In this document: one piece after another, positions 1-64,000 of the stretch | Numbering within the stretch: position 1 is the first letter of the stretch | Layout of the letters: each line of letters begins with the position of its first letter | The notes under the pieces: model-generated | Seen by the model: only the letters and a program-made list of their open reading frames with translations | Told to the model about the DNA's origin: nothing | The model's database searches: none | Program-made: the position numbers and the translations under genes | Origin: an uncultured bacterium | GTDB taxonomy: Bacteria; Krumholzibacteriota; Krumholzibacteriia; LZORAL124-64-63 | Reading direction: 5' to 3' | DNA length: 64,000 nucleotides | Assembly: GCA_963727525.1 (NCBI GenBank) | Contig: CAVSGO010000007.1 | Location: 2,112,001 to 2,176,000 of the forward strand

Positions 1-555
1 CCCGTGGGTTCGGTGGGGCGCGTGATCCCGTATCTCGAGTGCCGTATCGACGTCACCGACCCGGATCAACATATCGGCGAGGTGCTGGTACGCGGCGAGA
101 ACGTGATGCTGGGCTATTACAAGGACAGCGATGCCACGTCGCTCGTGATCGATACCGACGGCTGGCTCCACACCGGCGACCTCGGCCGCGTCGACGACCA
201 GGGCTTCCTCTACCTCACCGGCCGCTGCAAGAACATGATCCTCTCCCCCTCCGGCCAGAACGTGTATCCCGAGGAGATCGAGGCCCGCCTGAACAACCTC
301 CCCTACGTCATGGAATCCATCGTCATGGACCACGACGGCAAGATCGTGGCCATCATCTACCCCGACCTCGACCGCGCCGACGAAGACGGTCTCGACGAGA
401 AGCAGCTCGCCGCGATCATGGAAGAAAACCGCAAGCAGCTGAACGAGCTGATCCCGAAATTCGCGGCCGTGAGCAAGGTGACCGTGACCTACGAGGAATT
501 CGCGAAGACGGCGACGAAGAAGATCAAACGGCGGCTCTACGCGATCGGGGCGTAG
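1..555 (+). CDS. Long-chain acyl-CoA synthetase / AMP-binding protein, C-terminal part (5' truncated by window)
   Basis: GEVLVRGENVMLGYY, GWLHTGDLG, GRCKNMILSPSGQNVYPEEIE and terminal KTATKKIKR motifs of ANL adenylate-forming enzymes. Confidence 0.9.
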   Translation, partial: PVGSVGRVIPYLECRIDVTDPDQHIGEVLVRGENVMLGYYKDSDATSLVIDTDGWLHTGDLGRVDDQGFLYLTGRCKNMILSPSGQNVYPEEIEARLNNLPYVMESIVMDHDGKIVAIIYPDLDRADEDGLDEKQLAAIMEENRKQLNELIPKFAAVSKVTVTYEEFAKTATKKIKRRLYAIGA

Positions 556-631
556 GCTGTCTCCAGGAAAATACTGATACCGTCGCAGCTACCTCCCGCC
601 ACGAAACAAGCATAGTGTCCGGGACACCGCG

Positions 632-757
632 TCAACTCCAGTGTTCGAGGATCCGCTTGATCACCACGGGGTCCAGGATGAATGCCAGGATCGTCATCGG
701 CCCGCCGCAACGAGGGCACAGCAAAGGCCGCGCTTCGTAGATCCGCGCCAGCATACC
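632..757 (-). pseudogene. Remnant of IS91-like transposase C-terminal Zn-ribbon
   Basis: MLARIYEARPLLCPRCGGPMTILAFILDPVVIKRILEH matches the typical C-terminus of IS91-family transposases; rest of gene absent. Confidence 0.65.
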
Positions 758-827
758 CGTGGTCGATGAGGAAGTGCCCGGAGGGTGCCTCAATCGGGAG
801 AATCTGAAGCGGCCGCGACACCGACGG

Positions 828-1991
828 CTAAAGCGGTTCCGTCCCCTCGTTAAGCACGTCGAGGTACTTCCCATAGACGTAGACCCGGTTCCGCTTCTGG
901 CCGGTGATCTCGCGCGCGATACCCGCTGCTGCCAGCACCTCGAGGCCCTTGGCTGCGGTCGCGAACGCCAGTCCGCTGCGCCTGGCCAGTCCCGCGATGG
1001 TCACCAGCGGTCGCACCTGGAGCACCTCGTGGACTCTCAGCGCGGAACCCGCGGCTCGGCCGCACTGCTGGATGGTCTGCCGATCTTCCTGGAAGAGGTC
1101 GAGCAGGCTCCGCGCGGTGGCGACCGCGCCTTCCGCCGTCTCTTGCACGCCCGTCAGGAAGAACGCGAGCCAGGCCTCCCAGTCGCCGTCGCGGCGCACC
1201 TGGTCGAGGAGCTGGTAATATTGCGCGCGGTGTTGCTTGAAGTAGAGACTGAGATAGAGCAGCGGCTTGCTCAACAGGCCGTATTCGCACATCAACAGGG
1301 TGACCAGAAGGCGACCGACGCGGCCGTTGCCGTCGAGGAAGGGATGGATGGTCTCGAACTGCACGTGCGCCAGCCCGGCACGAATGACCGCCGGCAACCC
1401 GGCCGGTTCGTCGTGCAGGAACCGCTCGAGGTCCGCCATGCAATCCTCGACGAGTTGCGGTGGCGGCGGCAAGAAGTGCGCCAGCCCCGGACGACTCCCC
1501 CCGATCCAGTTCTGCGTGCGCCGGAAGCTCCCCGGATCCTTCGTACTCCCGCGTCCACGCGCGAGCAATACCCCGTGGATCTCCCGGATGAGCCGGTTGC
1601 TCAGCGGAAACCCCTCCCGCAATCGCCCGAGTCCATGCTCCATCGCCGCGACGTAATTCGACGACTCCACGACGTCCTCGAACGGCACCCCTGGCGCCCC
1701 GTCGATCTCGAACAGGAGAAGGTCCGACAGCGACGACTGCGTCCCCTCGATCTGCGACGAGACCACCGCCTCCTTGCGCACGTAGGCATAGAGAAAGAGG
1801 TCGGCATCGCGCAGCAACGCCGAGGCACTGTCGAGCCTCCCCACTGCCAGCATCGCCTGTTCGAGCAGTCGGCCAAGACCGCCCTCCAGGACGATTGGCG
1901 GCACCGGCGGCAGAGCCGCCGGCACAAATGCCCGCACGCTCTCCCCCCCCGCCACGGCAACCTCGTACCGTCCCGTTCCCCCTCGCTGCAC
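828..1991 (-). CDS. Fic-domain protein with N-terminal autoinhibitory helix (class II) and C-terminal HTH
   Basis: HPFLDGNGRVGR Fic motif; SSQIEG inhibitory motif; AGGAG RBS before GTG. Confidence 0.93.
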   Translation of the reverse strand: MQRGGTGRYEVAVAGGESVRAFVPAALPPVPPIVLEGGLGRLLEQAMLAVGRLDSASALLRDADLFLYAYVRKEAVVSSQIEGTQSSLSDLLLFEIDGAPGVPFEDVVESSNYVAAMEHGLGRLREGFPLSNRLIREIHGVLLARGRGSTKDPGSFRRTQNWIGGSRPGLAHFLPPPPQLVEDCMADLERFLHDEPAGLPAVIRAGLAHVQFETIHPFLDGNGRVGRLLVTLLMCEYGLLSKPLLYLSLYFKQHRAQYYQLLDQVRRDGDWEAWLAFFLTGVQETAEGAVATARSLLDLFQEDRQTIQQCGRAAGSALRVHEVLQVRPLVTIAGLARRSGLAFATAAKGLEVLAAAGIAREITGQKRNRVYVYGKYLDVLNEGTEPL

Positions 1992-2197
1992 GTCCGTTGT
2001 CTCCTGGTGAAGGGAATGAAATTGAGTCCTTCTTTATTTTAATGTATGTTGATAATTAAAACAACCCGATCTCGGTCACGTCGTAATTTCACCGAGCGAA
2101 ATAACCTGGTTCGCTATTACAAAATAGAAGGATAATTTAAATAATTCACAATTCACTGTCATTGAATAGGTTAGGAGAATCACGCGGTCTTGACCCC

Positions 2198-2659
2198 TGT
2201 CCCTCCTCAAAAATTCCATCGGCATCGCCACGACCAGAGCTATGGCTTCACGAGAATACACCAAGCCAACGCTCAAAGTCGTCGCTGCTGACCAATTCCG
2301 TGGGTCTCTGCTAGTCGCTCAAACGGCCGATCCCTACCTATGCCATACATCGTCCTCGAATTCCTGCGCGACCTCGTCCGCCCACGCCGTGGCCTGGTCA
2401 TCGAGAACCTCGCCCTGCGCCAGCAAATCCTCGTCCTGCAGCCACCTCAACGTCACGGCCTACCGGATCGGCGAATGGACCGCTCGCCAGATCATCCAGG
2501 CATTCCCCTTCGACACCGCACCGCGGTTCCTCATTCGCGATCGCGATCGGGTCTATAGCGGCCAGGTCGAGGACGCCCGTCGCTTGCAGGAAATCGAGCA
2601 GCCAGGGGCGCCGATTTACGACTCCGATCGAGCGGCAGAGTGAGTTTCTCGTAGGTACA
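2198..2659 (+). mobile_element. Internally deleted IS remnant (integrase-core DDE transposase family)
   Basis: Fragments LVIENLALRQQILVL and HLNVTAYRIGEWTARQIIQAFPFDTAPRFLIRDRDRVY in different frames; imperfect terminal IRs TGTCCCTCCTCAAAAATTC (2198) and GAGTTTCTCGTAGGTACA (ends 2659). Confidence 0.65.
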
Positions 2660-2826
2660 ATGGCATCGACATCAAGCGCGTGCTGACGCCGCGACCGTCC
2701 GGATTCTCTATTGATTGTTTGATTTTAAACATCTAAATTCAACGCAGTCATGGGCGCTGCACCACCCGCCGTCGCGCGCCGTGACGAGTCCGCAAGGCCC
2801 GTCACCCGTCCAACAGGGAGGTTGCC

Positions 2827-4212
2827 ATGTGCATCCATGCCCGCCGGCTCCGGGACGCCTGGGTCCCCATCCCCTTGTGCCTCATCGCTCTTTTCTGGGT
2901 CGTCGTGCTCGCCCCCGCCGCGACCGCGAACATCGCGGCCGGCGACGCGGCCCTCGGCACCCGCAGCTATGACGACTACGAACGTCCCCAGGTCTGCGCG
3001 AGCTGCCACGTGGACATCTACCAGCAGTGGACGCAGGCCATGATGAGCCAGGCCTACACCCACCACTGGGACGAGATCGAGTACTTCGAGCTGGCCGTGC
3101 CCCACGCCGAAAAGGATGAGATTGTGGCCGGCGTGAAGGCCGGCTGCAACGGCTGCCACACCCCGATCGCATTCCTCAGCGGCGACGTGCCGCCGCCGCG
3201 CCCCAGCGAGGGCTCGCGCGCCAACGAATCGGTGTCGTGCGACGTCTGCCACACCATCACCGGCTTCGAAGGCGACACGCCGCACAACTTCAACTGGACG
3301 AGCGAGCCGGGCCGCACGAAGTACGGCAACAAGGCAGGGCTCGTCTCGCCCCACCACGATACGCAGGTCAGCGCCTTCATCCAGACCGCCGACTTCTGCG
3401 GCACCTGCCACAATGAGATGAGCCCGTATGGCGTTTGGGTGAAGTCGACCCAGCTCGAGTGGAAGGCCGGGCCATATGCCGCCGATGGCGTGCCTTGCCA
3501 CGTCTGCCACATGCCGAAGGCGGATGGCCAGAATGCGTCGATGGCCAGTCCGGGCATCGTGTCGCAGCACCTCTTCCACGGCGCCCACGACCCGGGCAAG
3601 GTGGGCGGTGCGATCGAGCTGCGCATGCATCCCGACGAGCGCGAGTTGCCGTACGACGGCACCGCCGTCGTGAAGGTGCAGCTCTTCAATCAGAAGGCCG
3701 GACACAAGATTCCCACCGGATCGGTGGAGGACCGCATCGTCTGGCTCGACGTCACCGCCACCGACAGCGAGGGCAAGACGTACCACCTGCCCGTCGACAC
3801 CAAGGGCTTCGACGGCGAGGAGTACACCATCGCCGCCGACGTGCTCGCCTACCAGGACATGGGCATCGCCAAGGACGACCCGGACTTCCCCGGCGTCCAG
3901 CGCGACGGCGTGCCCATGGGCGACCGCATCTTCCGCATGCCGTACTTCGACCCGCAGGGGCGCATGACGATCCAGCAGTGGAACACGAAGTCGCTGGGCG
4001 TGGACTACCGCATCGGCCCCCGCGAGACCAAGATCGAGAGCTTCACGTGGGAACTACCCGAGGATCTCGCGCTGGGCAAGGTCACGTTCGACGCCGTGCT
4101 CAACTACAAGCGCCTCGTGGAACCCGTCGCGCGTTTCCTGAACGTCCCCGAGGACGAGTGGGCGACCATCGTCATCAACAAAGCGCACACGTGGATCGAG
4201 GTCTACGACTAA
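2827..4212 (+). CDS. Exported pentaheme c-type cytochrome (c554-like N-terminal domain)
   Basis: Signal peptide; five CxxCH motifs (CASCH, CNGCH, CDVCH, CGTCH, CHVCH); AGGGAGG RBS. Confidence 0.9.
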   Translation: MCIHARRLRDAWVPIPLCLIALFWVVVLAPAATANIAAGDAALGTRSYDDYERPQVCASCHVDIYQQWTQAMMSQAYTHHWDEIEYFELAVPHAEKDEIVAGVKAGCNGCHTPIAFLSGDVPPPRPSEGSRANESVSCDVCHTITGFEGDTPHNFNWTSEPGRTKYGNKAGLVSPHHDTQVSAFIQTADFCGTCHNEMSPYGVWVKSTQLEWKAGPYAADGVPCHVCHMPKADGQNASMASPGIVSQHLFHGAHDPGKVGGAIELRMHPDERELPYDGTAVVKVQLFNQKAGHKIPTGSVEDRIVWLDVTATDSEGKTYHLPVDTKGFDGEEYTIAADVLAYQDMGIAKDDPDFPGVQRDGVPMGDRIFRMPYFDPQGRMTIQQWNTKSLGVDYRIGPRETKIESFTWELPEDLALGKVTFDAVLNYKRLVEPVARFLNVPEDEWATIVINKAHTWIEVYD

Positions 4213-4227
4213 CGGGGAGTGACTGAC

Positions 4228-5421
4228 ATGCGAACACTGCTACTGCTGAGTCTCACCATCGTCGTTGCCGCCGCTTGCCTCGTTCCCGAGGATGCCTCCG
4301 CCATCCCTGCCTTCGCGCGGCGCTACAAGCTATCGTGCACCACCTGCCACAATCCGTTTCCCCGTCTGAAGCCCTTCGGCGACGAGTTCGCGGCCAACGG
4401 CTTCTACCTCCCCGAGGACGACAAGGACCGCGACTACGTCATCGCGGGCGATCCCCTGCTGCGCCTGAACCGCGACTTTCCCGTCGCCATCCGCATGGAC
4501 CTGTGGGCGCAGTACGACCAGGGTCAGTCGGTCGAGACCGACCTGAAGACGCCCTGGGCCCTCAAGATGCTCTCCGGCGGCCCGCTCACGAAAGGCGTGG
4601 GCTACTACTTCTACTTCTTCATGTCGGAGGGTGGCGAGATCGTGGGCGTGGAGGACGCCTACCTGCATTTCAACGACCTCTTCGGCCAGCCCCTCGACCT
4701 GCTCGTGGGCCAGTTCCAGGTGTGCGACCCCCTGATGAAGCGTGAGCTGCGCCTCACCTTCGAGGACTACACCATCTACGGCACCGAGGTCGGCGACTCC
4801 CGTATCACCCTCACCTACGACCGCGGCCTGATGGCCTCGTACGCCGTCGAGGCCACCGGCACCGGCGTCATGGGCATGCTCCTGAACGGCAACGGCATTC
4901 CCGCGGCCGTCGACGACAAGATGGACCAGGACAAGTACAAGAACTGGGCCGTGCGCGTGGCCCAGGACGTGACGAAGTACGGCTCCGTGGGCGGCTTCTA
5001 CTACGACGGCAAGGAAGCGCCGCTCGGCGTGCCCGACAGCGACCGCACCAACGAGGCCACGTTCTGGGGCATCGACGCGCGCTGCGACTTCGAGACCGTG
5101 GCCGTCACGGCGCAGTACATGCACCGCGAGGACACGAATCCGGTCTTCGCCGCCTCCCCCGGCGACAAGGTCGAGACCAAAGGCCTGGTGATCGAGGCGG
5201 TGATCGCACCGCAGAAGGACCGCTCGCGCAACTACTTCACCCTGCTCTACAACCGCGTCGACGGGGATTGGTCCAGCAACGACTATGAGAGCTACACGGC
5301 CGGGATCACGCACCTCCTCGCCCGCAATCTGCGTCTGAACGGCGAGTTCACGCTGATCGCCGACGCGGTCGGACGCGAAGACGACAGCCGCGTGAGCATC
5401 GGACTCGTGGGCGCCTTCTAG
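4228..5421 (+). CDS. cyc2: Cyc2-like fused monoheme cytochrome-porin (outer-membrane beta-barrel)
   Basis: Signal peptide then AIPAFARRYKLSCTTCHNPFPRL (AxPxFAR..CxxCH..PxL Cyc2 signature); alternating beta-strand pattern; C-terminal Phe; GGGGAG RBS 8 nt before ATG 4228. Confidence 0.75.
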   Translation: MRTLLLLSLTIVVAAACLVPEDASAIPAFARRYKLSCTTCHNPFPRLKPFGDEFAANGFYLPEDDKDRDYVIAGDPLLRLNRDFPVAIRMDLWAQYDQGQSVETDLKTPWALKMLSGGPLTKGVGYYFYFFMSEGGEIVGVEDAYLHFNDLFGQPLDLLVGQFQVCDPLMKRELRLTFEDYTIYGTEVGDSRITLTYDRGLMASYAVEATGTGVMGMLLNGNGIPAAVDDKMDQDKYKNWAVRVAQDVTKYGSVGGFYYDGKEAPLGVPDSDRTNEATFWGIDARCDFETVAVTAQYMHREDTNPVFAASPGDKVETKGLVIEAVIAPQKDRSRNYFTLLYNRVDGDWSSNDYESYTAGITHLLARNLRLNGEFTLIADAVGREDDSRVSIGLVGAF

Positions 5422-5447
5422 CACCCCCGCAGGCTTCACCAGAGACA

Positions 5448-5475
5448 ACGGCCGGCGAGATGGTTCGCCGGCCGT
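5448..5475. terminator. Hairpin between convergent genes (putative bidirectional terminator)
   Basis: Perfect 11-bp stem ACGGCCGGCGA / TCGCCGGCCGT, 6-nt loop. Confidence 0.6.
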
Positions 5476-5499
5476 GTCGTCGATACGCGTACGATCAGA

Positions 5500-6900
<1,401 letters not shown>

Positions 6901-7091
6901 CGGAACATCCTCACCGTTCGCAGCACCACGAGATTCGCCGGACCGCGCGGCCGGCGTCGAGGGAGCAAGATAACACGCACGCCCGCGAGCTACAACGCAC
7001 GCCCCGAAAACGTCGAAAATTCGCCTCAAGAGATCCCTAGGATCGCCGATCGTGTCCCCAGGCAACCGGTCACCCTGACGGGAGGAAAACC

Positions 7092-7748
7092 ATGCGCACC
7101 CTGATGATCGTTCTGGTCGCTGCAGTTCTGCTGGCGACTCCGGCCCTGGCCGAGCGGACTTATGACTACTACTGGCAGGTCGACGGCGCCACATTCCTGG
7201 GCTCCTTCGACAACTGCACGGGCGAACTGTCGTCCGACATGAACTTTCCCATGCACACCGGCTCCGCCCTGAAGCTCACGAAGACCATCAGCGTGACGGA
7301 GGGCTACTCGACGGGTTTCCTGGCGGCAGTCTGGAACCTCAACGAGGGCGACCAGGTCACCTACAGCTACTGGCGCTACGACGCCATCGTAGGCTATCCG
7401 CGCGTGCGCCTTTGGGCTCACTATAACGACGCCCTCGGCGCGCCCGACAACCGTAGCCATGACATGCTGGTCAACGATGGCCTGGCATACGGCAACAACT
7501 CCTTCGGGTACGAGTCGGGCTGGGAACAGGTCAGCTATACCTGGACCATGCCGGCCGGCCACGTGGGCCTGGTCATCGACTGTGTCATCTATGGCGACTA
7601 CGGCTCCGAGGTCTACGTCGACGACATGTCGATCACCGTTCCGGACAACGCCTGCGTGCAGGACCCCGCCGTCTACCACGACGAGATGGGTTCCCCCACG
7701 GCCGTCGAGGCACAGACCTGGGGCACCGTGAAGGCTCTGTTCCAGTAG
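7092..7748 (+). CDS. Secreted protein with C-terminal TWGxVKALF tail
   Basis: GGAGG RBS; signal peptide [20 protein letters not shown]; ends [17 protein letters not shown]. Confidence 0.85.
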
Positions 7749-7788
7749 TCCGCACCGCGCGACCGGACGATCGGATGATGAGGCGAAC

Positions 7789-7817
7789 AGGCGGCGGCCA
7801 GCGCATGGCCGCCGCCT
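7789..7817. terminator. Hairpin between convergent genes
   Basis: 12-bp stem AGGCGGCGGCCA / TGGCCGCCGCCT, 5-nt loop. Confidence 0.55.
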
Positions 7818-7849
7818 CGCCGCATCTCGGGCAGCCCGGACGATCCGGC

Positions 7850-8974
7850 CTACATCGGCAGGCGATTCCCCTTGCCGTAGCCCGTCATCTCGGCGTAGCC
7901 GGCACCGTCGGGACCGCCGGCGCCGGCGGAGCTTACCCGCACCGCACCTTCCCAGTAGAACAGCCGGCCGGCCCGCTCGCTCACGTTTTCCTGATCGTCC
8001 ACCGCGGCCGTGATCGCGAGATCCAGCCGCGCCGACGGGATCCGCAGGCGCCAGTCGACGGGATACGTGGCGTCCGTCGCCGCACTGTGCCAGCGGCGAG
8101 TCGGCGCCAGGTCCCAGTCGGAGGCCGTGAGGTCGCGGCGCGAACCGTCGGCGGCGAAGAGGCTCGCGTGCGCGAGGCTGGTGCTGCCGTCGGCGCGGCG
8201 CAGGCGGTAGATCATCAGATCGCGGCCGTCGTCGAGCTGGAGGCTGAACCAGTCCCAGCCCACCTGATCGGCGCCTAGCCGGCTCGAGAAGAATTCGCGG
8301 TCAAACCAGCTCGTACCGCGCACGACGAGGGTGTCGTCGCCCGCCGCCAGCGTGCCCGCAGTGGCGAGCCGCGTGATGCTGTAGTAGAGGCTGCCGGTGC
8401 CAGCGGCCGGGTCCTTGCGGCTGAAGCCACCATCGCCCTGCAATGCGATCGGGCGCAGGGGATCCAACCCGAGCGTGAACGCGAAGGCGCGCGGGACGTC
8501 GCCGGCGGCAATGTGGAACCCGCCCTCCCGTAGATCGATCTCCCAGCGGCCCGGCGTGCCGGCCGGCGCCACGGTCCACGCCAGTACGCTGTCGCCCGGC
8601 GCGCCGAAGCCGCCGAGGCCGGCCGCCGCGCGGTAGAGCACCTCGCTGAAGACATGGGTGCCACGGCTCAGGTCTGTGAGCGACGCGTGGCCCATGACGA
8701 GGTCGCTCGCCGCCCAGTCAGAGTCCAGATGCGGCGTCTGCGGGACCACGCCCACGCGAAACAGGGTGAACTGGAAGCCGAAGCGCCGGTCGGGATCGTC
8801 GATGGCGGCGAGCTGCCCGGTCACGTACCACCACTCCGTGCGGTAGCCGGGGTGCGCGTGGTGGTCTCGCGGAAACGCCCAGCGATACCCCGGCGCCGCC
8901 TGACGCCAGACCGGGGCCGCCGCGGCGAGCAACGCGAGGACCGCCATGGCAGCGAGCGCGGCGCGGCGGGTCAT
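7850..8974 (-). CDS. AttH/CrtC-like lipocalin-fold secreted hydrolase
   Basis: FPRDHHAHPGYRTEWWY, SWFDRE, GWDWFSLQL, YWEGAV, GYAEMTGY motifs; ATGA overlap with permease stop. Confidence 0.85.
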   Translation of the reverse strand: MTRRAALAAMAVLALLAAAAPVWRQAAPGYRWAFPRDHHAHPGYRTEWWYVTGQLAAIDDPDRRFGFQFTLFRVGVVPQTPHLDSDWAASDLVMGHASLTDLSRGTHVFSEVLYRAAAGLGGFGAPGDSVLAWTVAPAGTPGRWEIDLREGGFHIAAGDVPRAFAFTLGLDPLRPIALQGDGGFSRKDPAAGTGSLYYSITRLATAGTLAAGDDTLVVRGTSWFDREFFSSRLGADQVGWDWFSLQLDDGRDLMIYRLRRADGSTSLAHASLFAADGSRRDLTASDWDLAPTRRWHSAATDATYPVDWRLRIPSARLDLAITAAVDDQENVSERAGRLFYWEGAVRVSSAGAGGPDGAGYAEMTGYGKGNRLPM

Positions 8975-11553
8975 TGCAGATCCTCCCGGGTCAGCTCGGC
9001 CGCCGCGGTGCGGCTGCCGCGCAGCGCTGGCACGATGCTGGCCGCCAGCGCACCCGCGAGAACCCAGGCCGATTCGCGCAGCAGGTCGCCCACGGGCAGA
9101 CCGAAGCGGATCGTCCAGCCGAAGTAGGCGCGGTTGATGAGCAGGATGAGGATAGCGGCGAGCCCGGCACCGCCGATGGTGCCGAGCAGCAGTCCCGCCA
9201 GACCCATGGCGCCGGCCTCGCCCACGGCAAGCCCGAATACCTGGCGTTGCGTGGCGCCGAGCGCACGATAGAGCGCCAGTTCGGCGGCCCGCTCGCGCGC
9301 CATGATCACCAGGGTGAGCGAGATGCCACACACCGCGATGAGCAGCGCCATCGCCTGCAGGATCCGCGTGATGGCGAAGGTCTGGTCGAAGATGCCCATC
9401 ACCTCCTCGCGCAGGCGGCGATTGCTGCGAAAGACGAGCGGCCGTCCCGCGTAGGCGGCGCGCAGGGCATCGACCGTGTGTTCCACGTCCACGCCGGGGG
9501 CGACATACAGCGCGAGATTCGTGGCGCCGCCCGGCCCGTAGATCGCATCGAGAGTCGGACGCGTGACGAAGGCCGTGCCCGACTCCGTGCTGTAGTCGTA
9601 GCCCACGCCCACCACCTCGAGCGGCACCGGCCCGGATGGCCCGGCCACCCGCAGCGTGTCGCCGATACCGAGATGCGCCTTGCGCGAGAGAGGCTCGCTG
9701 ATGAGCACCGTGCCGCCCTCCCGCAAGCGCCGCTCCACCGCCTCGCGCTTGCCGGCGAGCAGCGGCAGTCGTGCCGCCCACGCGTCAGACTCGCGGCCGA
9801 GACGCCGCATGCCGCTGATGAAGAGGCGACGCCCTTCCACCGTGCGCGCCGTGACGCGCCGTTGGACGTCGGCCCCCACGATGTCCGGAAACCCGGCGAG
9901 CGAATCGGCGAGCGCATCGCCGAGCACGGCCTGGCTCCCGCCCTGCACCCACGACTCGGTGGACACGTAGACGTCGGCCCGCAGTGTGAGCCCGATCCAG
10001 GTCTCGAGGGTGCGGCGGAAACTGCCGATCTGCAGCGTGATGCCCACCATCATCGTCACCGTCACGGCCAGCGCGGCCACGGCGAAGCTCGTCGACTGCA
10101 AGCGCACGGCGAGGTTGCGCAAGCTCAGCCGCCAGCCGAAACCGCCCGGACGCACGCGACCGCAGCCGGCCCGCAGTAGCCAGGGCGTCACCAGCGGCAG
10201 CAACGCGAGTAGGGCGATCGCCAGCACGAAGCCGCTCGCCTTGACGCGCGTGCCGAAACTGATGAACCAGACGAGCGTCACCGCAGCGAGCCCGAGCGCA
10301 CCGAGCGCGAGGCGTGGCGCGGCCTTGCCCAGCTTTTCTTGCAGCCCCCCCGCGGCGAGCAGGGCGGCCGGATCGCGGCGGCTCATATCGGCCGCCGGCA
10401 ACCATGCACCCAGCAGCGCGCCACCCACGCCCACGGCCACCGCCACACCCGCGAGGACGGGCGGAAACGTGAGCTTCTCGATCGCGCTGAGCAGGTAGAT
10501 GTTGGTGAGCGTGCTGCTCACCGTGGCGACGTTGGCGCGGGCAGCGAGGTAGCCGAGCGGCAGGCCGAGCGCCGTGCCCGCCAGCCCCAGCATGCCGGCC
10601 TCCACGAGGATGAGTCCGAGCACCTGGCGCCGCGTGCCGCCCAGAGTGCGCAGCAGGCCGAACTCGCGGCGGCGGCGCACGAGGGAGGCATGGATGGCGG
10701 TGAAGATGAGGAACACGCCGACGAAGACGCTGATCAGGCTCAGGGCCGTGAGATTGAGCCGGAAGGCGGCCAGCAGACCGGCCGCATCCTGGTCGCGCTG
10801 ATCGGGCGTGACCACGCGCACGCCGGGACCGAGGACGGCCTGCAGCCGTGACTGCGCGCGCGCGACGTCCACGCCCTCGCGCACCGTGAGATCGATCTGC
10901 TGGATGCGCCCGCGCCGTCCGAACATCGCCTGCGCCTGCGCGATGTCCATGAGCGCCATCTTGCCGCTGGCCAGGGGCGCAAGCCGGCGAAAATCGACGA
11001 GTGCTCCCACGTGCAAGCACCACGCGCGGCTGCCGCTGCTGATGGCGATGGTGTCACCCTCGGCCAGGCCGTGCGCTGCCGCGAACCGGGGCGTGATCGC
11101 CACCCAACCGGGCTCCGTGAGCGCTGCGGCGAGCGCGTCGGGGGCCGGGGTAGCCCCGATCTCGCGCACCCGCTCGGCGGAGATCGGATAGCGCACGGGG
11201 GCAAAGAAGTCGATGCCGATCACCTCCAGGTACTCGGGCGAGCCCGGCGTGCCGGTGTGGGTTACGGCCACCGGCGTGTGCGTGAGCGGCCAGGCGGTGG
11301 CGACATCGCGATCGGCGAGCACCGCCACGAGCAGGGAGTCGGCCAGGTCGGGCCCCTGGCCGAGCACCGTGAGGTCGGCATCGCCGCTGACGGCCTGCAC
11401 GCCGCCGCTGAACGCGGCCAGGGCGCTCTGGTTGATCGTCTGGATGCACACCACCGACGCCACGCCGAGCGCCACGCCCACCACGGTGAGCGCATACAGC
11501 GTGCGCGAGCGGCGCAAGAGCGCGGGGAAGGCGCGGCGCAGATAGGCGATCAC
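8971..11553 (-). CDS. ABC transporter permease, duplicated FtsX/MacB-like (AttFG type)
   Basis: Two FtsX-like TM modules (RRREFGLLRTLG; ERAAELALYRALG); GTGA overlap with ATPase stop. Confidence 0.88.
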   Translation of the reverse strand: MIAYLRRAFPALLRRSRTLYALTVVGVALGVASVVCIQTINQSALAAFSGGVQAVSGDADLTVLGQGPDLADSLLVAVLADRDVATAWPLTHTPVAVTHTGTPGSPEYLEVIGIDFFAPVRYPISAERVREIGATPAPDALAAALTEPGWVAITPRFAAAHGLAEGDTIAISSGSRAWCLHVGALVDFRRLAPLASGKMALMDIAQAQAMFGRRGRIQQIDLTVREGVDVARAQSRLQAVLGPGVRVVTPDQRDQDAAGLLAAFRLNLTALSLISVFVGVFLIFTAIHASLVRRRREFGLLRTLGGTRRQVLGLILVEAGMLGLAGTALGLPLGYLAARANVATVSSTLTNIYLLSAIEKLTFPPVLAGVAVAVGVGGALLGAWLPAADMSRRDPAALLAAGGLQEKLGKAAPRLALGALGLAAVTLVWFISFGTRVKASGFVLAIALLALLPLVTPWLLRAGCGRVRPGGFGWRLSLRNLAVRLQSTSFAVAALAVTVTMMVGITLQIGSFRRTLETWIGLTLRADVYVSTESWVQGGSQAVLGDALADSLAGFPDIVGADVQRRVTARTVEGRRLFISGMRRLGRESDAWAARLPLLAGKREAVERRLREGGTVLISEPLSRKAHLGIGDTLRVAGPSGPVPLEVVGVGYDYSTESGTAFVTRPTLDAIYGPGGATNLALYVAPGVDVEHTVDALRAAYAGRPLVFRSNRRLREEVMGIFDQTFAITRILQAMALLIAVCGISLTLVIMARERAAELALYRALGATQRQVFGLAVGEAGAMGLAGLLLGTIGGAGLAAILILLINRAYFGWTIRFGLPVGDLLRESAWVLAGALAASIVPALRGSRTAAAELTREDLQ

Positions 11554-12269
11554 GAGGCGTCCGCCGGACGGGTCTGCGGGTCGGCGGCATCGATATGCAA
11601 CACGCCGCTGTGCAGATGCCACACCTCATCGGCCAGCGCCGCTTGCTCGGCGCTGTGCGTGACGAAGAGCAGCGACGCCCCCTCCTGCCGCACGAGGCGC
11701 AGCAGCAGGTCCATCACGAGGCGACCGTTCTCGTCGTCGAGGTTGCCGGTGGGCTCGTCCGCCAGCACGAGCGGGGCCCGCATGAGCAGAGCGCGGCACA
11801 GCGCCACGCGCTGCATCTCGCCGCCGCTGAGGCGGCTCGCGCGGTCTTCGGCATGAGCGACCAGGTCGACGCGCGCCAGCAGGTCGCGCGCCCGCCTGCG
11901 CAACGACGCGGCGGCGTCGCCGGCGATCCAGCCAGGCAGCAGCACGTTGTCGAGCACCGTGAGGTGCGGCAGGAGATGGAAGAACTGGAAGAGGAGCCCG
12001 ACCTGACGCCGGCGCAGAAGCGTGCGCTCGCGCTCACCGAGCCGGGCGAGGTCCCGGCCGCCCACCTCCACGCGCCCGCTGGTCGGCACGTCGATGCCGG
12101 CGGCGAGATGCAGCAACGTCGACTTCCCGCTGCCGCTGCGGCCCACCAGCGCCACCGCGGCACCGGCCGGCAGGGCGAAGGTCACGTCACGCAGCACGTC
12201 CCGGCGCCGGCCGTCCGGCAGCGAAAAACTCCGGCATACGCGATGACATGCGAGAGCCACGTCGCTCAT
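11550..12269 (-). CDS. ABC transporter ATP-binding protein (LolD/MacB-like)
   Basis: Walker A GRSGSGKST, LSGGE signature, ADEPTGNLD, VTHS; GGAGG RBS. Confidence 0.93.
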   Translation of the reverse strand: MSDVALACHRVCRSFSLPDGRRRDVLRDVTFALPAGAAVALVGRSGSGKSTLLHLAAGIDVPTSGRVEVGGRDLARLGERERTLLRRRQVGLLFQFFHLLPHLTVLDNVLLPGWIAGDAAASLRRRARDLLARVDLVAHAEDRASRLSGGEMQRVALCRALLMRAPLVLADEPTGNLDDENGRLVMDLLLRLVRQEGASLLFVTHSAEQAALADEVWHLHSGVLHIDAADPQTRPADAS

Positions 12270-12533
12270 CCTCACCTCCGGCGGCCGCGCGGCGCGGATC
12301 GCCGCGCGGCGTGGAAGTTAGCACGGACGACCGGGCCCGGCATCCCATCACGCCGCACTCGCACCCACCAGCACGGTCACGATCCGCGCCAGCAGGATCA
12401 GTGTGATGATGTCCATCGTCGTCGAGTGTTTCGCGTCCTCGATCGTCTCTGTGATCGTCTGTACCGTCGAACGTCTCCATCGTCAGCGCTTGATGATCCG
12501 CACGGCCGTCGTACGCGCAATCATCGCGCGTCC

Positions 12534-12715
12534 TTGACATTATATAGACATTACCGGACACGCCGAGGACAGGCCGCAGGATAGATCAAGAAGAGAAGAA
12601 TGGTTGTTTTTACTCAAAAAAAAGAACTTACGAGAAATTCAGCCCGGATATTCCGAGGCGTTCGCCGAGTCCGCGCTTGATCCGTGTCCACAGGTTGTCT
12701 ACCTTAACCTGTCCA
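12534..12715. promoter_or_regulatory. Putative CarH/LitR-type operator repeats in a divergent promoter region
   Basis: TTGACA(12534)-TAGACA(12545)-CGGACA(12555)-AGGACA(12566) and TGTCCA(12685)-TGTCTA(12696)-TGTCCA(12710); mostly 10-11 bp periodicity. Confidence 0.4.
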
Positions 12716-12764
12716 CGGCGCAACTCCGATCGAATCCCGCGCCGCGGATACGAAGGAAGTCGAT

Positions 12765-13652
12765 ATGCTGCGACCGAGCGAGATCTCGGTGGCCATCGTG
12801 GGAGCCGGCGTCGCCGGGCTGAACTGTGCCGCGCGCCTCATGAGCATTGGCACGCGCGTGCGGCTGTACGACCGGGGACGAACCCCCGGCGGCCGCGCCA
12901 GGCGGCGGCGCGAGGGACCGTGGCGGTTCGACCACGGCGCGCCCGAACATGCCGAGCTGGTACGACGCCTCGCGGCCGGGCTCGCGATCGAATCGAGCAC
13001 CCGCATCACGAGCCTCGCCACCGATGCCGCAGGACGCTGGTATCTTACGCGCGACGGTGGTCCCGTCGCCGACACCTATGACTTCGTCGTACTCGCCATG
13101 CCGCCGGAGCAGGCGATCCCGTTGCTCGTCGAGACCCCCGGCCTCGCGCGCGTGGTGGCCCGGGTGAAACTCGAACCGCGCCTGGCGACCATGGTGGGGT
13201 TCCCGCGGACACTGGCCAGCACCCCCTCCGAGTGCATTCCCGCGTCCGGACCGCTCGCGTCGGCCCGCCGGCAGGTGCTGCACGGCTCCGCGCCAGCGGG
13301 AGACGCCTGGGTTCTCCAGGGTACAGCCGAGTTCAGCCGGGACAATCTCGAGTGCGACCTCGAGACCGTGGCCCGCCACCTCCTGCATGCATTCGCGGAC
13401 GAGGTCGGGTCTCTGCCCCCGACCTCCTACCTGCGCGGACACCGCTGGCGTTACGCCCGGACGGACCATCCCCTGGGCATGGACTGCCTCTTTGATTCCA
13501 CGCGCGGCATTGGAGTGTGCGGCGACTGGTGCCGCGGCGATGACGTGTTCGCGGCCCTGCTCAGCGGCCGCGCCATGGCGGCCCGCATCGCCGCCACGCA
13601 CGAACTCCCGCACATCCTCGACGAACGTCTCAGCCGAGAGACGGTGGCGTAG
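12765..13652 (+). CDS. Renalase-like NAD/FAD-dependent oxidoreductase (COG3380 type), shortened
   Basis: GAGVAG dinucleotide-binding motif, PGGR, FDHGA, HRWRYA, CGDWCRG. Confidence 0.85.
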   Translation: MLRPSEISVAIVGAGVAGLNCAARLMSIGTRVRLYDRGRTPGGRARRRREGPWRFDHGAPEHAELVRRLAAGLAIESSTRITSLATDAAGRWYLTRDGGPVADTYDFVVLAMPPEQAIPLLVETPGLARVVARVKLEPRLATMVGFPRTLASTPSECIPASGPLASARRQVLHGSAPAGDAWVLQGTAEFSRDNLECDLETVARHLLHAFADEVGSLPPTSYLRGHRWRYARTDHPLGMDCLFDSTRGIGVCGDWCRGDDVFAALLSGRAMAARIAATHELPHILDERLSRETVA

Positions 13653-16600
13653 GCCGCGGTCGCAGGCGCCCGCCGAAACGCTGCAACGCGCGTCCCGCCC
13701 GGGATCCGGCCGAGACGGTGTCCTCGGCAAGGGTGGCGGTCGCGGGCAGCAGCACCGCCGTGAGGAATGTGGAGACGAGCAGTCCGCCCATGATCACCAG
13801 GGCCATCGAGTAGTAATAGACGCCACCGAGGCTCGGCTTCTGCACGACGATGGGCACGAGGCCGATGAGCGTGGTGACCGCTGTCATGATGATGGGGCGC
13901 AAGCGCTCGCGGCCTCCGCGGAGCATGGCGGCATGGCGCGCCATGCCGCCTCGCCGGTAGTAGTTGATGTGCTCCAGCATGACGATGCCGTTGTTGACGA
14001 CGATGCCGATGAGCAGGAGCAATCCGATGGCCGCCGGCTGGTCGAAGTCGGTCTTCGTCAACCACAACGTCCAGAACGCGCCGGATAGCGCGAACGGCAG
14101 GGCCACCATGAGCGCCACGGCCTGCGGCACGGATTCGAAGAGTCCCGCCATTACGGCGAACACCAGCAGCAAAGCGAGCAGCAGGTTCGTGATGAACTCG
14201 TGCGACTGTTCCTGGCGCTGCTCGACCCAGCGGCCGAACGTCCAGCCGTAGCCATAGGGAAAGTTCATGCCGGCCATGACCCGGCGTACCTCGTCCATGT
14301 AATGGTCCGTGGTGCCGTCGCGGAAACGCCCGCCCACCCAGATGCTCGTCTTGCGATTGTCGCGCTGGATGCGCTCCGGACTCGGTACGGGCGTGAACGC
14401 GGCGATGGAGGCCAGCGGTACCTTCTCCCCCGCATCCGTGTACAGGGGCAGGTTCTGGAGCTGCGCCACGCTCTCGTCCGCACGTTCGTCGAGAGTGAGC
14501 ATCATCTCGCGCTCCCCCTCCGGGGCGCGGAAGCGTTGCAGGCGACGCCCACGATAGGTGAGGCCGATCGTCTGGCCGACCTGATCGGGCGTCAGCCCGT
14601 AGCGCACCGCGAGATCGCGATCGACCTCCACGTGCATCTCCTGCGCCGCATCCTGCTCGCGCGTGCCGACATCGAGCAGACCGGGTATCGTCTCCAGCCG
14701 CTGCACGGCCTGCTCCGCGAGGGTCTGGAGCACGCTCGTATCCTCGCCGTAGACGGCGAAGCCTACCCGCTTGCCACCGCCGTGCCGCCAGCCCTGTGTA
14801 TTGTCCTCGATCCGGCACTCCACGCCGGGAATCTGGGGCACCATGGCGCGTAGCTGGGAGCGCATGTGGCTCAGCGTCGCCTCGTTGGCATCGCCCTCGG
14901 GCGGATAGAAGCGCAGCATCGACCAGCGATCGCTCCAGAACGCATAGATTGCCCGTACGTTCAGCTCGTCCTTGTGCGGCGCAAAGACATTCTCGATGCG
15001 GGTGATCATCGCTTCCTTCTGGTCGAGCGCCACCTCCTCGCTGAAGCGCACCTGCATCTGTACGAACATCTCGGCGTTCTCCGCCCCGAAGTTCTTGTCG
15101 ACGTGCTGGAACGGGTACCAGGTGGAGGCAAGCATGGCCACGCCCACGACCGGCGTGAGCCAACGGTGGCGCAGGAAGAAGCCGAGGGTGCGCTCGTGGC
15201 GGACCTCCAGCCCCCGCATGAAGCGGTCCTTGGGGCGCGGCTGCGCCTGGATGACCAGGCTGGTCGCCAGCGGGATGAGCGTCTGGCTCACGAAGAGCGA
15301 CGCCAGCAGGGTGAGGCACACCGTGATGCCCAGCTCGCGCAGGTAGACGTTCATCTGGCTGGGCTTGTTGAAGATCAGCGGCAGGAACACGATGACCGAG
15401 GTGAGCGTGGCGGCGGTCACGGCCACCGACACCTCGCGCGAGCCGCGCAGCGACGCCTCGCGCCCGGGCATCCCTTCCTCGCGATAGCGGAAGATGTTCT
15501 CCATCACCACGACGGCGTTGTCCACCAGCATGCCGATGCCCACGATCAGCCCCAGCAGCGTGAGCGTGTTCATGTTGCCGCCGCGCGCCCAGATGACACC
15601 GCAGGTGACGATGAGGGAGAACGGGATGCACGCCGTGGCCACGAGCGTGGACGAGACGCGGCGCAGGAACGCGAAGAGCACCAGCGCCGCCAGCACGGAA
15701 CCGAAGATGCCCGTGAAGGTGAGATCGCGCAGCGTCTTGCGGATCTCGGCGCCCTGGCTGAACCAGGTGATGAACGTGACACCCTCGAGCTCGGGGTCGT
15801 CGTCGAGGGCCGCGATGCGCTTCTGCAGCGCGTCGCACACGGTCACGGTGTTGGCCTTGCTCTCCTGGGTGACGGTGACGCCAATGGCGAAATCGCCATC
15901 CAGATGTCGACCATAGTCGAGCGGCGGCTCTGTGTAGCGCACGTCGGCCACGTCGCGCAGGCGCAGCCCGTCGCCGCGCAGCGGCAGGTTGGCGATCTCG
16001 TCGACCGTGGCGAAGGCGCCCACGGTGCGCACGGTGAAGCGCGTAGCCCCATCGGTGACTCGGCCCAGCGACATGTCGAAGTTGCTGCCGCGCAGGATGC
16101 GCGCCACGTCGCGCACGTCGATGCGGTGCAGCTCCAGATCGGCGATGCGCAGGTTGATGCGTACCTCGCGCTGCCGCACCCCGTCGAGCCGCACGGTGGC
16201 CACGCCCGGCACGCGCTCGAGCGGGCGGATGATCTTGCGTTCGAGCAGATCGTAGCTCTCGCTCAGGTTGCGTTTGCTCGACAGGCGCCCTTCCAGGATG
16301 GGCATCTCGTCTTCCTGCCCATCCCAGCTCCGGCTCAGCTGGATGTCGCCGATGTCCTCGGGCAGGTCGCCGCGGATGCGGTCGATGCGATCCCACACCT
16401 CGGCGCGGGCCAGGTGCAGGTCGGTGCCCGCGGCGAACCCGAGCCGCAGGCGGCCGCCGTCGGAATCGCAGTTCGACCACATCTCCTTCAAGCCCGTCAC
16501 CGAGCCGACTGCGTCCTCGAGCGGGCGCACGATCATGCGCTCCACCTGTTCAGGCGACGCGCTGGGATAGCTGGCCTGGATGAAGAGCTCGGGCTCCTCG

Positions 16601-16719
16601 AAGTCGGGCATGAAGGCGAGCGGCAAACGCGTGAGCGCCACGGCACCCAGCACGACCATGCTGACCAGGATCGTCAGCATCGCGACGGGGCGGCGGATCG
16701 CGATTTCGGGCAACGTCAC
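13630..16719 (-). CDS. RND efflux permease (AcrB/AcrD/AcrF family)
   Basis: 1029 aa; GMLVDNAVVVMENI, GIVVNNGIV, RLRPIIMT. Confidence 0.93.
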   Translation of the reverse strand: MTLPEIAIRRPVAMLTILVSMVVLGAVALTRLPLAFMPDFEEPELFIQASYPSASPEQVERMIVRPLEDAVGSVTGLKEMWSNCDSDGGRLRLGFAAGTDLHLARAEVWDRIDRIRGDLPEDIGDIQLSRSWDGQEDEMPILEGRLSSKRNLSESYDLLERKIIRPLERVPGVATVRLDGVRQREVRINLRIADLELHRIDVRDVARILRGSNFDMSLGRVTDGATRFTVRTVGAFATVDEIANLPLRGDGLRLRDVADVRYTEPPLDYGRHLDGDFAIGVTVTQESKANTVTVCDALQKRIAALDDDPELEGVTFITWFSQGAEIRKTLRDLTFTGIFGSVLAALVLFAFLRRVSSTLVATACIPFSLIVTCGVIWARGGNMNTLTLLGLIVGIGMLVDNAVVVMENIFRYREEGMPGREASLRGSREVSVAVTAATLTSVIVFLPLIFNKPSQMNVYLRELGITVCLTLLASLFVSQTLIPLATSLVIQAQPRPKDRFMRGLEVRHERTLGFFLRHRWLTPVVGVAMLASTWYPFQHVDKNFGAENAEMFVQMQVRFSEEVALDQKEAMITRIENVFAPHKDELNVRAIYAFWSDRWSMLRFYPPEGDANEATLSHMRSQLRAMVPQIPGVECRIEDNTQGWRHGGGKRVGFAVYGEDTSVLQTLAEQAVQRLETIPGLLDVGTREQDAAQEMHVEVDRDLAVRYGLTPDQVGQTIGLTYRGRRLQRFRAPEGEREMMLTLDERADESVAQLQNLPLYTDAGEKVPLASIAAFTPVPSPERIQRDNRKTSIWVGGRFRDGTTDHYMDEVRRVMAGMNFPYGYGWTFGRWVEQRQEQSHEFITNLLLALLLVFAVMAGLFESVPQAVALMVALPFALSGAFWTLWLTKTDFDQPAAIGLLLLIGIVVNNGIVMLEHINYYRRGGMARHAAMLRGGRERLRPIIMTAVTTLIGLVPIVVQKPSLGGVYYYSMALVIMGGLLVSTFLTAVLLPATATLAEDTVSAGSRAGRALQRFGGRLRPRPTPPSLG

Positions 16720-16925
16720 GTCGGCCTCACTCGGCGGTGCGGGATGGACTCAAGTTAGGCGTCTGGACCGGGCGATCGCAACCATGGTGCGAATGAATCC
16801 CTACGCAGGCCGTAACGCGATGTTCCCGCCGCGATGTTCCCGCCGCTTGCTGCCCTCCCGCCGATCTGCGATGATCCCAGCCGTTCCCGTCGCCGCCCCA
16901 TCGCCCGCCCCGCCCGGAGGCTGAA

Positions 16926-19181
16926 ATGAGCCGCGAGCATCGCGACCGTCTGCTTGTGGTGGCGCTCGTGGGGTGCGCGGCCTGGTTGCGCATCTGGCAC
17001 CTCGGACAGGGGCTGCCCGACTTCGTCGAGGAAGCCATCCCCTTGCGCCGGGCCATGGCGATGGGTGGCTGGCAGGCGGGTCATGTCGATCTCGATCCAC
17101 GGTTTTTCAATTACCCGTCCCTCGTCATCTATCTCGAGCTCGCGCTGGTGCGCCTGCAGATTCTCGTGAGCACGCTGGGCGGGCATCTGGCGTCGGCGGC
17201 CGATTTCTGGGTGCGTTTCCAGACCGACCCCACGGGTCCCGTGCTGCTGGCGCGGGGTCTCAGCGTGGCTGCTGATCTTGCCGCCGTGGTGGGTGCGTGG
17301 CGCGTAGCCGAGCGCCTGCGCCCCGGCGCGGGTCTGCTCGCCGGCGTCGTCGTGACCTTTGCCGGCGTTTCGATCGCGATCGCCCGTCTCGTGCAGGTGG
17401 ATCCCGTGCAGGGGGCCCTGATGATCTGGGCCGTCGAGCGCTTGCTCGCCTTCCTGACGCGGGGAGGCCGCGGGAGGCTCGCCGGCGCCATCGTGCTCAT
17501 CGGCCTCACGGCGGGCGCGAAGTACCCCGGCGGGTTGCTCGTCGTACCGCTGGGGTGGGTGCTCTGGCGACGCGAGGGACGGCGCGGCCTCGCCCTGGCG
17601 CCGATCGCGGCGGCCGGCTGCGTCCTGGTGTTCCTCGCGACGACGCCGTACGCGCTGCTGGATCCGGGCGCGTTCTGGCGCGACGTCGGTTTCGAACGCA
17701 GCCACATGGCCACGGGGCACCTGGGCACGGAAGGATCGCTGGGGGCCGCATTCGCCGCCTCCACGCTCGTGCGCAACCTGGGCCTGCCGCTGATCATGCT
17801 GGCGCTGGGCTTCCTCGTGGCCACTCTGCGGCGCGCGCGCCGGACTGCGGCCGCGGCCGACATGACCGTGGCCCTGGCGTGGTTGCCCCTGGTGTGCGCG
17901 GTCGCCCTGGCACGGATGCAGGCCGAGCGCTACCTCGTGCCGCTCGTCCCCCTTATTGCCGTGATGGGCGCCGCCGCGGTGGCGGATCTCCTCGCGCGAC
18001 CGTCCCCCTGGCATGTGCTGGCCACACCGGGATGGCGCCGCGCCGTGCACGTGCTGGGCGTGTTGGTCTGCATCCCGGTGGTATGGCACGGGTTTCCGGT
18101 CGCCGCAGCGGGACGCGGCCATACCCAGATCCAGGCCCGGCGCTGGCTCGAGGCCCACGTCCCCGACGACCGGATCATCGTGGCCGAGCCCTACACCGCC
18201 GCCGTTCCCAACGAGTTCGACGACGCACGCGTGCTCGCCCACCCGGCCTGGGCGCAGGCGAGCGACGGCGTGCGCAGCGATTACCTCGCCGCTCCGCGCC
18301 ACGCCTTCGTGTCGCTTCCGCTGGTGGTGAGCGGATCGGTCGACGTCGACGTCGTCGATCTCGCGGGCCGGCCTGCCACGATCACGCTCTTCCCTCATGC
18401 CGACGCCATCAATGCGGTGTTCTACACGCCGCAACTCATCGCGGGCGTGGCCTACGCGGTCGTGAGCGACGCCGTCCGTGGCCGCCATCGGGCCGATCCG
18501 GCGCGCTATCCGCGCCAGGTGGCGTTCTACGCGCTGCTCGATCGCACGGCTGTGGTGGCGCAACGCTTCGTCCCCGGCCACGGCATCGCCGGACCGACCA
18601 TCACCGTGTACAGCCTCGGCGACGCCTTCGGCAAGGCGATCGGCCCGCGGCTCGACCCTCTGTGGTGGACGGAGGTCGTGCCACTGGCGTTTCGCCGCCA
18701 GTTCGAGAACACGGCCGTGCCACCCGCGCACCGCTGCGGCGCGGCGCCCCGCTGCACCGACGGCCGGCCCTCGCCATGGGTCGTGGGACTCCGCCCGCCC
18801 TTCGCCCACTTCGTGGCGCCGTTCCTTAGGCGCCTCGCCGCCGCCCAGCTCGCAGCGGCGCACCCGGCGGCGGCCCGCCAGCTCGCCACGGCACTCGCCG
18901 TATCGGATCCGGACGACCCGCGGGGCACGCAGCTCTACGTGCAGGCGAGCCTCGCGGCCGGCGATCGCGAGGCCGCCATCAAGGCTCTGGATTACGCCAT
19001 CAAGCGCAACGACACCGGCGGCGGCGCCGCCGACCGCCTGCGGCTTGCGACGGTCCTGCACGAGATGAACCGCGATCCCGAAGCGGCCCGCGTCCTGCTC
19101 GACCTGCTGCGCGCCCCCGATGTCCCCGACAGCCTCGCCCGCGCCGCCCGCGATCTGCAGCGCCACCTGGCCCCCGACTAG
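16926..19181 (+). CDS. GT-C fold membrane glycosyltransferase (ArnT/PMT-like) with C-terminal TPR-like region
   Basis: LRIWHLGQGLPDFVEE loop, PRFFNYPSL, many TM helices, GAKY, ERYLVP; helical TPR-like C-terminus. Confidence 0.7.
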   Translation: MSREHRDRLLVVALVGCAAWLRIWHLGQGLPDFVEEAIPLRRAMAMGGWQAGHVDLDPRFFNYPSLVIYLELALVRLQILVSTLGGHLASAADFWVRFQTDPTGPVLLARGLSVAADLAAVVGAWRVAERLRPGAGLLAGVVVTFAGVSIAIARLVQVDPVQGALMIWAVERLLAFLTRGGRGRLAGAIVLIGLTAGAKYPGGLLVVPLGWVLWRREGRRGLALAPIAAAGCVLVFLATTPYALLDPGAFWRDVGFERSHMATGHLGTEGSLGAAFAASTLVRNLGLPLIMLALGFLVATLRRARRTAAAADMTVALAWLPLVCAVALARMQAERYLVPLVPLIAVMGAAAVADLLARPSPWHVLATPGWRRAVHVLGVLVCIPVVWHGFPVAAAGRGHTQIQARRWLEAHVPDDRIIVAEPYTAAVPNEFDDARVLAHPAWAQASDGVRSDYLAAPRHAFVSLPLVVSGSVDVDVVDLAGRPATITLFPHADAINAVFYTPQLIAGVAYAVVSDAVRGRHRADPARYPRQVAFYALLDRTAVVAQRFVPGHGIAGPTITVYSLGDAFGKAIGPRLDPLWWTEVVPLAFRRQFENTAVPPAHRCGAAPRCTDGRPSPWVVGLRPPFAHFVAPFLRRLAAAQLAAAHPAAARQLATALAVSDPDDPRGTQLYVQASLAAGDREAAIKALDYAIKRNDTGGGAADRLRLATVLHEMNRDPEAARVLLDLLRAPDVPDSLARAARDLQRHLAPD

Positions 19182-19305
19182 CCGTCCGCGGCACGCCGCG
19201 ATTTTCCGTCGACAACGCCACGTGGCTGGGGTAGGATGGCCTCACATCTGGGGGTTCTACTTTGTGCTTTTCTCGAATCCCGAGGCTATCGGGGGAGGTT
19301 CATTG

Positions 19306-19809
19306 ATGAAACGACAGCTATTGCTAGTACTTGCGGCGAGTCTGTTCGTCCTGAGTATTCCGGTCGTCGCCCTTGCGGACGCGTCGATCGTGCAGCTCTG
19401 GTGCCATGCGCCGGACGATACGCCGAACATCGTGGAAGTGCATTTCTCGGTGGTCAATTACAGCACCGATGAGCCGATCTGCGGCTTCTCGCTGCGCTCG
19501 GAGCCGTTCCCGCCGTACGACGGCTGCGTGCCGCTGTGGCTGCAGGACACGCCGGGCTGGACGGGATCGCTCAATGCCATGGGTGGCGCCGACTGGACGG
19601 CCGACGCCGGCCACTGTATCACCGCTCCGAACATGGACGGCGAGTTCGTGATCGCGTTGCCGGATCCCGACAACACCTTCTGCTGTTACGTGGCGCAGTA
19701 CCTCGACGCCGCAGGCAACGTGCTGGTCGAGCAGGAGGAGTGCTTCTACTGTTCCGTGGTGCCGACCGAGTCCACGGACTGGGGTAGCATCAAGAGCATG
19801 TATCGCTGA
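19306..19809 (+). CDS. Small Cys-containing secreted protein with C-terminal DWGSIKSMYR tail
   Basis: GGAGG RBS; signal peptide MKRQLLLVLAASLFVLSIPVVALA; ends VPTESTDWGSIKSMYR. Confidence 0.85.
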   Translation: MKRQLLLVLAASLFVLSIPVVALADASIVQLWCHAPDDTPNIVEVHFSVVNYSTDEPICGFSLRSEPFPPYDGCVPLWLQDTPGWTGSLNAMGGADWTADAGHCITAPNMDGEFVIALPDPDNTFCCYVAQYLDAAGNVLVEQEECFYCSVVPTESTDWGSIKSMYR

Positions 19810-19847
19810 GAACGCGGAACGAGTTCGCGGACCCAGTGAGTCGCGCA

Positions 19848-19873
19848 GGGGCGGTTCCGGCAGGAACCGCCCC
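19848..19873 (+). terminator. Terminator-like hairpin
   Basis: 11-bp stem GGGGCGGTTCC / GGAACCGCCCC, 4-nt loop, 39 nt after stop. Confidence 0.55.
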
Positions 19874-19908
19874 ATCTCGTATCATCACACCCCGCACGGG
19901 AGACGGCC

Positions 19909-20730
19909 ATGACCGATGGCCCAGGCACGCTCGCTGTCGCCCTGGTCCAGCTCGACGCCGGTGAGGACGTCACCGTCAACGTGGCCCGCGCCGAAGCTCT
20001 TGCGCGCGACGCCATCGCCGGTGGTGCGCGACTCGTCGTGCTGCCCGAGATGTTCCACTTCCGCAGCACGGGCCAGCCCGCGCGTCTGCCCGGCGAGACG
20101 ATCCCCGGCCCCTCCACCCGTGGACTGCAGAAGATCGCGGCCAATGCGGGCGCCGCCATCCTCGCCGGCAGCGTATGCGAGCGCGTCGGGGACGACTTTC
20201 GCGTCTACAACACGTCGGTACTCATCGCCCCCGACGGCGGCATCGCGGCCACATATCGCAAGATCCATCTCTTCGACGTGGAGATCGACGGCACCGCCAT
20301 CCGCGAATCCGACTGGTACCACGCCGGCGACACCACCGCGTGCGCCGACGTCCTCGGCCACCGCCTCGGCCTGAGCATCTGTTACGACCTGCGCTTCCCC
20401 GAACTCTACCGCCGCCACGCCGACGCGGGCGCCGACCTGCTCGCCGTGCCGGCCTCCTTCACCGCCACCAGCGGGGCCGCCCACTGGGAGAGCCTGTTGC
20501 GCGCCCGCGCCATCGAGAACCAGGCCTTCGTGCTGGCCCCCAACCAGACCGGCTCCGGCTCGGGTGGCGTGAAGACCTACGGCAACAGCCTGATCGTCGA
20601 CCCCTGGGGCATGATCCTCGCCCGCGGGAGCGACGACGGCACGGAGATCATCACTGCCACCCTCGACTTCGACCGACTCACCGAGGTGCGACGGAGATTG
20701 CCCGCGCTGGGGCATCGGAGATTGGGGTGA
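19909..20730 (+). CDS. Carbon-nitrogen hydrolase (Nit1-like amidase)
   Basis: Glu-Lys-Cys triad motifs VLPE, YRKIHLFD, ICYDLRFPE; LLRARAIENQ. Confidence 0.92.
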   Translation: MTDGPGTLAVALVQLDAGEDVTVNVARAEALARDAIAGGARLVVLPEMFHFRSTGQPARLPGETIPGPSTRGLQKIAANAGAAILAGSVCERVGDDFRVYNTSVLIAPDGGIAATYRKIHLFDVEIDGTAIRESDWYHAGDTTACADVLGHRLGLSICYDLRFPELYRRHADAGADLLAVPASFTATSGAAHWESLLRARAIENQAFVLAPNQTGSGSGGVKTYGNSLIVDPWGMILARGSDDGTEIITATLDFDRLTEVRRRLPALGHRRLG

Positions 20731-20744
20731 GGAGTGAGGGCAGG

Positions 20745-21959
20745 TCAGCCACGGGCTTGTTGCAGGAGGACCTGGCTGGTGATGCGGTCCAGTGCCTTAC
20801 CGAGCGGTTCCTCCTCGATGCCCGAGAATGAGAGGCGCACGTGGTGGGAGTAGCGGTCATCGCCGAAGGCGGTACCGGGGATGACGGCCACACCGGCGTC
20901 GAGGAAGGTCTGGAGCAGGTGGTCGCCTGGCTTCGTGCCCGTTGGTGCCGGCGCCACGCGGTTTGCGAGATCGAGAAAGAAGTAGAAGGCGCCCTCGGGC
21001 TTGTAGAGGTGGTCGCCGAGCACGGGACGCAGGCGGTCGAAGATGAGGTCGCGGCGGCGGCCGAAGCGTGCGAGCAACTCACGCAGCCACACGTCGCGAT
21101 CGTCGCGTGCGGTGAGCGCCACGGCGAAGGCTTTCTGGATGAAGGGCACGACGCCGGCCGTCTGCGTGTACTCGCCCAGGGTGAGCCGCTGCATCAACTC
21201 CGCGTCGCGGCACACGGTGTAGCCGATGCGAAAGCCCGTGGCCGCGTACGATTTCGAGCAGGTGAACACGGCAAAGATATGGTCGCCGGGGAACTCGAGC
21301 ATGGTCACGTGGCGCGCATCGCCGTACACGAAGTCCTTGTACGCCTCGTCTGACACGATGCGCACACCGTGCTGGCGGCATAGCGCGTCGATGCGCGTCA
21401 GCTCGTCGCGCGAGAACACCTTGCCCGTGGGATTGTGCGGCGAATTGAGGTAGAGGATGTCGGCATCGGCGAGCTTGCGGTCGAGTTGCGCGAAGTCGAC
21501 CTCGAGTGCGCCGGCGCGCTCCACCAGGGCCACCGTGTCGAGCGTGAAATCGGCATAAGGGAAGATGTTCTCCAGCACGCAGCTCCAGGTGGGCGCGAAG
21601 GCCAGCACACGGCCCCCCGCGAAGAGTCCGAAGACGAGTTGCAGCCCCTCCTGTCCTCCGTACGTGCACAGCACGTGCTCGCGCGCGATGCCGGTGATCC
21701 CCATCTCTGCGAGATGCGCGATCACCGCATCCTTGAAGAACGGCTCACCACCGGATTTGGGATAGCGCGTGAGCCCCGCATCGATCGCCGCCTTCGCCGC
21801 CTTCACCACGAAGCCCGGCGTCGGGTCGGCCAGCTCCCCCCGCTGCAGGAACGCGAATCGCTCGCCGGTGCGCCCTTCCCACCGCGGTGCCACGTCACGG
21901 ATGCGCTCGCTGATCTCGACGATCGGCGACAACCCGATGCGGGCGAAGTTCGGATTCAC
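20745..21959 (-). CDS. PLP-dependent aminotransferase class I/II
   Basis: NSPHNPTG, SDEAY, SKSYAATGFRIGY (PLP Lys), VRLSF; GGAGG RBS. Confidence 0.92.
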   Translation of the reverse strand: MNPNFARIGLSPIVEISERIRDVAPRWEGRTGERFAFLQRGELADPTPGFVVKAAKAAIDAGLTRYPKSGGEPFFKDAVIAHLAEMGITGIAREHVLCTYGGQEGLQLVFGLFAGGRVLAFAPTWSCVLENIFPYADFTLDTVALVERAGALEVDFAQLDRKLADADILYLNSPHNPTGKVFSRDELTRIDALCRQHGVRIVSDEAYKDFVYGDARHVTMLEFPGDHIFAVFTCSKSYAATGFRIGYTVCRDAELMQRLTLGEYTQTAGVVPFIQKAFAVALTARDDRDVWLRELLARFGRRRDLIFDRLRPVLGDHLYKPEGAFYFFLDLANRVAPAPTGTKPGDHLLQTFLDAGVAVIPGTAFGDDRYSHHVRLSFSGIEEEPLGKALDRITSQVLLQQARG

Positions 21960-21979
21960 CGCTTGGCCTCCTGCTAGGG

Positions 21980-22059
21980 GGTATCATGGGGCGTGATGGG
22001 AATCGGCGGCCTTCGAGCAAGCCAGGCGGTCGCCGACCCCCATCACACCCCATGATACC
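21980..22059 (+). repeat. ~80-bp palindromic element, copy 1
   Basis: 32-nt arms (28/32 Watson-Crick complementary) around loop TTCGAGCAAGCCAGGC; related to 38681-38758. Confidence 0.8.
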
Positions 22060-22152
22060 TGCGCCTACGGGAGGAAGCCACGGGGCATCTCACTCGTGGT
22101 CGGAGCTCGTTCGATGCGACGAAATTCGTGTGCTTCCAGGCGGCGGCTGACC

Positions 22153-22653
22153 TCAGGCGATCGCCCCCTTGGCTCCGGCCAGGCGGCGCAGCACGCCGAG
22201 CTGGCCGCAGTGGTACGATTCGTGGAACACGAGGGTCACCAGCAGGGAGCCACACGTCTCGTCGTCGCGGCCACCAGGGCTGATGGGGGCCTTGGCGACC
22301 AAGAACTCGCTGGCGAGGGCGGCAATGCCGGCTTTCAGGGGTTCGGCAGTGGCCGCGAAATCTTTCTTCATGGTCGAGAGCGGCACGGTGTCGGTCGCAT
22401 CGACGATGGGCGGCGAGCCGCGGCGGTAGCGATCGTAGCGATCGGCCGGGAAGGGGCACGCCTGACCGAGCAAGGCGAGCGCGCCGCCACGGGCCTGGAC
22501 GATGTGGCCGGCGACCCAGTTCACGCAGTTGCCGCCGGGGGCCGGCTGGACGAGGGCGTCGTCGTCCGACAGTCCCTCCAAGTTCACCTCGAACGTGTAG
22601 GAAATAGCGCCATACTGGAGCGACAGCGTCCACTGCAAGGTCTCGATATCCAT
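22153..22653 (-). CDS. DinB family protein
   Basis: NCVNWVAGHI and FHESYHCGQL His motifs. Confidence 0.88.
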   Translation of the reverse strand: MDIETLQWTLSLQYGAISYTFEVNLEGLSDDDALVQPAPGGNCVNWVAGHIVQARGGALALLGQACPFPADRYDRYRRGSPPIVDATDTVPLSTMKKDFAATAEPLKAGIAALASEFLVAKAPISPGGRDDETCGSLLVTLVFHESYHCGQLGVLRRLAGAKGAIA

Positions 22654-22656
22654 GAC

Positions 22657-23136
22657 TTACTCCCCATCGTCGGGTGTGGGTGGTTTCTGACTGGTTACGC
22701 GCCGGATCGCGTCCAGCACGCGTACGAAGGCCTGACGTTCGTCTGAAGAAAGCTCGGCATCGAGCGCAGCCTCGAACGCCTCGAGCCGCACCCGCAGGCG
22801 GGTGGCCGCGTCGCGCCCCGAGTCGGTGAGATCGACGACGAATGACCGCCGGTCCTCAGGATTGACGGACCGCACGACCTGCCCGGCCCCCTCCAGCCGA
22901 TCGACCATGCCCGTCACCGTCGACTTGTGCAGCCCGAAGATCGAGACGAGATCGCCGATCGGTACCGGCGCGTAGCTCCCCAGGTAGCTGAGCATATGCG
23001 CCACCCCAGCCGGCACGCCCTCCGCCGCCGCCTCCCCCGCGAGATGACCCTGGATCTGTCGCGTCGCCCGATGCCACGGACTGAGGTAGCGCAGCGCGGG
23101 ATGGATCGGGATACGCGATGCCTTCTTTTTGTTCAT
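22657..23136 (-). CDS. MarR family transcriptional regulator
   Basis: KSTVTGMVDRLE...VVRSVNPEDRRSFVVDLTDSG winged-helix signature. Confidence 0.92.
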   Translation of the reverse strand: MNKKKASRIPIHPALRYLSPWHRATRQIQGHLAGEAAAEGVPAGVAHMLSYLGSYAPVPIGDLVSIFGLHKSTVTGMVDRLEGAGQVVRSVNPEDRRSFVVDLTDSGRDAATRLRVRLEAFEAALDAELSSDERQAFVRVLDAIRRVTSQKPPTPDDGE

Positions 23137-23137
23137 T

Positions 23138-23170
23138 TTCGTACTATACGATTACGAACAAAATCCGCAA
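23138..23170 (-). promoter_or_regulatory. Sigma70-type promoter for probably leaderless marR, with overlapping palindrome
   Basis: Minus strand TTGCGG-N16-TATAGT-N6-ATG; inverted repeat TTCGTA(23138)...TACGAA(23158). Confidence 0.55.
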
Positions 23171-23342
23171 CTCCCGCCGGTCGGACCCTACCGGTACCGA
23201 GCGTAAGGCCCGAGCGCGACCTCGCGGACGATGCATGTCGTCTTTCTCCTCCGTTTCTCGTTTCTCCCCATGACCGCGATCACGAGGCCCGCACCGGCAC
23301 GACGGTCGGGAGCTTCGCCACCTGTTTCCCGGAGGTACCGCC

Positions 23343-26300
23343 ATGCCCCGCCGTTCCAGCACCCGTGCGCCGATCCTGCGCGGGACGCTCGCCATCCTGT
23401 TCTGCGTGTTCGCGACCGCGAACGGTCGCGCCACCGTCACCGGCGCCTGGATCGCGGAGGGTGACCAGGTCGACGCGAACTTCGGCAAGGTCGTCGGCAC
23501 GGCCGGCGACGTGAACGGCGACGGCTACTCGGACGCCATCGTCGGCGCGCCCGGCGCCGGCGGCGGCCTGGGTGCGATCTACGTGTTCCACGGCGGTCCG
23601 GTAGGACTGGGCGCCGACCCCGACTGGACGCTGACGGGCAACGGCGACGGCATCGGCGGCTCGGCCGCCACGGCCGGGGACGTGAACGGCGACGGGTACG
23701 ACGACCTGCTCGTCGGCGCCGGTCTCTACAGCGACGGCGAGCAGTTCGAGGGGCGCGTGTCCCTGTACCTGGGGGGAGCCGACGGCCTGCAGTCGACGCC
23801 GGTGTGGTCCGTGGAATCGAACGGGGTGCTTGCCCGCCTGAGTGTCGTGGCGTCGGCCGGAGACTTCGATGGCGACGGGTACGGCGACGTCCTCGTCGGC
23901 GCGCCCGGCTGGAACTCGGAGGCGGGCAAGATCTGGCTCTACGGCGGCGACCCGAGCGGGGTCCCGCACGAGATCCTGTCCCTCGAGGGTTCTCCCGGCG
24001 ACAACTTCGGGTCCGCGTTCGCCGCCGGCGACGCCAACGCCGACGGCTACGACGACGTGCTGATCGGTGCGCCGACCGCGGGCTACGTCCGTTTCGTCTT
24101 CGGCTACGACCAGGGCCCCGTCACCTCCGGCACGCTGCTGGGTCCGAACGGATCGACCGGGAAGTTCGGGCGATCGGTGACCACAGCCGGCGACGTCGAC
24201 CTCGACGGCTACTGCGACTTCGTGGTCGGCGCACCCCAGGACAGCGTCGGCACCGGCTGGCAGGAAGGCGTGATCTACCTCTACCGCGGCAGCGCCACGG
24301 CCTGGTTCGGCAACGCGCCCGCCTGGTCGTACGACTCCAACGTGGCCGGCGCCCAGCTCGGCTTCACGGCGGCCTGCGCCGGCGACGTGAACGGCGACGG
24401 GCGTCCCGACCTCGCCGTCGGTGCTCCCTTCCTCGCCAACGGCAACGTCTTCGAGGGCCGCGGCTACCTCCTCTACGGCAACGCGACCGCTTACGACACG
24501 GGGTCCCTGGCCTGGGTCGCGGAGGGCGACCAGGACCACGCGACGTTCGCCCTGGCGATCGGCACGCCCGGCGACGTGAACGGCGACGGGTTCTCCGACC
24601 TGATCGCCGCGGCGCCGGGATTCGACGACCCGGATTCCGACGAGGGGCGCGTCGCCGTCTGGCACGGCGGCGCCGACATGCCCACGTACCACTCGGCGGA
24701 CACCGAGGGGAATCAGGAGCTGGCCGAGTACGGTTCCGCGCTCGCCCTGGGCGACTTCAACGGCGACGGCTACGACGAATACGTGGTCGCGACCGGTCAA
24801 TACCAGCTTGGGTCGCCGCCCCAGGCGTCCGGCGCGGTCTGGATCTACCCGGGTCGGCCTGGACTCGCGTCGACCGTGCCGTCGATGATGCTCACCCTGA
24901 TCAACGGCGCGAACCACTTCGGCGCCGACGTGGCCGGCGTCCACGACGTCGGCGGAGACGGCTACGACGACCTGCTGGTCGGGGCGCCCGGCACGGGCGG
25001 CGGCCAGGGCGCCGCCCACCTCTTCCGCGGCAGCGCCGCCGGCATCGCCCCGCCCCCCGTCTGGACCGCGACCGCTCCGGAGGGCGGCGAGTTCGGCCAC
25101 GCGGTCGCCTCGGCCGGCGACGTCAACGGCGACGGCTATCCGGACGCCCTCGTCGGGGCGCCGTACGTCGATCAGAGCGACCTCGACGAAGGCGCGGCCT
25201 ACCTGTACCTCGGCGGACCCAGCGGCCTTTCCGGTACGGCCGCCTGGACGGCGCACGGTGACGCGGGCGGGGCGCTCTTCGGCTGGGACGTGGCCGCAGT
25301 CGGCGACGTCAACGGCGACGGCTACGGCGAGATCGCGATCGGCGCGCCGGGCTTCCTGGTCGGCACGGGGACGGGCCGGGTCTACGTCTACTTCGGCGGC
25401 CCTGGGGGCATCGCCGATATCGAACCTTGGATCTGTAGCGAGACCAGCGGGTCCAGCGAGACCGGATTCGCCGTGGCCGGAGGCGACTTCGACGGGAACG
25501 GATTCTCCGACATCGTGGTCGGATCCCCGGGCTGGCAACAGGGTGGGATGGGCCAGGGTCGGGTCGCGGTGTACCTCAGCGACGGGGTCTCCCTCGCCGC
25601 CACGCCCGCCTGGTTCCGGATCGGGCCCCAGTCCGGCGGTCGGCTCGGCCACGCCGTGGCGGCGGCCGACCTCGACCTCGACGGCGTCGACGAGGTCGTG
25701 GCAAGCCAGCCGTACGTCTGGGACGGTCAGGAAGAGGAGGGCCAGGTGCTGGTGATCCGCCCGGCGACGGGCGAACTCGTCTGGGCGGCCGACGGGAACG
25801 CGCCGCTGGCCTGGCACGGCCTCGCGGTCGCCACCCGCGGCGACGTGAACGGCGATGGCTTCCCCGACATCCTGACCGGTGCGCCCGGCCAGGAAGACCC
25901 CCTGGTACACGAGGGTCTGGCGCATCTCTGGCTCGGCAACGGCGGCTTCCTGTATCGCTTCTTCGACATCATCCCCGGCGCCGACCGCCGCGTGCGGCTG
26001 CGGACGGCCGACGACGCGCGGGCCATCGGGCTTCTGGGCGGCGTCGACGCCGGTCAGGTCCTGGTCGCGGCGAACGGCCGCACGCCGATGGGCCGCGCGG
26101 ACGTCTCGCTCGAACTGGAGGTCAAGCCGGCCGGTGTGCCCTTCGACGGCAGCGCGACGGTCGTCACCCCGTTCTCAGACACCGGTTTGCCGACCGCGGG
26201 GGGCGGCAGCTTCGCCGAGCTGGCAGCCACAGCCTCGGCGCTGATTCCGCAGGAACGCTACCGCTGGCGCGCCCGCCTGCGCACGACCGACCCGCTGGCC

Positions 26301-26690
26301 AAGCGGTCGCCGTGGTTCACCGATCCCGGCAACAATGTCAGCGAGTTCGATTTCCGGACCGCGCTCGATCCGACCGCGGTCGACGACGGGACGAGCGTCG
26401 GCGTGAGCCCCTCGCTCGTGGTCTCGTTCGCCGCGCGCCCGACCCCGTTCTCCGATGCCAATACCATGCAGTTCGACCTGGCGCGCGCCGGCCGGATCCG
26501 GGTGGCGATCTACGACCTCGCCGGCCGCCGGCTCGCGGTGCTGGCCGACGGCTACCGCGAGGCCGGCACCCACCAGGTCCGGTGGCGAGGGACCGAGGAC
26601 TCCGGTCGGCGGGTCGCCTCCGGGGTCTACTTCGGGGTGATCGAGTCGGACCGGGAGCGGCACGTCCGGCGGCTCGTGGTGGCGCGGTGA
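23343..26690 (+). CDS. Secreted FG-GAP (integrin-alpha-like) repeat protein with C-terminal FlgD-Ig/T9SS-like domain
   Basis: 14 DxxxDG calcium-binding/FG-GAP repeats; signal peptide; C-terminus PTPFS..IYDLAGRRLAVL..WRGTEDSGRRVASGVYF. Confidence 0.88.
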   Translation: MPRRSSTRAPILRGTLAILFCVFATANGRATVTGAWIAEGDQVDANFGKVVGTAGDVNGDGYSDAIVGAPGAGGGLGAIYVFHGGPVGLGADPDWTLTGNGDGIGGSAATAGDVNGDGYDDLLVGAGLYSDGEQFEGRVSLYLGGADGLQSTPVWSVESNGVLARLSVVASAGDFDGDGYGDVLVGAPGWNSEAGKIWLYGGDPSGVPHEILSLEGSPGDNFGSAFAAGDANADGYDDVLIGAPTAGYVRFVFGYDQGPVTSGTLLGPNGSTGKFGRSVTTAGDVDLDGYCDFVVGAPQDSVGTGWQEGVIYLYRGSATAWFGNAPAWSYDSNVAGAQLGFTAACAGDVNGDGRPDLAVGAPFLANGNVFEGRGYLLYGNATAYDTGSLAWVAEGDQDHATFALAIGTPGDVNGDGFSDLIAAAPGFDDPDSDEGRVAVWHGGADMPTYHSADTEGNQELAEYGSALALGDFNGDGYDEYVVATGQYQLGSPPQASGAVWIYPGRPGLASTVPSMMLTLINGANHFGADVAGVHDVGGDGYDDLLVGAPGTGGGQGAAHLFRGSAAGIAPPPVWTATAPEGGEFGHAVASAGDVNGDGYPDALVGAPYVDQSDLDEGAAYLYLGGPSGLSGTAAWTAHGDAGGALFGWDVAAVGDVNGDGYGEIAIGAPGFLVGTGTGRVYVYFGGPGGIADIEPWICSETSGSSETGFAVAGGDFDGNGFSDIVVGSPGWQQGGMGQGRVAVYLSDGVSLAATPAWFRIGPQSGGRLGHAVAAADLDLDGVDEVVASQPYVWDGQEEEGQVLVIRPATGELVWAADGNAPLAWHGLAVATRGDVNGDGFPDILTGAPGQEDPLVHEGLAHLWLGNGGFLYRFFDIIPGADRRVRLRTADDARAIGLLGGVDAGQVLVAANGRTPMGRADVSLELEVKPAGVPFDGSATVVTPFSDTGLPTAGGGSFAELAATASALIPQERYRWRARLRTTDPLAKRSPWFTDPGNNVSEFDFRTALDPTAVDDGTSVGVSPSLVVSFAARPTPFSDANTMQFDLARAGRIRVAIYDLAGRRLAVLADGYREAGTHQVRWRGTEDSGRRVASGVYFGVIESDRERHVRRLVVAR

Positions 26691-26738
26691 GCGCACGCCG
26701 CGTCCGGTGAACCTCGCGAGGTCCCGGGTCGCCCGGCG

Positions 26739-29459
26739 TCAGCCCCCCAGGCGCGACAGGGCGGCGCGGGCTTCGATCAGTCTCGGTTCGTCGGGCGGCA
26801 GGTCCGCGGCATAGGCCGCGACGGCGGATTCGAGCAGCGCCCGCGCGGTCTCGCGGTCGCCGGTGCCCGCGAGGACGAGCCCCAGTTCACGGCCCGCATC
26901 GGCGATGTCCACGGCGGTCGCCCCGGGATCCTGCCGGCGTCGCGCGAGCGCCTCGCGCAGCACCGGCGCGGCTGCCGCGAGGTCGCCGCCGAGACGCAGG
27001 GCGCGCCCCGCATTGACCAGATCCTTCGGGCCGAGCGGATCGCGAGCCGCGCCGCACCGATGGCGGCGGGCGAGCAGGTGCCGGTAGTGCGCATTGGCCT
27101 CGGCGAGCCGACCCGCCCGCAGGAACGAGCCGGCGATGTTGTTCTCCACGGTCAGCAGGGTCGGATGGTCGTCGGGCAGCAGGTGCTCGAAGATCTCCAG
27201 CGCCGTCGCGAAATCGGAGGCCGCGCGTTCGTAGTCGCCCCGGCGGTAGGCGACGAGGGCGAGTTCGTTCCGGGCCATCGCCGTGTCGACGTGCTCGTCC
27301 TGATAAAACCGCTGGTACATGGCGATGGCCTCGCCGAAGTACGCCTCGGCCTCGTCCAGGCGGTCGAGTTTCAGCAGGAGGCGCCCGTACTCGCGCAGCG
27401 TGCCGGCCAGCAGAGGATGACCGTCGGGAAAGAGAAGGCGGCGGCGCCCGATGGCCTCGCGGTAGAGCGCCTCGGCCTCCTCGGGGCGGCCGAGTTGCGA
27501 CACCGCGAACGCGAGATTGTGCAGGCTGGTCGCGATCGCAGAATGATCGGGCGCGAGATGCCGTCGGCGAATCGCCAGCGCCTCGCGCAAGAGCGGCTCG
27601 GCCTCCTCGCCGCGCCGGTCCTCGGCAAGCAGCGCGCCGAGGTTGTCGAGTCCGGTGGCGACCTCAGGGTCGTCGTCGCCGAACAGGCGACGGCACATGG
27701 CGAGACTGCGGCGGTAGGAAGCCTCGGCTGCGGTGTGGTCGCCAAGCCTCGACTGCAGGACACCGAGGTCGTTGTAGAGGTCGACCAGCTCCTTGCTGTC
27801 CCGGTTCCCGTCGCGCTCGAAGCGGGCCAGGGCCTCGCTGAGCAACGAGTCGGCGCGCGGATAGGCCGCCGCCCTGACCGCGAGCGAGCCCAGCTCGTAG
27901 AGCGCCGAGCGCACCTCCGGGGCGTCCTCGCCGCGCAGCCCGCGCTGCAGGGCAAGCGAGCGCTCGAGGAGCGGGCGGGCCTCGTCGTAGTCGCCGAGCG
28001 CTTCGTGGAGGTTGCCGAGCAGCGTGTAGATGTCGGCGCGGGTGGCTGGATCCTGCGCGAACTCGCGGTCGATCCGTTCGCGGCCTTGCCGGAGCAGGTC
28101 CGTGACGGAAGGTTCGGTGCCCGGCGCGGCGTCCGGGTCGGCCGCCTCGAACAGGCCCAGGAGGAACGTCTTGACCTCGTTCGCCCGCGCCGCCTCGCGC
28201 GCGGCGACGCGGGCCTGCCACGCGGTGCCGACGAGGCCAGACAGCAGCGCGAGCGTCACCGCTGTGGTCGCCGCGAGCTCCAGCCGGTGGCGGCGGAGAT
28301 ACTTGCGCAGCCGATAGCCGGACGAGGCCGGCCGCGCGGTCACCGGTCGACCGCGACGGAAGCGGTCGAGGTCGTTGCGCAGGTCCGCGGCCGTGGCGTA
28401 GCGCAGGTCGGGCTCCTCGCGCAACGCGCGGGCTACGATCGTCGCGAGGTCTCCGCGCAGCTGGCGCCGCAGGGCGCGAGGGTTCGTGCGCCGCGCGGAG
28501 GCCGTCGCGGTCGTGACCACCTGTGACATCGGACGCAGCGTGCGGTCCGGCACCCCCCCCGCGCGCGCGGTCTGCGGCGCGCGAAACGGATGCTGGCCCG
28601 CCAGCAGCTCGTAGAGAATGATGCCGAGCGCGTAAACGTCGGTCGCCGTCGTCACCGGCTCGCCCCGCAGCTGCTCCGGAGCGGCGTAGGCCGGTGTGAG
28701 CAGGCGCACCTCCGCGGCGGTGACCAGCGAACGGTCGTCGTCGGCATCGGTCAGGAGCTTGGCGATCCCGAAGTCGAGCAGCGTCACCCGGCCGGCCTCG
28801 GTCACCAGGATGTTGGCCGGCTTCAGGTCGCGATGCACCACGAGATGATGTTGCGCGAATGTCGCCGCGTCGCACACCTGGTCGAACAGCGCGAGGCGCG
28901 CGCGCAGCGACAGGCGACGACGATCGGCGAAGGTCGTCAGCGGCTCGCCGTCCACGAATTCCATCACGAAGTACGGCCGCCCGTCCTCGGTGGCGCCGCC
29001 GTCGATCAGTCGCGCGATCCCGGGGTGCTCGAGACGGGCCAGGATCTGACGTTCGCGCAGGAACCGGCGCAGGATCTCGTCGGTGTCCATGCCCCGCTTG
29101 AGGACTTTGACGGCCACCGTCTGCCGGAACTCGCCGTCGTCGCGCTCGCCCAGGTAGACGGTGCCCATGCCGCCGCGTCCGAGCTCGCGCAGGATCCGGT
29201 AGCGCCCCACGCGTCGCGGCGGCGGGGATGGTGGATCGAGACCCGCGAGCGGCTCGAGGTCGCGCCCGGCGACGCCGGCGTCCAGGGGACCGACCGGGGC
29301 CGAATCGGCGCGTAGCAGACGCTGGAGATGAGGCTCGAGCTGCGGATCGGCGGCCACGAGGCGGGCCTGCAAGGACGGACGGTCGGCCGCAGGAGCGTCG
29401 AACAGGGCGTCGAGCGCCGCGTCGATACGGACCCACAGGTCGCGGGCGGGCGGGGTCAT
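26739..29459 (-). CDS. Membrane Ser/Thr protein kinase with extracytoplasmic TPR repeats
   Basis: GRGGMGTV, VAVK, HRDLKPANIL, DFGIAK, APE; single TM; TPR_12-like repeats; ATGA overlap with sigma stop. Confidence 0.93.
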   Translation of the reverse strand: MTPPARDLWVRIDAALDALFDAPAADRPSLQARLVAADPQLEPHLQRLLRADSAPVGPLDAGVAGRDLEPLAGLDPPSPPPRRVGRYRILRELGRGGMGTVYLGERDDGEFRQTVAVKVLKRGMDTDEILRRFLRERQILARLEHPGIARLIDGGATEDGRPYFVMEFVDGEPLTTFADRRRLSLRARLALFDQVCDAATFAQHHLVVHRDLKPANILVTEAGRVTLLDFGIAKLLTDADDDRSLVTAAEVRLLTPAYAAPEQLRGEPVTTATDVYALGIILYELLAGQHPFRAPQTARAGGVPDRTLRPMSQVVTTATASARRTNPRALRRQLRGDLATIVARALREEPDLRYATAADLRNDLDRFRRGRPVTARPASSGYRLRKYLRRHRLELAATTAVTLALLSGLVGTAWQARVAAREAARANEVKTFLLGLFEAADPDAAPGTEPSVTDLLRQGRERIDREFAQDPATRADIYTLLGNLHEALGDYDEARPLLERSLALQRGLRGEDAPEVRSALYELGSLAVRAAAYPRADSLLSEALARFERDGNRDSKELVDLYNDLGVLQSRLGDHTAAEASYRRSLAMCRRLFGDDDPEVATGLDNLGALLAEDRRGEEAEPLLREALAIRRRHLAPDHSAIATSLHNLAFAVSQLGRPEEAEALYREAIGRRRLLFPDGHPLLAGTLREYGRLLLKLDRLDEAEAYFGEAIAMYQRFYQDEHVDTAMARNELALVAYRRGDYERAASDFATALEIFEHLLPDDHPTLLTVENNIAGSFLRAGRLAEANAHYRHLLARRHRCGAARDPLGPKDLVNAGRALRLGGDLAAAAPVLREALARRRQDPGATAVDIADAGRELGLVLAGTGDRETARALLESAVAAYAADLPPDEPRLIEARAALSRLGG

Positions 29460-30028
29460 GGCCGGTCCTCGCCGGCCAGCGCGGCGTGGAGATAGGCGCG
29501 CGCCTTGCGCCAGTCGCGCTGGACCGTGCGGTCGGTCACGCCCAGCAGCTCGGCGACCTCGTCGCAGGTGCGGCCGGCAAAGAACCGCAGGGTGACGACC
29601 TCGGCAAGGCGCGGGTCGAGCGTCTGCAGTCCATCCAGCGCGGCGTCGAGCTCGACGATCTCCGCGGCGCGCGCGGCGACCGCGATCGTCCCCTCGTCCA
29701 GCAGCTCGTGTCGGGCGCCGCCACCGCGCTTCTGCGCAAGGCGGGCGCGGGCGTGGTCGACCACGACCTGCCGCATGGCGCGGGCGGCGAGCCGCAGGAA
29801 GTGGGCGCGGTCGGCGAGGCTGGGCGTGGCGTGTCCGAGAAACTTCAGGTAGACCTCGTGCACGACGGCCGTGGCGTTGAGGGTGGGTGTGTCCGCGGCG
29901 TCCGCGATCTGGAACCGCGCCAGGCGTCGCAGCTCGTCGTAGAGCAGGGCGAAGACCGCGTCGAGCGCACCCGGGTCGCCGTCGCGCGCGGCGGCGAGCA
30001 GGGTCGTGACCTCGCGGTGCGCATCCAT
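29456..30028 (-). CDS. ECF sigma factor of the kinase-associated type (ECF43-like)
   Basis: LYDELRRLA, TLNATAVVHEVYL, AMRQVVVDHARAR, region 4 VTDRTVQRDWRKARAYL. Confidence 0.9.
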   Translation of the reverse strand: MDAHREVTTLLAAARDGDPGALDAVFALLYDELRRLARFQIADAADTPTLNATAVVHEVYLKFLGHATPSLADRAHFLRLAARAMRQVVVDHARARLAQKRGGGARHELLDEGTIAVAARAAEIVELDAALDGLQTLDPRLAEVVTLRFFAGRTCDEVAELLGVTDRTVQRDWRKARAYLHAALAGEDRP

Positions 30029-30329
30029 GGCCGCCCTCCCGATGTTCGGACAATGACAATGTAGCGGGTCGGGCGAACGCCCGGCATGCTCGGCGCGGTA
30101 CTTCCGGGGATAGACAAACAAACCACGTATTCGCAACCCTTCTCTTCCATTACCCCGGATCGCTGGTTCGATTCTACCCCATGTTCGCCGTGCGATCGCG
30201 CGAGAATTCCCCGTCAACCTCACGACACGCCCCCCACGACCAGCGCGTTGCGTCGTTCGGCGATGCGGACCGCGTGATTTCGCACCCGCCGCGCAGACCG
30301 GGCCTGCGAGCCGGCTGTCCGGCCTCGCC

Positions 30330-30452
30330 GCTGCATGCTTGCGGGCCGCGATGGCGCAGCAGGTCGCGGACATACGCGAGGTTGTCGTCGTTGAGATGGG
30401 AAGCGTGGTGGAAGACTACGGCTTCGGCGTCGTCCTTGTCGGGGCTGATCAC
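30330..30452 (-). pseudogene. Possible short remnant of an AAA-like ATP-binding protein
   Basis: Isolated peptide HLNDDNLAYVRDL resembles the DDxxYVRDLGL segment of such proteins; no full ORF. Confidence 0.25.
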
Positions 30453-30500
30453 CTCTGAGTGCCAGCCCCGGACTCGTTCTCGTTCCCTTCCTGCAATGTC

Positions 30501-31643
30501 CTAGAACCGATAACTCGCCGCCAGCCCCGTCGTTGACGGCATCCGCTCCGACGGCACCACGACTACCGTGCCGCCCTTGTCCAGTACCAGTTCAGCCAGG
30601 TCGTCCAGCATGTCATCGACTTCCGGGGACTGCAAGTCGCCGGTACGGACGGCGCCTGTGGTTCCGTCGATCACGCCCGGAATGACACGGTCGGCCTCGA
30701 GCAAGAGCGTCTCCACTCGGCCGGCGACCGCCGCCTGGGCAACATCCAATAGGTCAGCCGAGCCGCTCTGCCTCGCCGCCGCGGTCCGGTAGCTCTCCCC
30801 GAGTTCGTCCAGCCGCGCCAGATAGTGCGGCTCCAGAACACTCCACGCCTGCTGCCGCAGGCTGTCATCCGACAGCGGCCGCGGATTGCCGTTGGTCCCG
30901 TCGGGCAGCAACAGCTTGTTCTGTGAAACGCGCCGGAAAAGCGCCTGGTGCTCGGGAAGCGCCGCGAGCATGACGGGCAGCCCCGACGGCCCGGAGAATT
31001 GCGCCGTGAACGCACGATCCACGGCCCGGAAGTATTTCTCGGTTTCGAGGTCATCCCGGCTTTCGCCATGCCCGTGCATGATCTTGGGGCTACCGACCCC
31101 ACCGCTCGAGCCGGCTACCGAAACTCGGGCTTCGGTCCGTTCGGCTATCGCCACCTGTTCCATGCGCGAGGGGAACGCGTCGGTCACCGGTTCCTCGTCC
31201 AGCGCGTAACGGTTACCGGCGAATACCACAGCGCTGTCCCTGGTCAGCGCCAGCACCTGGAAACGGTCTGCCGACTGCAAATACCGCACCAGCGGCTTGA
31301 TGTGAAAGCTGTTGGCGACAATCGCCAGTTCCGGAAATGTTCGCTGGACCTGGATGATCTCCAGTACGTCGGAACTGAGCAGGACCGCCAGACCGTCGCG
31401 CGTATGATTCCAGAAGCTCAGGTTCGTGGCCAGCTCCCGGAGCGGATCCAGTCGCTTTTCGACGTCCCGCAGCTCGGGGTGCAGTCGCAGCGACTCCTCG
31501 ACTGTCCGTATCAGGTTCCTGAACCGGACTGGATCCTGCTGGTTCTGGGGATGATGTCGGTGCGTCGGCTGGTAGATCGAAATGCACGGTGGGTCATGGA
31601 CTGCCATCAAAGAAGACAATTTGGCCGCAGTCAGTTGATACAC
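30501..31643 (-). CDS. baeRF3-family aeRF1-like protein (Balon-like)
   Basis: CISIYQPTHRHHPQNQQDPVRFRNL N-terminus; GRVETLLLE, DDMLDDLAELVL..GG C-terminus; no GGQ; GAAGGAG RBS before GTG 31643. Confidence 0.8.
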   Translation of the reverse strand: MYQLTAAKLSSLMAVHDPPCISIYQPTHRHHPQNQQDPVRFRNLIRTVEESLRLHPELRDVEKRLDPLRELATNLSFWNHTRDGLAVLLSSDVLEIIQVQRTFPELAIVANSFHIKPLVRYLQSADRFQVLALTRDSAVVFAGNRYALDEEPVTDAFPSRMEQVAIAERTEARVSVAGSSGGVGSPKIMHGHGESRDDLETEKYFRAVDRAFTAQFSGPSGLPVMLAALPEHQALFRRVSQNKLLLPDGTNGNPRPLSDDSLRQQAWSVLEPHYLARLDELGESYRTAAARQSGSADLLDVAQAAVAGRVETLLLEADRVIPGVIDGTTGAVRTGDLQSPEVDDMLDDLAELVLDKGGTVVVVPSERMPSTTGLAASYRF

Positions 31644-32090
31644 GGGAACTCCTTCGGGCTGGCGCCCTGAAATGCTTTCGGGCTCTACCACATTGTAAGC
31701 CAAGCATTTGCCGTCCGCTCTCGAAGTTCGTCCACTATCACCATGGTGCTTTTCGCCGACATTCCCGAAAGCCGCACGACGGTCACCGACGGCGTATTCA
31801 GCCCCGGCAGTGATGGCGAAACGATTTTCCAGGGTAGAGGTTCTCCGCCCCGATCAGCCCCCGAGAACCTCGCGGTTTCGCGGGTGAGACGCTCGAGACG
31901 CCGCGATGGATGGCATCGATGCCGGGATTTCGCGCCCACCGCGCGGACTTCTCCGTCCGGCCTGCCGCCTGGCCTCGGATCAGCGCAGACGGAGCTAGTG
32001 GAAGGCACAGTTCAAGATTGGCAGATCGCTGACGATCATGTTCAGATACGTGCCTGATCGCCGGCCCCGCTCGCCCAGGAAGCTATTTTC

Positions 32091-32531
32091 ATGGACCTCA
32101 TCCATCTCATCTACTGCAGCGCCGCGAGCAATCCCGACCTGAGTCTCGACGAGATCGATACGATCCAGAAGAAGAGCCGCGCCAACAATGCCGAGGTCGG
32201 CATCACCGGGATGCTGCTCTTCGATCAGGGTTCTTTCTTCCAGGTGATCGAGGGCGAGCGCGCGGTCGTCGAGGCCCTGTTCGAAGTGATCTGCGAGGAC
32301 GAGCACCACACGAACGTCGCCAAGATCTTGCTCGAGTCGATCGAGGCACGCGACTTCGGCGACTGGACCATGGGCCTGTCCCGCCTGACCCGCGATGATT
32401 TCGCGCAGATTTCCGGCCTCAACGACTTCTTCGTTGCCGGCCGATCGTTCCAAGACCTGGGCGCCGGTCGCGCACGCACCCTGCTGGCGGCCTACAAGGA
32501 CGGTCGCTGGCGTGCGTCGCTCAGCAGATAG
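32091..32531 (+). CDS. Stand-alone BLUF blue-light sensor
   Basis: LIYCS (Tyr), SRANN, GITGML, FFQVIEG (Gln), RDFGDWTM (Trp/Met). Confidence 0.92.
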   Translation: MDLIHLIYCSAASNPDLSLDEIDTIQKKSRANNAEVGITGMLLFDQGSFFQVIEGERAVVEALFEVICEDEHHTNVAKILLESIEARDFGDWTMGLSRLTRDDFAQISGLNDFFVAGRSFQDLGAGRARTLLAAYKDGRWRASLSR

Positions 32532-32551
32532 CGCTGCAGATCGAGCCAGGC

Positions 32552-32980
32552 TTACAGGTCGCCCGCCTCGCGACGTTCCAGGTTCCCGCGCGGTGCTTTG
32601 AAATACCGATCACCGCCCTGTTCGATCTCCCAGTAATTGAGCAAGGTGTCGGCGGCCGCAACTTCAAAGACCAATCTGTTCTCGAGACGACGTTGGAAAT
32701 ATCCGAACCTCGGATCAGCGTCCATCTTGTACACATAGGCAATGCCGGACCACGGTTTGCCCACCGCCCCACCCCCCTTGACTTCGAATATCTCGTGCGG
32801 TACGCCCAGCAAGAGTCGCACCTTTGACACCGGCATGCCTCGCTCGAGCTTGTCCACCGTCGGTTGCGCAACGGGATCGTAATACCGAATTCCAGGCGAC
32901 GGCGCGCAACCGGCCACGACCAGGAACCCGGCCACCAATAAACCGCCCGACGCCGCCAATACGTTTCGACGACTCATCAC
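32552..32980 (-). CDS. Small lipoprotein (SmpA/BamE-like fold possible)
   Basis: Lipobox VVAGC; KLERGMPVSKVRLLLGVP pattern; overlaps protease stop. Confidence 0.65.
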   Translation of the reverse strand: MMSRRNVLAASGGLLVAGFLVVAGCAPSPGIRYYDPVAQPTVDKLERGMPVSKVRLLLGVPHEIFEVKGGGAVGKPWSGIAYVYKMDADPRFGYFQRRLENRLVFEVAAADTLLNYWEIEQGGDRYFKAPRGNLERREAGDL

Positions 32981-34410
32981 ATATCCTCCCGACTTCTCAC
33001 ATGATCCTCGTCGGCGGCCAGGCTTGAAACCGTATCGAGTCTCTTGACGAAGAGATACTGGTCGAAATCAAGGGCGATCCGTTCGAGAATCGGCTGTGGA
33101 ATCATATAATCCAGCGTGTCCGCCGGCGCGCGCGCGTCGAGGATGTGCATATCGAGCTTTGGCCAACCGGACTTGGTCGGCAGGAATGGCTCGACCGTAT
33201 AGGCAAAGATACCCGAGCGCGCGAGGTCGTCTCCGCTTGCCGAAACCCAACCCGACTGCGCGTAGAAATTCAGCGGCACCAGGCTGATGCCGCGCTGGCA
33301 GTCGTCTATCGCCCGATCGCCACAGGAGAGCCAGAAGTCGCCGAGATCGCCCTTGAACTCGAGAGTGTGGTGAGCGGTGCCGAGCAGCGCGGCAGAAAAC
33401 GCCGACCCAATAGCGCTTCCTGTCGTTTCACCGATCCGCGGCAGAACCTGGAGAATGACGACGGGGCGCAAGCCGTTCGTATACTGCATCCACGATCGCA
33501 TATCGGAGATAGGATCACTGTCGTAGGGAGACGCGCTCCCATCACCTTCGGAATGAAGGCGCACCGAACGCCGGATCTCCTGGCGATTGGCCCGCCAGAA
33601 CATCTCCGGTGGCGTATGAACCGCGAAGATGAAGTCGCCCTTTTCGAAAGAATATCGCTCGATCGGCCATTTCGTGGACTTGGCAACCTTCTGGAGGGCC
33701 ACCGGAGGAAACAGCTCCTTGGGCATGGTCGGGTAGGTCTTCGCGTCAGGTGCGGAAGCGTGCGCCAGGGCAACGCTGATCTCGTCGCGCAAGGCATTCA
33801 ACAATCCGACACTGATGCTCCCCGAGATACCCGGTCCACCGGCGCCGCTGAAATCACCAAATGTATTGATGGCGACCACTTCACCATCGAGATTGATCAG
33901 CGGACCACCTGAGTTGCCGTGGTTGATATTCACGTCGGTAATCAGCGCCTCGGATTCCACCTTGGAAATGACGCCGATCGTCATGATGCGATCCTGGTTG
34001 AGAGGACTGCCAATGGCGAACACGCGTTCGCCAACAAATGCGTAATCAGCGCCGGCCGCGGAGAGTGGCAAGACCGGGCAGGCCTCACAGGATTGCGGAG
34101 CGATGCGGATGACCCCGATGTCGTTGGCCGCGTCGCGCACCAACACCTGGGCCGCCACTTTGAGACTGTCGTTCAACTGGACGAAGACGTGCTTTCCGTC
34201 ACCAATGACGTGCGCATTGGTCGCGACGACGCCGGCATGATCGATTAAGAACCCCGACCCTTTGCCGTCTTCGCTATAAACCGTGAACACCCCATCGCGC
34301 AGTTTCTGGAACAGCTCGGCTTCTTCGCTCATCCGGCGTTCCGCCGAGGCATGGGGCCCGCTCACGGCGACTGCCAAGGCGACACATAATACAGACATTC
34401 GCGTCTTCAT
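32977..34410 (-). CDS. Secreted trypsin-like (S1C/HtrA-type) serine protease without PDZ
   Basis: Signal peptide; catalytic triad motifs TNAHVI, NDIGVI, NHGNSGGPL; lower GC than flanks. Confidence 0.88.
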   Translation of the reverse strand: MKTRMSVLCVALAVAVSGPHASAERRMSEEAELFQKLRDGVFTVYSEDGKGSGFLIDHAGVVATNAHVIGDGKHVFVQLNDSLKVAAQVLVRDAANDIGVIRIAPQSCEACPVLPLSAAGADYAFVGERVFAIGSPLNQDRIMTIGVISKVESEALITDVNINHGNSGGPLINLDGEVVAINTFGDFSGAGGPGISGSISVGLLNALRDEISVALAHASAPDAKTYPTMPKELFPPVALQKVAKSTKWPIERYSFEKGDFIFAVHTPPEMFWRANRQEIRRSVRLHSEGDGSASPYDSDPISDMRSWMQYTNGLRPVVILQVLPRIGETTGSAIGSAFSAALLGTAHHTLEFKGDLGDFWLSCGDRAIDDCQRGISLVPLNFYAQSGWVSASGDDLARSGIFAYTVEPFLPTKSGWPKLDMHILDARAPADTLDYMIPQPILERIALDFDQYLFVKRLDTVSSLAADEDHVRSREDM

Positions 34411-35188
34411 ATAATCCCCCCTGGCTGACGGCGTGAGCCGCAACACCCTGGCCCCGCTGTAAAATTCGAATCTCGACCGTCTCTGATCCCATCGTGGTTC
34501 ATTGTTTCACGTTCGATGTGTGATCGTCAACCGAGAGATTGCCAAACCGCCGTAATACAGCCGGAGATCGACCTTGGGGTGATGTCTCTCGCCACCAATG
34601 ACAACGAAGACCCGCGCAGCCTTTTACGGTATCGTCCCAGCGCCCGTCGCCACCAGGAGACACGAGGGACGTCGGCCGCGGTCGGTACGCTGTCGCCATA
34701 TTGCTGCTACAAGCGGCCAACTGCGTCCGGACCGCCGTAGACTCCCGTTGATCTCGGTCGATGGCCTCCACTGCAACGTGACGATGTTGTCGATCCCGGC
34801 ACATGTGCGATGTCCAGGCCGATCATGACCACCGACAATATCGCTGATCCGCCGCTGCCGGCTCCGCGCCATCCCGACCCCAATCACCGACCGCATGATC
34901 AGGCCCGATCTGCTTCCGTTTACGTGTCCGGGAACCTCCCAGCACGAGCGACTAGCTCACGAAGTCCTTCGGCTCGAGGCAACCGACGAACAGATCCCGC
35001 TCGTCGATTAGATCCTTGACCTTCTGAAGGATTGCGATCGCGCTCACGCACTCGGCAAGGCGAAACATCACCAGGCCGCGCGCCTTTCGCTCGTCGATGG
35101 CAAGGCTGTCGAAATCAACGGAGATCAAATGCGTCGGACGTTGGCGTACGCGACCGAGCGCGTCAGGTCGTGAGACCGACCATGCGGA

Positions 35189-37537
35189 TCAGCGGACGAG
35201 CATGAGCTTTGTGGTCGCCGCACCGCGGCCGGTCTGCAATCGCGCGAGGTACGCCCCGGCCGGCAGCCGGTCGGCCGCGAACGTTACAGCATGTGAGCCG
35301 GCGGCAAGGTGTGCGCGGAGCAGGTCGGCGACACGACGGCCGCGCAGGTCGTAGACCGTGAGCGTGCCGTCGGTGGGTTCGCGCAAGTCGAAGTGGATGA
35401 TCGTACGGGGATTGAACGGATTGGGCCGGCATGTCATCGCGATCACCGGCTCGCCCGGACGCTCTCCGGCCTCGTCCACCGCGACGATACCGGGACCGCT
35501 CGTGCAATAGGTCAGCATCACAAAGTCGACCGCCGTGTTGTGCCGGACCACGAAGTCGACGCCCTGACGGGCGGCCGCGGCGGCCGTGAGATCCAGCGTA
35601 CCGCCGCCGACCAGCGGCAACGCGTCGAGATCCAGGACGAGCGTGGTGTCGCGGCCGGCGATCCATGGCGCCGCGATCAGGCCGGGGTCGGTCGTGCCGC
35701 TGGTGCTGCCGAGGTAGCGGCTCCAGGCTTCGTCGAGGCCCGAGGCGTCGGCGAAGCCCAGCACCAGGCGATCGGTCTCGGTCCCCGCAGACGCGCCGGC
35801 GCGCAGCCGCACGACGAGGCGGGCGTCGGCCAGGTCCGTCGGCAAGGGTGCCAGCGAGGTGGCCACGGCGCCGCCCGCAGGATCCAGGTCGAGGGGAACC
35901 AGGTCCAGCCCGGCGAGGGCGTCGACCAGCGCGACGCTCGGCGTCGTGGGTTCGGGCGGAAGCAGGTAGGCGTCTTCCTCGCCGGTTTCCGCGATGTGAT
36001 CGTACCCGTAGAACACGGAGCCCGGTTCGCCGGCATCGATGCCGGCGCCGCCGGGAGCAGCGACCTGCGTGAGCACGTCGAATTCGTCGAGGCAATCGCC
36101 CGCATAGATCGCCACGCGCCCACCGCCGCCGCCACCGCCGGTGCCACTGCTGCCGCCCGCGGCGGTGATCGTGCCGGAGCCCGTCAGGCTGGCCGTGGTC
36201 AGGCGGATCGCGCCGCCGGCGCCGGCGCCGTGGCTCGTAATGGCGGGCGCGGTTCCGTCACTGCCGAGATGGCCGTCGATGCGGGCCTGGCCCTGGATAG
36301 TCAGGCGCACGAGTCCGCCGCCGGCGCCGCCGGTGGCGCCGCTGCCGCCACTGCCCGCCGTGGCGGGGAAAAATGTCGAACCGTAGGTCGTCCCGCCGCC
36401 GAACCCGCTTGCGCCACCGCCGCCGCGGCCGCCGTGCCCACCGCCGCCGCTGGACGATCCCGCACCGGGTCCGGTCCCGTGGGTGAACCCGCTGCCATCG
36501 GCCGCAATGGAACCGGTCGCCGTGATCTCCAGATCGCCAGCGACGACCAGCCTCGGCGGACCCTCGAGGACCGCGCCGCCGGTGACCAGGACACCGGCGG
36601 CGAGCTGCTGCGTGTCGGTCAGCTCGCTGCGCGCGCCGGCCGGCAGGCCGCCGTTGTCCAGCCGCAACTCGCCGTGGCTGCCCTGCAGCAGCAGGACCGA
36701 TCCCGCACCGCCGCGCTGTCCGCCGCTGCCCCCGAAGGCGGTGGTCGTCCCCGCGAAGTCCAGTGTCGCGGCTGCGATCGCGATGCGCCCCCCGCCACCA
36801 CCGCCGGGCGCGGCCGCGTTGCCGCCGTCGGCGCTGATGGTCCCGCTGCCAGTGATCGCGCCGGCCGTCACCCAGATGCTGCCGCCGGAGCCGCCGCTGT
36901 GGTTGATGTTGGCCGGGGCGCTGCCATCGGCGCTCAGACGTCCCGCGACCACGAGCGTGTCGGTGACGGCCAGGTGGATCACCCCGCCGCCCGTGCCCCC
37001 GGTGGCGCCGCCGCCGCCGCTGCCGGGCTCGCGGGGGGCATTCACCGATCCGTAGCACGCGCCTCCCGCGGTCCCGTTGACGGCGATGCCGCCACGTCCG
37101 CCGTGGCCGGCGCCGCCGACCGAGCCCACGGCGGGCTGGCCCGGACCCGTGCGGTGCGGCCAGCCCTTGCCATCGGCGTCGATGCGGCTCCCGGCGTCGA
37201 TGACAAGGGAGCCGAGCACGTCCAGGTCGATGCCCTGCGTGTCGGCCGCCGCATGCGTGAGCGCGGCGCCCCCGACGAGCGCGAGCCGGCACAACGTGTG
37301 GTGACCCGCGATCGTGACGGTCGCGGCGTCAATGGTCAGCGCTGTACCGTCGTACTGCGTGTCACCGGCCGCGATCGTCGTGTCCGTGGCGATCGACGCG
37401 GCTGGACAATCCTCGCGACGCAGGGGATCACCCAGGGACGGTGCTTGATCGAGGACCAGGCAGGCCGCCACGAGCGCGCCGCGACACAGCACAACGGTCA
37501 GCGACCGTCGGGAGCAGGAGGGGCAGGCTGTTCGCAT
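35189..37537 (-). CDS. Gly-rich repeat surface protein with C-terminal FlgD-Ig/T9SS-like domain
   Basis: Two tandem Gly-rich modules (GHGGRGG..YGS..PxxxGSGG..GGGGGGRxAI); C-terminus PNPFNPRTII..VYDLRGRRVADL..AGAYLARL; start uncertain. Confidence 0.8.
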   Translation of the reverse strand: MRTACPSCSRRSLTVVLCRGALVAACLVLDQAPSLGDPLRREDCPAASIATDTTIAAGDTQYDGTALTIDAATVTIAGHHTLCRLALVGGAALTHAAADTQGIDLDVLGSLVIDAGSRIDADGKGWPHRTGPGQPAVGSVGGAGHGGRGGIAVNGTAGGACYGSVNAPREPGSGGGGATGGTGGGVIHLAVTDTLVVAGRLSADGSAPANINHSGGSGGSIWVTAGAITGSGTISADGGNAAAPGGGGGGRIAIAAATLDFAGTTTAFGGSGGQRGGAGSVLLLQGSHGELRLDNGGLPAGARSELTDTQQLAAGVLVTGGAVLEGPPRLVVAGDLEITATGSIAADGSGFTHGTGPGAGSSSGGGGHGGRGGGGASGFGGGTTYGSTFFPATAGSGGSGATGGAGGGLVRLTIQGQARIDGHLGSDGTAPAITSHGAGAGGAIRLTTASLTGSGTITAAGGSSGTGGGGGGGRVAIYAGDCLDEFDVLTQVAAPGGAGIDAGEPGSVFYGYDHIAETGEEDAYLLPPEPTTPSVALVDALAGLDLVPLDLDPAGGAVATSLAPLPTDLADARLVVRLRAGASAGTETDRLVLGFADASGLDEAWSRYLGSTSGTTDPGLIAAPWIAGRDTTLVLDLDALPLVGGGTLDLTAAAAARQGVDFVVRHNTAVDFVMLTYCTSGPGIVAVDEAGERPGEPVIAMTCRPNPFNPRTIIHFDLREPTDGTLTVYDLRGRRVADLLRAHLAAGSHAVTFAADRLPAGAYLARLQTGRGAATTKLMLVR

Positions 37538-37929
37538 GGTTGGCGTCTTTCGCCGGTTAGTCTCCGGAGCGTGCCGATGCGCCATCATACATGAATCAAG
37601 AATTTCAATCCGATATTTCGACCGTGCTCGTACGCCGCCAACGTGCGTGGGTCGCCGCAGCAGTATCGCCATGATTTAATACCAACTGCATAGTTCCATC
37701 CCCCGGATAGCCGTCCTCCATCGATTCCGCCACAACCCCTGCTGCATCGGACACCGAAGGCCCCTGAATGCCGCTGACAGAGCGATTCACGCCGCGTTTC
37801 CGGCTGCCCCCTGCGTCCGCCGCCGCCGCCAGACACGACTCGATGGGACGGTCGAGACGCCGGGCGGCCAGGCCCGGGTGCTTCTTGGCAGCCATGCCGG
37901 CATCCCGGGACTGGCCCAGGACGAGCCGG

Positions 37930-38456
37930 ACGCCGTATCCATTGCTCATCGTCTGGCGCGGCAGGCCTGACCTGCGCGAAGCGATCGTCGCGCGCGATGA
38001 CAACGGGAAGGTTCAGGAGTACTGGTTCCGTATTTCCTGCAACCCGGATACTTCCTGGAGACCTCGAGCAACATCGATATGCGGCAACCTGATTCCGAAC
38101 ACGTGACGTGGATCTACATGGAGGATGATCTCTATGTCGGTTCGGGCTTCACGCTGCAGTTTGCGCCTGAGATTGACGACAATATTTTTCTATACAAAAC
38201 CGTGGCCACCATCGATGCGACTGCCTCTACTCCGACTGACACGTTCACCAAGGCAGTCGAAATGGACTACCTCGTTGATTTCGGTTGGATGGATGCTATC
38301 ACCGAGGATGGTGAAGTGATCGGCACCTTCCACGCCGGACATCCCGGGCGCGTATTCTACGTCCCTGATATCGGGCCTGTGGACCTCTACGGGTTCGGCG
38401 CGCAAGGCGGTGAGGCGTCGCCGCCGCCCGGGTGTGTGAGGTGTCTGGATCAATAG
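37930..38456 (+). pseudogene. Frameshifted remnant of a secreted protein
   Basis: Protein-like segments in two frames (LLIVWRGRPDLREAIVAR; VTWIYMEDDLYVGSGFTLQFAPEIDDNIFL..FYVPDIGPV) with no credible start. Confidence 0.45.
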
Positions 38457-38487
38457 GAAATCTCTACTTGCCCGAGAACCTCGCGAC

Positions 38488-38552
38488 ATCGCAACGGGGG
38501 CATTGCAGCGGGCGCGCTTCGGAGAGTCGCACCAGGCGCATCGCCCAGCTAC
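38488..38552 (-). pseudogene. Second IS91-like transposase remnant
   Basis: SWAMRLVRLSEARPLQCPRC resembles MLARIYEARPLLCPRC at 632-757. Confidence 0.55.
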
Positions 38553-38680
38553 GCCATGTCTCGGACCCCCGGATTCTCGCTGGCGAACGGCGAGGAATCG
38601 GACCGGCGTGGTTACGACGAGGTGTCCTTCGACGTGAGCTGGTCAGGTGCGGGCTGATCGACCTGGTGGCGCGGGGAAGC

Positions 38681-38758
38681 GGTGAGAGGGGTGTGAGGGT
38701 TGGGCGAGGCCGCCTCGCTCGCTCGAAGGCCTCGCCCAACCCTCACACCCCTCTCACC
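38681..38758 (-). repeat. ~80-bp palindromic element, copy 2
   Basis: Perfect 31-bp inverted repeat with 16-nt loop (minus strand TTCGAGCGAGCGAGGC); overlaps the RND stop codon. Confidence 0.85.
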
Positions 38759-41700
38759 CCTGCACCTCCACCTTCGACGGCACGATCATGTAAACTGCGG
38801 GAATCACGACCAGCGTCAGCAGTGTCGACAGCACCAGCCCGCTCGCCACCGTGATCGCGAGCGGCGAGCGCAGCTCGGCGCCCTCGCCGAAGGCCAGCGC
38901 CATCGGCACCAGGCCGAGCACGGTGGTCGTGGTCGTCATGAGGATGGGGCGCAGGCGCACGTGGCCGGCGCGCACCACGGCCTCGGCCTTGCTCAGCCCG
39001 AGGCGCCGGAAGCGGTTGATGGCGTCGATGAGCACGATGGCGTTGTTCACCACGATGCCCACGAGCATCACGGCGCCGATGAGCACGATCACCGAGATCG
39101 GTGTGTGGGTGAAGATGAGGCCCGCCACCACGCCCACGAGCGCGAGCGGGATCGTGAACATCACGATGAACGGGTGGACGAAGCTCTCGAAGGTGGCGGC
39201 CATCACCAGGTAGACGAGGAAGATGGCCAGGGCGATAGCGAAGCGCAGGCTCTTGAAGCTCGTCTGCATCTCCTTGTTCTGGCCGCCCAGCTCCACGGTC
39301 AGACCATCCGGCGGCGGCGTGGCGCGCAGCACCGCCTGCACGTCGGTCACCGCGGCGCCGAGGCTGCGGCCGGCGAGGTTGGCCGTCACCACGGCGGCGC
39401 GCTGCTGCTGCAGGCGGTGGATCTCGGCCGGGCCGCGGCCGATGCTGACCTTGGCCACGCTCAGCAGTCGCAGTTGCTGTCCGTCGGATCCCGGGATCAC
39501 GAGATTTCGTACGTCGTCGAGCGACGCGCGGTCGGTCCCGCGGTTGCGGATACGGATGTCGATCTGGCGATCTGCCTCCTTGAACCGCGTGGGCACCGCG
39601 CCCTGCACGCGATTGCGCAGAGTCTGCGACAGCGCGCCCATGTCCAGGCCGAGGGACGCGAGCCGTCGACGATCGAAGACCACGCGCAGCTCCGGATTGC
39701 CGGCCTCGAGCGACGACCGTACGTCGGCCAGGCCAGGAACCGTGGCCAGAGCCGCGGCAAGGTCGAGGGAGTAGGCGCGCAGGGCGTCGAGATCCTCGCC
39801 GAAGATCTGCACCTCGATCGGCGTCTTCAGGCTGAAGTAGCTGGGGCGGCCGAACTTGGCCTCCAGGTCGGGAATGTCGGCGAACTGGCGGCGCATGCGC
39901 CCGGCCACCGCCTCCTCACCCGCCTCGCTCTGGCGGTTGCGCAGCACGACGTTGAGCTGGGCCAGGTTCTCGGCCTTGGTGTTCACCGACACGCCGCCCG
40001 ACGGCAGCCGGCTGCCCACCGTCACGTAGGTGCGCGCCACGGCCGAGTCGGCGTCGGCGATCGCCTCCATGCGATTCATCACGGCGTCGGTGGCGGCGAG
40101 GCTCGTGCCCTCGGGCATGGCGACCTCGAAGTAGAACTCGCCCTCGCTCAGCGCCGGAATCAGCTCCGTGCCCACGAAGCGGAGCGACCACAGGCTCGCC
40201 GCGAAGAGACCGAACGCCACGACCACCGTGAGCCAGCGCCGCTTCAGGGCCCCACGCACCATCTGGTCGTACACGCGGCCGAAGCGGCCGAGCCGCACCT
40301 CGGGTTCGTGATCGTGATCCGTGAGAGCGGGCGCCGGTACGCCGGCGGCCACGAGGCGCCGATCACCGCCGAGACCGCTGAGCATGGGGATCAGCGTGAG
40401 CGCCACCACGAGCGAGGCGAGCAGCGAGAACGTCACCGTGAGGGCCTGGTCGCGGAAGAGTTGGCCCGCCACGCCCTCCACGAACACGATGGGCAGGAAC
40501 ACGGCCACGGTGGTGAGGGTCGACGCGGTGACGGCAGCGCCCACCTCCTGCGTGCCGTCCACGGCCGCCAGGGCCGGGTCGATGCCGGCCTGCCGTCGGC
40601 GGTGGATCGCCTCGAGCACCACGATCGAGTTGTCCACGAGCATGCCGATGCCCAGCGTGAGGCCGCCGAGCGACATGATATTGAGCGAGATACCGAGGCG
40701 ATACATGAGCACGAATGTCGCCACCACCGAGATGGGGATGCTGGTGGCGATGATCAGCGTGCTGCGCCCCTCGCGCAGGAAGAGGAAGAGCACGAGCACG
40801 GCCAGGAGCCCGCCGAGCAACGCGGCATCGCGCACCTCCTTCACGGCGCGGGCGATGAAGCGTGACTGGTCGAAGAGCACCACCAGCTCGTCGCCGGGAG
40901 GCAGCTTGCCGTGCTGCCATTCGGCGATGCGCGCGGCGAGCGTGCGCGCCACGGTGACGGTGTTGGCGTCGCCCTCCTTGTAGATCGCGATCTCCACAGC
41001 CTCACGGCCGTTCACGCGCATGATCTCCTCGCGCTCCTTCGTACCCCAGGTCACCGTCGCCACGTCGCCCACGCGCACCTGGCGGCCGTTCTCGTCCTGC
41101 ACCACGAGGTTGGCGATCTCGTCCACGTCGTCGTACTCGTTCACCGTGCGGATGAGGAACTGGTTGTCGCGCCCGCGCAGCACGCCGCCCGGCAAATTGA
41201 GGTTGCCGGCACCCACCACCGCGCTCACGCGATCGAGCGGGATGCCGAGCGCAGCCAGCCGCTCCTGGTCCACGGCGATCTGGATCTCCTCCTCGAGCCC
41301 GCCCTTGACCTGGGCCGCGGCCACGCCCGTGAGCGTCTCGAAGTCCTGCTTGATCTGGCGATCGGCCACGCGGCGCAAGGAGGTGAGGCTGTCATTGCCC
41401 GTGAAGGCGAGTCGCATGATGGGCTCGAGGCTGGGATCGAAGCGCAGGATCAGCGGATCCGCGGCCTCGTCGGGCAGGATGAGGCGGTCGAGCTTCTCGC
41501 GCACGTCGAGTGCGGTGAGCTCCATCTTCGTGCCCCAGTCGAACTCAAGCGTCACCTCGCTCACGCCCGCGCGCGAGACGGAGTGGATGCCGGTGAGGCC
41601 GCGCAGCACGCCCACGGCCTCCTCCACCGGCCGCGTGACGAGGTTCTCCACCTCCTGGGGCGCGGTGTCGGGGAACTCGGTCTGGATCGTCAGCGACGGG

Positions 41701-41828
41701 TACGAGATGTCGGGGAACAGCTCCAGCGCCAGGCGCTGATAACTCACCCAGCCGAATGCGAGCACGGCGATCGTCGCCATGACGACGCTCACCGGACGCC
41801 GGACCGCGAGCGCGATGAGTCCCCGCAT
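38754..41828 (-). CDS. RND efflux permease (AcrB/AcrD/AcrF family)
   Basis: 1024 aa; GMLVDNSIVVLE, GIVVNNAIVLID, RLRPILMT. Confidence 0.94.
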   Translation of the reverse strand: MRGLIALAVRRPVSVVMATIAVLAFGWVSYQRLALELFPDISYPSLTIQTEFPDTAPQEVENLVTRPVEEAVGVLRGLTGIHSVSRAGVSEVTLEFDWGTKMELTALDVREKLDRLILPDEAADPLILRFDPSLEPIMRLAFTGNDSLTSLRRVADRQIKQDFETLTGVAAAQVKGGLEEEIQIAVDQERLAALGIPLDRVSAVVGAGNLNLPGGVLRGRDNQFLIRTVNEYDDVDEIANLVVQDENGRQVRVGDVATVTWGTKEREEIMRVNGREAVEIAIYKEGDANTVTVARTLAARIAEWQHGKLPPGDELVVLFDQSRFIARAVKEVRDAALLGGLLAVLVLFLFLREGRSTLIIATSIPISVVATFVLMYRLGISLNIMSLGGLTLGIGMLVDNSIVVLEAIHRRRQAGIDPALAAVDGTQEVGAAVTASTLTTVAVFLPIVFVEGVAGQLFRDQALTVTFSLLASLVVALTLIPMLSGLGGDRRLVAAGVPAPALTDHDHEPEVRLGRFGRVYDQMVRGALKRRWLTVVVAFGLFAASLWSLRFVGTELIPALSEGEFYFEVAMPEGTSLAATDAVMNRMEAIADADSAVARTYVTVGSRLPSGGVSVNTKAENLAQLNVVLRNRQSEAGEEAVAGRMRRQFADIPDLEAKFGRPSYFSLKTPIEVQIFGEDLDALRAYSLDLAAALATVPGLADVRSSLEAGNPELRVVFDRRRLASLGLDMGALSQTLRNRVQGAVPTRFKEADRQIDIRIRNRGTDRASLDDVRNLVIPGSDGQQLRLLSVAKVSIGRGPAEIHRLQQQRAAVVTANLAGRSLGAAVTDVQAVLRATPPPDGLTVELGGQNKEMQTSFKSLRFAIALAIFLVYLVMAATFESFVHPFIVMFTIPLALVGVVAGLIFTHTPISVIVLIGAVMLVGIVVNNAIVLIDAINRFRRLGLSKAEAVVRAGHVRLRPILMTTTTTVLGLVPMALAFGEGAELRSPLAITVASGLVLSTLLTLVVIPAVYMIVPSKVEVQG

Positions 41829-42988
41829 CAGGCGCCGCCTTCACGCGGTTCGCCGCTGGCGGTGGCCGTCGTGTCGGCGAGCACCTTGAGGAACGACCCG
41901 GGCTTGAGGGAGCGCTGCCCCTTCACGACCACACGGTCGCCCGTGTCCAGGCCGGATGTGATCTGCGCGTGGTCGTCGTCGAGGAATCCCACCTGTACCA
42001 CGCGGCGCTCGGCGGTGGGCGGGTCACCCGCAACCACGGTGTAGACGACCGACTCTGTCTTGTCGGTGACCACCGCCGTGCGAGGTACGAGGATGGCGTG
42101 CGGCCGCTTCTCGGTGGTGATGCGCACCGAGGCGAAGTCGCCGGGGCGCGTGTCCCGCGGGTATTCGGGCACCTCGATGGTGAGCTTGATGGTGCCGCTC
42201 GTGGGGTCGATGATCGGGCTGACCAGGGCGATCGTGCCCGCGAGGTGCGCGCCGTCGCTGTCGAGCACCAGCGTCACGTCCTGGTTCACGGCGAGCTGGC
42301 GGAATTCGCGGCTGGGCACGTAGACGCGCGCGAGCAGCGGATGGAAGTCGCCCACCGAGAACAGGGCCGTGCCCTCGCTCACGTTCTGTCCCACGTCCAC
42401 GAGGCGGCGCGTCACCTGGCCGTCGAACGGCGCCACCACGGTGGTGTACTGCAGCGTGAGCCGCGCGAGGCCCTCCATCGCCTCGGCGTCGGCCAGCTCG
42501 CTCTTGGCCGTCTCGAACTCGGCCTCGGAGGCGAGCTGCTGGTCGACCATCTGCTGCATGCGGCCAAAGGCGGCGCGAAGCTGCGCCGTGCGCGCGGCTG
42601 CCTGCTCCACGCGCAGGCGGTACTCGCCGTTGTCGATGCGCAGCATCGGTTGGTTCTCGCGAACCTCGTCGCCCTCCTCCACGAGGATCTCCTGCACGAG
42701 GCCCCCGACGCGCGCCAGCACGTCAGCCTGTTTCTGTGCCTCGAGACTGGCCGTGGCCTCGTAGTAGCTGGCTATCGGTCCCGTGATCACCGGCACCGCC
42801 GCCACCGGGATGGGATGCTCGCGGTCGGGAGCATCCTCGTTGCCCGAAGCTGCGGCGGCATCGCCGGCCGGCCCCGACTTTCCACCGTGGCCACATCCGG
42901 TGAGCACGAGGGCGAGGAATAGCCCGCCGAATAGGCAGGCGCGCGCGAACTTTCGGGGCGCAAACTTCCGGGATACGGACAAGGACAT
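41828..42988 (-). CDS. RND periplasmic adaptor (MFP), lipoprotein
   Basis: LTGC lipobox; GLVQEILVEEGD lipoyl half-motifs, alpha-hairpin, VVAPFDG; TGATG overlap with permease start. Confidence 0.92.
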   Translation of the reverse strand: MSLSVSRKFAPRKFARACLFGGLFLALVLTGCGHGGKSGPAGDAAAASGNEDAPDREHPIPVAAVPVITGPIASYYEATASLEAQKQADVLARVGGLVQEILVEEGDEVRENQPMLRIDNGEYRLRVEQAAARTAQLRAAFGRMQQMVDQQLASEAEFETAKSELADAEAMEGLARLTLQYTTVVAPFDGQVTRRLVDVGQNVSEGTALFSVGDFHPLLARVYVPSREFRQLAVNQDVTLVLDSDGAHLAGTIALVSPIIDPTSGTIKLTIEVPEYPRDTRPGDFASVRITTEKRPHAILVPRTAVVTDKTESVVYTVVAGDPPTAERRVVQVGFLDDDHAQITSGLDTGDRVVVKGQRSLKPGSFLKVLADTTATASGEPREGGA

Positions 42989-43069
42989 GGAATACCTCGA
43001 CTTCACCGGGTGCTGGTGGCGACCTCGACGGTCCAATATCGGGTGCTCACGGAGAGAATGCCAAGCCGT

Positions 43070-45853
43070 TCAGCGGGATGCCAGGCCGGGCGACCGCAAG
43101 CTGAGCGTATACGCCGCCCAGCTGAAGGGGTTTCGCATGGATCCATCCGGCCCGCGTAGCGCCTGGCGCTGGGACCGCCCCATGGCCGCCGGAAGGGGCA
43201 GCCCCTCCTGCAGCCAGCCGCGTAGACAAGTGTCGAGGAGGGTGGCTGGCTCGTCGTCGCGCACGCGCCAAAGTGTCACCAGGACTGCCTCGGCCCCCGC
43301 ATCGACAAAGGCGTCGCCGAGGCTGGGCGCCGTGGTCTGCCCGCTCACGTACGGCGCTCCGCTCGCGCAGCTCGCCAGTACGGCCAGGCGCACGCGGGTC
43401 AGATCGGTCGCGCGGATGTCGGTGACGTCGAGCACCCCGCTGGCACTGGCGATCCCGGAGTCCGTGTCGGGACTCAGGGGCAGGAACGTACGGTACGGCG
43501 CCTCCGGGCTGCGCACGGTGTGGCAGGCAAAGTAGAGGCAATCGACGTCCTCCCATACGGCGCGTAGCGCCGTGAGCGAGGCCGCCGCGCCCTGCAACGT
43601 GCGGGCGTGCGGGAGAAGCGTCGCCACATGCGTGGCCTCGGCCGAGCTGCCCGCCAGTTCGGCCAGCCCGGGGTAGCGTCGGCGCAGGCGTGGCGCGAGA
43701 TCCGGCGCCGCGACCACGAGGCTCGATCGTGGCGCGCCGGTCGCCGTCAGCGGTCCGCAGCCGCGCACGGAAGCCACGTCGCACCGTTCGACGAGGGGCA
43801 CGTATCTTGGCGGCGTATCCACGTCGAGCGCAGCGAATGGCAGCAAGGCGAGGGCGCCGAATGCCGAGACCAGCACGACCCGCGGCGTCGTGTCCGCGGC
43901 GAGCAGGTCCGACGGCAACAGCACCTCGGCCAGATCGCGAGCCCGCGCCACGAGTTCCGGCGAGACGGGCGCCCGGGCATTCCCCGGATCCCGTGACATC
44001 AGCGCGAGGGCCCCCGCGATCTGGTTCGCGAGCATGTCGACGCTCACGCCCAGGGTGTCGCAGGCCACGCCGTCACCGGAAGCCGTCCAGCGCAGCACGC
44101 GCTCGCCTTGCGGCGAGTACACCAGGTGCACGGCGTCCGCCGCGCGCAACTGGGCACGCGCATCCCGGGCGAGGACGCCGATCTCGCGGCGCAGCTCCGC
44201 GGGCGATCGGGGGGCCGCGACATCGCGACCGCCAAGCCACCCCGGCAGGCGCTGCCACATCAACTCGAGGCCGTAGCCCGCGGATGTATCGTTCGCGAGA
44301 AGGCCGTGCAGCGCGCAACGCAGTTCCTCGGCCCGATCGATGTCGATGTACGCCCGGGCGCTCGCATCCGAATGTTCGAGATCGTCGACCACGAGGCCGA
44401 GTCCGCGCACGAGCGCGGCAGCCGCCGAGTCGGGCCGTTCGACGGCCAGGCGGGACGCCAGCACGCAGGCCGACAGCCGCAGATCGTCCACCCAACCCGC
44501 ATGCCGAGCCGCGCCGGTCGCGTACTGGGCCAGGGCATCGCGCGCGGCCGCCGTATCGCCACAGGCAAGGCTCGCCGTGGCTTCGTACAGGCGGAAGCGC
44601 ACGAGCATCTCCGGCAGCGGTACATACTCCGCATACGCCACCGCCTCGTGCGCCGCGGCGAGCGCGAGTTTCGGATATCCGGCTGCCAGAAGACCGCGGC
44701 TACGGAAGTCGTGAACGTAGGCGGTTTCCTCGAAGGGGAGCTTTTCCGTGGCTGTGAGGAGGCTGGGATAGATCGCCTCTGCCTCGGCCACCCGACCCTG
44801 CCCGAGCATGGCGCGCGCGTGCAGTTCCTCGATCCGTAGCTCCTCGCGCCGCACGCGCACGGGATCATCCGACAGACCGGCCGCCACGCCGGCTCGGGCT
44901 TCGGTCACGAGCACCCGGGCGTGCTCCAGTAGCGCTTCCACGCGATTCCAGTCGTGGATGATCGCGTAGAATCGCGCCAGCATCACGAGATAAGGCAGAC
45001 CGAGCGCGGCCTGACCGAGGTCGCGGCAGACGCTGACCGCCTCCTCGAGATAGTCACAGCTCTGTCCGAAACGGCCCACCTGATGCGCGTGCACGCCCGC
45101 GATGGCGTAGGCGCGCCCCGCGTGTCCCGCGAGGCGCGATTCGCGCGCGATCTGGAGCGCCTCGTCGAGGCGGACGGCCACGTCGGCATCCGATTTCGAA
45201 ACATCGTGCATGGCCAGCGAACTGAGGGCGTTACACATGGCGATGCGCAGTTCGGCCCGGCGCGCATCGGCAAGCGCCTCGGCGAACCATCGGCGTGATT
45301 CGTCGGTCTTGCCGCGCTTGATCGCGTTGGCCGCGAGGTCTCTCTCGGCACCAACGACGCCGAAAGCGTAGTCGCGCTGCCGGAAATAGTCGAGATCACG
45401 GATCAGGCTGTCACGCGAGGCTTCGGGATCGTTGGCACCCTCGCCGAAGGCGATGGCGAGCTGCCTCAGCCGCGCCGCCATGTCGCGCCGGTCGTCGCGC
45501 GGCAGCCCGGCCAGATAGGTCGCATCACGCGCGTACTCGGGTAGCAGGTATTCCCGGGCCAGGACGGCTGCGATGCGATCCATCGCTGGCAAGAGCACGG
45601 TCTCGTCGTCAGCCGGATGCCGCCCCAGCTCCTTGCGCACTGCGGTGTATATATTCACCGATGCCTCGGCGCCGATCTCGCGCAGCGTCGCCGTCAAGGC
45701 GCGCTCGTCGTCGCCTAGGATGACGCGTCGGGTGGACGCATCGAAGCCCGCGAGCGCAGTGTCATCCCGCGCGGTACCTGGAGACAGGTGACAGGCCGGC
45801 CACGCCGCGACTGCACAGACGAGGAAAACGAGCGTCGAGCGGGTGAACGTCAC
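43070..45853 (-). CDS. Exported TPR + CHAT (caspase-like) protease
   Basis: CHAT dyad YFACH / LASCASG; AFVDAGAEAVLVTLWRVRD; NPFSWAAY; hydrophobic N-terminus; GAAGGGAG RBS before GTG 45853. Confidence 0.85.
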   Translation of the reverse strand: MTFTRSTLVFLVCAVAAWPACHLSPGTARDDTALAGFDASTRRVILGDDERALTATLREIGAEASVNIYTAVRKELGRHPADDETVLLPAMDRIAAVLAREYLLPEYARDATYLAGLPRDDRRDMAARLRQLAIAFGEGANDPEASRDSLIRDLDYFRQRDYAFGVVGAERDLAANAIKRGKTDESRRWFAEALADARRAELRIAMCNALSSLAMHDVSKSDADVAVRLDEALQIARESRLAGHAGRAYAIAGVHAHQVGRFGQSCDYLEEAVSVCRDLGQAALGLPYLVMLARFYAIIHDWNRVEALLEHARVLVTEARAGVAAGLSDDPVRVRREELRIEELHARAMLGQGRVAEAEAIYPSLLTATEKLPFEETAYVHDFRSRGLLAAGYPKLALAAAHEAVAYAEYVPLPEMLVRFRLYEATASLACGDTAAARDALAQYATGAARHAGWVDDLRLSACVLASRLAVERPDSAAAALVRGLGLVVDDLEHSDASARAYIDIDRAEELRCALHGLLANDTSAGYGLELMWQRLPGWLGGRDVAAPRSPAELRREIGVLARDARAQLRAADAVHLVYSPQGERVLRWTASGDGVACDTLGVSVDMLANQIAGALALMSRDPGNARAPVSPELVARARDLAEVLLPSDLLAADTTPRVVLVSAFGALALLPFAALDVDTPPRYVPLVERCDVASVRGCGPLTATGAPRSSLVVAAPDLAPRLRRRYPGLAELAGSSAEATHVATLLPHARTLQGAAASLTALRAVWEDVDCLYFACHTVRSPEAPYRTFLPLSPDTDSGIASASGVLDVTDIRATDLTRVRLAVLASCASGAPYVSGQTTAPSLGDAFVDAGAEAVLVTLWRVRDDEPATLLDTCLRGWLQEGLPLPAAMGRSQRQALRGPDGSMRNPFSWAAYTLSLRSPGLASR

Positions 45854-46030
45854 GGATGGAGCTCCCTTCCCTGGTGTGATGATAAGCCGAAGGGCCGCCG
45901 CGACCAAGCCCGATGACCACCCCTGGCCACCGGCGATCGCCTGTGCTAGCATGCGCGCGTTGCACCGCGATTCCAGGCCCGCAGCCCTGAACCGACAGAC
46001 ACGGACGGCCCAGCCAGTACGGACGAAGGC

Positions 46031-46882
46031 GTGAGCGAAACACCGGCCAGCCACACCGATGATCTGGAACTCGCCCGCGCGATCATCGCCGACGACGAGG
46101 ACGCCTGGCATCGCTTCGTGACCGAGCGCTCGGGCGTGATTATCGCCGTCCTGCGCCGCTATATCTTCGATGACGACGACGTGCGCACCGTGTACGTCGA
46201 TCTCCTCGCGTCGTTGCGCCGGGGGCGCCTTGCCGACTTCGCGGGCTTTTCGTCGCTCACCACCTGGCTCGTGTGTCTCGCGCGCGGTGCGGCGGCCGAT
46301 CACCTGCGCCATACGCTCGGGCGGCGACAGGAACCGGCGGGACTCGAGTCGCTCGACGCCGTGCAACGCGAGGCCTTCCGGCTCTACCATGTCGAGGGGC
46401 TCGCCTATGACGACGTGCTGCTGCGGCTGCGCCAGGCCGGCTTGCTGGACCGCGAGACGAGCCTGGCGGAGATCCTCGCAGCCATCGAGAACCGGCTCAC
46501 CGCCCGGACGTTGCGGCGCGTGGCGTGGGATCTGCATGCCGCCTCTGTGGGAGCCGCCTCGGGCCGGCTCCTGCAATATCTCGACGCCGCGGCCCGGGAC
46601 GCGGAGGATCGCGCCTCCCGTGCGAACCCGGAGTCCGAGCTGATCGCCCGCGAAGCCCGGCGCACGCTCGAACGCGTGCATGAACTCGTGGACCAGCTCC
46701 CCGAGGAGGAGCGGCGGGTGCTCACCCTGCGATTCGACGCCGGCTGGACGGCCGACGAGGTCGCCGCCGAGCTGGGCCTGCCCGACCGGCGGCGCGTGTA
46801 CACGATCGCCGACCGAGCCCTCGCCAGGCTCCGTCGCTGGCTCCATGTCACCATCCTCGTTGCCATTATCGTGTTGACGTAG
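46031..46882 (+). CDS. Atypical long ECF-type sigma70 factor
   Basis: Region 2 (DAWHRFV..SSLTTWLVCLARGAAADHLR) and region 4 (QLPEEERRVLTLRFDAGWTADEVAAELG). Confidence 0.82.
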   Translation: MSETPASHTDDLELARAIIADDEDAWHRFVTERSGVIIAVLRRYIFDDDDVRTVYVDLLASLRRGRLADFAGFSSLTTWLVCLARGAAADHLRHTLGRRQEPAGLESLDAVQREAFRLYHVEGLAYDDVLLRLRQAGLLDRETSLAEILAAIENRLTARTLRRVAWDLHAASVGAASGRLLQYLDAAARDAEDRASRANPESELIAREARRTLERVHELVDQLPEEERRVLTLRFDAGWTADEVAAELGLPDRRRVYTIADRALARLRRWLHVTILVAIIVLT

Positions 46883-46988
46883 GTTGACGACAGGAGAGGA
46901 CCGGGAATATCCTGGGCGTATCCGACCAACCGCTGCCGGATGCCCACGAAGAGGTCCGCCTCTCCCCGATCGAGGTGTGACGTTGCCG

Positions 46989-47876
46989 ATGATTTCGCGA
47001 CATTGCGACCCCAATGACCTCGCTGCCCTGGCCGAGGGCCGCGAGCCTGCCGGAAGCGACAACCTACATGCCCATCTGGCGCAGTGCCGGACCTGTCTGG
47101 CGACGTATGCCGAGGCCGTGCGTGTGGCGCACCGGACGGCCGCGGGCGTTCCCGGCGAAACCGTACCGCGGACCTGGCTGAGCGAGGCCCTCGCCGCCGG
47201 CGCGAAGCCGCAACGGGCGAACGTGGGCGTACCCCGGCGCGTCTGGGTGCCGGCCGTGGCGGTGTTCGTGCTCGCGCTCGTGTGGTTCGTCGCACCGACG
47301 AACCGCAGCGGCGAACTCACCGGCGACCAGATCGGGACCATCAGTCTGGCGCTGCGCGAGCAGTCGGTAGCGGGGCCCGTGTTCCCCGGCGTCTCGCCCG
47401 ACCAGCCCGACAACCCGACGGTCTATCGTTCGGGTAACTCGCCGGCGGACGACGTCTCGGCAATCCTGCGCGGTCAGGCCGGACGGCGCCAGTCGGTGCC
47501 GGCGGATCCAGAATCGGCCTACTGGCTCGCCGCCGGCTACCTGGCCGCGGGTCAGATCGGAACCGCCACCGACCTCGTGCGTCTCGCCCGCCAGACCTAT
47601 CCCCAGGATCGTCGCCTGCTCATCCTCGACGCCCTGGCTGCATATCGTCGCAGCGAGTTGACGCGCGCGGAATCGCTCCTGCATCAAGCCCTCGACCGCG
47701 ACCCCACCGACGACGTGGCGCGTTTCGATCTCGCGGTGATCCTGCAGGACGCCGGCCGCACGTGGGAAGCGCGCCAGTTGCTGGCGGCCGGCGCCTGGCC
47801 CGCCACCGAACTCCTCTCCCGCCGCGCCCAGGCGTTGCGAGACACGCTCCACACCGCCGCCGGCGGCCGCCCCTGA
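46989..47876 (+). CDS. Putative anti-sigma factor: zf-HC2 motif, TM helix, extracytoplasmic TPR
   Basis: HLAQCRTC (Hx3Cx2C), TM VWVPAVAVFVLALVWFV, TPR-like C-terminus; start may be 46977. Confidence 0.78.
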   Translation: MISRHCDPNDLAALAEGREPAGSDNLHAHLAQCRTCLATYAEAVRVAHRTAAGVPGETVPRTWLSEALAAGAKPQRANVGVPRRVWVPAVAVFVLALVWFVAPTNRSGELTGDQIGTISLALREQSVAGPVFPGVSPDQPDNPTVYRSGNSPADDVSAILRGQAGRRQSVPADPESAYWLAAGYLAAGQIGTATDLVRLARQTYPQDRRLLILDALAAYRRSELTRAESLLHQALDRDPTDDVARFDLAVILQDAGRTWEARQLLAAGAWPATELLSRRAQALRDTLHTAAGGRP

Positions 47877-47913
47877 CCCGACGGTGCCGCCTCGTGTCCG
47901 GACCCGGGCACGG

Positions 47914-49818
47914 TCACCATTTGATGCGCAGAAGCTGGGACCCATCGCGCGTGAGCACGGGTGCGAAGCGCGGATCATCGGCGAAGTCCCCGGGCGTCAG
48001 GATGGCGGCGTTCGCCGGTACGCCGCGCAGTCGATGATCGCTCACGTAGAGCCAGCGCACACCGCGAGACACGAGCCCGCGGGTCGAGGCCGGCCAGGGA
48101 TCGTCGCGTAGGCCGCGCACGCCCTCGCGCAGGCGCGTCCCGTCGGATGCGATGCACTCCCACGACATCGGGCAGAGGAAGGCGACGCCGCTGACCTGCG
48201 CGGCCCAGGTGGATCCGTCGTCGCGGTCGTTCGCCACCACTTCGCCGTCGCCCACCGTGTCGCCGATGGCGCAGGCCAGCGCGTAGTCGTCGCGCGTGAA
48301 GGGCACGGCGCTAGCGAGGCTCTCGAGTCCCGGCACCTGCGTCACGAACCCGGCGCCCAGCGGATAGAGCGTCACGAGCACACCCGCCACGAGCGCCGTA
48401 CGACCGCGACGTCGCAGCGCACGTAGCAACGCCACCGTGGCAGCCCCCGCGGCCAGCGGCATCACGAAGATCTGCAGATACGCGACGCGCGCAGCCTGTC
48501 CATAGAACGGCATGGCGAGGATGCGCGACACCGGATCGTGCCACACCTGCAACGCCACGAGCCAGGCGCCCAGCAGCAGGCAGGTCACGCCCACCGGCCG
48601 CCAGCGGCGTTGTGCCAGCAGCCACGCGAGTCCGCCGATCAGCCAGACGAAGCGGACGTCCGGCGGTCCGATCTGCAGCAGAAAGACGCGTAGTGCGCGG
48701 CCCCAGGTCGCGACCTGATCGCGCGCCGCGACCTGCCGCGCCGCCGACACCGCACCGGAAGCCGTTCGCAGTATTGCCGGGTCGAAGGCGAGCGCCAGAC
48801 CGACGAGAAACGCTGACGCGGCGAGCAGGCGCATCCGCGTGGAGCCCACCGCGTCGAATCCGTGGTGGTGGCGCGTCATACCCCACGTGAGAGCGCCCAG
48901 CACGACAACGACCATCACCTCGCTGAAGTGGATGTTCACCATGGCGGCGAGGAACACGCCGGTCGCGAGCGCCACGGGCCAGCGCAGCGATCGGAGAGCA
49001 TCGGCCGCGAGGACCGCCCCCATGGGGGCGAGGAAAAATCCCACCTGCTGCCCGAATCCGCCCCACGAGAAGGGAAGACCCGCGGGGACGTCCCCGTTGG
49101 TCACCACCCATGCCACGCCGGCCAACGACAGCGCAGCTCCCGCGCCCCAGCGCCACCACAGCATCGCCAGGCTCCACGGCACGAGCGCGACCACCGTGAT
49201 CGCGGTGAACCAGGCGGAGATGTACGGGGCGACGCCGGCCACGGTGCCGGTGACGGCCGCGGTCAGGTGCCAGCCCGGCAGGTATCGGTGCACCGGATGC
49301 ACGTGCGCGTAGATCAGCGCCGGATCGAGACTGCCGGTGCGGGCGGCGCGCGCCACGAGGAACGCGTGATTGGACGCGTCGTGCACGTGGGGCGGCGCGC
49401 AGAAGTCACGAAAACCCGCGCACACCGTCACGAACAGCAGGAGCGACGACGCACCCACGAGCCACCACCAGGCCGTCGGGCGACTGCGGGCGCCGTCGTC
49501 AGGTGCGGACACCGCGTCGTTCCGCCCCGCCAGTACACCCGCGGCGCAGGCCAGCAGCGGGGAGGCGACGACGTACCCGAGGATCGGCAGACCGCGCCCC
49601 ACGTCGCGCATCACCAGACCGAGCACGACGACCCACACGAAGCCGGCCGCGAGATGCGCCGGTACGGTGAGCGCGTGCGGCCAGCCGCGCAGCCGTCCGC
49701 GCAGCAGGATCCGGCCGGGCAGCCACCACACGAGCGCCACGCCAAGAAACCAGCGCCCCCACAACCACGGGTCCGTCGTCGGCGTGACCGAGTGAGGATA
49801 CCAGATCGTGTGCCACAC
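47914..49818 (-). CDS. Polytopic membrane protein, probable GT-C glycosyltransferase (DUF6541-like)
   Basis: Many TM helices; PPHVHDASNH loop, YLPGWH, VANDRDDGSTW; start uncertain. Confidence 0.6.
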   Translation of the reverse strand: MWHTIWYPHSVTPTTDPWLWGRWFLGVALVWWLPGRILLRGRLRGWPHALTVPAHLAAGFVWVVVLGLVMRDVGRGLPILGYVVASPLLACAAGVLAGRNDAVSAPDDGARSRPTAWWWLVGASSLLLFVTVCAGFRDFCAPPHVHDASNHAFLVARAARTGSLDPALIYAHVHPVHRYLPGWHLTAAVTGTVAGVAPYISAWFTAITVVALVPWSLAMLWWRWGAGAALSLAGVAWVVTNGDVPAGLPFSWGGFGQQVGFFLAPMGAVLAADALRSLRWPVALATGVFLAAMVNIHFSEVMVVVVLGALTWGMTRHHHGFDAVGSTRMRLLAASAFLVGLALAFDPAILRTASGAVSAARQVAARDQVATWGRALRVFLLQIGPPDVRFVWLIGGLAWLLAQRRWRPVGVTCLLLGAWLVALQVWHDPVSRILAMPFYGQAARVAYLQIFVMPLAAGAATVALLRALRRRGRTALVAGVLVTLYPLGAGFVTQVPGLESLASAVPFTRDDYALACAIGDTVGDGEVVANDRDDGSTWAAQVSGVAFLCPMSWECIASDGTRLREGVRGLRDDPWPASTRGLVSRGVRWLYVSDHRLRGVPANAAILTPGDFADDPRFAPVLTRDGSQLLRIKW

Positions 49819-50047
49819 CGCGGACCTCGCCCTCGCGCATCCAGCGGTGCGCCCGGCCGCATGCCGGACGCTGCCGCGGCCCCAAGAGTGACGTGTTCCG
49901 CACGACGAGTAAAGGTAGACCAGCAGAGGCTGACGTTCCCGCGCCTCGGCGGATCGAGGACGACGCCCTCTCACAGGTGCCCAAGGTTGTGGTATTGTTT
50001 CCTCAGGAACGGATAATGACCCCAGCCCTCCCCGGGAGACGACACCG

Positions 50048-52528
50048 ATGGCGCCCCTCTTTCCCTGGTTCTTCGCCCTCCTCATGCACGGCTCCGGCCC
50101 GGCCCTGTCATCCCCCGCGGCGCTCGAACACGAGACGGGCACGGCCGAGGCCGAACGCGGCCCGGAGCTGATCCGGGAGTACTTCGAGAACTGGCACGCG
50201 CCCTATCCCGGGGATCTCGGTCGCGATCTGCAGGAACGGATCTGGCGCGCAGTCCACGACGTGCCGACCGAGGCGCCCCTCCTCGACGGCGACGGCTGGG
50301 TCCCCTACGGCCCCTTCGGCATGCTCACCGACCTCGGCGCGCGCCACGCCGGCCGCGTGCTCGATCTGGATGTGGGTCCCGGCGGATTGCGACGTATCGC
50401 GGCGGCCAGCGGAGGTGTGTGGGAATTCGCCGATGGCCGCTGGCGCCCCCTCACCGAGACGCTCACGACCCAGTGGATCGGCGCGCTCGCCACGAGCCCG
50501 ACCGATGCCGACCTCATCCTCGTGGGCACGGGCGAACCGTTCATCCGCGCCGGCACCGGACTGTGGCGTTCCACCGACGGCGGCGCCTCCTGGACGGCGC
50601 ACCCGCTGCCGGCGAGCCCGGCCACCTGCTTTCGCCTGCGGTTCCTGCCCGACGGCCAGACCGTGGTGGGCGCGTTCGACCTTGGTCTCTATCGCTCCAC
50701 GAACGCCGGGCTCACCTGGACCCGAACCGACCTGGGAAACTGGCCCACCGATCTGGCGGTCAATCCGAGCGACCCACACGAGCTGTGGACGACGGTTTGG
50801 GCCAACGGTCTCCGCGTGAGCCACGACGCCGGCGTCACCTGGCAGCCGGTGACCGCTCCGGGACTGCCCACCGCGAACCTGGGCCGCGGCGCCGTGGCCG
50901 TGGCCGCCTCGAACCCCGACCGTATCTACGTGGCATGGGCCGGGCAGGACAACCTGCTCCTGGGGCTCTACCGCAGCGATGACGGCGGCGCCACCTTCGC
51001 CGACGTCTCCCCTCCCGAGTACCTCTGGGGCCAGGGCTGGTACAACAACACCCTCGGCGTGGCCCCCGACGATCCCGACCTGGTGCTGGCCGGCGGTGGC
51101 GCCCTCATGCGCACCACGGATGGCGGACGCTCGTGGGAGGCGGTCGCGTCGCCGCACGTGCACGCGGACAACCATGCCGTGAGCTGGTCGAGCGACGGAG
51201 CGCACCTCTGGGTGGGGACCGACGGCGGCGTGAGCGAGTCCGACGACGACGGCCTCACGTGGAACACCACGGACAATCGTCTGCCGATCACGCAGTTCGT
51301 CAACATCGACGCGGGTGACACGGCCCCCCTCCTGCTGAGCGGTGGCTCGCAGGACAATGCCGTCTCCGTGAGTACCGACGGCGGCGCCACCTGGTTCATG
51401 CGCTGGGGCGGCGACGGTGGCGGCATCTCGATCGACCCCCACGACAACGACCACATCTGGGCCACCAGCGGCGTATGGGGCGGACCGCTCGCCTTCCACT
51501 GCGGCTACTCCCAGGACCGCGGCGTCACCTGGCAAGACATCAACAACGGCATCCAGCCCTCGGACCAGTGGTACACGCGCATCCGCAACGATGGCGGCGA
51601 CGGCACACCGGTGGTCTACATGAACAGCAGCGCCCACGTGTACTGGTCGTTCGGCGGGCTCTTCTGGTTCTGGCTCAATCACGATCCGTTCACGTCCAAC
51701 GTGACGGAGCTCACGGTGTCGGGGTTCGTGGACCCGCGCGCAATCGTCTACGCCTGCCTCGACTCCTTCACGCCCGGCGCACGCCTGCAGGTCTACGAGG
51801 ATCCGAACTGGTTCGAACGCTCGTCGTCGCTACCCGATGGCGTGCGGGTACGCAAGGTCGCGGTGGATCCCGCCAGCACCGAGCGCTGCTTCGCGATCAT
51901 GGGCGGCATGGGCACGCCGGGGCGGAAGGTGTTCCGCAGCGAGAATCGCGGGGCCACGTGGATCAACATCACGGGCAATCTTCCGGACATCCCGATGTCC
52001 GACCTCCTACCCGACCCCGGCAATCCGGACGAGTTCTACCTCGGCACGGAGTTCGGCTGCTACCGCACCACGAACGGCGGCGCGGCCTGGCAACGCTGGA
52101 ACGATGGATTGCCCGAGGCGGCAGTGGTCACGGAGATGACGTTCGCCGATCTCTCCGCCGACACGGGCGAGGTCTTTGTGGTCGCGGCCACCTACGGCCG
52201 CGGCCTCTGGATGCGCCGCATCGCCGGCGTGGCGCCCACCGCGACCCCGGACCTGCAGACCGTGGTCGGTGTGCAGCTCCACGCTCCGGTACCGAACCCG
52301 GCCCACGCCGAGACGCAGTTGAGCTTCGCCCTGACCCGGGACACCACGGCACGCCTGCGCGTGTTCGACGTGCGCGGCGCCCTCATCGCCACACTGCTCG
52401 ACGGGCCGGTGAGCGCGGGCCGGCACACCTTCGCCTTCCAGACCGGGCGCGTGGCCGCGGGCGTCTACCTCTGCCGGCTCGACACGCCCCTCGGCTCCAG
52501 CACGCGCCGGTTGCTCGTGATCCGCTAG
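50048..52528 (+). CDS. Secreted BNR/Asp-box beta-propeller protein (VPS10/GH74-like) with T9SS-like C-terminal domain
   Basis: Repeated SxDGGxTW Asp-boxes; C-terminus PNPA..VFDVRGALIATL..AAGVYLCRL. Confidence 0.85.
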   Translation: MAPLFPWFFALLMHGSGPALSSPAALEHETGTAEAERGPELIREYFENWHAPYPGDLGRDLQERIWRAVHDVPTEAPLLDGDGWVPYGPFGMLTDLGARHAGRVLDLDVGPGGLRRIAAASGGVWEFADGRWRPLTETLTTQWIGALATSPTDADLILVGTGEPFIRAGTGLWRSTDGGASWTAHPLPASPATCFRLRFLPDGQTVVGAFDLGLYRSTNAGLTWTRTDLGNWPTDLAVNPSDPHELWTTVWANGLRVSHDAGVTWQPVTAPGLPTANLGRGAVAVAASNPDRIYVAWAGQDNLLLGLYRSDDGGATFADVSPPEYLWGQGWYNNTLGVAPDDPDLVLAGGGALMRTTDGGRSWEAVASPHVHADNHAVSWSSDGAHLWVGTDGGVSESDDDGLTWNTTDNRLPITQFVNIDAGDTAPLLLSGGSQDNAVSVSTDGGATWFMRWGGDGGGISIDPHDNDHIWATSGVWGGPLAFHCGYSQDRGVTWQDINNGIQPSDQWYTRIRNDGGDGTPVVYMNSSAHVYWSFGGLFWFWLNHDPFTSNVTELTVSGFVDPRAIVYACLDSFTPGARLQVYEDPNWFERSSSLPDGVRVRKVAVDPASTERCFAIMGGMGTPGRKVFRSENRGATWINITGNLPDIPMSDLLPDPGNPDEFYLGTEFGCYRTTNGGAAWQRWNDGLPEAAVVTEMTFADLSADTGEVFVVAATYGRGLWMRRIAGVAPTATPDLQTVVGVQLHAPVPNPAHAETQLSFALTRDTTARLRVFDVRGALIATLLDGPVSAGRHTFAFQTGRVAAGVYLCRLDTPLGSSTRRLLVIR

Positions 52529-52622
52529 GCGGGCCCCGCAATCAGGTCGCGGCCACGCAACTTCGCGCGATCGGTGATCTCGTACTATCGTGGCGCCCCG
52601 GAGACCCTACCCGGGAGCGCAT

Positions 52623-53573
52623 GTGGAACGGTTGATCACCATACTCGGCAGGCACCGCCGCCTGGTGGCCGTCGCAGCGGGCGCGCTGCTGCTCGTACCT
52701 CTGTTCGTGCCGATCCCCGCGACCGCGCGCCACAGCCCGCTCATGGGCGAGTTCGGCGACCGCTTGCACGTGCTCATCTTCGCGGGCCTGGCGGCGCTGC
52801 TGGCGGTCTGGGGTCCCACGAAGGGACACATCGTCCGCGCGGCGCTGGTGGCGGCGGCAATCGGAGCAGCCAGTGAGGTTGCCCAGGGTTACGTGGGACG
52901 GTCGCCCGCGCTGGGCGACGTGCTGCTCGACTGCATCGGCATCGGATTCCTGGTGGCCGGCGTGGCGTGGTGGCGCCGGCGCAGCCAGGCGGCGGTGGTG
53001 GCGGCCATCGTCCTGGTCGCCCTGCTCGGCTACACGATGCGCAACGTCCCGAGCATCCTGAGGGCGGCGTATGCCATGCGCCGCAGCGTTCCGCTCATGG
53101 CCGATTTCGACGCGCCGGTGCAGCTCGCCGTGTGGCACGCGGCGGGCGAGGCGACGCTGACCTGGGCCGACGTGGGCGGCGCGCATGGCGGCGTGCTGCG
53201 GGTATCGACTCCGGCGACGTCGAACTGGTCGGGCGCCATGATCACGCGGATGCCGGCCGACTGGTCGCACTACACCGCGATGGCGCTGGATGTGCGTCTG
53301 GTGGGGGACACGCCCGACAGTTTGCGAATGTCGCTCCGGCTCGACGACCACGAGACCCGGCGCGACAAGGACTGGGCGTTGCGTACCGTCGTCGCCACCC
53401 ACGACTGGCGCACGGTGACGCTGCCGCTGAGCGGTCTGGCTACCTACCGCGATGGACGCGCCGTCCTGACACGCGATGTCTTCGCGCTCGGGATCATCCG
53501 TGGCGTGCCGCGGGTGGGCGCGACGTACGAGGTGGACAACCTCCGCTTGCTGGGCGACGCGGCGGTGCGTTGA
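52623..53573 (+). CDS. VanZ-like membrane protein with C-terminal carbohydrate-binding-like domain
   Basis: DRLHVLIFAGL, ASEVAQGYVGRSPALGDVLLDCIG; jelly-roll-like C-terminus (DWSHYTAMALDV..YEVDNLRL). Confidence 0.72.
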   Translation: MERLITILGRHRRLVAVAAGALLLVPLFVPIPATARHSPLMGEFGDRLHVLIFAGLAALLAVWGPTKGHIVRAALVAAAIGAASEVAQGYVGRSPALGDVLLDCIGIGFLVAGVAWWRRRSQAAVVAAIVLVALLGYTMRNVPSILRAAYAMRRSVPLMADFDAPVQLAVWHAAGEATLTWADVGGAHGGVLRVSTPATSNWSGAMITRMPADWSHYTAMALDVRLVGDTPDSLRMSLRLDDHETRRDKDWALRTVVATHDWRTVTLPLSGLATYRDGRAVLTRDVFALGIIRGVPRVGATYEVDNLRLLGDAAVR

Positions 53574-53599
53574 CAGGGACGGATCCCATCGTCTATCCT
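53570..53599 (+). promoter_or_regulatory. Sigma70-type promoter for the PG-binding/SET gene pair
   Basis: TTGACA-N18-TATCCT. Confidence 0.55.
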
Positions 53600-53645
53600 C
53601 CGGGCATCCCGCGCGCACTGCTGCCTCAGTTTCGGGAGTCTGGCC

Positions 53646-54164
53646 ATGCCCAAACCGATTGTCCATTCCGTGGGGCTGTTCGGCAAGAATGCCCCCGCGC
53701 TCGACGTGATGACGATCCAGTACCTGCTCAACTGCATTCCGATCGCCCACGGCGGGCCGACGGTCGAGCTGGTCGTCGATGGGATCTGCGGACCGTACAC
53801 CATTGCGGCCATCCGCCGCTTCCAGCGCCATACGTTCGGCTGGGTCGACGGCCGCGTCGATCCGGGCGGCAAGACCCTCGGCGCGTTGCAGGGCTTCGAT
53901 CCATACCCCGCCGAGGCGTTGCCGCTGGGGCTTGTCGCCGGTAAATCGTCGGCGGTCACCAAGTCGTCGGCGGTCACCAAGTCGGCCGGGTCGGGAAGTG
54001 CCGGCAAGCAGGCGTCGAGCGGAGGTCCGTTCGCCGGGTATCCGAGCGGTACCGCAGCCGGGGGCGGACAGCCGGTGACCAAGAGCCTCGGTGGAGCCGG
54101 CGACGGCCCCCCGGCGGTCAAGGGATTCGTTGGAGGCAAACCCGCCGGTGGAAAGGGTTTCTAG
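53646..54164 (+). CDS. Peptidoglycan-binding-fold protein with Lys/Gly/Ser low-complexity tail
   Basis: DVMTIQYLLN..LVVDGICGPYTIAAIRRFQ..DGRVDPGGKT; GGGAG RBS. Confidence 0.8.
   Translation: MPKPIVHSVGLFGKNAPALDVMTIQYLLNCIPIAHGGPTVELVVDGICGPYTIAAIRRFQRHTFGWVDGRVDPGGKTLGALQGFDPYPAEALPLGLVAGKSSAVTKSSAVTKSAGSGSAGKQASSGGPFAGYPSGTAAGGGQPVTKSLGGAGDGPPAVKGFVGGKPAGGKGF
53946..53981 (+). repeat. 18-bp perfect tandem duplication encoding SSAVTK twice
   Basis: TCGTCGGCGGTCACCAAG x2. Confidence 0.9.
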
Positions 54165-54167
54165 GCG

Positions 54168-54662
54168 ATGGTCGAGCCGGCCACCGCATTCGTGCGGGAA
54201 GTGGTGCGCCCAGGTGGGCCCGATGCCATCCCCTGCATCGACGACCGGAACTGCCGCTTCGCCCTGGACGCGCGGCCGTCGCCTATCCACCGCTGGGGCG
54301 TCTTCGCACGCGGCCCCATTCCGGCGCGACGCCGCGTCATCGAGTACACCGGGGAACGCATCGGCCTCGCGGAAGCCCGACGTCGCAGCCTGCGGATGCA
54401 TCTCTACCTGTTCTGGATCGCGCCCGATCGCGCGATCGACGGCGCGATCGGCGGCAGCGGCGCCGAGTTCATCAACCATGGGTGCGAGCCCAACCTCGTG
54501 GCTCGGCTGTCGCGGGGCCGGATCCATCTGGTGAGTCTGCGACGGATCGCGCCGGGCGAGGAACTCCTCTACGACTACAAGGTGACAGGCGCCGCCCCGC
54601 TCATGCCCTGCCATTGCGGCGCGCCCGGGTGCCGCGGCCAGCTCAATCGACGGGATCCGTGA
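54168..54662 (+). CDS. SET-domain protein-lysine methyltransferase with post-SET Cys motif
   Basis: SPIHRWGVFA, VIEYTGE, FINHGCEPN, GEELLYDY, CHCGAPGCRG. Confidence 0.92.
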   Translation: MVEPATAFVREVVRPGGPDAIPCIDDRNCRFALDARPSPIHRWGVFARGPIPARRRVIEYTGERIGLAEARRRSLRMHLYLFWIAPDRAIDGAIGGSGAEFINHGCEPNLVARLSRGRIHLVSLRRIAPGEELLYDYKVTGAAPLMPCHCGAPGCRGQLNRRDP

Positions 54663-54679
54663 CCGGTCGCGGCGGCGCA

Positions 54680-54708
54680 TTGACAGACGCCGACCGGCAA
54701 CCTATCCT
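54680..54708 (+). promoter_or_regulatory. Sigma70-type promoter
   Basis: TTGACA-N17-TATCCT, followed by GAAGGAG RBS. Confidence 0.65.
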
Positions 54709-54756
54709 TCCGGCGTTCCTTTAATCGCGGCCCGCGAGCCCCGGAAGGAGACCCCG

Positions 54757-55428
54757 ATGCAAGCCTGCCACGTGCCCGTCCCCCGCAGCGTCCTCTTTCA
54801 ACCGCCTGGCGTTCCGCCCACCGCCCAACAGCGCGCTCGCGTGCAGGATCGCGTGGTGACCGAATTGCAGGCCATGGCCGCGACGCACGAATTCGATCTC
54901 CAGCGCCGGGGCGATACCCAGCTCTGGCGCGTGGAAAGGGACGGGCTCTCGTTGCCGTGGCTCGGCGACCTGCTCGAGGCAGGTCTCAAGCGCGCGGCGG
55001 CGTGCCTCGATGCAGATCTCATCGGCGGCGCCAACGTCACGCGGCTGGACCGTACCGTGTCGCTCGGCCACCCGAGGCTGCCGTACCGCAAGGCGCTGCG
55101 CGTCGCCAACGGCCGGGGCTGGGAGCTGGCGCTCGGCGAGGAGATTCCGCGCGAGGCGCAGGCCACCCTCATCCGCTTCTGCGGCCTGCTGCCCATGCAG
55201 GTGCTTTACCTGGCAGGTCAGCCGCGTCCGGGATCGATAGCCGGCGGCGCCCAGGGGCTGTCCTACATGCTGCCCCTGGCCGGCGAGGCGCTGCGGGCGG
55301 AGATCCGGCCCGACGGGGACCGCAGCCTGGCGGTGTGCTGCCTGGATCTCGACCGTCTGCTGCAGTTCTTCCTGGGATTGGGCTCGGCCGGCGGCGGCGG
55401 ATGTGCCGACGCCCTCGAACACGCCTAG
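54757..55428 (+). CDS. Hypothetical protein; degenerate class IIb aaRS (AsnRS/AsnA-like) catalytic-domain paralog
   Basis: Co-linear resemblance to AsnS in this window (motif-1-like RVQDRVVTELQAMAATHEF; RLPYRKAL; LPLAGEAL; motif-3-like LDLDRLLQFFLGL). Confidence 0.6.
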   Translation: MQACHVPVPRSVLFQPPGVPPTAQQRARVQDRVVTELQAMAATHEFDLQRRGDTQLWRVERDGLSLPWLGDLLEAGLKRAAACLDADLIGGANVTRLDRTVSLGHPRLPYRKALRVANGRGWELALGEEIPREAQATLIRFCGLLPMQVLYLAGQPRPGSIAGGAQGLSYMLPLAGEALRAEIRPDGDRSLAVCCLDLDRLLQFFLGLGSAGGGGCADALEHA

Positions 55429-55509
55429 CCCGACGGGAACTCCTGAGCCCCGCCTCGCGTACCAGCGCACTGTATCCCCCCGGACCCGTAGCCCGCAGAG
55501 GTATGCACC

Positions 55510-56472
55510 ATGAAACCCCTGAAGATCCGCATTCTCCTCGTCGTGCTCGCCGTGCTCCTGACCGCCAGCGCTGCGCTGGCGGCCGACGGCTGGCTCGGCG
55601 TCACGATGCAGGAGCTGAGTACCAACCTCGCCAAGGCCATGGACCTGGAGAATGCCGACGGCGTACTCGTCTCGTCGGTCGTCGCCGAATCGCCTGCTGC
55701 CAAGGCCGGCCTGGAGGATGGCGACGTGATCGTGGCCTTTGGCGAGTCCGCCATCAAGTCCCCCGACGATCTCTCGCGCGCCGTGGCCAAGACGTCGCCT
55801 GGCGACAAGGTCAAGGTGCGCGTCATGCGTGGCGGCAAGGCGAAGTCCGTCAACGTCACCGTCGGCGAACGCGAGGAGTCGGATGACGACAATCCCATGC
55901 TGCGCTGGTTCGACGATACCGGTCATCAACGCATGATCATCCGCAACCTGCATAACGGCGGATACCTCGGCGTCGGCCTGCAGGATCTCACCGATCAGCT
56001 CGGCGAGGTCTTCGGCGTGAAGGACGGCAAGGGTGCGCTGGTCACGGAGATCGCGGATGACGCGCCGGCGGCGAAGTCCGATCTCAAGGCGGGCGACATC
56101 ATCGTGACGTTCGGCGACGAGACCATTGGCGACAGTGACGACCTGCGCGATGCCGTGATGGACCGGAAGCCGGGCGACGAGGTGAAGGTGACCTACGTAC
56201 GCCAGGGCAAGACGAAAACCACCACAGTCACCGTGGGCGAGCGTCCCGAGGGCGACGACGCGATGTACTCCGTGCACCGCATGCTCAGGAAGCTGCCGCG
56301 CGCCTTGCAGTTCATGCCTCGCAACGACGCGCACCTACGTGCCTGGCACAACCGTGGTGACAACGCCGTGGCGCGCATCCAGGAAGAGAAGGAGCTGCAG
56401 GAGCTTCGCGAGGATCTGCAGGATCTGCGGACCCAGCTGGACGCATTGCAGAAGGAACTGAAGTCACGCTGA
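55510..56472 (+). CDS. Secreted tandem-PDZ protein with C-terminal coiled coil
   Basis: Signal peptide; two PDZ domains (GWLGV..SPAAKAGLEDGDVI; GYLGV..APAAKSDLKAGDII); heptad C-terminus. Confidence 0.88.
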   Translation: MKPLKIRILLVVLAVLLTASAALAADGWLGVTMQELSTNLAKAMDLENADGVLVSSVVAESPAAKAGLEDGDVIVAFGESAIKSPDDLSRAVAKTSPGDKVKVRVMRGGKAKSVNVTVGEREESDDDNPMLRWFDDTGHQRMIIRNLHNGGYLGVGLQDLTDQLGEVFGVKDGKGALVTEIADDAPAAKSDLKAGDIIVTFGDETIGDSDDLRDAVMDRKPGDEVKVTYVRQGKTKTTTVTVGERPEGDDAMYSVHRMLRKLPRALQFMPRNDAHLRAWHNRGDNAVARIQEEKELQELREDLQDLRTQLDALQKELKSR

Positions 56473-56493
56473 GGTCGCGCGCGGTTGACAGGG

Positions 56494-56520
56494 CGCCCCG
56501 GCACCGCAGGTGTCGGGGCG
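56494..56520. terminator. Hairpin between convergent genes
   Basis: Stem CGCCCCGGCACC / GGTGTCGGGGCG (one G-U), 3-nt loop. Confidence 0.5.
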
Positions 56521-56539
56521 TTCGCGCGTCCGGCAACCG

Positions 56540-57379
56540 TCAGGCCACGTCGTCGTCGTGCGGCAGCGAGGTCAGGAACGCCGTGAGCCCCTCCTCGTAT
56601 CGGTGCCCACCGTCCTCGCACGCCCGCGCGTGGCGCCCCAGGATTCGCAGCAACTTCTTGGGCGGCGCCGCGCGATCGAAGAGCTTGCGCCCGAGTGTGA
56701 TGGGCACCGTGCGGTCTTCCAGGCTGTGCACGAAGAGCTTGGGACAGCGGATACGCGTCACCCGGTCCTCGGCCGCCAGGCCGATACGTGTGAGCTGGCG
56801 CGCCGGCAACCACGGGTAGCGGCGCACCGCGACGTCGGCCACGCGCGTGAATCCGGCTTCCAGCACGAGAGCGAGCGGCGTCACGTGGGTCGCCAGCTCC
56901 GTCGCCACGCTCACCCCCAGGCTCACCGCCACGACGATGATGCGCCCCGGCCGCACACGCCGCATGGTGACGAGGTGATCCCACGCCGCGCGCGCATCAC
57001 GATAGATCCCCGCCTCGCTGGGGTGCCCCGCACTGCGACCGTAACCGCGGTAGTCGAGGGCGAGGATCGCGAAGCCACGCCCATGCCAGTACGCGAGAGT
57101 CGCCAGGGTGTCGCCGAGATTCACGCCGGCACCATGAAGGTAGAGCACCGAGTCGGGGTTCTCGGCCCAGGCGGGAGCCGGCAACATCCAGGCGTGCAGA
57201 CGCACACCGTCGCTCGCGTCCAGCGCGACGTCCTCGTACTCCAGTCCGATGGTCCGGGGCGTACCCGCCAGACCCGGACGGGGCTGGAACACCCGGCGTT
57301 CCTGGTTCGTGGCCACCGCCGCCACCGCGATCGCGTAGACGAGCAGGGCGATGAGGATGACGAGCAGGGTCGGCGTCAC
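56540..57379 (-). CDS. Membrane-anchored alpha/beta hydrolase (Bem46/ABHD12-13-like)
   Basis: LYLHG, DYRGYGRSAGHPSEAGIYRDA, AVSLG nucleophile elbow, HSLEDRTVP, GRH; overlaps addA stop. Confidence 0.87.
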   Translation of the reverse strand: MTPTLLVILIALLVYAIAVAAVATNQERRVFQPRPGLAGTPRTIGLEYEDVALDASDGVRLHAWMLPAPAWAENPDSVLYLHGAGVNLGDTLATLAYWHGRGFAILALDYRGYGRSAGHPSEAGIYRDARAAWDHLVTMRRVRPGRIIVVAVSLGVSVATELATHVTPLALVLEAGFTRVADVAVRRYPWLPARQLTRIGLAAEDRVTRIRCPKLFVHSLEDRTVPITLGRKLFDRAAPPKKLLRILGRHARACEDGGHRYEEGLTAFLTSLPHDDDVA

Positions 57380-60300
57380 CGGCGGTCCTCCTGGATGACT
57401 TCCCGCAGCATACCGCGTCCGGCGGGCGTGGTCACGTGCGTGAAGAGCAACCAGCAGCGGATCGGACGGTCGGGATAGACCGCAGCCAGCGCGTCGCGAT
57501 AGGCGGCGAGCTGCGGCCCATAGCCTGCCACGCGTTCGTCCACCTCGGCCGGCGAGTCGACGCGGTCAGACTTGTAGTCGATCACGTCGATACCCTCGGG
57601 TCGCACGAGGAGGCGGTCGATGCTGCCGTACCGCCTCACCTCCGTGTGGCCCTCCGTGCTCACGTGGTGCAGCATCGGCTGCTCGCAGAAACCGCGCACA
57701 CCGGATCCGGGCGCGAAGATCCAGCGCAGCTCGGGATTGCGGACCACGGCCGCGGCCACCTCCCACGGTTCCCCGGCGCCCGGCGGCATGGCCCCGGCAC
57801 GGGCAGCCCGCTCCAGCCAGAGGTGGATGGCGGTGCCCCGGCGCGTGGCCGCGTCGGCAGCGGCGGGCGGCGCCGCGGCATCGTCCGGATCGCGCTCCTC
57901 GCGCGCGTCCGGCGCGCCGGCGGTGGGATCGGCGTGGGCCAGACGCGACGGGTTCTCCACCCGCAGGCGCGGGCTCAGCGACGGCGGCGTCCAGGGGCGC
58001 AGCCGCGCTCGCGCCGCAGATGTCGCGACGCCGGCGGTGGGCGTCGCCTCCGCGTCGTCATCCGCGGCGAGATTCTCGTCGTCGCGCCAGTAGGCACCGT
58101 CGGTATCGGCCTCGTGCAGCCACTCGAGGTAGCTGCTGTCGCCGCCGCGCTGGCTCTCGCCACCCAGCACGAAGAGCTGGTCGCAGGCGCGGGTCATCGC
58201 CACGTACAGGACATGGGCATCTTCCCTGCGCTGGCGCCCGATGGCGTCCGCGAGACGCGGGGCCAGCGGCGGCGGCAAGGTCGTCGCGTCGGGCAATGCG
58301 ATACCCGCGATCTCGTCGCTGCTCAGGCCGGTCACCCACGGACCATCGGCGCCCGCGGCGCCGAGATCGAGCAGCGCGACCTTGTCGTTCCTGTCCGCGG
58401 CGGCATCGACGAGGATCACCACCCGCGCCTCGAGTCCCTTGGCGGCGTGAATCGTCATCACGCGCACGCGGCCGCTGCCGTCCTCGCCGGGGAGCGTGCC
58501 CTCCTCCTCGCCACCGACCAGAGCGGCGAGGTCCAGTTCGTCGACGAACGCACGTAGCGAACCCCCGCGCCGCTCGCTGCCCAGCGCGAGGTCCGTCAGG
58601 CGGAGCAGGTTGAAGCGCGCCTGCTCGCCCCCGGCGATCTCGAAACGCTCGAGCAGCTCGCCGTCGCGGAAGACCAGCCGCAGCAGGTCGTGCGGCGTGA
58701 GGCGACCAGCGGGCTCGAACCAGCCCTCGAGCCGGGCCTGGGCATCGGCGAGGCCGTGCGCGGCCGCCTCGCTGGTGAGCACCTCGCGCAGGGTGCGGCG
58801 GCGGCCCGCGCCCAGGCGCGCCTGCAGCAAGGCCTGCACCGTGGCCTCGAGCGCGCGGACGATGGGCGAGCGCAGCACCGTTGCGCCGGCCACGTCATCG
58901 GCCGGATAGGTGAGCCAGCGTAGCAGGGCCAGCACGTCCTGCACCTCGCGACTGCGCGCAAGCAGGCCGCGACCAGCGGGCGTGAAGGCCAGGCCGGCGC
59001 GTCTGAGGGCCGACTCGTAGACCGCCACGTGGGTCTTCGTGCGACAGAGCACGAGGATGTCGTCGCGGCGCAGGCCCGGGCCGGCGAGCAGGCGCTGGAC
59101 CAGGGTCACCGTGGCCGCCGCCGCGCGTTCGTGGCCGCTGGCTGCATCGCCGGGCGCGAACGGCGCCAGGAAGACCACGCGACCGTCATCCTGCCTCGCC
59201 GCTTCCTGGCGCGCGCTCGCGGCCTCGTCGCCCAGGATCGTGGCGAGAGGTTCGCGGTTGCACAACGTGCCCACCGCGTCGACCACCGCGGGTACGCTGC
59301 GGAAGTTGGTGGGCAACTCGAGTACGCGCGCCTGCGGCAACATCCGGAACCACTCGCGCGCCCTGCCGAACACGGAGGGCTCGGCGCCGCGGAAGCTGTA
59401 GATCGACTGCTTCACGTCGCCCACGATGAACGCCGTGCGGGGCGGGTCGTCGCCACCGGCGAGGATCTCCTCCAGCAGCGGACGGAGCAGGTCCCACTGG
59501 TTCCGGTTGGTGTCCTGGAACTCGTCGAGCAGCAGGTGATCGAGGCGCGCGTCGAGCCGGAAGTGCACCTGCGGTCCCGTGTGCGGATCGGTGAGCAGCC
59601 GCAGGGCGAGGTACTCGAGATCCTGGAAGTCGACGACGCGGTCGCGTCGCTTCACCGCGGCGTAGCGATCGAGGGCCTGGAGCATGACACGCAGGAGGCG
59701 AACATTGTGCGCGAAGAGCATGGCCAGCCTGGCCTGCTGGATCAGCGCGAGCACGGGCAGGAGCGCGACCTGGTAGACGGGCTGATAGCCCGCCGGCACG
59801 GGACTGTTCGTCGCGAGCTTCTTGCGCACGGATCCGCCCGCGGTGAGCAGCAGTGAGGCGGCCTGCGGGACGACCTGTTCGAGGCAGCGCGCGGGCTCGG
59901 CGTCGCACACGTCCGCGAGCGTCCTGGCGGATGTGCCGAGTTGGTCGAGTCCTTCGCGGAACTTGTCCGTCTGCTTGCCGCCTGCATGGTCACGCACGGC
60001 GGCAAGGCCGGGGCCGGCGAGGCGGCGTAGCGCGTGCGCGAGGGCAGGCGCGAGGGTGGCAGGATCCACGTCGGCATCGTTGTGCCACACGGTGTCCGCG
60101 AGGAGGCCCGCACGTAGATCGGCGCGCAGCGCGGGCAGGCACGGCAGCAACGCGCGGCCGAGCGCGGCCGGCGCCGAGGTTGGCGGCGGGGCCACACGAT
60201 CGATCCAGCGCTGTAGGTGGACACGATGGGCGAAGAGCGTGGCCACGGCCTTGCGCGCCCCGCCGTACGACCCGGCGAGCGCGGCATACTCGCGCAAGGC

Positions 60301-60825
60301 GTCGGGTTCGCGGGCGAGGGTGGCCTCGAGCTGGTCGAGTGCCTCGTCGCGCCTCTCCTCCTCCTGCCGCTCGTCGAGCACGGTGAACGCGGGATCGAGG
60401 CCCGCCTCGGCGGCGAAGCGGCCTAACACGCGCTGGCAGAAGGCATGCATGGTGTCGATGCCCCGGCCGGCCGGATCGGCAAGCAGGACGTCGTGGAACC
60501 ATGCGGCCCGCACGCTCTCGGCGCGCGTAGGGTCGTGGCCGAGAAGGTCGCGCAGGGCCGCGGCGAGATCGTCGCCGGCAAGACGCGCGAGTGCGAGCAC
60601 GCGCTGCTGGATGCGCTGCTTGATCTCGATCGTCGCCTTGCGGGTGAAGGTGATGGCAAGCACCGCCTGCGGATCCACGCCGGCGCCGCCCAGGCACAGC
60701 CGCAGGTAGCGGTCGACGAGGACGGTCGTCTTCCCGGACCCGGCCGCCGCCTCGAGCACGACGTTCACGTCCGGATCGGCGGCGAGTTCCTGCTCGACGC
60801 TCTTGCGTCGTCTGGCGTCGTTCAT
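57376..60825 (-). CDS. addA: AddA-like UvrD helicase-nuclease
   Basis: AAAGSGKT, ITFTRKA, LLDEFQDT, VGDVKQSIYSFRGA, MTIHAAKGLE, YVAMTRA, C-terminal IDRLL..DYKS nuclease; start ATG 60825. Confidence 0.92.
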   Translation of the reverse strand: MNDARRRKSVEQELAADPDVNVVLEAAAGSGKTTVLVDRYLRLCLGGAGVDPQAVLAITFTRKATIEIKQRIQQRVLALARLAGDDLAAALRDLLGHDPTRAESVRAAWFHDVLLADPAGRGIDTMHAFCQRVLGRFAAEAGLDPAFTVLDERQEEERRDEALDQLEATLAREPDALREYAALAGSYGGARKAVATLFAHRVHLQRWIDRVAPPPTSAPAALGRALLPCLPALRADLRAGLLADTVWHNDADVDPATLAPALAHALRRLAGPGLAAVRDHAGGKQTDKFREGLDQLGTSARTLADVCDAEPARCLEQVVPQAASLLLTAGGSVRKKLATNSPVPAGYQPVYQVALLPVLALIQQARLAMLFAHNVRLLRVMLQALDRYAAVKRRDRVVDFQDLEYLALRLLTDPHTGPQVHFRLDARLDHLLLDEFQDTNRNQWDLLRPLLEEILAGGDDPPRTAFIVGDVKQSIYSFRGAEPSVFGRAREWFRMLPQARVLELPTNFRSVPAVVDAVGTLCNREPLATILGDEAASARQEAARQDDGRVVFLAPFAPGDAASGHERAAAATVTLVQRLLAGPGLRRDDILVLCRTKTHVAVYESALRRAGLAFTPAGRGLLARSREVQDVLALLRWLTYPADDVAGATVLRSPIVRALEATVQALLQARLGAGRRRTLREVLTSEAAAHGLADAQARLEGWFEPAGRLTPHDLLRLVFRDGELLERFEIAGGEQARFNLLRLTDLALGSERRGGSLRAFVDELDLAALVGGEEEGTLPGEDGSGRVRVMTIHAAKGLEARVVILVDAAADRNDKVALLDLGAAGADGPWVTGLSSDEIAGIALPDATTLPPPLAPRLADAIGRQRREDAHVLYVAMTRACDQLFVLGGESQRGGDSSYLEWLHEADTDGAYWRDDENLAADDDAEATPTAGVATSAARARLRPWTPPSLSPRLRVENPSRLAHADPTAGAPDAREERDPDDAAAPPAAADAATRRGTAIHLWLERAARAGAMPPGAGEPWEVAAAVVRNPELRWIFAPGSGVRGFCEQPMLHHVSTEGHTEVRRYGSIDRLLVRPEGIDVIDYKSDRVDSPAEVDERVAGYGPQLAAYRDALAAVYPDRPIRCWLLFTHVTTPAGRGMLREVIQEDRR

Positions 60826-63800
60826 GAGCCGCGCCTCCATACGCCGCCGAGCATCGCGGTGAGGCGCGACTGCACGATGGGTCCCAGGTCGCGTTCCTCC
60901 ACCCGGCAGATGCCCGCGAACTCGCAGATCGTGCACGGCAGATCGCCGCGAGCGTCGGGGTCGCGCGCCTCGGGCACGAGCGCGTACGGTACGGCCGGGT
61001 CGAGGATGGCGCCCGCCTCGCGCAGGATGGCCAGGGCCGCCTCGCGCATCGCCGACCGGCCCGGATCGCCGGGGGCGAGGTGCGGCACGTGTTCCCAGCC
61101 CACTCCGGCGTGGCGCAGTCCGTAGTAGTCGCCCTGGGCGACGCGCCATCCAGCATCCTCGCGCCGGGGCAGCGCGGCGACAGCGTCCATCTCCACGGCC
61201 AGCGCGTAGAGCGCGAGTTGCGGCTCGCGGCCCGAGGCCACGTCCTTCTTCGCGGGCGACGCCCCGGTCTTGTAGTCCACGACCGCGACCTGCGCCGAGC
61301 CGTCGGCCGCGGTGTCGATGCGGTCGATGCGACCCTCGAGCGGGAACTCCGCCAGGGCGTCGGGAAATGCTTCGACGGTGTCGCCCTCGCGCCCGAGCCA
61401 GGCTCGCACCTGCGCCAGCGTGAGACGGAACTGCGCCTCGAGCACCCGCGGTCGCCACAGCGCCGCCCGTGCGATCTCGCCGGCGACGATGGCCGGCGCC
61501 AGCGCCAGGAACGACTGCCACGCGACGTCACGCTGCGCGAGATTCTCGCCGCGATCGCCATGGAAGACCTCGTCGGCCGCCGCGGTGAGAGCCTGGAGCG
61601 CGCGCACCGCATCGCCCGCCACCACGGCGCGCGCCCCCGGACCGCCGGCGACGAGGAACCGCTGCATCGCGGCATGCGCCAGGGTGCCATGGTCGAGCGC
61701 GGTGTACTCGCCGGTCACCGGATCGGTGCGCCTCAGGCGCAGCGCATGCGCCATGAGGTACGCGTAGGGACAGTCGCGGTGGCGGCGTAGCGCCGTATGG
61801 CTCAGCCGTGGCGGTGACGCCACGCCGGGAGCCGGGACCGGTTCGGGTTCGCGGCGAAACGCCAGCTCGGCCTGCGCGAGCGCATCCCACTGGGGCTCGT
61901 GGCGGCGCCAGAGCGCCACCTCGTCGGCGTGCTCGGTGGCGTCGGGACCACCGGCGAGTTGCAGGCGCATGACGAGGGGCGACGGCAATCCCGGCCGCCC
62001 GTCGCGTTCGGTGGGCCAGGTGAGGATCACCCGCGGCGCCGCGTGCAGGAGGCGCAGGAAGAGCTCGGCGTCGCGTTCGATGCGTTCGCGCCACGTCTCC
62101 AGCCCCAGGCCGCGGCGCACGCCGTCGCCCAGAAACAGCGGGCGCCGCACGTTGCCGGGGAATGTATCCTGGCCCAGGCCGGCGAGCACGACGAGATCGG
62201 CGTCGGCGAGGCGAGCCTCCACCAGACCCATCACCTGCACGGGCAGGTGGCGCTGGCGGTGCGGGCGCGCCTCGAACTGGTCGCCGAGCAGCGATTCGAG
62301 CGCCGCTGCGACATCGGCCAGTGTCGCCATGCCCAGATACCCGGAGGCCGCCGCCACGTCGAGCGCGGCGAGCACGCCGGCCACGGCGCCGGAGTCGTCG
62401 ATCTCCAGCCGCGGATCGGAGCCCGCCACGAGCGGCCGGTGCGGCGCAACGTCGTGCCAGGTGGTCCGCAGCGCCGCCAGCCACGCCGACCACGGCTGGC
62501 GCTGCGATGCGGGTCCCTCGAGCGGAGCGAGGGCGGCGATGAGCCGGTCCACGAGGTCGACCAGCCGCCACTGCGGCTTGCCCGTGGGCGCGGCGTCTTC
62601 GCGACGCCGATCGGCCTCCGCGGCGATCCCGTGCAGCGCGGCGCGTCCGCCCGCGCCACGCCCAACGCGGCGGATCTCCATCTCGAGCATCACGACGCGG
62701 CGCTCGGTGGCGTCGCCGAGCGCCACGTAGGGATGGGTGAGCACCTCGAAGAGTCTGGCGAAGGGCCAGCCCGCCACCACGAGCCGCACCAGGTCGAGCA
62801 GCAGGCGGCCCGCCGGCAGGAGAGCCACGGCGCGGCCGCGGGTGTCGTCGACATCCACACCGGCATCGCGCAGCTGCGCCGTGATGCGCGCCGCCAGGTC
62901 GCGATCCGGCGTGGCGACGATGACCCGCGGCGTTTCACCGTCACGCTCCAGGACCTGGTTGACGCATGCCGCGGCCACGCGGCCCTCGTGCTCGGGGTCG
63001 TGGGTCGCCAGCAGGCGAACCACCCCCGTCGGGCCGATCATGGCGGTGGTCGGGCCGAGCACGTGCAAGCGTCCCGGCAGGTCGGCGTCCACGAAAGCCG
63101 GCGCCGCCGGCGCCTCGGTCCCGAGCTGGGCGGCGAGGCGCCGGCTCGCGCCGAGGGGATGCCCCCGGCTGGTCTCGTCGGCATAGGTGGCCAGCAGCAG
63201 GCGCGAACGTGGATCATCGCTCCTGAAGGTGAGCCAATGCACGCCGTACAGCCGGCGGAGCAGGGCCGCGACGGCGGGCTCGATGCGGCCCAGATGCGCC
63301 ACCACCACCCGGCGTGGCGGCGCGCCCGGCCATGCCTGGCCGGCGCGGTCCAGGGCGGCCAACCGGCGGTCGACGACATCCAGCGGCAGCACCTCGCGGT
63401 ACAGACGCCACGCCTCGCGCAGGTGCCGCAGATCGCTCTGCAACACGTCCACAGCGGTCTCGTCCACCAGCGCGTCCAGGCGGTCGTCGGCCGTGCCGGC
63501 CAGCACGAGATCGGCGCATTGCGCCCAGCGCACCTCATCGAAGAGCCGCACCAGCTCGGCGGCGAGACCGTCGGCCGCCTCGGGACGCTCGCGCAGCCAG
63601 TCGGTGGCCGCCAGGTGCGGCGCGAGCAGCAGCGGGCGTAACGCCGGATCGAGGTCGGCGGCCACCTCCGTTGTCGAGAACTGGTCGGCCAGCCAGTCGG
63701 CCAGCCGTACCGGCGTGGTGATCGTGGGCAGGAGGAGGGCCTCCGCCGCGGACGTCGAGAGGAGCGCGTGGCGCAGGGCATCGGCCGCGCGGCTCGACGG

Positions 63801-63956
63801 CAGGAGTACGAGATCATCGGCCAGGGCGTCCGGCGTGGCGTCGGCGCCATCCGCGAGAAGCCAGCGAGCCAGGGCCGGCATCGGTGCTTCGGTCAGAGGA
63901 AGATCGTGAACTTGCAAGTGCGCAGTCACCTCGGAATTGGAACGAGAAAGGAGCAT
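60822..63956 (-). CDS. addB: AddB-like inactive helicase + PD-(D/E)XK nuclease with Fe-S staple
   Basis: GRIDRID..VDYKTG..QLALY; four Cys (DCPY...PCTICEFAGIC); ATGA overlap with addA; start may be GTG 63929. Confidence 0.9.
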   Translation of the reverse strand: MLLSRSNSEVTAHLQVHDLPLTEAPMPALARWLLADGADATPDALADDLVLLPSSRAADALRHALLSTSAAEALLLPTITTPVRLADWLADQFSTTEVAADLDPALRPLLLAPHLAATDWLRERPEAADGLAAELVRLFDEVRWAQCADLVLAGTADDRLDALVDETAVDVLQSDLRHLREAWRLYREVLPLDVVDRRLAALDRAGQAWPGAPPRRVVVAHLGRIEPAVAALLRRLYGVHWLTFRSDDPRSRLLLATYADETSRGHPLGASRRLAAQLGTEAPAAPAFVDADLPGRLHVLGPTTAMIGPTGVVRLLATHDPEHEGRVAAACVNQVLERDGETPRVIVATPDRDLAARITAQLRDAGVDVDDTRGRAVALLPAGRLLLDLVRLVVAGWPFARLFEVLTHPYVALGDATERRVVMLEMEIRRVGRGAGGRAALHGIAAEADRRREDAAPTGKPQWRLVDLVDRLIAALAPLEGPASQRQPWSAWLAALRTTWHDVAPHRPLVAGSDPRLEIDDSGAVAGVLAALDVAAASGYLGMATLADVAAALESLLGDQFEARPHRQRHLPVQVMGLVEARLADADLVVLAGLGQDTFPGNVRRPLFLGDGVRRGLGLETWRERIERDAELFLRLLHAAPRVILTWPTERDGRPGLPSPLVMRLQLAGGPDATEHADEVALWRRHEPQWDALAQAELAFRREPEPVPAPGVASPPRLSHTALRRHRDCPYAYLMAHALRLRRTDPVTGEYTALDHGTLAHAAMQRFLVAGGPGARAVVAGDAVRALQALTAAADEVFHGDRGENLAQRDVAWQSFLALAPAIVAGEIARAALWRPRVLEAQFRLTLAQVRAWLGREGDTVEAFPDALAEFPLEGRIDRIDTAADGSAQVAVVDYKTGASPAKKDVASGREPQLALYALAVEMDAVAALPRREDAGWRVAQGDYYGLRHAGVGWEHVPHLAPGDPGRSAMREAALAILREAGAILDPAVPYALVPEARDPDARGDLPCTICEFAGICRVEERDLGPIVQSRLTAMLGGVWRRGS

Positions 63957-64000
63957 AGCCGAGAACCGGAACCCTGTCCCCGGTGTTCGTCATTGACCTG

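Follow-up and report, generated by a model that had tools for sequence, protein, structure and literature searches.

Three adjoining genes of an uncultured bacterium, encoding a TPR-CHAT protein, an ECF-type sigma factor, and a zinc-type transmembrane anti-sigma factor, look like one conserved envelope-to-transcription signaling module when compared across genomes. Conservation and analogy with DdvA, a fused protein of M. xanthus, make it a realistic, if still tentative, proposal that the CHAT protein, a putative lipoprotein, is a signal-gated site-1 protease of the anti-sigma factor and that the trio is a split counterpart of DdvA. New here are the division between two proteins and the phyletic range of this arrangement.

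Organization and conservation of the gene trio

Within the window, the complete 64,000-nucleotide stretch analyzed, positions 43070-47876 encode three proteins. The TPR-CHAT gene (43070..45853, minus strand, GTG start; ORF call, Pfam, AF2, and Foldseek) specifies 927 amino acids, the length also given by the database's own call. Across a divergent intergenic region of 177 bp (45854..46030), as originally predicted, the plus strand carries the genes for the ECF-type sigma factor (46031..46882, 283 amino acids; NCBIfam, Pfam, and PDB profile search) and the anti-sigma factor with its periplasmic TPR domain (46989..47876, 295 amino acids; ORF, alignment, AF2, Pfam TPR, and Foldseek). The anti-sigma reading frame opens at 46884, but by comparison with homologues the protein begins at the ATG at 46989. 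In the window and in the related loci L001 and L002, the CHAT gene is followed, on its own strand and after a 33-bp gap, by an RND efflux operon. The scanned ORFs of the window included no cas genes, Cas and defense models matched nothing in the trio or adjoining it, and no site-2 protease gene is linked to it.

Scanning genomes with a profile of the sigma factor gave 53 loci, of which the 18 with full-length matches were retained (L001-L018); the 35 left out matched sigma-2 or sigma-4 alone (E 2e-6 to 1e-3). The anti-sigma gene lies downstream of sigma at all 18 loci, cut by the contig end at L010, and a CHAT gene lies alongside the pair at 15. An orthologous TPR-CHAT gene is present at 14 of the 18 (tblastn E 3e-52 or better), divergent and upstream of sigma in 13 cases and downstream on the same strand at L009, while the adjacent CHAT-domain gene at L017 is a different one and in convergent orientation (Pfam E 2.3e-58). 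No CHAT gene was found at L007 and L008 within the full 10 kb on each side, or in the fetched flanks of L012, whose upstream flank spans only 2.4 kb. These three loci nest within CHAT-bearing clades of the sigma tree, a quick-search tree.

Identity to the window's sigma ranges from 39% to 66% across loci labeled with several candidate phyla. The split trio occurs in assemblies labeled Krumholzibacteriota, Eisenbacteria, and others, and L003 and L009 are paralogous trios of a single assembly. Clades common to the CHAT and sigma trees are {window, L001, L002}, {L010, L011, L013}, {L014, L015}, and {L003, L018, L004, L005}. The near-identity of L004 and L005 means that the set of 18 amounts to fewer than 18 independent observations. 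Recurrence of the trio at 15 of 18 related loci, with congruent trees, is more than chance would give and agrees with the neighborhood conservation anticipated in the original prediction. Clustering all ORFs of the loci yielded no fourth conserved partner.

The TPR-CHAT protein

Residues 637-918 of the CHAT protein match Pfam CHAT (PF12770; E 2.8e-39, 135.7 bits against a cut-off of 24), and this match together with a His-Cys dyad assigns the protein by sequence to the CHAT/clan CD cysteine peptidases. The AF2 model (pLDDT 88.1, pTM 0.86) has a TPR-CHAT architecture, with helices over residues 26-571 and an alpha/beta domain over residues 574-919. The helical part is a TPR-like solenoid (44141..45778, minus strand; AF2 secondary structure and PDB profile search) and a putative sensor or substrate-binding arm, with profile matches to LGN/Pins, kinesin light chain, and MalT TPRs (E 1e-8 to 1e-6). 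The second part is the caspase-like protease domain (43097..44134, minus strand; Pfam and alignments). In Foldseek, the model matches separase, DdvA, and Csx29 with E-values of 1e-14 to 1e-9.

The aligned dyad residues, His778 (43520-43522, minus strand) and Cys829 (43367-43369, minus strand), are invariant in 16/16 CHAT orthologues. The dyad, predicted to be intact, is not degenerate in the wider family either, being retained in 151 of 152 members; Asp866 (151/152; 43256-43258, minus strand, placed by alignment) and Glu739 (149/152) are near-invariant. This conservation predicts a catalytically competent clan-CD cysteine protease. The family comprises at least 5,696 relatives at E<=1e-30, the best 150 of which are all stand-alone proteins of 596-1052 amino acids whose matches begin near each protein's own N-terminus.

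The N-terminus of the CHAT protein in the window, MTFTRSTLVFLVCAVAAWPAC, is hydrophobic, with a putative signal or anchor at residues 1-21 (45791..45853, minus strand; sequence and orthologue comparison) that lacks a canonical lipobox, a state shared with the CHAT proteins of L001, L002, and L013. Judged by eye, the hydrophobic run is followed by a lipobox-like xx[GAST]C in 11 of the 14 locus orthologues, and a hydrophobic N-terminal window occurs in 112 of the 150 family representatives (best 150 of 5,696). Most relatives of the CHAT protein may be lipoproteins, with signal anchoring or Sec export in the window's clade. Because most orthologues have lipoprotein-type signals, the protease is predicted to face the periplasm, which agrees with the extracytoplasmic location originally proposed from a signal-like N-terminus.

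The sigma factor and the intergenic region

The sigma factor scores 53.4 bits against NCBIfam TIGR02937 (sigma70-ECF; cut-off 42.9), while Pfam detects region 4 alone. A PDB profile search assigns positions 14-105 to AlgU/RpoE sigma-2 (E 6e-13) and positions 203-279 to sigma-4; on the plus strand these regions occupy 46070-46345 (profile matches) and 46637-46867 (Pfam and profile matches). Between them, profile comparisons delimit a conserved insert of ~95 amino acids (residues 106-200; 46346-46630, plus strand) that has no Pfam or PDB match and does not detectably resemble the sigma-4 region of the same protein (E 15). The sequence ends in a hydrophobic tail (46844-46879, plus strand). The predicted ECF identity therefore stands, but the insert rules out a minimal ECF.

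TAnnnT boxes face both divergent genes: the sigma start is preceded at 78 nt by TAGCAT, and the CHAT start at 25 nt by TATCAT. In 5/14 loci, judged weakly by eye, exactly 6 nt separate such a box from the CHAT start. These housekeeping-kind boxes weakly suggest constitutive leaderless transcripts. The best bipartite motif common to sigma-upstream and CHAT-upstream regions is found in 3/18 sequences, equal to the shuffle maximum of 3.

The anti-sigma factor

The predicted Hx3Cx2C-TM-TPR organization of the anti-sigma factor is borne out. Its HxxxCxxC zinc motif, HLAQCRTC (47073..47096, plus strand), contains H29, C33, and C36, which are invariant in 18/18 aligned anti-sigmas, and an upstream His5 (47001-47003, plus strand; alignment) corresponds to a position that, read by eye, is H in 16/18 and C in one. 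AF2 places N-terminal helices at residues 8-15, 23-32, and 34-51. Pfam zf-HC2 gives no match at E<=0.01; by motif and model, the protein qualifies as a class I zinc anti-sigma (ZAS). A single predicted transmembrane helix (residues 85-103; 47241..47297, plus strand; AF2 helix at 89-101) is followed by a periplasmic TPR domain (residues 174-290; 47508..47858, plus strand; Pfam, AF2, and Foldseek), which Foldseek groups with the peptide-binding TPRs of MamA, PEX5, and SycD. All proteins listed by a search for longer anti-sigma relatives are generic TPR proteins and none contains PF12770, but the search was swamped by TPR repeats and is weak.

Ahead of the TPR repeats, Pro133 (47385-47387) and Arg147 (47427-47429; invariant in 18/18 aligned anti-sigmas) are the sole invariant periplasmic residues, both placed by alignment on the plus strand. 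They fall in a periplasmic loop (residues 129-151; 47373..47441, plus strand; alignment and AF2) that is a candidate cleavage or docking site and includes PTVYRSG (47415-47435, plus strand), the sequence in which Arg147, the residue singled out as a possible cleavage site in the original prediction, lies. The original prediction put this motif in an outer linker; it is indeed periplasmic, but it sits in a loop between two predicted helices and not in a free linker. The loop is non-helical in AF2 and its pLDDT drops from 74 to 59. The flanking helices are modeled confidently (pLDDT ~90), so a single cut might leave the TPR domain attached. Spacing between P133 and the R147 motif varies, with insertions of ~50-57 amino acids at L004 and L005. 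Both residues are equally invariant at L007, L008, and L012, the loci with no CHAT gene in the fetched flanks, and the loop may therefore serve another protease or an intramolecular contact.

Comparison with known systems

A CRISPR-independent, extracytoplasmic CHAT system had been put forward as a new idea, but M. xanthus DdvA/DdvS, in which a periplasmic TPR-CHAT acts with an ECF sigma and a zinc anti-sigma, was already reported in 2024 (PMC11506125), and the CHAT-TPR neighbors of ECF54 sigmas discussed below had been noted before as well (PMC7826278). According to PMC11506125, the anti-sigma and TPR-CHAT parts of DdvA are fused in one protein, with the CHAT active site facing the anti-sigma's own linker. 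CHAT self-cleavage of that linker is proposed there as the site-1 step, with RseP acting next, but is undemonstrated. The bulky TPR-CHAT domain blocks RseP access, and DdvA without it is degraded by RseP. The same paper reports the fused form solely in Myxococcota and one Comamonas. The autoproteolysis model of DdvA is itself an unproven proposal.

The features shared by DdvA and the window's trio are an N-terminal anti-sigma domain of the zinc type, a single membrane helix, an ECF sigma partner, and a periplasmic TPR-CHAT with a His-Cys dyad, its location being predicted in the window. Foldseek aligns DdvA (8rw5, 8rot_A) with the CHAT model at E ~1e-13, at 18% identity over ~920 columns. Among the listed matches spanning the whole CHAT protein, DdvA has the top TM-scores (0.47/0.49), and only short TPR-only targets have a higher target-normalized TM among the matches listed; the overall fold of the model is closest, among these matches, to the DdvA periplasmic domain. 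DdvA is absent from the 60 best PDB profile matches of the CHAT protein, and a single-sequence phmmer search with the whole protein gave nothing at E<=1. The TPR-CHAT of the window is separately encoded and predicted to be separately exported, whereas that of DdvA is fused. A single DdvA-type polypeptide can be rejected for the window, where the CHAT gene lies on one strand and the separate anti-sigma gene on the other. Unlike DdvA, the window's anti-sigma has its own small TPR domain; DdvA, for its part, is without the three-helix motif. DdvA controls a CBASS/CRISPR island, whereas no defense genes flank the trio.

In the type III-E craspase, the TPR-CHAT protein Csx29 cleaves Csx30 and a sigma factor is freed (PMC10028731, as summarized in PMC11506125). 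Both systems pair a TPR-CHAT protease with an ECF-type sigma, here by gene neighborhood, and Csx29 (8eey_B) matches the CHAT model at E 1.5e-11. The craspase is cytoplasmic and activated by RNA-guided Cas7-11, whereas the window's CHAT has a predicted export signal, and Csx30 is not a ZAS transmembrane protein, whereas the anti-sigma is. With no Cas match in or next to the trio and an export signal predicted for CHAT, identity with the craspase is rejected.

Actinobacterial ECF54 sigmas have conserved CHAT-TPR neighbors, for which a role in regulation or response has been suggested (PMC7826278 supplement, citing Huang et al. 2015). As described in that supplement, they have no recognizable anti-sigma, subtilase and carboxypeptidase-regulatory-like genes are present, and CHAT lies at +3 or -2. 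The genomic association of an ECF sigma with CHAT (and TPR) is common to ECF54 and the window, compared by gene neighborhood. An ECF54 context, as defined in the same supplement, is rejected: a ZAS anti-sigma is present, and subtilase or carboxypeptidase-regulatory-like partners are not conserved across the loci.

Like the RseA-DegS-RseP pathway, the trio has a single-pass anti-sigma, an ECF-type sigma, and a presumed periplasmic site-1 cut licensing a site-2 protease. The site-1 protease of that pathway is a PDZ serine protease encoded elsewhere, whereas the candidate in the window is of the clan-CD cysteine type, carries a putative sensor arm of TPRs, and has its gene beside those of the pair.

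Separase (9hma) gives the best Foldseek E-value against the CHAT model, 1.4e-14, with low TM-scores (0.29). CHAT residues 808-881 align weakly with its catalytic segment (E ~0.9; profile search E ~2e-3), pairing the motif around Cys829 and an LW.V.D motif. Both proteins combine a TPR-like solenoid with a caspase-like domain, but separase is a much larger, eukaryotic protein of the cytoplasm or nucleus. The clan-CD proteases separase, gingipain-R, and MALT1 cut after Arg via acidic S1 residues, according to PMC4626109. P1 preference is not uniform among CHAT proteases, craspases cutting after Met or Leu (PMC11506125), so Arg is not predicted from family membership.

Proposed mechanism and alternatives

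At rest, the cytoplasmic zinc-binding domain of the anti-sigma would hold sigma at the inner membrane. The anti-sigma would cross the membrane once and display its small, peptide-binding-type TPR domain in the periplasm, preceded by the surface loop with its invariant Pro...Tyr-Arg-Ser-Gly. In the exported TPR-CHAT protein, the long TPR solenoid may gate the active site. On sensing a periplasmic protein signal, CHAT would contact the periplasmic part of the anti-sigma and clip it, most plausibly after invariant Arg147, and intramembrane and cytoplasmic proteolysis would then free sigma.

It is unlikely, though not negligibly so, that CHAT instead acts upstream, its substrate being CHAT itself or some third protein of the periplasm (a pro-ligand, or one that is damaged or foreign), with the product or substrate-loaded CHAT read by the anti-sigma TPR and a general site-1 protease cutting the loop. 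The resemblance of that TPR to MamA, PEX5, and SycD fits such a role, as does the invariance of the loop motif at the three loci without a CHAT neighbor; the abundance of CHAT relatives (5,696 at E<=1e-30, the best 150 stand-alone) is compatible with substrates other than anti-sigmas. However, the tight, mostly divergent adjacency and congruent trees favor direct partnership, the loci yielded no conserved gene for a third protein, and in fused DdvA the active site faces the anti-sigma linker (PMC11506125). Somewhat less probable again is a CHAT lipoprotein that is output and not sensor, where sigma would activate the divergent promoter and the protease would act on envelope or foreign proteins. 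Divergent genes adjoining ECF operons are often regulon members, and the RND efflux operon beyond CHAT in the window, L001, and L002 also fits. Against this reading stand the absence of a bipartite motif above shuffled controls, the housekeeping-kind boxes before both genes (by eye, weak), and the fused DdvA architecture, which assigns CHAT to the sensing side of the pathway.

CHAT could also be a non-catalytic, protective partner like RseB, docked on the anti-sigma loop or TPR and shielding it until a signal removes CHAT. Long TPR solenoids are protein-binding scaffolds, and the DdvA TPR-CHAT domain blocks RseP access (PMC11506125), but retention of the dyad and other active-site-region residues in 151/152 members is hard to explain without catalysis and makes this improbable. 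Least credible by far is a fortuitous neighborhood of functionally unrelated genes: the three loci of 18 whose fetched flanks contain no CHAT gene would fit, but CHAT adjoins the pair at the other 15 over a wide range of sigma identity and several candidate phyla, 13 loci repeat the same orientation, and the trees are congruent.

If the trio is a split counterpart of DdvA, as we tentatively propose, the unproven notion of sigma release by a CHAT protease could be put directly to the test.

Gene anatomy and conservation of the trio

Three genuine genes lie within 43070-47876 of the window, whose high G+C content (~70%) crowds raw ORF lists with shadow frames. The TPR-CHAT protease gene occupies the minus strand at 43070-45853, inside a longer open frame (43070-47413), and its likeliest start is the GTG at 45853, with GGGAAGGGAG just before it. 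Translation from this codon yields 927 amino acids, the same length as the database copy of the protein (P0001), with a Pfam CHAT domain at E 2.8e-39. Across a divergent intergenic spacer of 177 bp, the plus strand carries an ECF-type sigma factor gene (46031-46882; 283 amino acids), followed on the same strand by a zinc (ZAS) transmembrane anti-sigma gene, whose frame opens at 46884 and whose protein start, placed from homologues, is the ATG at 46989 (295 amino acids). The anti-sigma contains His5, the motif HLAQCRTC (H29, C33 and C36), one membrane helix at residues 85-103, and periplasmic TPR repeats.

Relatives of the sigma factor of ~280 amino acids number 36 in a word-indexed protein set, one of them with a Krumholzibacteria name. 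A genome scan based on an alignment of these relatives gave 53 loci. Those counted here are the 18 (L001-L018) that match over essentially the whole sigma factor, at 39-66% identity to the window protein; the other 35, with a single-domain match only (E 2e-6 to 1e-3), are other sigma factors and are excluded from all counts. An anti-sigma homologue with the HxxxCxxC motif lies immediately downstream of the sigma gene in 18/18 loci, clipped by a contig end in L010, and a whole TPR-CHAT orthologue is present in 14 (tblastn, E 3e-52 or better). Since L004 and L005 barely differ, the loci amount to fewer than 18 independent cases. The divergent placement seen in the window is shared by 13 of the 14 orthologues; the exception, in L009, has the same orientation as the anti-sigma gene and is found downstream of it, with a BNR/sortilin gene (L009 3629-5131) between the two. 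L017 has a different CHAT-domain gene, convergent with and abutting the anti-sigma gene (Pfam E 2.3e-58). No CHAT gene was found within 10 kb in L007 and L008, which have TrkA/TrkH upstream instead, or in L012, where the upstream sequence spans just 2.4 kb. Clustering of every locus ORF gave no fourth gene family common beyond close relatives. All features described in the original prediction are thus present at 43070-47876, and the trio recurs across related loci.

Four clades are common to the CHAT tree and the sigma tree, the latter from a quick search. The CHAT-less L007, L008 and L012 nest within CHAT-bearing clades, a placement that points to secondary loss or relocation of CHAT. One assembly holds two paralogous sigma/anti-sigma/CHAT trios, L003 and L009; their gene orders differ (divergent versus co-directional), and both trees place them on separate branches. 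In L016, the anti-sigma frame (10951-10990) offers only ATC codons ahead of the conserved N-terminus, with no ATG, GTG or TTG, suggesting either a non-standard start codon or a fault in the assembly.

Promoters and genomic surroundings

A consensus promoter scan of the 177-bp spacer returned no site, and enumeration over upstream regions of the loci gave no conserved ECF-type bipartite motif above shuffles. TAnnnT boxes precede both divergent genes. The box lies exactly 6 nt ahead of the CHAT start in 5 of the 14 loci (L001, L002, L009, L014 and L015) and 7-14 nt ahead of several sigma starts (L002, L003 and L016); such proximity to the start codons suggests that the CHAT and sigma transcripts in these loci are leaderless or near-leaderless. 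The window CHAT gene differs, with a leader of ~25 nt and a GGGAG-like site. Long divergent intergenic regions of 335-597 bp, packed with short tandem repeats, occur in L018 (about 7115-7713), L004 and L005, and the repeats of L018 read as repeated VPRA in the frame upstream of the CHAT signal peptide.

Behind the window CHAT gene, on the same strand and after a 33-bp gap, lies an RND efflux pair (membrane-fusion protein, 41828-43036; pump, 38754-41828), and co-transcription of CHAT with this pair is possible. The CHAT-RND order is lineage-specific, being confined to the window, L001 and L002. As in L009, an exported BNR/sortilin-type protein with a C-terminal sorting or FlgD-Ig domain is encoded near the window trio (50048-52528); it may belong to the regulon or lie there by coincidence. 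A protein of 320 amino acids that has two PDZ domains but lacks any recognisable protease domain is encoded 7.6 kb from the trio (55510-56472) and is not conserved in the other loci.

The possibility that the trio belongs to a defence island, like DdvA of Myxococcus xanthus, was set aside, as PADLOC gave no match to Cas, CBASS or other defence models for the trio or its neighbours. The nearest defence-type match is a SoFic-like Fic-domain protein (828-1991; PADLOC E 4.9e-115), ~41 kb away. Positions 30001-34000 have a G+C content of 0.60-0.64, against ~0.70 elsewhere, and few confident ORFs, the exception being a BLUF photoreceptor gene (32091-32531).

An ECF-type sigma factor with an inserted segment

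Pfam recognises only region 4 in the window sigma factor. The NCBIfam sigma70-ECF superfamily model matches it at 53.4 bits (cut-off 42.9), and in a profile built from 32 homologues, positions 14-105 align to sigma-2 of AlgU/RpoE and 203-279 to sigma-4. Between the two domains lies a conserved insert of ~95 residues (46346-46630; sigma residues 106-200), unusual for an ECF sigma factor and containing the near-invariant block RTLRR.AWDLHA.SVGAASGRLLEY. The insert has no Pfam or PDB match, and an origin by internal duplication of sigma-4 was rejected, the protein's own sigma-4 not being detectably similar (BLASTP E 15). A short and strongly hydrophobic tail, HVTILVAIIVLT (46844-46879), also closes the window sigma factor; similar tails occur in ~10 homologues (P0008, P0014, P0016, P0017, P0019, P0021, P0024, P0025, P0027 and P0029) and are absent from the rest. 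No assignment to a numbered ECF group was reached from the supplement of PMC7826278.

A CHAT protease with an intact dyad and predicted export

The relatives of the CHAT protein run into the thousands, across Krumholzibacteriota, Eisenbacteria and beyond: a profile search run exhaustively over 1.84 billion representatives finds 5,696 at E<=1e-30, so the rarity suggested by a word-indexed search, with 2 close relatives, was a false impression. The best 150 of the 5,696 (E<=1.9e-154) are 596-1052 amino acids long, with matches starting near their own N-termini, and are therefore stand-alone proteins like that of the window. Both dyad residues, His778 and Cys829, occur in all 16 aligned orthologues, and each is kept in 151/152 sequences when the best representatives are aligned with the window protein. 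In the same alignment, Asp866 is kept in 151/152, Gly853 in 150/152, and Glu739 in 149/152. Arg-cutting clan-CD enzymes use acidic S1 residues (PMC4626109); conserved Glu739 and Asp866 might fit an Arg-specific pocket, which is only a lead.

Export was judged by comparing N-termini, read by eye. A short charged start, a hydrophobic run and a lipobox-like motif ending in Cys (e.g., LTGC, VSGC or FIGC) are seen in 11 of the 14 locus orthologues; the hydrophobic N-termini of L001, L002, L013 and the window protein lack a canonical lipobox. A hydrophobic stretch of 12 residues (Kyte-Doolittle >=1.8) occurs within the first 70 residues of 112 of the 150 representatives, and many of the others visibly start within or past the signal. 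Because such N-termini prevail, the family is predicted to be extracytoplasmic, and the window protein may be a lipoprotein, Sec-cleaved or signal-anchored. The intact His-Cys dyad of the original prediction is thus borne out across the family, and the export it proposed is likewise predicted from the N-termini.

In the confident AF2 model of the CHAT protein (pLDDT 88.1; pTM 0.86), residues 26-571 form a helical solenoid and residues 574-919 an alpha/beta CHAT domain. Foldseek searches of the PDB match this model to human separase (E 1.4e-14), the cryo-EM structures of DdvA (E ~1e-13) and Csx29, the TPR-CHAT protease of the type III-E CRISPR craspase (E 1.5e-11). Among the listed matches covering the whole protein, DdvA has the top TM-scores (0.47/0.49), at 18% identity over ~920 columns. 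The tie to separase and DdvA at the sequence level is faint: phmmer with the whole protein against PDB sequences gives nothing at E<=1, and a CHAT profile reaches separase at E ~2e-3, with DdvA absent from its 60 best listed PDB matches. The segment around Cys829 and an LW.V.D motif align weakly to separase.

An invariant arginine in the periplasmic loop of the anti-sigma

Alignment of 18 anti-sigmas (the window protein and those of 17 loci, at 21-45% identity to it) leaves nine invariant residues: A12, H29, C33, C36, P133, R147, A193, A261 and R279. P133 and R147 are the sole invariant periplasmic residues ahead of the TPR repeats and belong to a motif, G-[LM]-[VI]-L-P-G ... [TV]-Y-R-[SAN]-G, with a variable spacer between its halves. 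A Gly/Ser/Pro-rich insertion of ~50-57 amino acids splits the LPG and YRNG halves in the anti-sigmas of L004 (6354-7460) and L005 (7562-8644). In the AF2 model (pLDDT 83.2), a cytoplasmic helical bundle and the membrane helix are followed by a periplasmic helix (112-128), a loop (129-151), a second helix (152-164) and the TPR helices; the loop is non-helical, with pLDDT falling from 74 to 59. The original prediction placed a possible cut near the Arg of PTVYRSG. This residue is R147, whose invariance favours the choice, and it sits in a loop between two helices rather than in a free linker.

The TPR part resembles the small peptide-binding TPRs MamA, PEX5 and SycD. Residues 1-175 have no match among PDB sequences at E<=10, and matches of the anti-sigma profile to the PDB are swamped by TPR proteins. 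A search for longer (fused) relatives returned 174 matches, of which the 120 listed are generic, repeat-driven TPR proteins that say nothing about fusions.

Relation to DdvA and possible mechanisms

In DdvA, a membrane-spanning anti-sigma, a CHCC zinc domain is joined to a periplasmic TPR-CHAT region of ~900 residues; without the TPR-CHAT domain, the protein undergoes RseP degradation (PMC11506125). Its authors propose that signal-activated CHAT cuts its own linker in trans within a dimer, which by their account could not be validated, and they report the fused architecture from Myxococcota and one Comamonas only (PMC11506125). The CHAT and TPR modules had been credited with a possible role as early as 2018 (PMC6061681). 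CHAT(+TPR) proteins are also listed near ECF54 sigmas of Actinobacteria that lack an anti-sigma (supplement of PMC7826278), and Csx30 cleavage by craspase Csx29 is cytoplasmic (PMC10028731). Whereas DdvA joins TPR-CHAT to the anti-sigma in one chain and is found in a few Myxococcota, protease and anti-sigma are separate proteins in the trio, and the split form occurs in several little-studied phyla. No description of a stand-alone periplasmic TPR-CHAT protein paired with a ZAS-TM-TPR anti-sigma was found in the literature searched, most subscription papers lying outside that search; text matches to "CHAT" in PMC8103513 and PMC9308784 are author names. To our knowledge, bacterial CHAT or caspase-like proteases are widespread, few have a known substrate, and DdvA is the only earlier example of sigma-factor signalling that involves a periplasmic CHAT.

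The three genes very probably act together in some way, and a chance neighbourhood is scarcely credible. The best-supported reading, though it falls a little short of probable, is a split DdvA-like pathway. An exported TPR-CHAT protease, gated by its own solenoid, would carry out site-1 cleavage of the anti-sigma, plausibly on the C-terminal side of R147, and intramembrane proteolysis of the anti-sigma would follow. A bolder version, in which a CHAT lipoprotein is a dedicated trans site-1 protease cutting after the bait-loop Arg, the split module is widespread and ancestral, and fused DdvA is derived, is more doubtful.

The rival explanations give CHAT another place in the circuit. It might act on a third protein that is then sensed by the anti-sigma TPR, which is unlikely, although the loop motif speaks for it in being equally kept where no CHAT gene lies alongside (L007, L008 and L012). 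It is somewhat less likely that CHAT is an output of the sigma factor, and a role as a shielding, non-catalytic partner of the anti-sigma is improbable. The complex prediction for CHAT 28-927 with anti-sigma 104-175 scored 0.00, a value that, without controls and with an uncertain partner fold, speaks neither for nor against binding. The split pathway broadly agrees with the original interpretation of an exported CHAT that cuts the anti-sigma and frees the sigma factor. That interpretation is supported in part, by the trio, the dyad and the predicted export, and was partly anticipated by DdvA: the principle was already known, and what is new is the split and phyletically broader arrangement.

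The DdvA self-cleavage model is hard to test because one chain is both protease and substrate and its signal has yet to be found. With two natural proteins instead of one, the CHAT-cleavage hypothesis becomes testable by ordinary co-expression and in vitro assays: protease and substrate can be handled apart, the candidate scissile Arg is invariant, and the alignment defines Cys and His residues for controls. Even if true, the hypothesis alone would identify neither the signal nor the regulon. If it holds, a caspase-family enzyme would join the short list of site-1 proteases in regulated intramembrane proteolysis, and the DdvA principle would be extended beyond a few Myxococcota to several phyla that have received little study.

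Follow-up and report, generated by a model that had tools for sequence, protein, structure and literature searches.

A conserved bacterial gene pair of a SET-domain protein and a partner with a lysine-rich tail, a candidate substrate for multi-site methylation

We know of no native substrate for bacterial SET enzymes outside pathogens. Host histones are the only targets given in those parts of a 2014 review of bacterial SET enzymes that deal with targets (PMC3980110). The window, the whole stretch of 64,000 nucleotides analysed, raises the question of whether such a substrate may be encoded beside its enzyme: a SET gene is directly preceded by the gene of a partner protein with a Lys-rich tail, and the original prediction took the two for a dedicated enzyme-substrate pair. 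The cassette offers a candidate native substrate next to a bacterial SET enzyme, together with a predicted docking surface that is open to mutation. No paper on a SET-PG_binding_1 pair was found in a literature search that left subscription journals and supplements outside its range.

The two genes and their products

Both genes lie on the forward strand. ORF A (172 aa, 53646..54164 including the stop codon) ends with TAG at 54164, and ORF B (164 aa, 54168..54662) begins with ATG at 54168. Only 3 nt separate the genes, which makes translational coupling probable. GGGAG is located 7 nt ahead of the ORF A ATG. A sigma-70-like promoter candidate (TTGACA-18 nt-TATCCT, 53570..53599, forward strand) lies upstream of the cassette and matches the consensus at 10 of 12 positions, in agreement with the promoter originally proposed; by consensus match alone, two promoter-like sites are present within 53300-55000, vs. 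0.1 expected from shuffles. GC content at the cassette shows no anomaly, and composition thus gives no sign of recent transfer.

Judged by its sequence, ORF B is a SET-domain protein lysine methyltransferase with all catalytic and post-SET motifs intact, as had been predicted. Pfam SET (PF00856) is matched at residues 43-138 with 66 bits (cut-off 22.4). The SAM-binding and catalytic motifs of SET domains are xWG, NHxCxPN and ELxxDY with the catalytic Tyr; the catalytic core of ORF B (residues 43-138, 54294..54581, forward strand) carries RWG, NHxCxPN and EELLxDY, and its SET motifs align to yeast Set1. Residues W43, G44, N103, H104, C106, P108, N109, E131, E132, L133, D136 and Y137 are invariant in 34 sequences of the SET subfamily, as are C148, C150, C155, R156 and G157 of the post-SET Cys cluster (CxCx4C followed by RG, residues 148-157, 54609..54638, forward strand). 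The closest solved relatives are SET1/MLL proteins (6ven_N with E 3.5e-31, then MLL1-4). ORF B is the sole SET domain found by profile search in the source genome (67.1 bits); in the control, Pfam SET was detected in Methanosarcina acetivorans. The N-terminal extension of ORF B (residues 1-22, 54168..54233, forward strand) is subclade-specific. Its family consensus is LTAFVREVVLPGGPDAVP, with T6, F8, R10, P15, P18 and P22 invariant. Partner-less SETs align to ORF B from about residue 20 onward and leave the extension unmatched; the partner is confined to one SET subclade, the one with this N-terminal extension of its own.

The head of ORF A (residues 1-92, 53646..53921, forward strand) is a predicted PG_binding_1-type three-helix domain. 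The match to Pfam PG_binding_1 covers residues 20-73 and is marginal (25 bits, cut-off 23); head relatives score 18-34 bits. The AF2 model shows residues 1-90 as three helices with pLDDT >90. Foldseek against the PDB gave no match with E <= 0.001; the top matches, with E 0.2 or worse, are all PG_binding_1 holders, namely 1lbu and the SleB N-domain 6tci (TMt 0.63 for the latter; prob 0.97-0.98), CtpB, SleC and endolysins. By eye, no hydrophobic stretch is seen in the N-terminus, MPKPIVHSVGLFGKN, and the fold begins at residue 1. The candidate head fold and the lack of an obvious signal peptide are as originally described. No export genes were found near the cassette. SET-linked heads share the signature K3, Y26, C30, E41 and D85-P86. 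ORF A has 61 homologues in a set of 5.8 billion proteins and 393 related stretches in species genomes. In head relatives without SET, the place of the Lys tail is taken by other modules (Peptidase_C70, Muramidase, weak Aspzincin-like matches); the carriers of Peptidase_C70 or Muramidase are more distant head relatives. NCBIfam holds no family for ORF A or ORF B, a match to variant_MftA being at chance level (E 0.029), and the Protein Atlas gives nothing beyond 'hypothetical protein' and PG_binding_1 clusters. ORF A was also considered as a polymorphic-toxin-like effector and rejected, its C-terminal part being a disordered tail, not an enzyme domain, and its flanks mixed housekeeping genes.

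Conservation of the pair and predicted docking

The head-SET gene pair is a conserved two-gene cassette that recurs in several phyla. The analysis covered the best 80 of 393 genome loci and the best 80 of 532 metagenome loci. An ORF B-type SET lies directly downstream, on the same strand, at 38 of the 80 best head relatives in species genomes, mostly with gaps of -17 to +16 nt. Where 500 nt or more of downstream sequence is available, this holds for 27/28 close heads (at least 120 bits) vs. 9/43 more distant ones; non-conservation of the pair, together with a lack of tail methylation by SET, had been named as what would refute the original prediction. The reverse survey took in 48 SET loci, each with at least 700 nt upstream. 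The partner precedes SET at 4/4 loci with a SET score of at least 230 bits, at 1/27 with 200-230 bits and at 0/17 below 200 bits. Head, linker and SET are joined in one ORF in two natural fusions, L070 (328 aa) and L105 (294 aa), whose linkers have few lysines (2 in L105). In the AF2 model of L105 both domains are confident and the linker is disordered; pTM is 0.55, so the model does not place the domains confidently against each other, and the underlying alignment was block-wise, with just 2 rows that extend over both parts. Distances among heads and among SETs are correlated (Mantel r 0.725, 43 pairs, 0/2000 permutations as high).

The hosts of the cassette are soil, sediment and sludge bacteria of the Gemmatimonadota, Acidobacteriota, Planctomycetota and Pseudomonadota. 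One pair, locus L034, belongs to a cultured bacterium, Thermomonas mangrovi 2C3345. The partner was not found in 60 genomes from the family or class of the source organism; SET matches are present in 17 of these, with identity <= 53% and over parts of the sequence. Close kin give no synteny, and conservation is therefore judged from wide searches. At L058 and L071 a Lys-bearing partner stands beside the same FG-GAP gene, with no SET there. L032 is a close head without SET, and its MAG carries a linked paralogue, L043. Distant head relatives alone occur on plasmids (6 records, <60% identity), and no relative was found in the viral_contigs set with the patterns used. No conserved third gene was found by ORF clustering in the 80 fetched loci, or with Pfam among 135 ORFs on either side of the 38 linked loci. 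A VipA/VipB sheath-like gene adjoins 2 of the 38 linked loci (L046, L052). A flavin amine oxidase that follows SET in Lysobacterales loci was examined as a possible 'eraser' and rejected as CrtI/phytoene-dehydrogenase-like (4dgk, E 8e-16); its 14 PDB matches include neither LSD1 nor any other lysine demethylase.

The head is predicted to dock onto the SET N-terminal extension. The complex prediction reached an ipSAE of 0.84 (median of 3 runs), the best of 3 controls 0.00. That mark is reached by 58/80 solved complexes and 2/110 mismatched pairs, a calibration that is rough here because the run used custom alignments and SAM. At least 26% of contacts are common to the runs, and partner pLDDT is 63 or higher. 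Predicted to contact SET are head residues 26, 29-32, 34-35, 37, 41, 43-44, 86-87, 89-90 and 92-94; the head is predicted to contact SET residues 3-9, 12-14 and 17-18. In this modelled interface the extension faces head residues 26, 30, 41 and 86, which were independently found to be specific to SET-linked heads. The tail and the active site lie outside the confident part of the interface. Two-way adjacency, the two fusions, co-divergence and a predicted interface on clade-specific residues of both proteins support the original view that the pair is a dedicated one.

Lysine in the tails

The tail of ORF A (residues 93-172, 53922..54161, forward strand) is a disordered stretch of Gly, Ser, Ala and Lys that ends in GGKGF; residues 98-172 mostly have pLDDT <52 in the AF2 model. 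It contains 8 Lys and 0 Arg. Direct reading gives VTKS three times and AGK, GGK and KGF twice each, the recurring contexts that were noted at the outset. The perfect 18-bp tandem duplication reported with them is present at 53946..53984 (forward strand; 2.2 copies, 100%); it encodes SSAVTK twice and is the source of two of the three VTKS, which shows recent growth of the tail by repeats. Background values for likely coding ORFs of the window are K 1.5%, R 9.15% and K/(K+R) = 0.14, so that Lys for 8/8 basic residues of the tail has p about 1.5e-7.

A survey of SET neighbourhoods for similar tails, suggested earlier, found them to recur. SET-linked tails are Lys-rich and almost Arg-free despite wide sequence divergence, in host genomes where Arg greatly exceeds Lys. 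The 34 linked tails contain 401 Lys in a total of 4011 aa, and 21 have no Arg; 43/53 signature-bearing cluster representatives have K >= 6.5% and R <= 2.5%. Lys is the best-conserved tail residue (0.80 vs. 0.66) in 15 disjoint tail pairs, and its replacement is by Arg in 2 of 82 cases in the same pairs. Lys is found among the last 5 residues of 32/37 linked partners. Tails in the family measure about 50 to 260 aa and contain many repeats and 5 to 28 lysines. Comparison at this level shows the hypervariable SET-linked tails to be under a Lys-specific constraint. Exceptions that keep SET are two tails from Bryobacterales, L066 with 2 Lys and L098 with none; of their truncated relatives, L084 has 4 and L099 has 0.

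The likeness to histone tails, put forward in the original prediction, is superficial. Arg is plentiful in histone tails, whose motifs include Arg-Lys contexts. The family tails have almost no Arg, VTKS-type motifs are not conserved among them, and just Lys in a Gly/Pro/Ser/Gln context is shared; Pfam detects no histone family. Histone or histone-tail mimicry was accordingly rejected.

Possible roles of the tail and related systems

The preferred reading, held with moderate confidence, is that the head docks the enzyme and SET then methylates many tail lysines, the cassette being an enzyme with its own substrate. The tail lysines would be the methyl acceptors, as Lys-specific selection on hypervariable tails suggests. 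ORF A, having no obvious signal peptide, would be made in the cytoplasm. Its PG_binding_1-type head would bind the SET N-terminal extension, as predicted, and docking would keep the enzyme close to the flexible C-terminal tail; the many lysines there would be methylated one after another with SAM. In layout this resembles a variable core behind a conserved leader. The tail would change fast via repeat gain and loss, and would have to retain lysine, not merely positive charge.

It is rather unlikely that the partner is instead a targeting or regulatory subunit, the head of which brings SET to a third-party target, such as an envelope protein or an amine of lysine or diaminopimelate in a cell-wall precursor, the tail serving as a spacer or bristle with some other need for lysine. 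The head family is modular, its Peptidase_C70, Muramidase and Aspzincin-like modules being of the kind that a targeting domain would carry, and the head could accordingly serve for targeting instead of presenting a substrate. The fusions, with few lysines between head and SET in one chain, the Lys-poor tails of L066 and L098, and the confinement of predicted binding to the head would also suit such a subunit. Arg avoidance and top Lys conservation in SET-linked tails are left unexplained by it, however; it gives no reason for the occurrence of Lys-rich tails on SET-linked signature heads, and no conserved third gene stands nearby to serve as target. A pseudo-substrate tail that restrains SET until a signal, or genes that co-travel without a direct biochemical link, are scarcely probable. 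One good site would suffice for an inhibitor, where the tails offer 5 to 28 lysines in repeats that keep changing, and an inhibitor fused to its own enzyme would be unusual, although tight coupling and predicted binding would equally fit an inhibitor-enzyme pair. Patchy spread over four phyla suggests mobility of the pair, neither the partner nor a close SET having turned up in the 60 relatives; the clade-specific co-adapted residues on both proteins argue against an association without a link.

The pair resembles RiPP pairs in its conserved N-terminal recognition part, hypervariable C-terminal part, adjacent gene for a modifying enzyme and predicted binding of that enzyme to the leader-like part. 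The head would then be a long leader, SET would modify the core, and the methylated tail peptide would be cut off and exported. This is very unlikely. No leader peptidase or exporter is conserved with the pair in the 80 fetched loci or among the 135 ORFs flanking the 38 linked loci, nor is any protease, transporter or other tailoring gene conserved beside it in those 38 loci. The 'leader' is a full, folded PG_binding_1 domain of 90 residues, and the 'core' a long repeat tail of about 50 to 260 aa.

If the tail lysines are methylated as preferred here, the cassette would be a bacterial model of docking-domain-driven multi-site modification of a disordered tail, of fast tail sequence change with the modifiable residue kept, and of the origin of the SET1/MLL-like lysine methyltransferase branch. 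A role of methylated ORF A in the cell envelope is possible because of the fold of the head. Going further, a 'tail code' of free-living bacteria, in which a SET docked on a cell-wall-type head marks a fast-evolving multi-lysine tail with methyl groups and secreted chromo-like domains read the marks at the envelope or matrix, is quite unlikely; if true, a bacterial writer, marked tail and reader would have been together before eukaryotic chromatin used lysine methylation. Secreted chromo-like domains with aromatic cages are predicted, in passages of Kaur, Iyer and Aravind, to recognize groups that resemble methyl-lysine in peptides of murein or matrix (PMC5906684).

SET1/MLL (KMT2) enzymes give the best solved-structure match to ORF B and share with it the SET motifs and the post-SET Cys cluster. 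MLL core complexes require a bound partner protein. Lysines of a disordered tail are methylated by SET1/MLL, as is proposed for ORF A. ORF B differs in being 164 aa long without other domains, in a PG_binding_1-type partner unrelated to WDR5, RbBP5 and Ash2L, in a proposed substrate from the same operon, and in a free-living bacterial host without histones. The archaeal SET of Methanosarcina mazei reportedly methylates the chromatin protein MC1-alpha. It is likewise a small prokaryotic SET with a protein of its own cell, rather than a host histone, as target; to our knowledge, it modifies one site of a folded DNA-binding protein and has no conserved gene pairing, whereas the cassette combines a docking head with a disordered tail of many lysines, in a fixed layout of two genes.

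Mycobacterial HBHA is a bacterial protein without signal peptide, and its methyltransferase is, as far as we know, not a neighbouring SET. Compared by description, not by sequence, HBHA and ORF A both have a low-complexity, Lys-rich C-terminal domain; HBHA differs in its N-terminal part and in its Ala/Pro/Lys tail. A Lys-rich C-terminal domain with multiple methyl-lysines is described for HBHA, and for MDP1/Hlp, in the relevant part of a published account (PMC8467707). Pathogen SET effectors (Chlamydia NUE, Legionella RomA/LegAS4) methylate lysines of disordered tails, according to passages of a review and a preprint (PMC3980110; 2026 RomA preprint). They differ in being injected into host cells, where they act on host histones; the cassette has no obvious secretion signal and no adjoining secretion genes, and brings its own partner.

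Gene pair and its conservation

The lysine methyltransferase gene of the window and the gene preceding it form a genuine, conserved cassette of writer and partner that has so far gone undescribed. The partner, ORF A (172 aa; 53646-54164, plus strand), consists of a head (residues 1-92) and a Lys-rich tail (residues 93-172). Its match to Pfam PG_binding_1 is marginal (25 bits, cut-off 23). Residues 1-90 are a confident three-helix domain in the AF2 model and residues 98-172 are disordered; the top Foldseek matches of the model are all PG_binding_1 holders, with weak E-values. ORF B, hereafter SET (164 aa; 54168-54662, plus strand), begins after a gap of 3 nt and matches Pfam SET clearly (66 bits, cut-off 22.4). 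A sigma-70-like site matching the consensus at 10 of 12 positions, TTGACA-18-TATCCT (53570-53599, plus strand), lies upstream of ORF A. The tail contains 8 Lys and no Arg, with VTKS three times and AGK, GGK and KGF twice each; repeat detection gave a perfect 18-bp tandem within its gene portion (53946-53984, plus strand). Promoter-like site, gene pair, gap, motifs and repeat all lie where the original prediction had placed them. The all-Lys tail is far off the local norm, since likely coding ORFs of the window are Arg-rich (Lys 1.5%, Arg 9.15%) and SET itself contains 1 Lys against 24 Arg (p about 1.5e-7 for the tail's basic residues against the window's coding ORFs).

A near-copy of the promoter-like site, TTGACA-17-TATCCT, is found just past the SET stop (54680-54708). 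It is followed by an ORF of 223 aa (54757-55428, plus strand), for which neither Pfam nor NCBIfam gave a match. The gene preceding the cassette (52590-53573, plus strand) encodes 327 aa; the N-terminal part matches the VanZ family (NCBIfam, 26.5 bits, cut-off 20), and the C-terminal part weakly matches a glycan-binding domain and CIA30.

The source genome has one SET gene. Searches of 60 genomes from its own family or class gave no partner; SET matches, all distant, occur in 17 of them. Homologues of SET number 2830, the best with 60-74% identity and from several phyla; its closest solved structures by sequence are SET1/MLL catalytic modules. Homologues of ORF A number 61, with strongly conserved heads and variable, Gly/Lys/Pro-rich tails. 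A head scan with one genome per species gave 393 stretches; the best 80 were fetched, and heads and SETs were called with profiles built in this analysis. SET lies directly downstream on the same strand in 38 of these best 80. In the 71 loci whose sequence continues for 500 nt or more past the head gene, SET accompanies 27 of 28 close heads (120 bits or more) versus 9 of 43 more distant ones. The sole close-head exception (L032) comes from a MAG with two copies, of which the other one (L043) is followed by SET. The conservation expected by the original prediction is thus borne out, across several phyla: linked loci belong to Acidobacteriota, Gemmatimonadota, Planctomycetota, Gamma- and Betaproteobacteria, with one cultured isolate, Thermomonas mangrovi. 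Gene spacing is mostly -17 to +16 nt, with frequent 4-nt overlaps. No third conserved gene stands beside the pair in linked loci; flanks are mixed housekeeping genes.

Head domain and predicted docking

Linked heads, those with SET directly downstream, are distinguished by K3, Y26, C30, E41 and P86 (39 linked versus 32 unlinked heads). The partner-linked SETs have a conserved N-terminal extension, consensus LTAFVREVVLPGGPDAVP. In the complex predicted from SET and partner alignments with SAM included, this clade-specific extension is packed against clade-specific head residues that had been found earlier by comparison alone. The confident interface comprises SET residues 3-9, 12-14, 17-18, 72 and 74-77 and head residues 26, 29-32, 34-35, 37, 41, 43-44, 86-87, 89-90 and 92-94; the tail is outside it. 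Median ipSAE of three runs is 0.84, a mark that 58 of 80 solved complexes attain, as do 2 of 110 mismatched pairs; the highest-scoring of three controls gave 0.00. The calibration is only rough because the prediction used own alignments and included a ligand. At least 26% of contacts are common to the runs, and partner pLDDT is no lower than 63. The prediction supports binding of head and SET. No complex of SET with a PG_binding_1 domain is known to have been solved.

Head, linker and SET form a single ORF at two loci, L070 (Pirellulaceae, 328 aa) and L105 (294 aa), both retaining head signature and SET extension. AF2 of a natural fusion reached pTM 0.55 and thus shows no confident packing of the two domains, which does not fit readily with docking. 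Pairwise distances of heads and SETs are correlated (Mantel r 0.725, 43 pairs; none of 2000 permutations as high), shared descent contributing. Docking of the head on SET is judged probable.

Lys 3 (53652-53654), outside the predicted interface, is kept in 95% of linked heads. Only 12% of unlinked heads share it, most having Arg at this position; Lys 3 might be an additional methylation site.

Tail lysines as putative methylation sites

Sequences of SET-linked tails are almost wholly unlike: DPFGKQPS repeats, GDPYGK repeats, PPGYKD, GGYGGQAAKGG, AGHKxGYKE, long Ala/Lys helices. Lysine recurs. Of 37 linked partners, 3 had no anchor motif and were set aside; the other 34 tails contain 401 Lys in 4011 residues and 61 Arg (summed per tail), 36 of these within two odd tails, and 21 tails lack Arg. 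Around the lysines, Pro is favoured at -3, Gly at -2 and Ser or Gln at +1. A Lys falls among the final five positions in 32 of the 37 partners (41% expected). Searched with a profile, 1.84 billion cluster representatives yielded 7871 head relatives (E at most 0.001); 57 of the best 150 bear the signature QYLLNC, 53 of them with a tail of at least 30 aa, which is Lys-rich and Arg-poor in 43. Two of the ten exceptions (P0126, P0197) have Arg/Pro/Ser-rich tails resembling frameshifted Gly/Lys tails, that of P0197 reverting to GGGKWGG at its end. In 15 disjoint alignable tail pairs Lys is the best-conserved residue (0.80 versus 0.66 for the rest; because every column entered the count twice, once per side, the printed p-value is too small). 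Where Lys is replaced, Arg takes its place in only 2 of 82 cases. The constraint therefore lies on lysine itself, not on charge. It is what an adjacent lysine-directed enzyme would impose.

Several loci do not fit a tail substrate. Linker lysines are few in both fusions, which counts against it. L066 and L098 keep SET with 2 and 0 tail Lys and many Arg; L084 and L099, truncated relatives of these two, have 4 and 0 tail Lys. In L058 and L071 (Pyrinomonadaceae-type) a short Lys-bearing partner is followed by an FG-GAP gene with no SET between; SET was lost or moved there, since the same FG-GAP gene follows SET in L054 and L060. On balance, methylation of tail lysines by SET is favoured, with less assurance than docking.

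Such a pair would be a functional near-analogue of an archaeal SET and its methylation substrate MC1-alpha. The tail would likewise be a near-analogue of mycobacterial HBHA, whose Lys-rich C-terminal domain carries multiple methylations (PMC8467707). No published description of a SET with a lysine-tailed partner was found; in the parts consulted, a 2014 review of bacterial SET proteins gives only host histones as targets and mentions no operons or neighbours. The cassette is new relative to the literature as a variant of a known enzyme system, and is directly testable. On a bold and improbable reading, a methylated tail would be read by secreted bacterial chromo-like domains, for which Kaur et al. 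predicted binding to methyl-lysine-like groups of murein or matrix (PMC5906684).

Other contexts of SET and of the head

The original prediction suggested a survey of SET neighbourhoods for similar tails. A metagenome scan with SET gave 80 loci, of which the 48 offering 700 nt or more of upstream sequence were counted. The partner lies upstream in 4 of 4 at 230 bits or more, in 1 of 27 at 200-230 bits and in 0 of 17 below 200. Because presence drops with SET score, the partner is confined to one subclade. SETs about 50% identical align only from about residue 20 on, and their contexts differ. Such partnerless SETs repeatedly lie directly downstream of a malate dehydrogenase-like gene (read by eye from printed C-terminal residues); elsewhere the upstream gene resembles a short-chain dehydrogenase. 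Dehydrogenase contexts (L116, L117, L120, L124, L126, L139, L143, L144, L152, L158, L161, L171, L174, L178; also L118, L123, L134, L135, L137) seem to be a second conserved setting of SET.

In two Rhodocyclaceae-type loci the gene directly downstream of SET codes for a single protein that matches both VipA and VipB of the contractile sheath (L046, 7325-8821; L052, 7414-8898). Three Lysobacterales/Thermomonas loci have a flavin amine-oxidase-type gene after SET (L021, 3861-5570; L033, 6963-8603; L034, 7129-8793); LSD1-like identity was rejected, the product being phytoene-dehydrogenase-like.

SET-less head relatives carry C-terminal Peptidase_C70 (L063, AvrRpt2-type papain fold), muramidase (L076, N-acetylmuramidase), weak Aspzincin-like matches (L077, L091; Aspzincin_M35) or nothing. 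A modular head joined to other enzymes also suits a targeting role. By eye, the motif of L063 is present in L079, L086, L087 and L094. None of these proteins shows an evident signal peptide. Another set of loci, L074, L078, L083, L088, L096 and L097 (about 6001-7300), has stand-alone heads some 100 aa long with PPGxxFLV-like ends. The protein of about 300 aa encoded after stand-alone heads, with no Pfam family in six scanned, is conserved and clustered in 7 loci.
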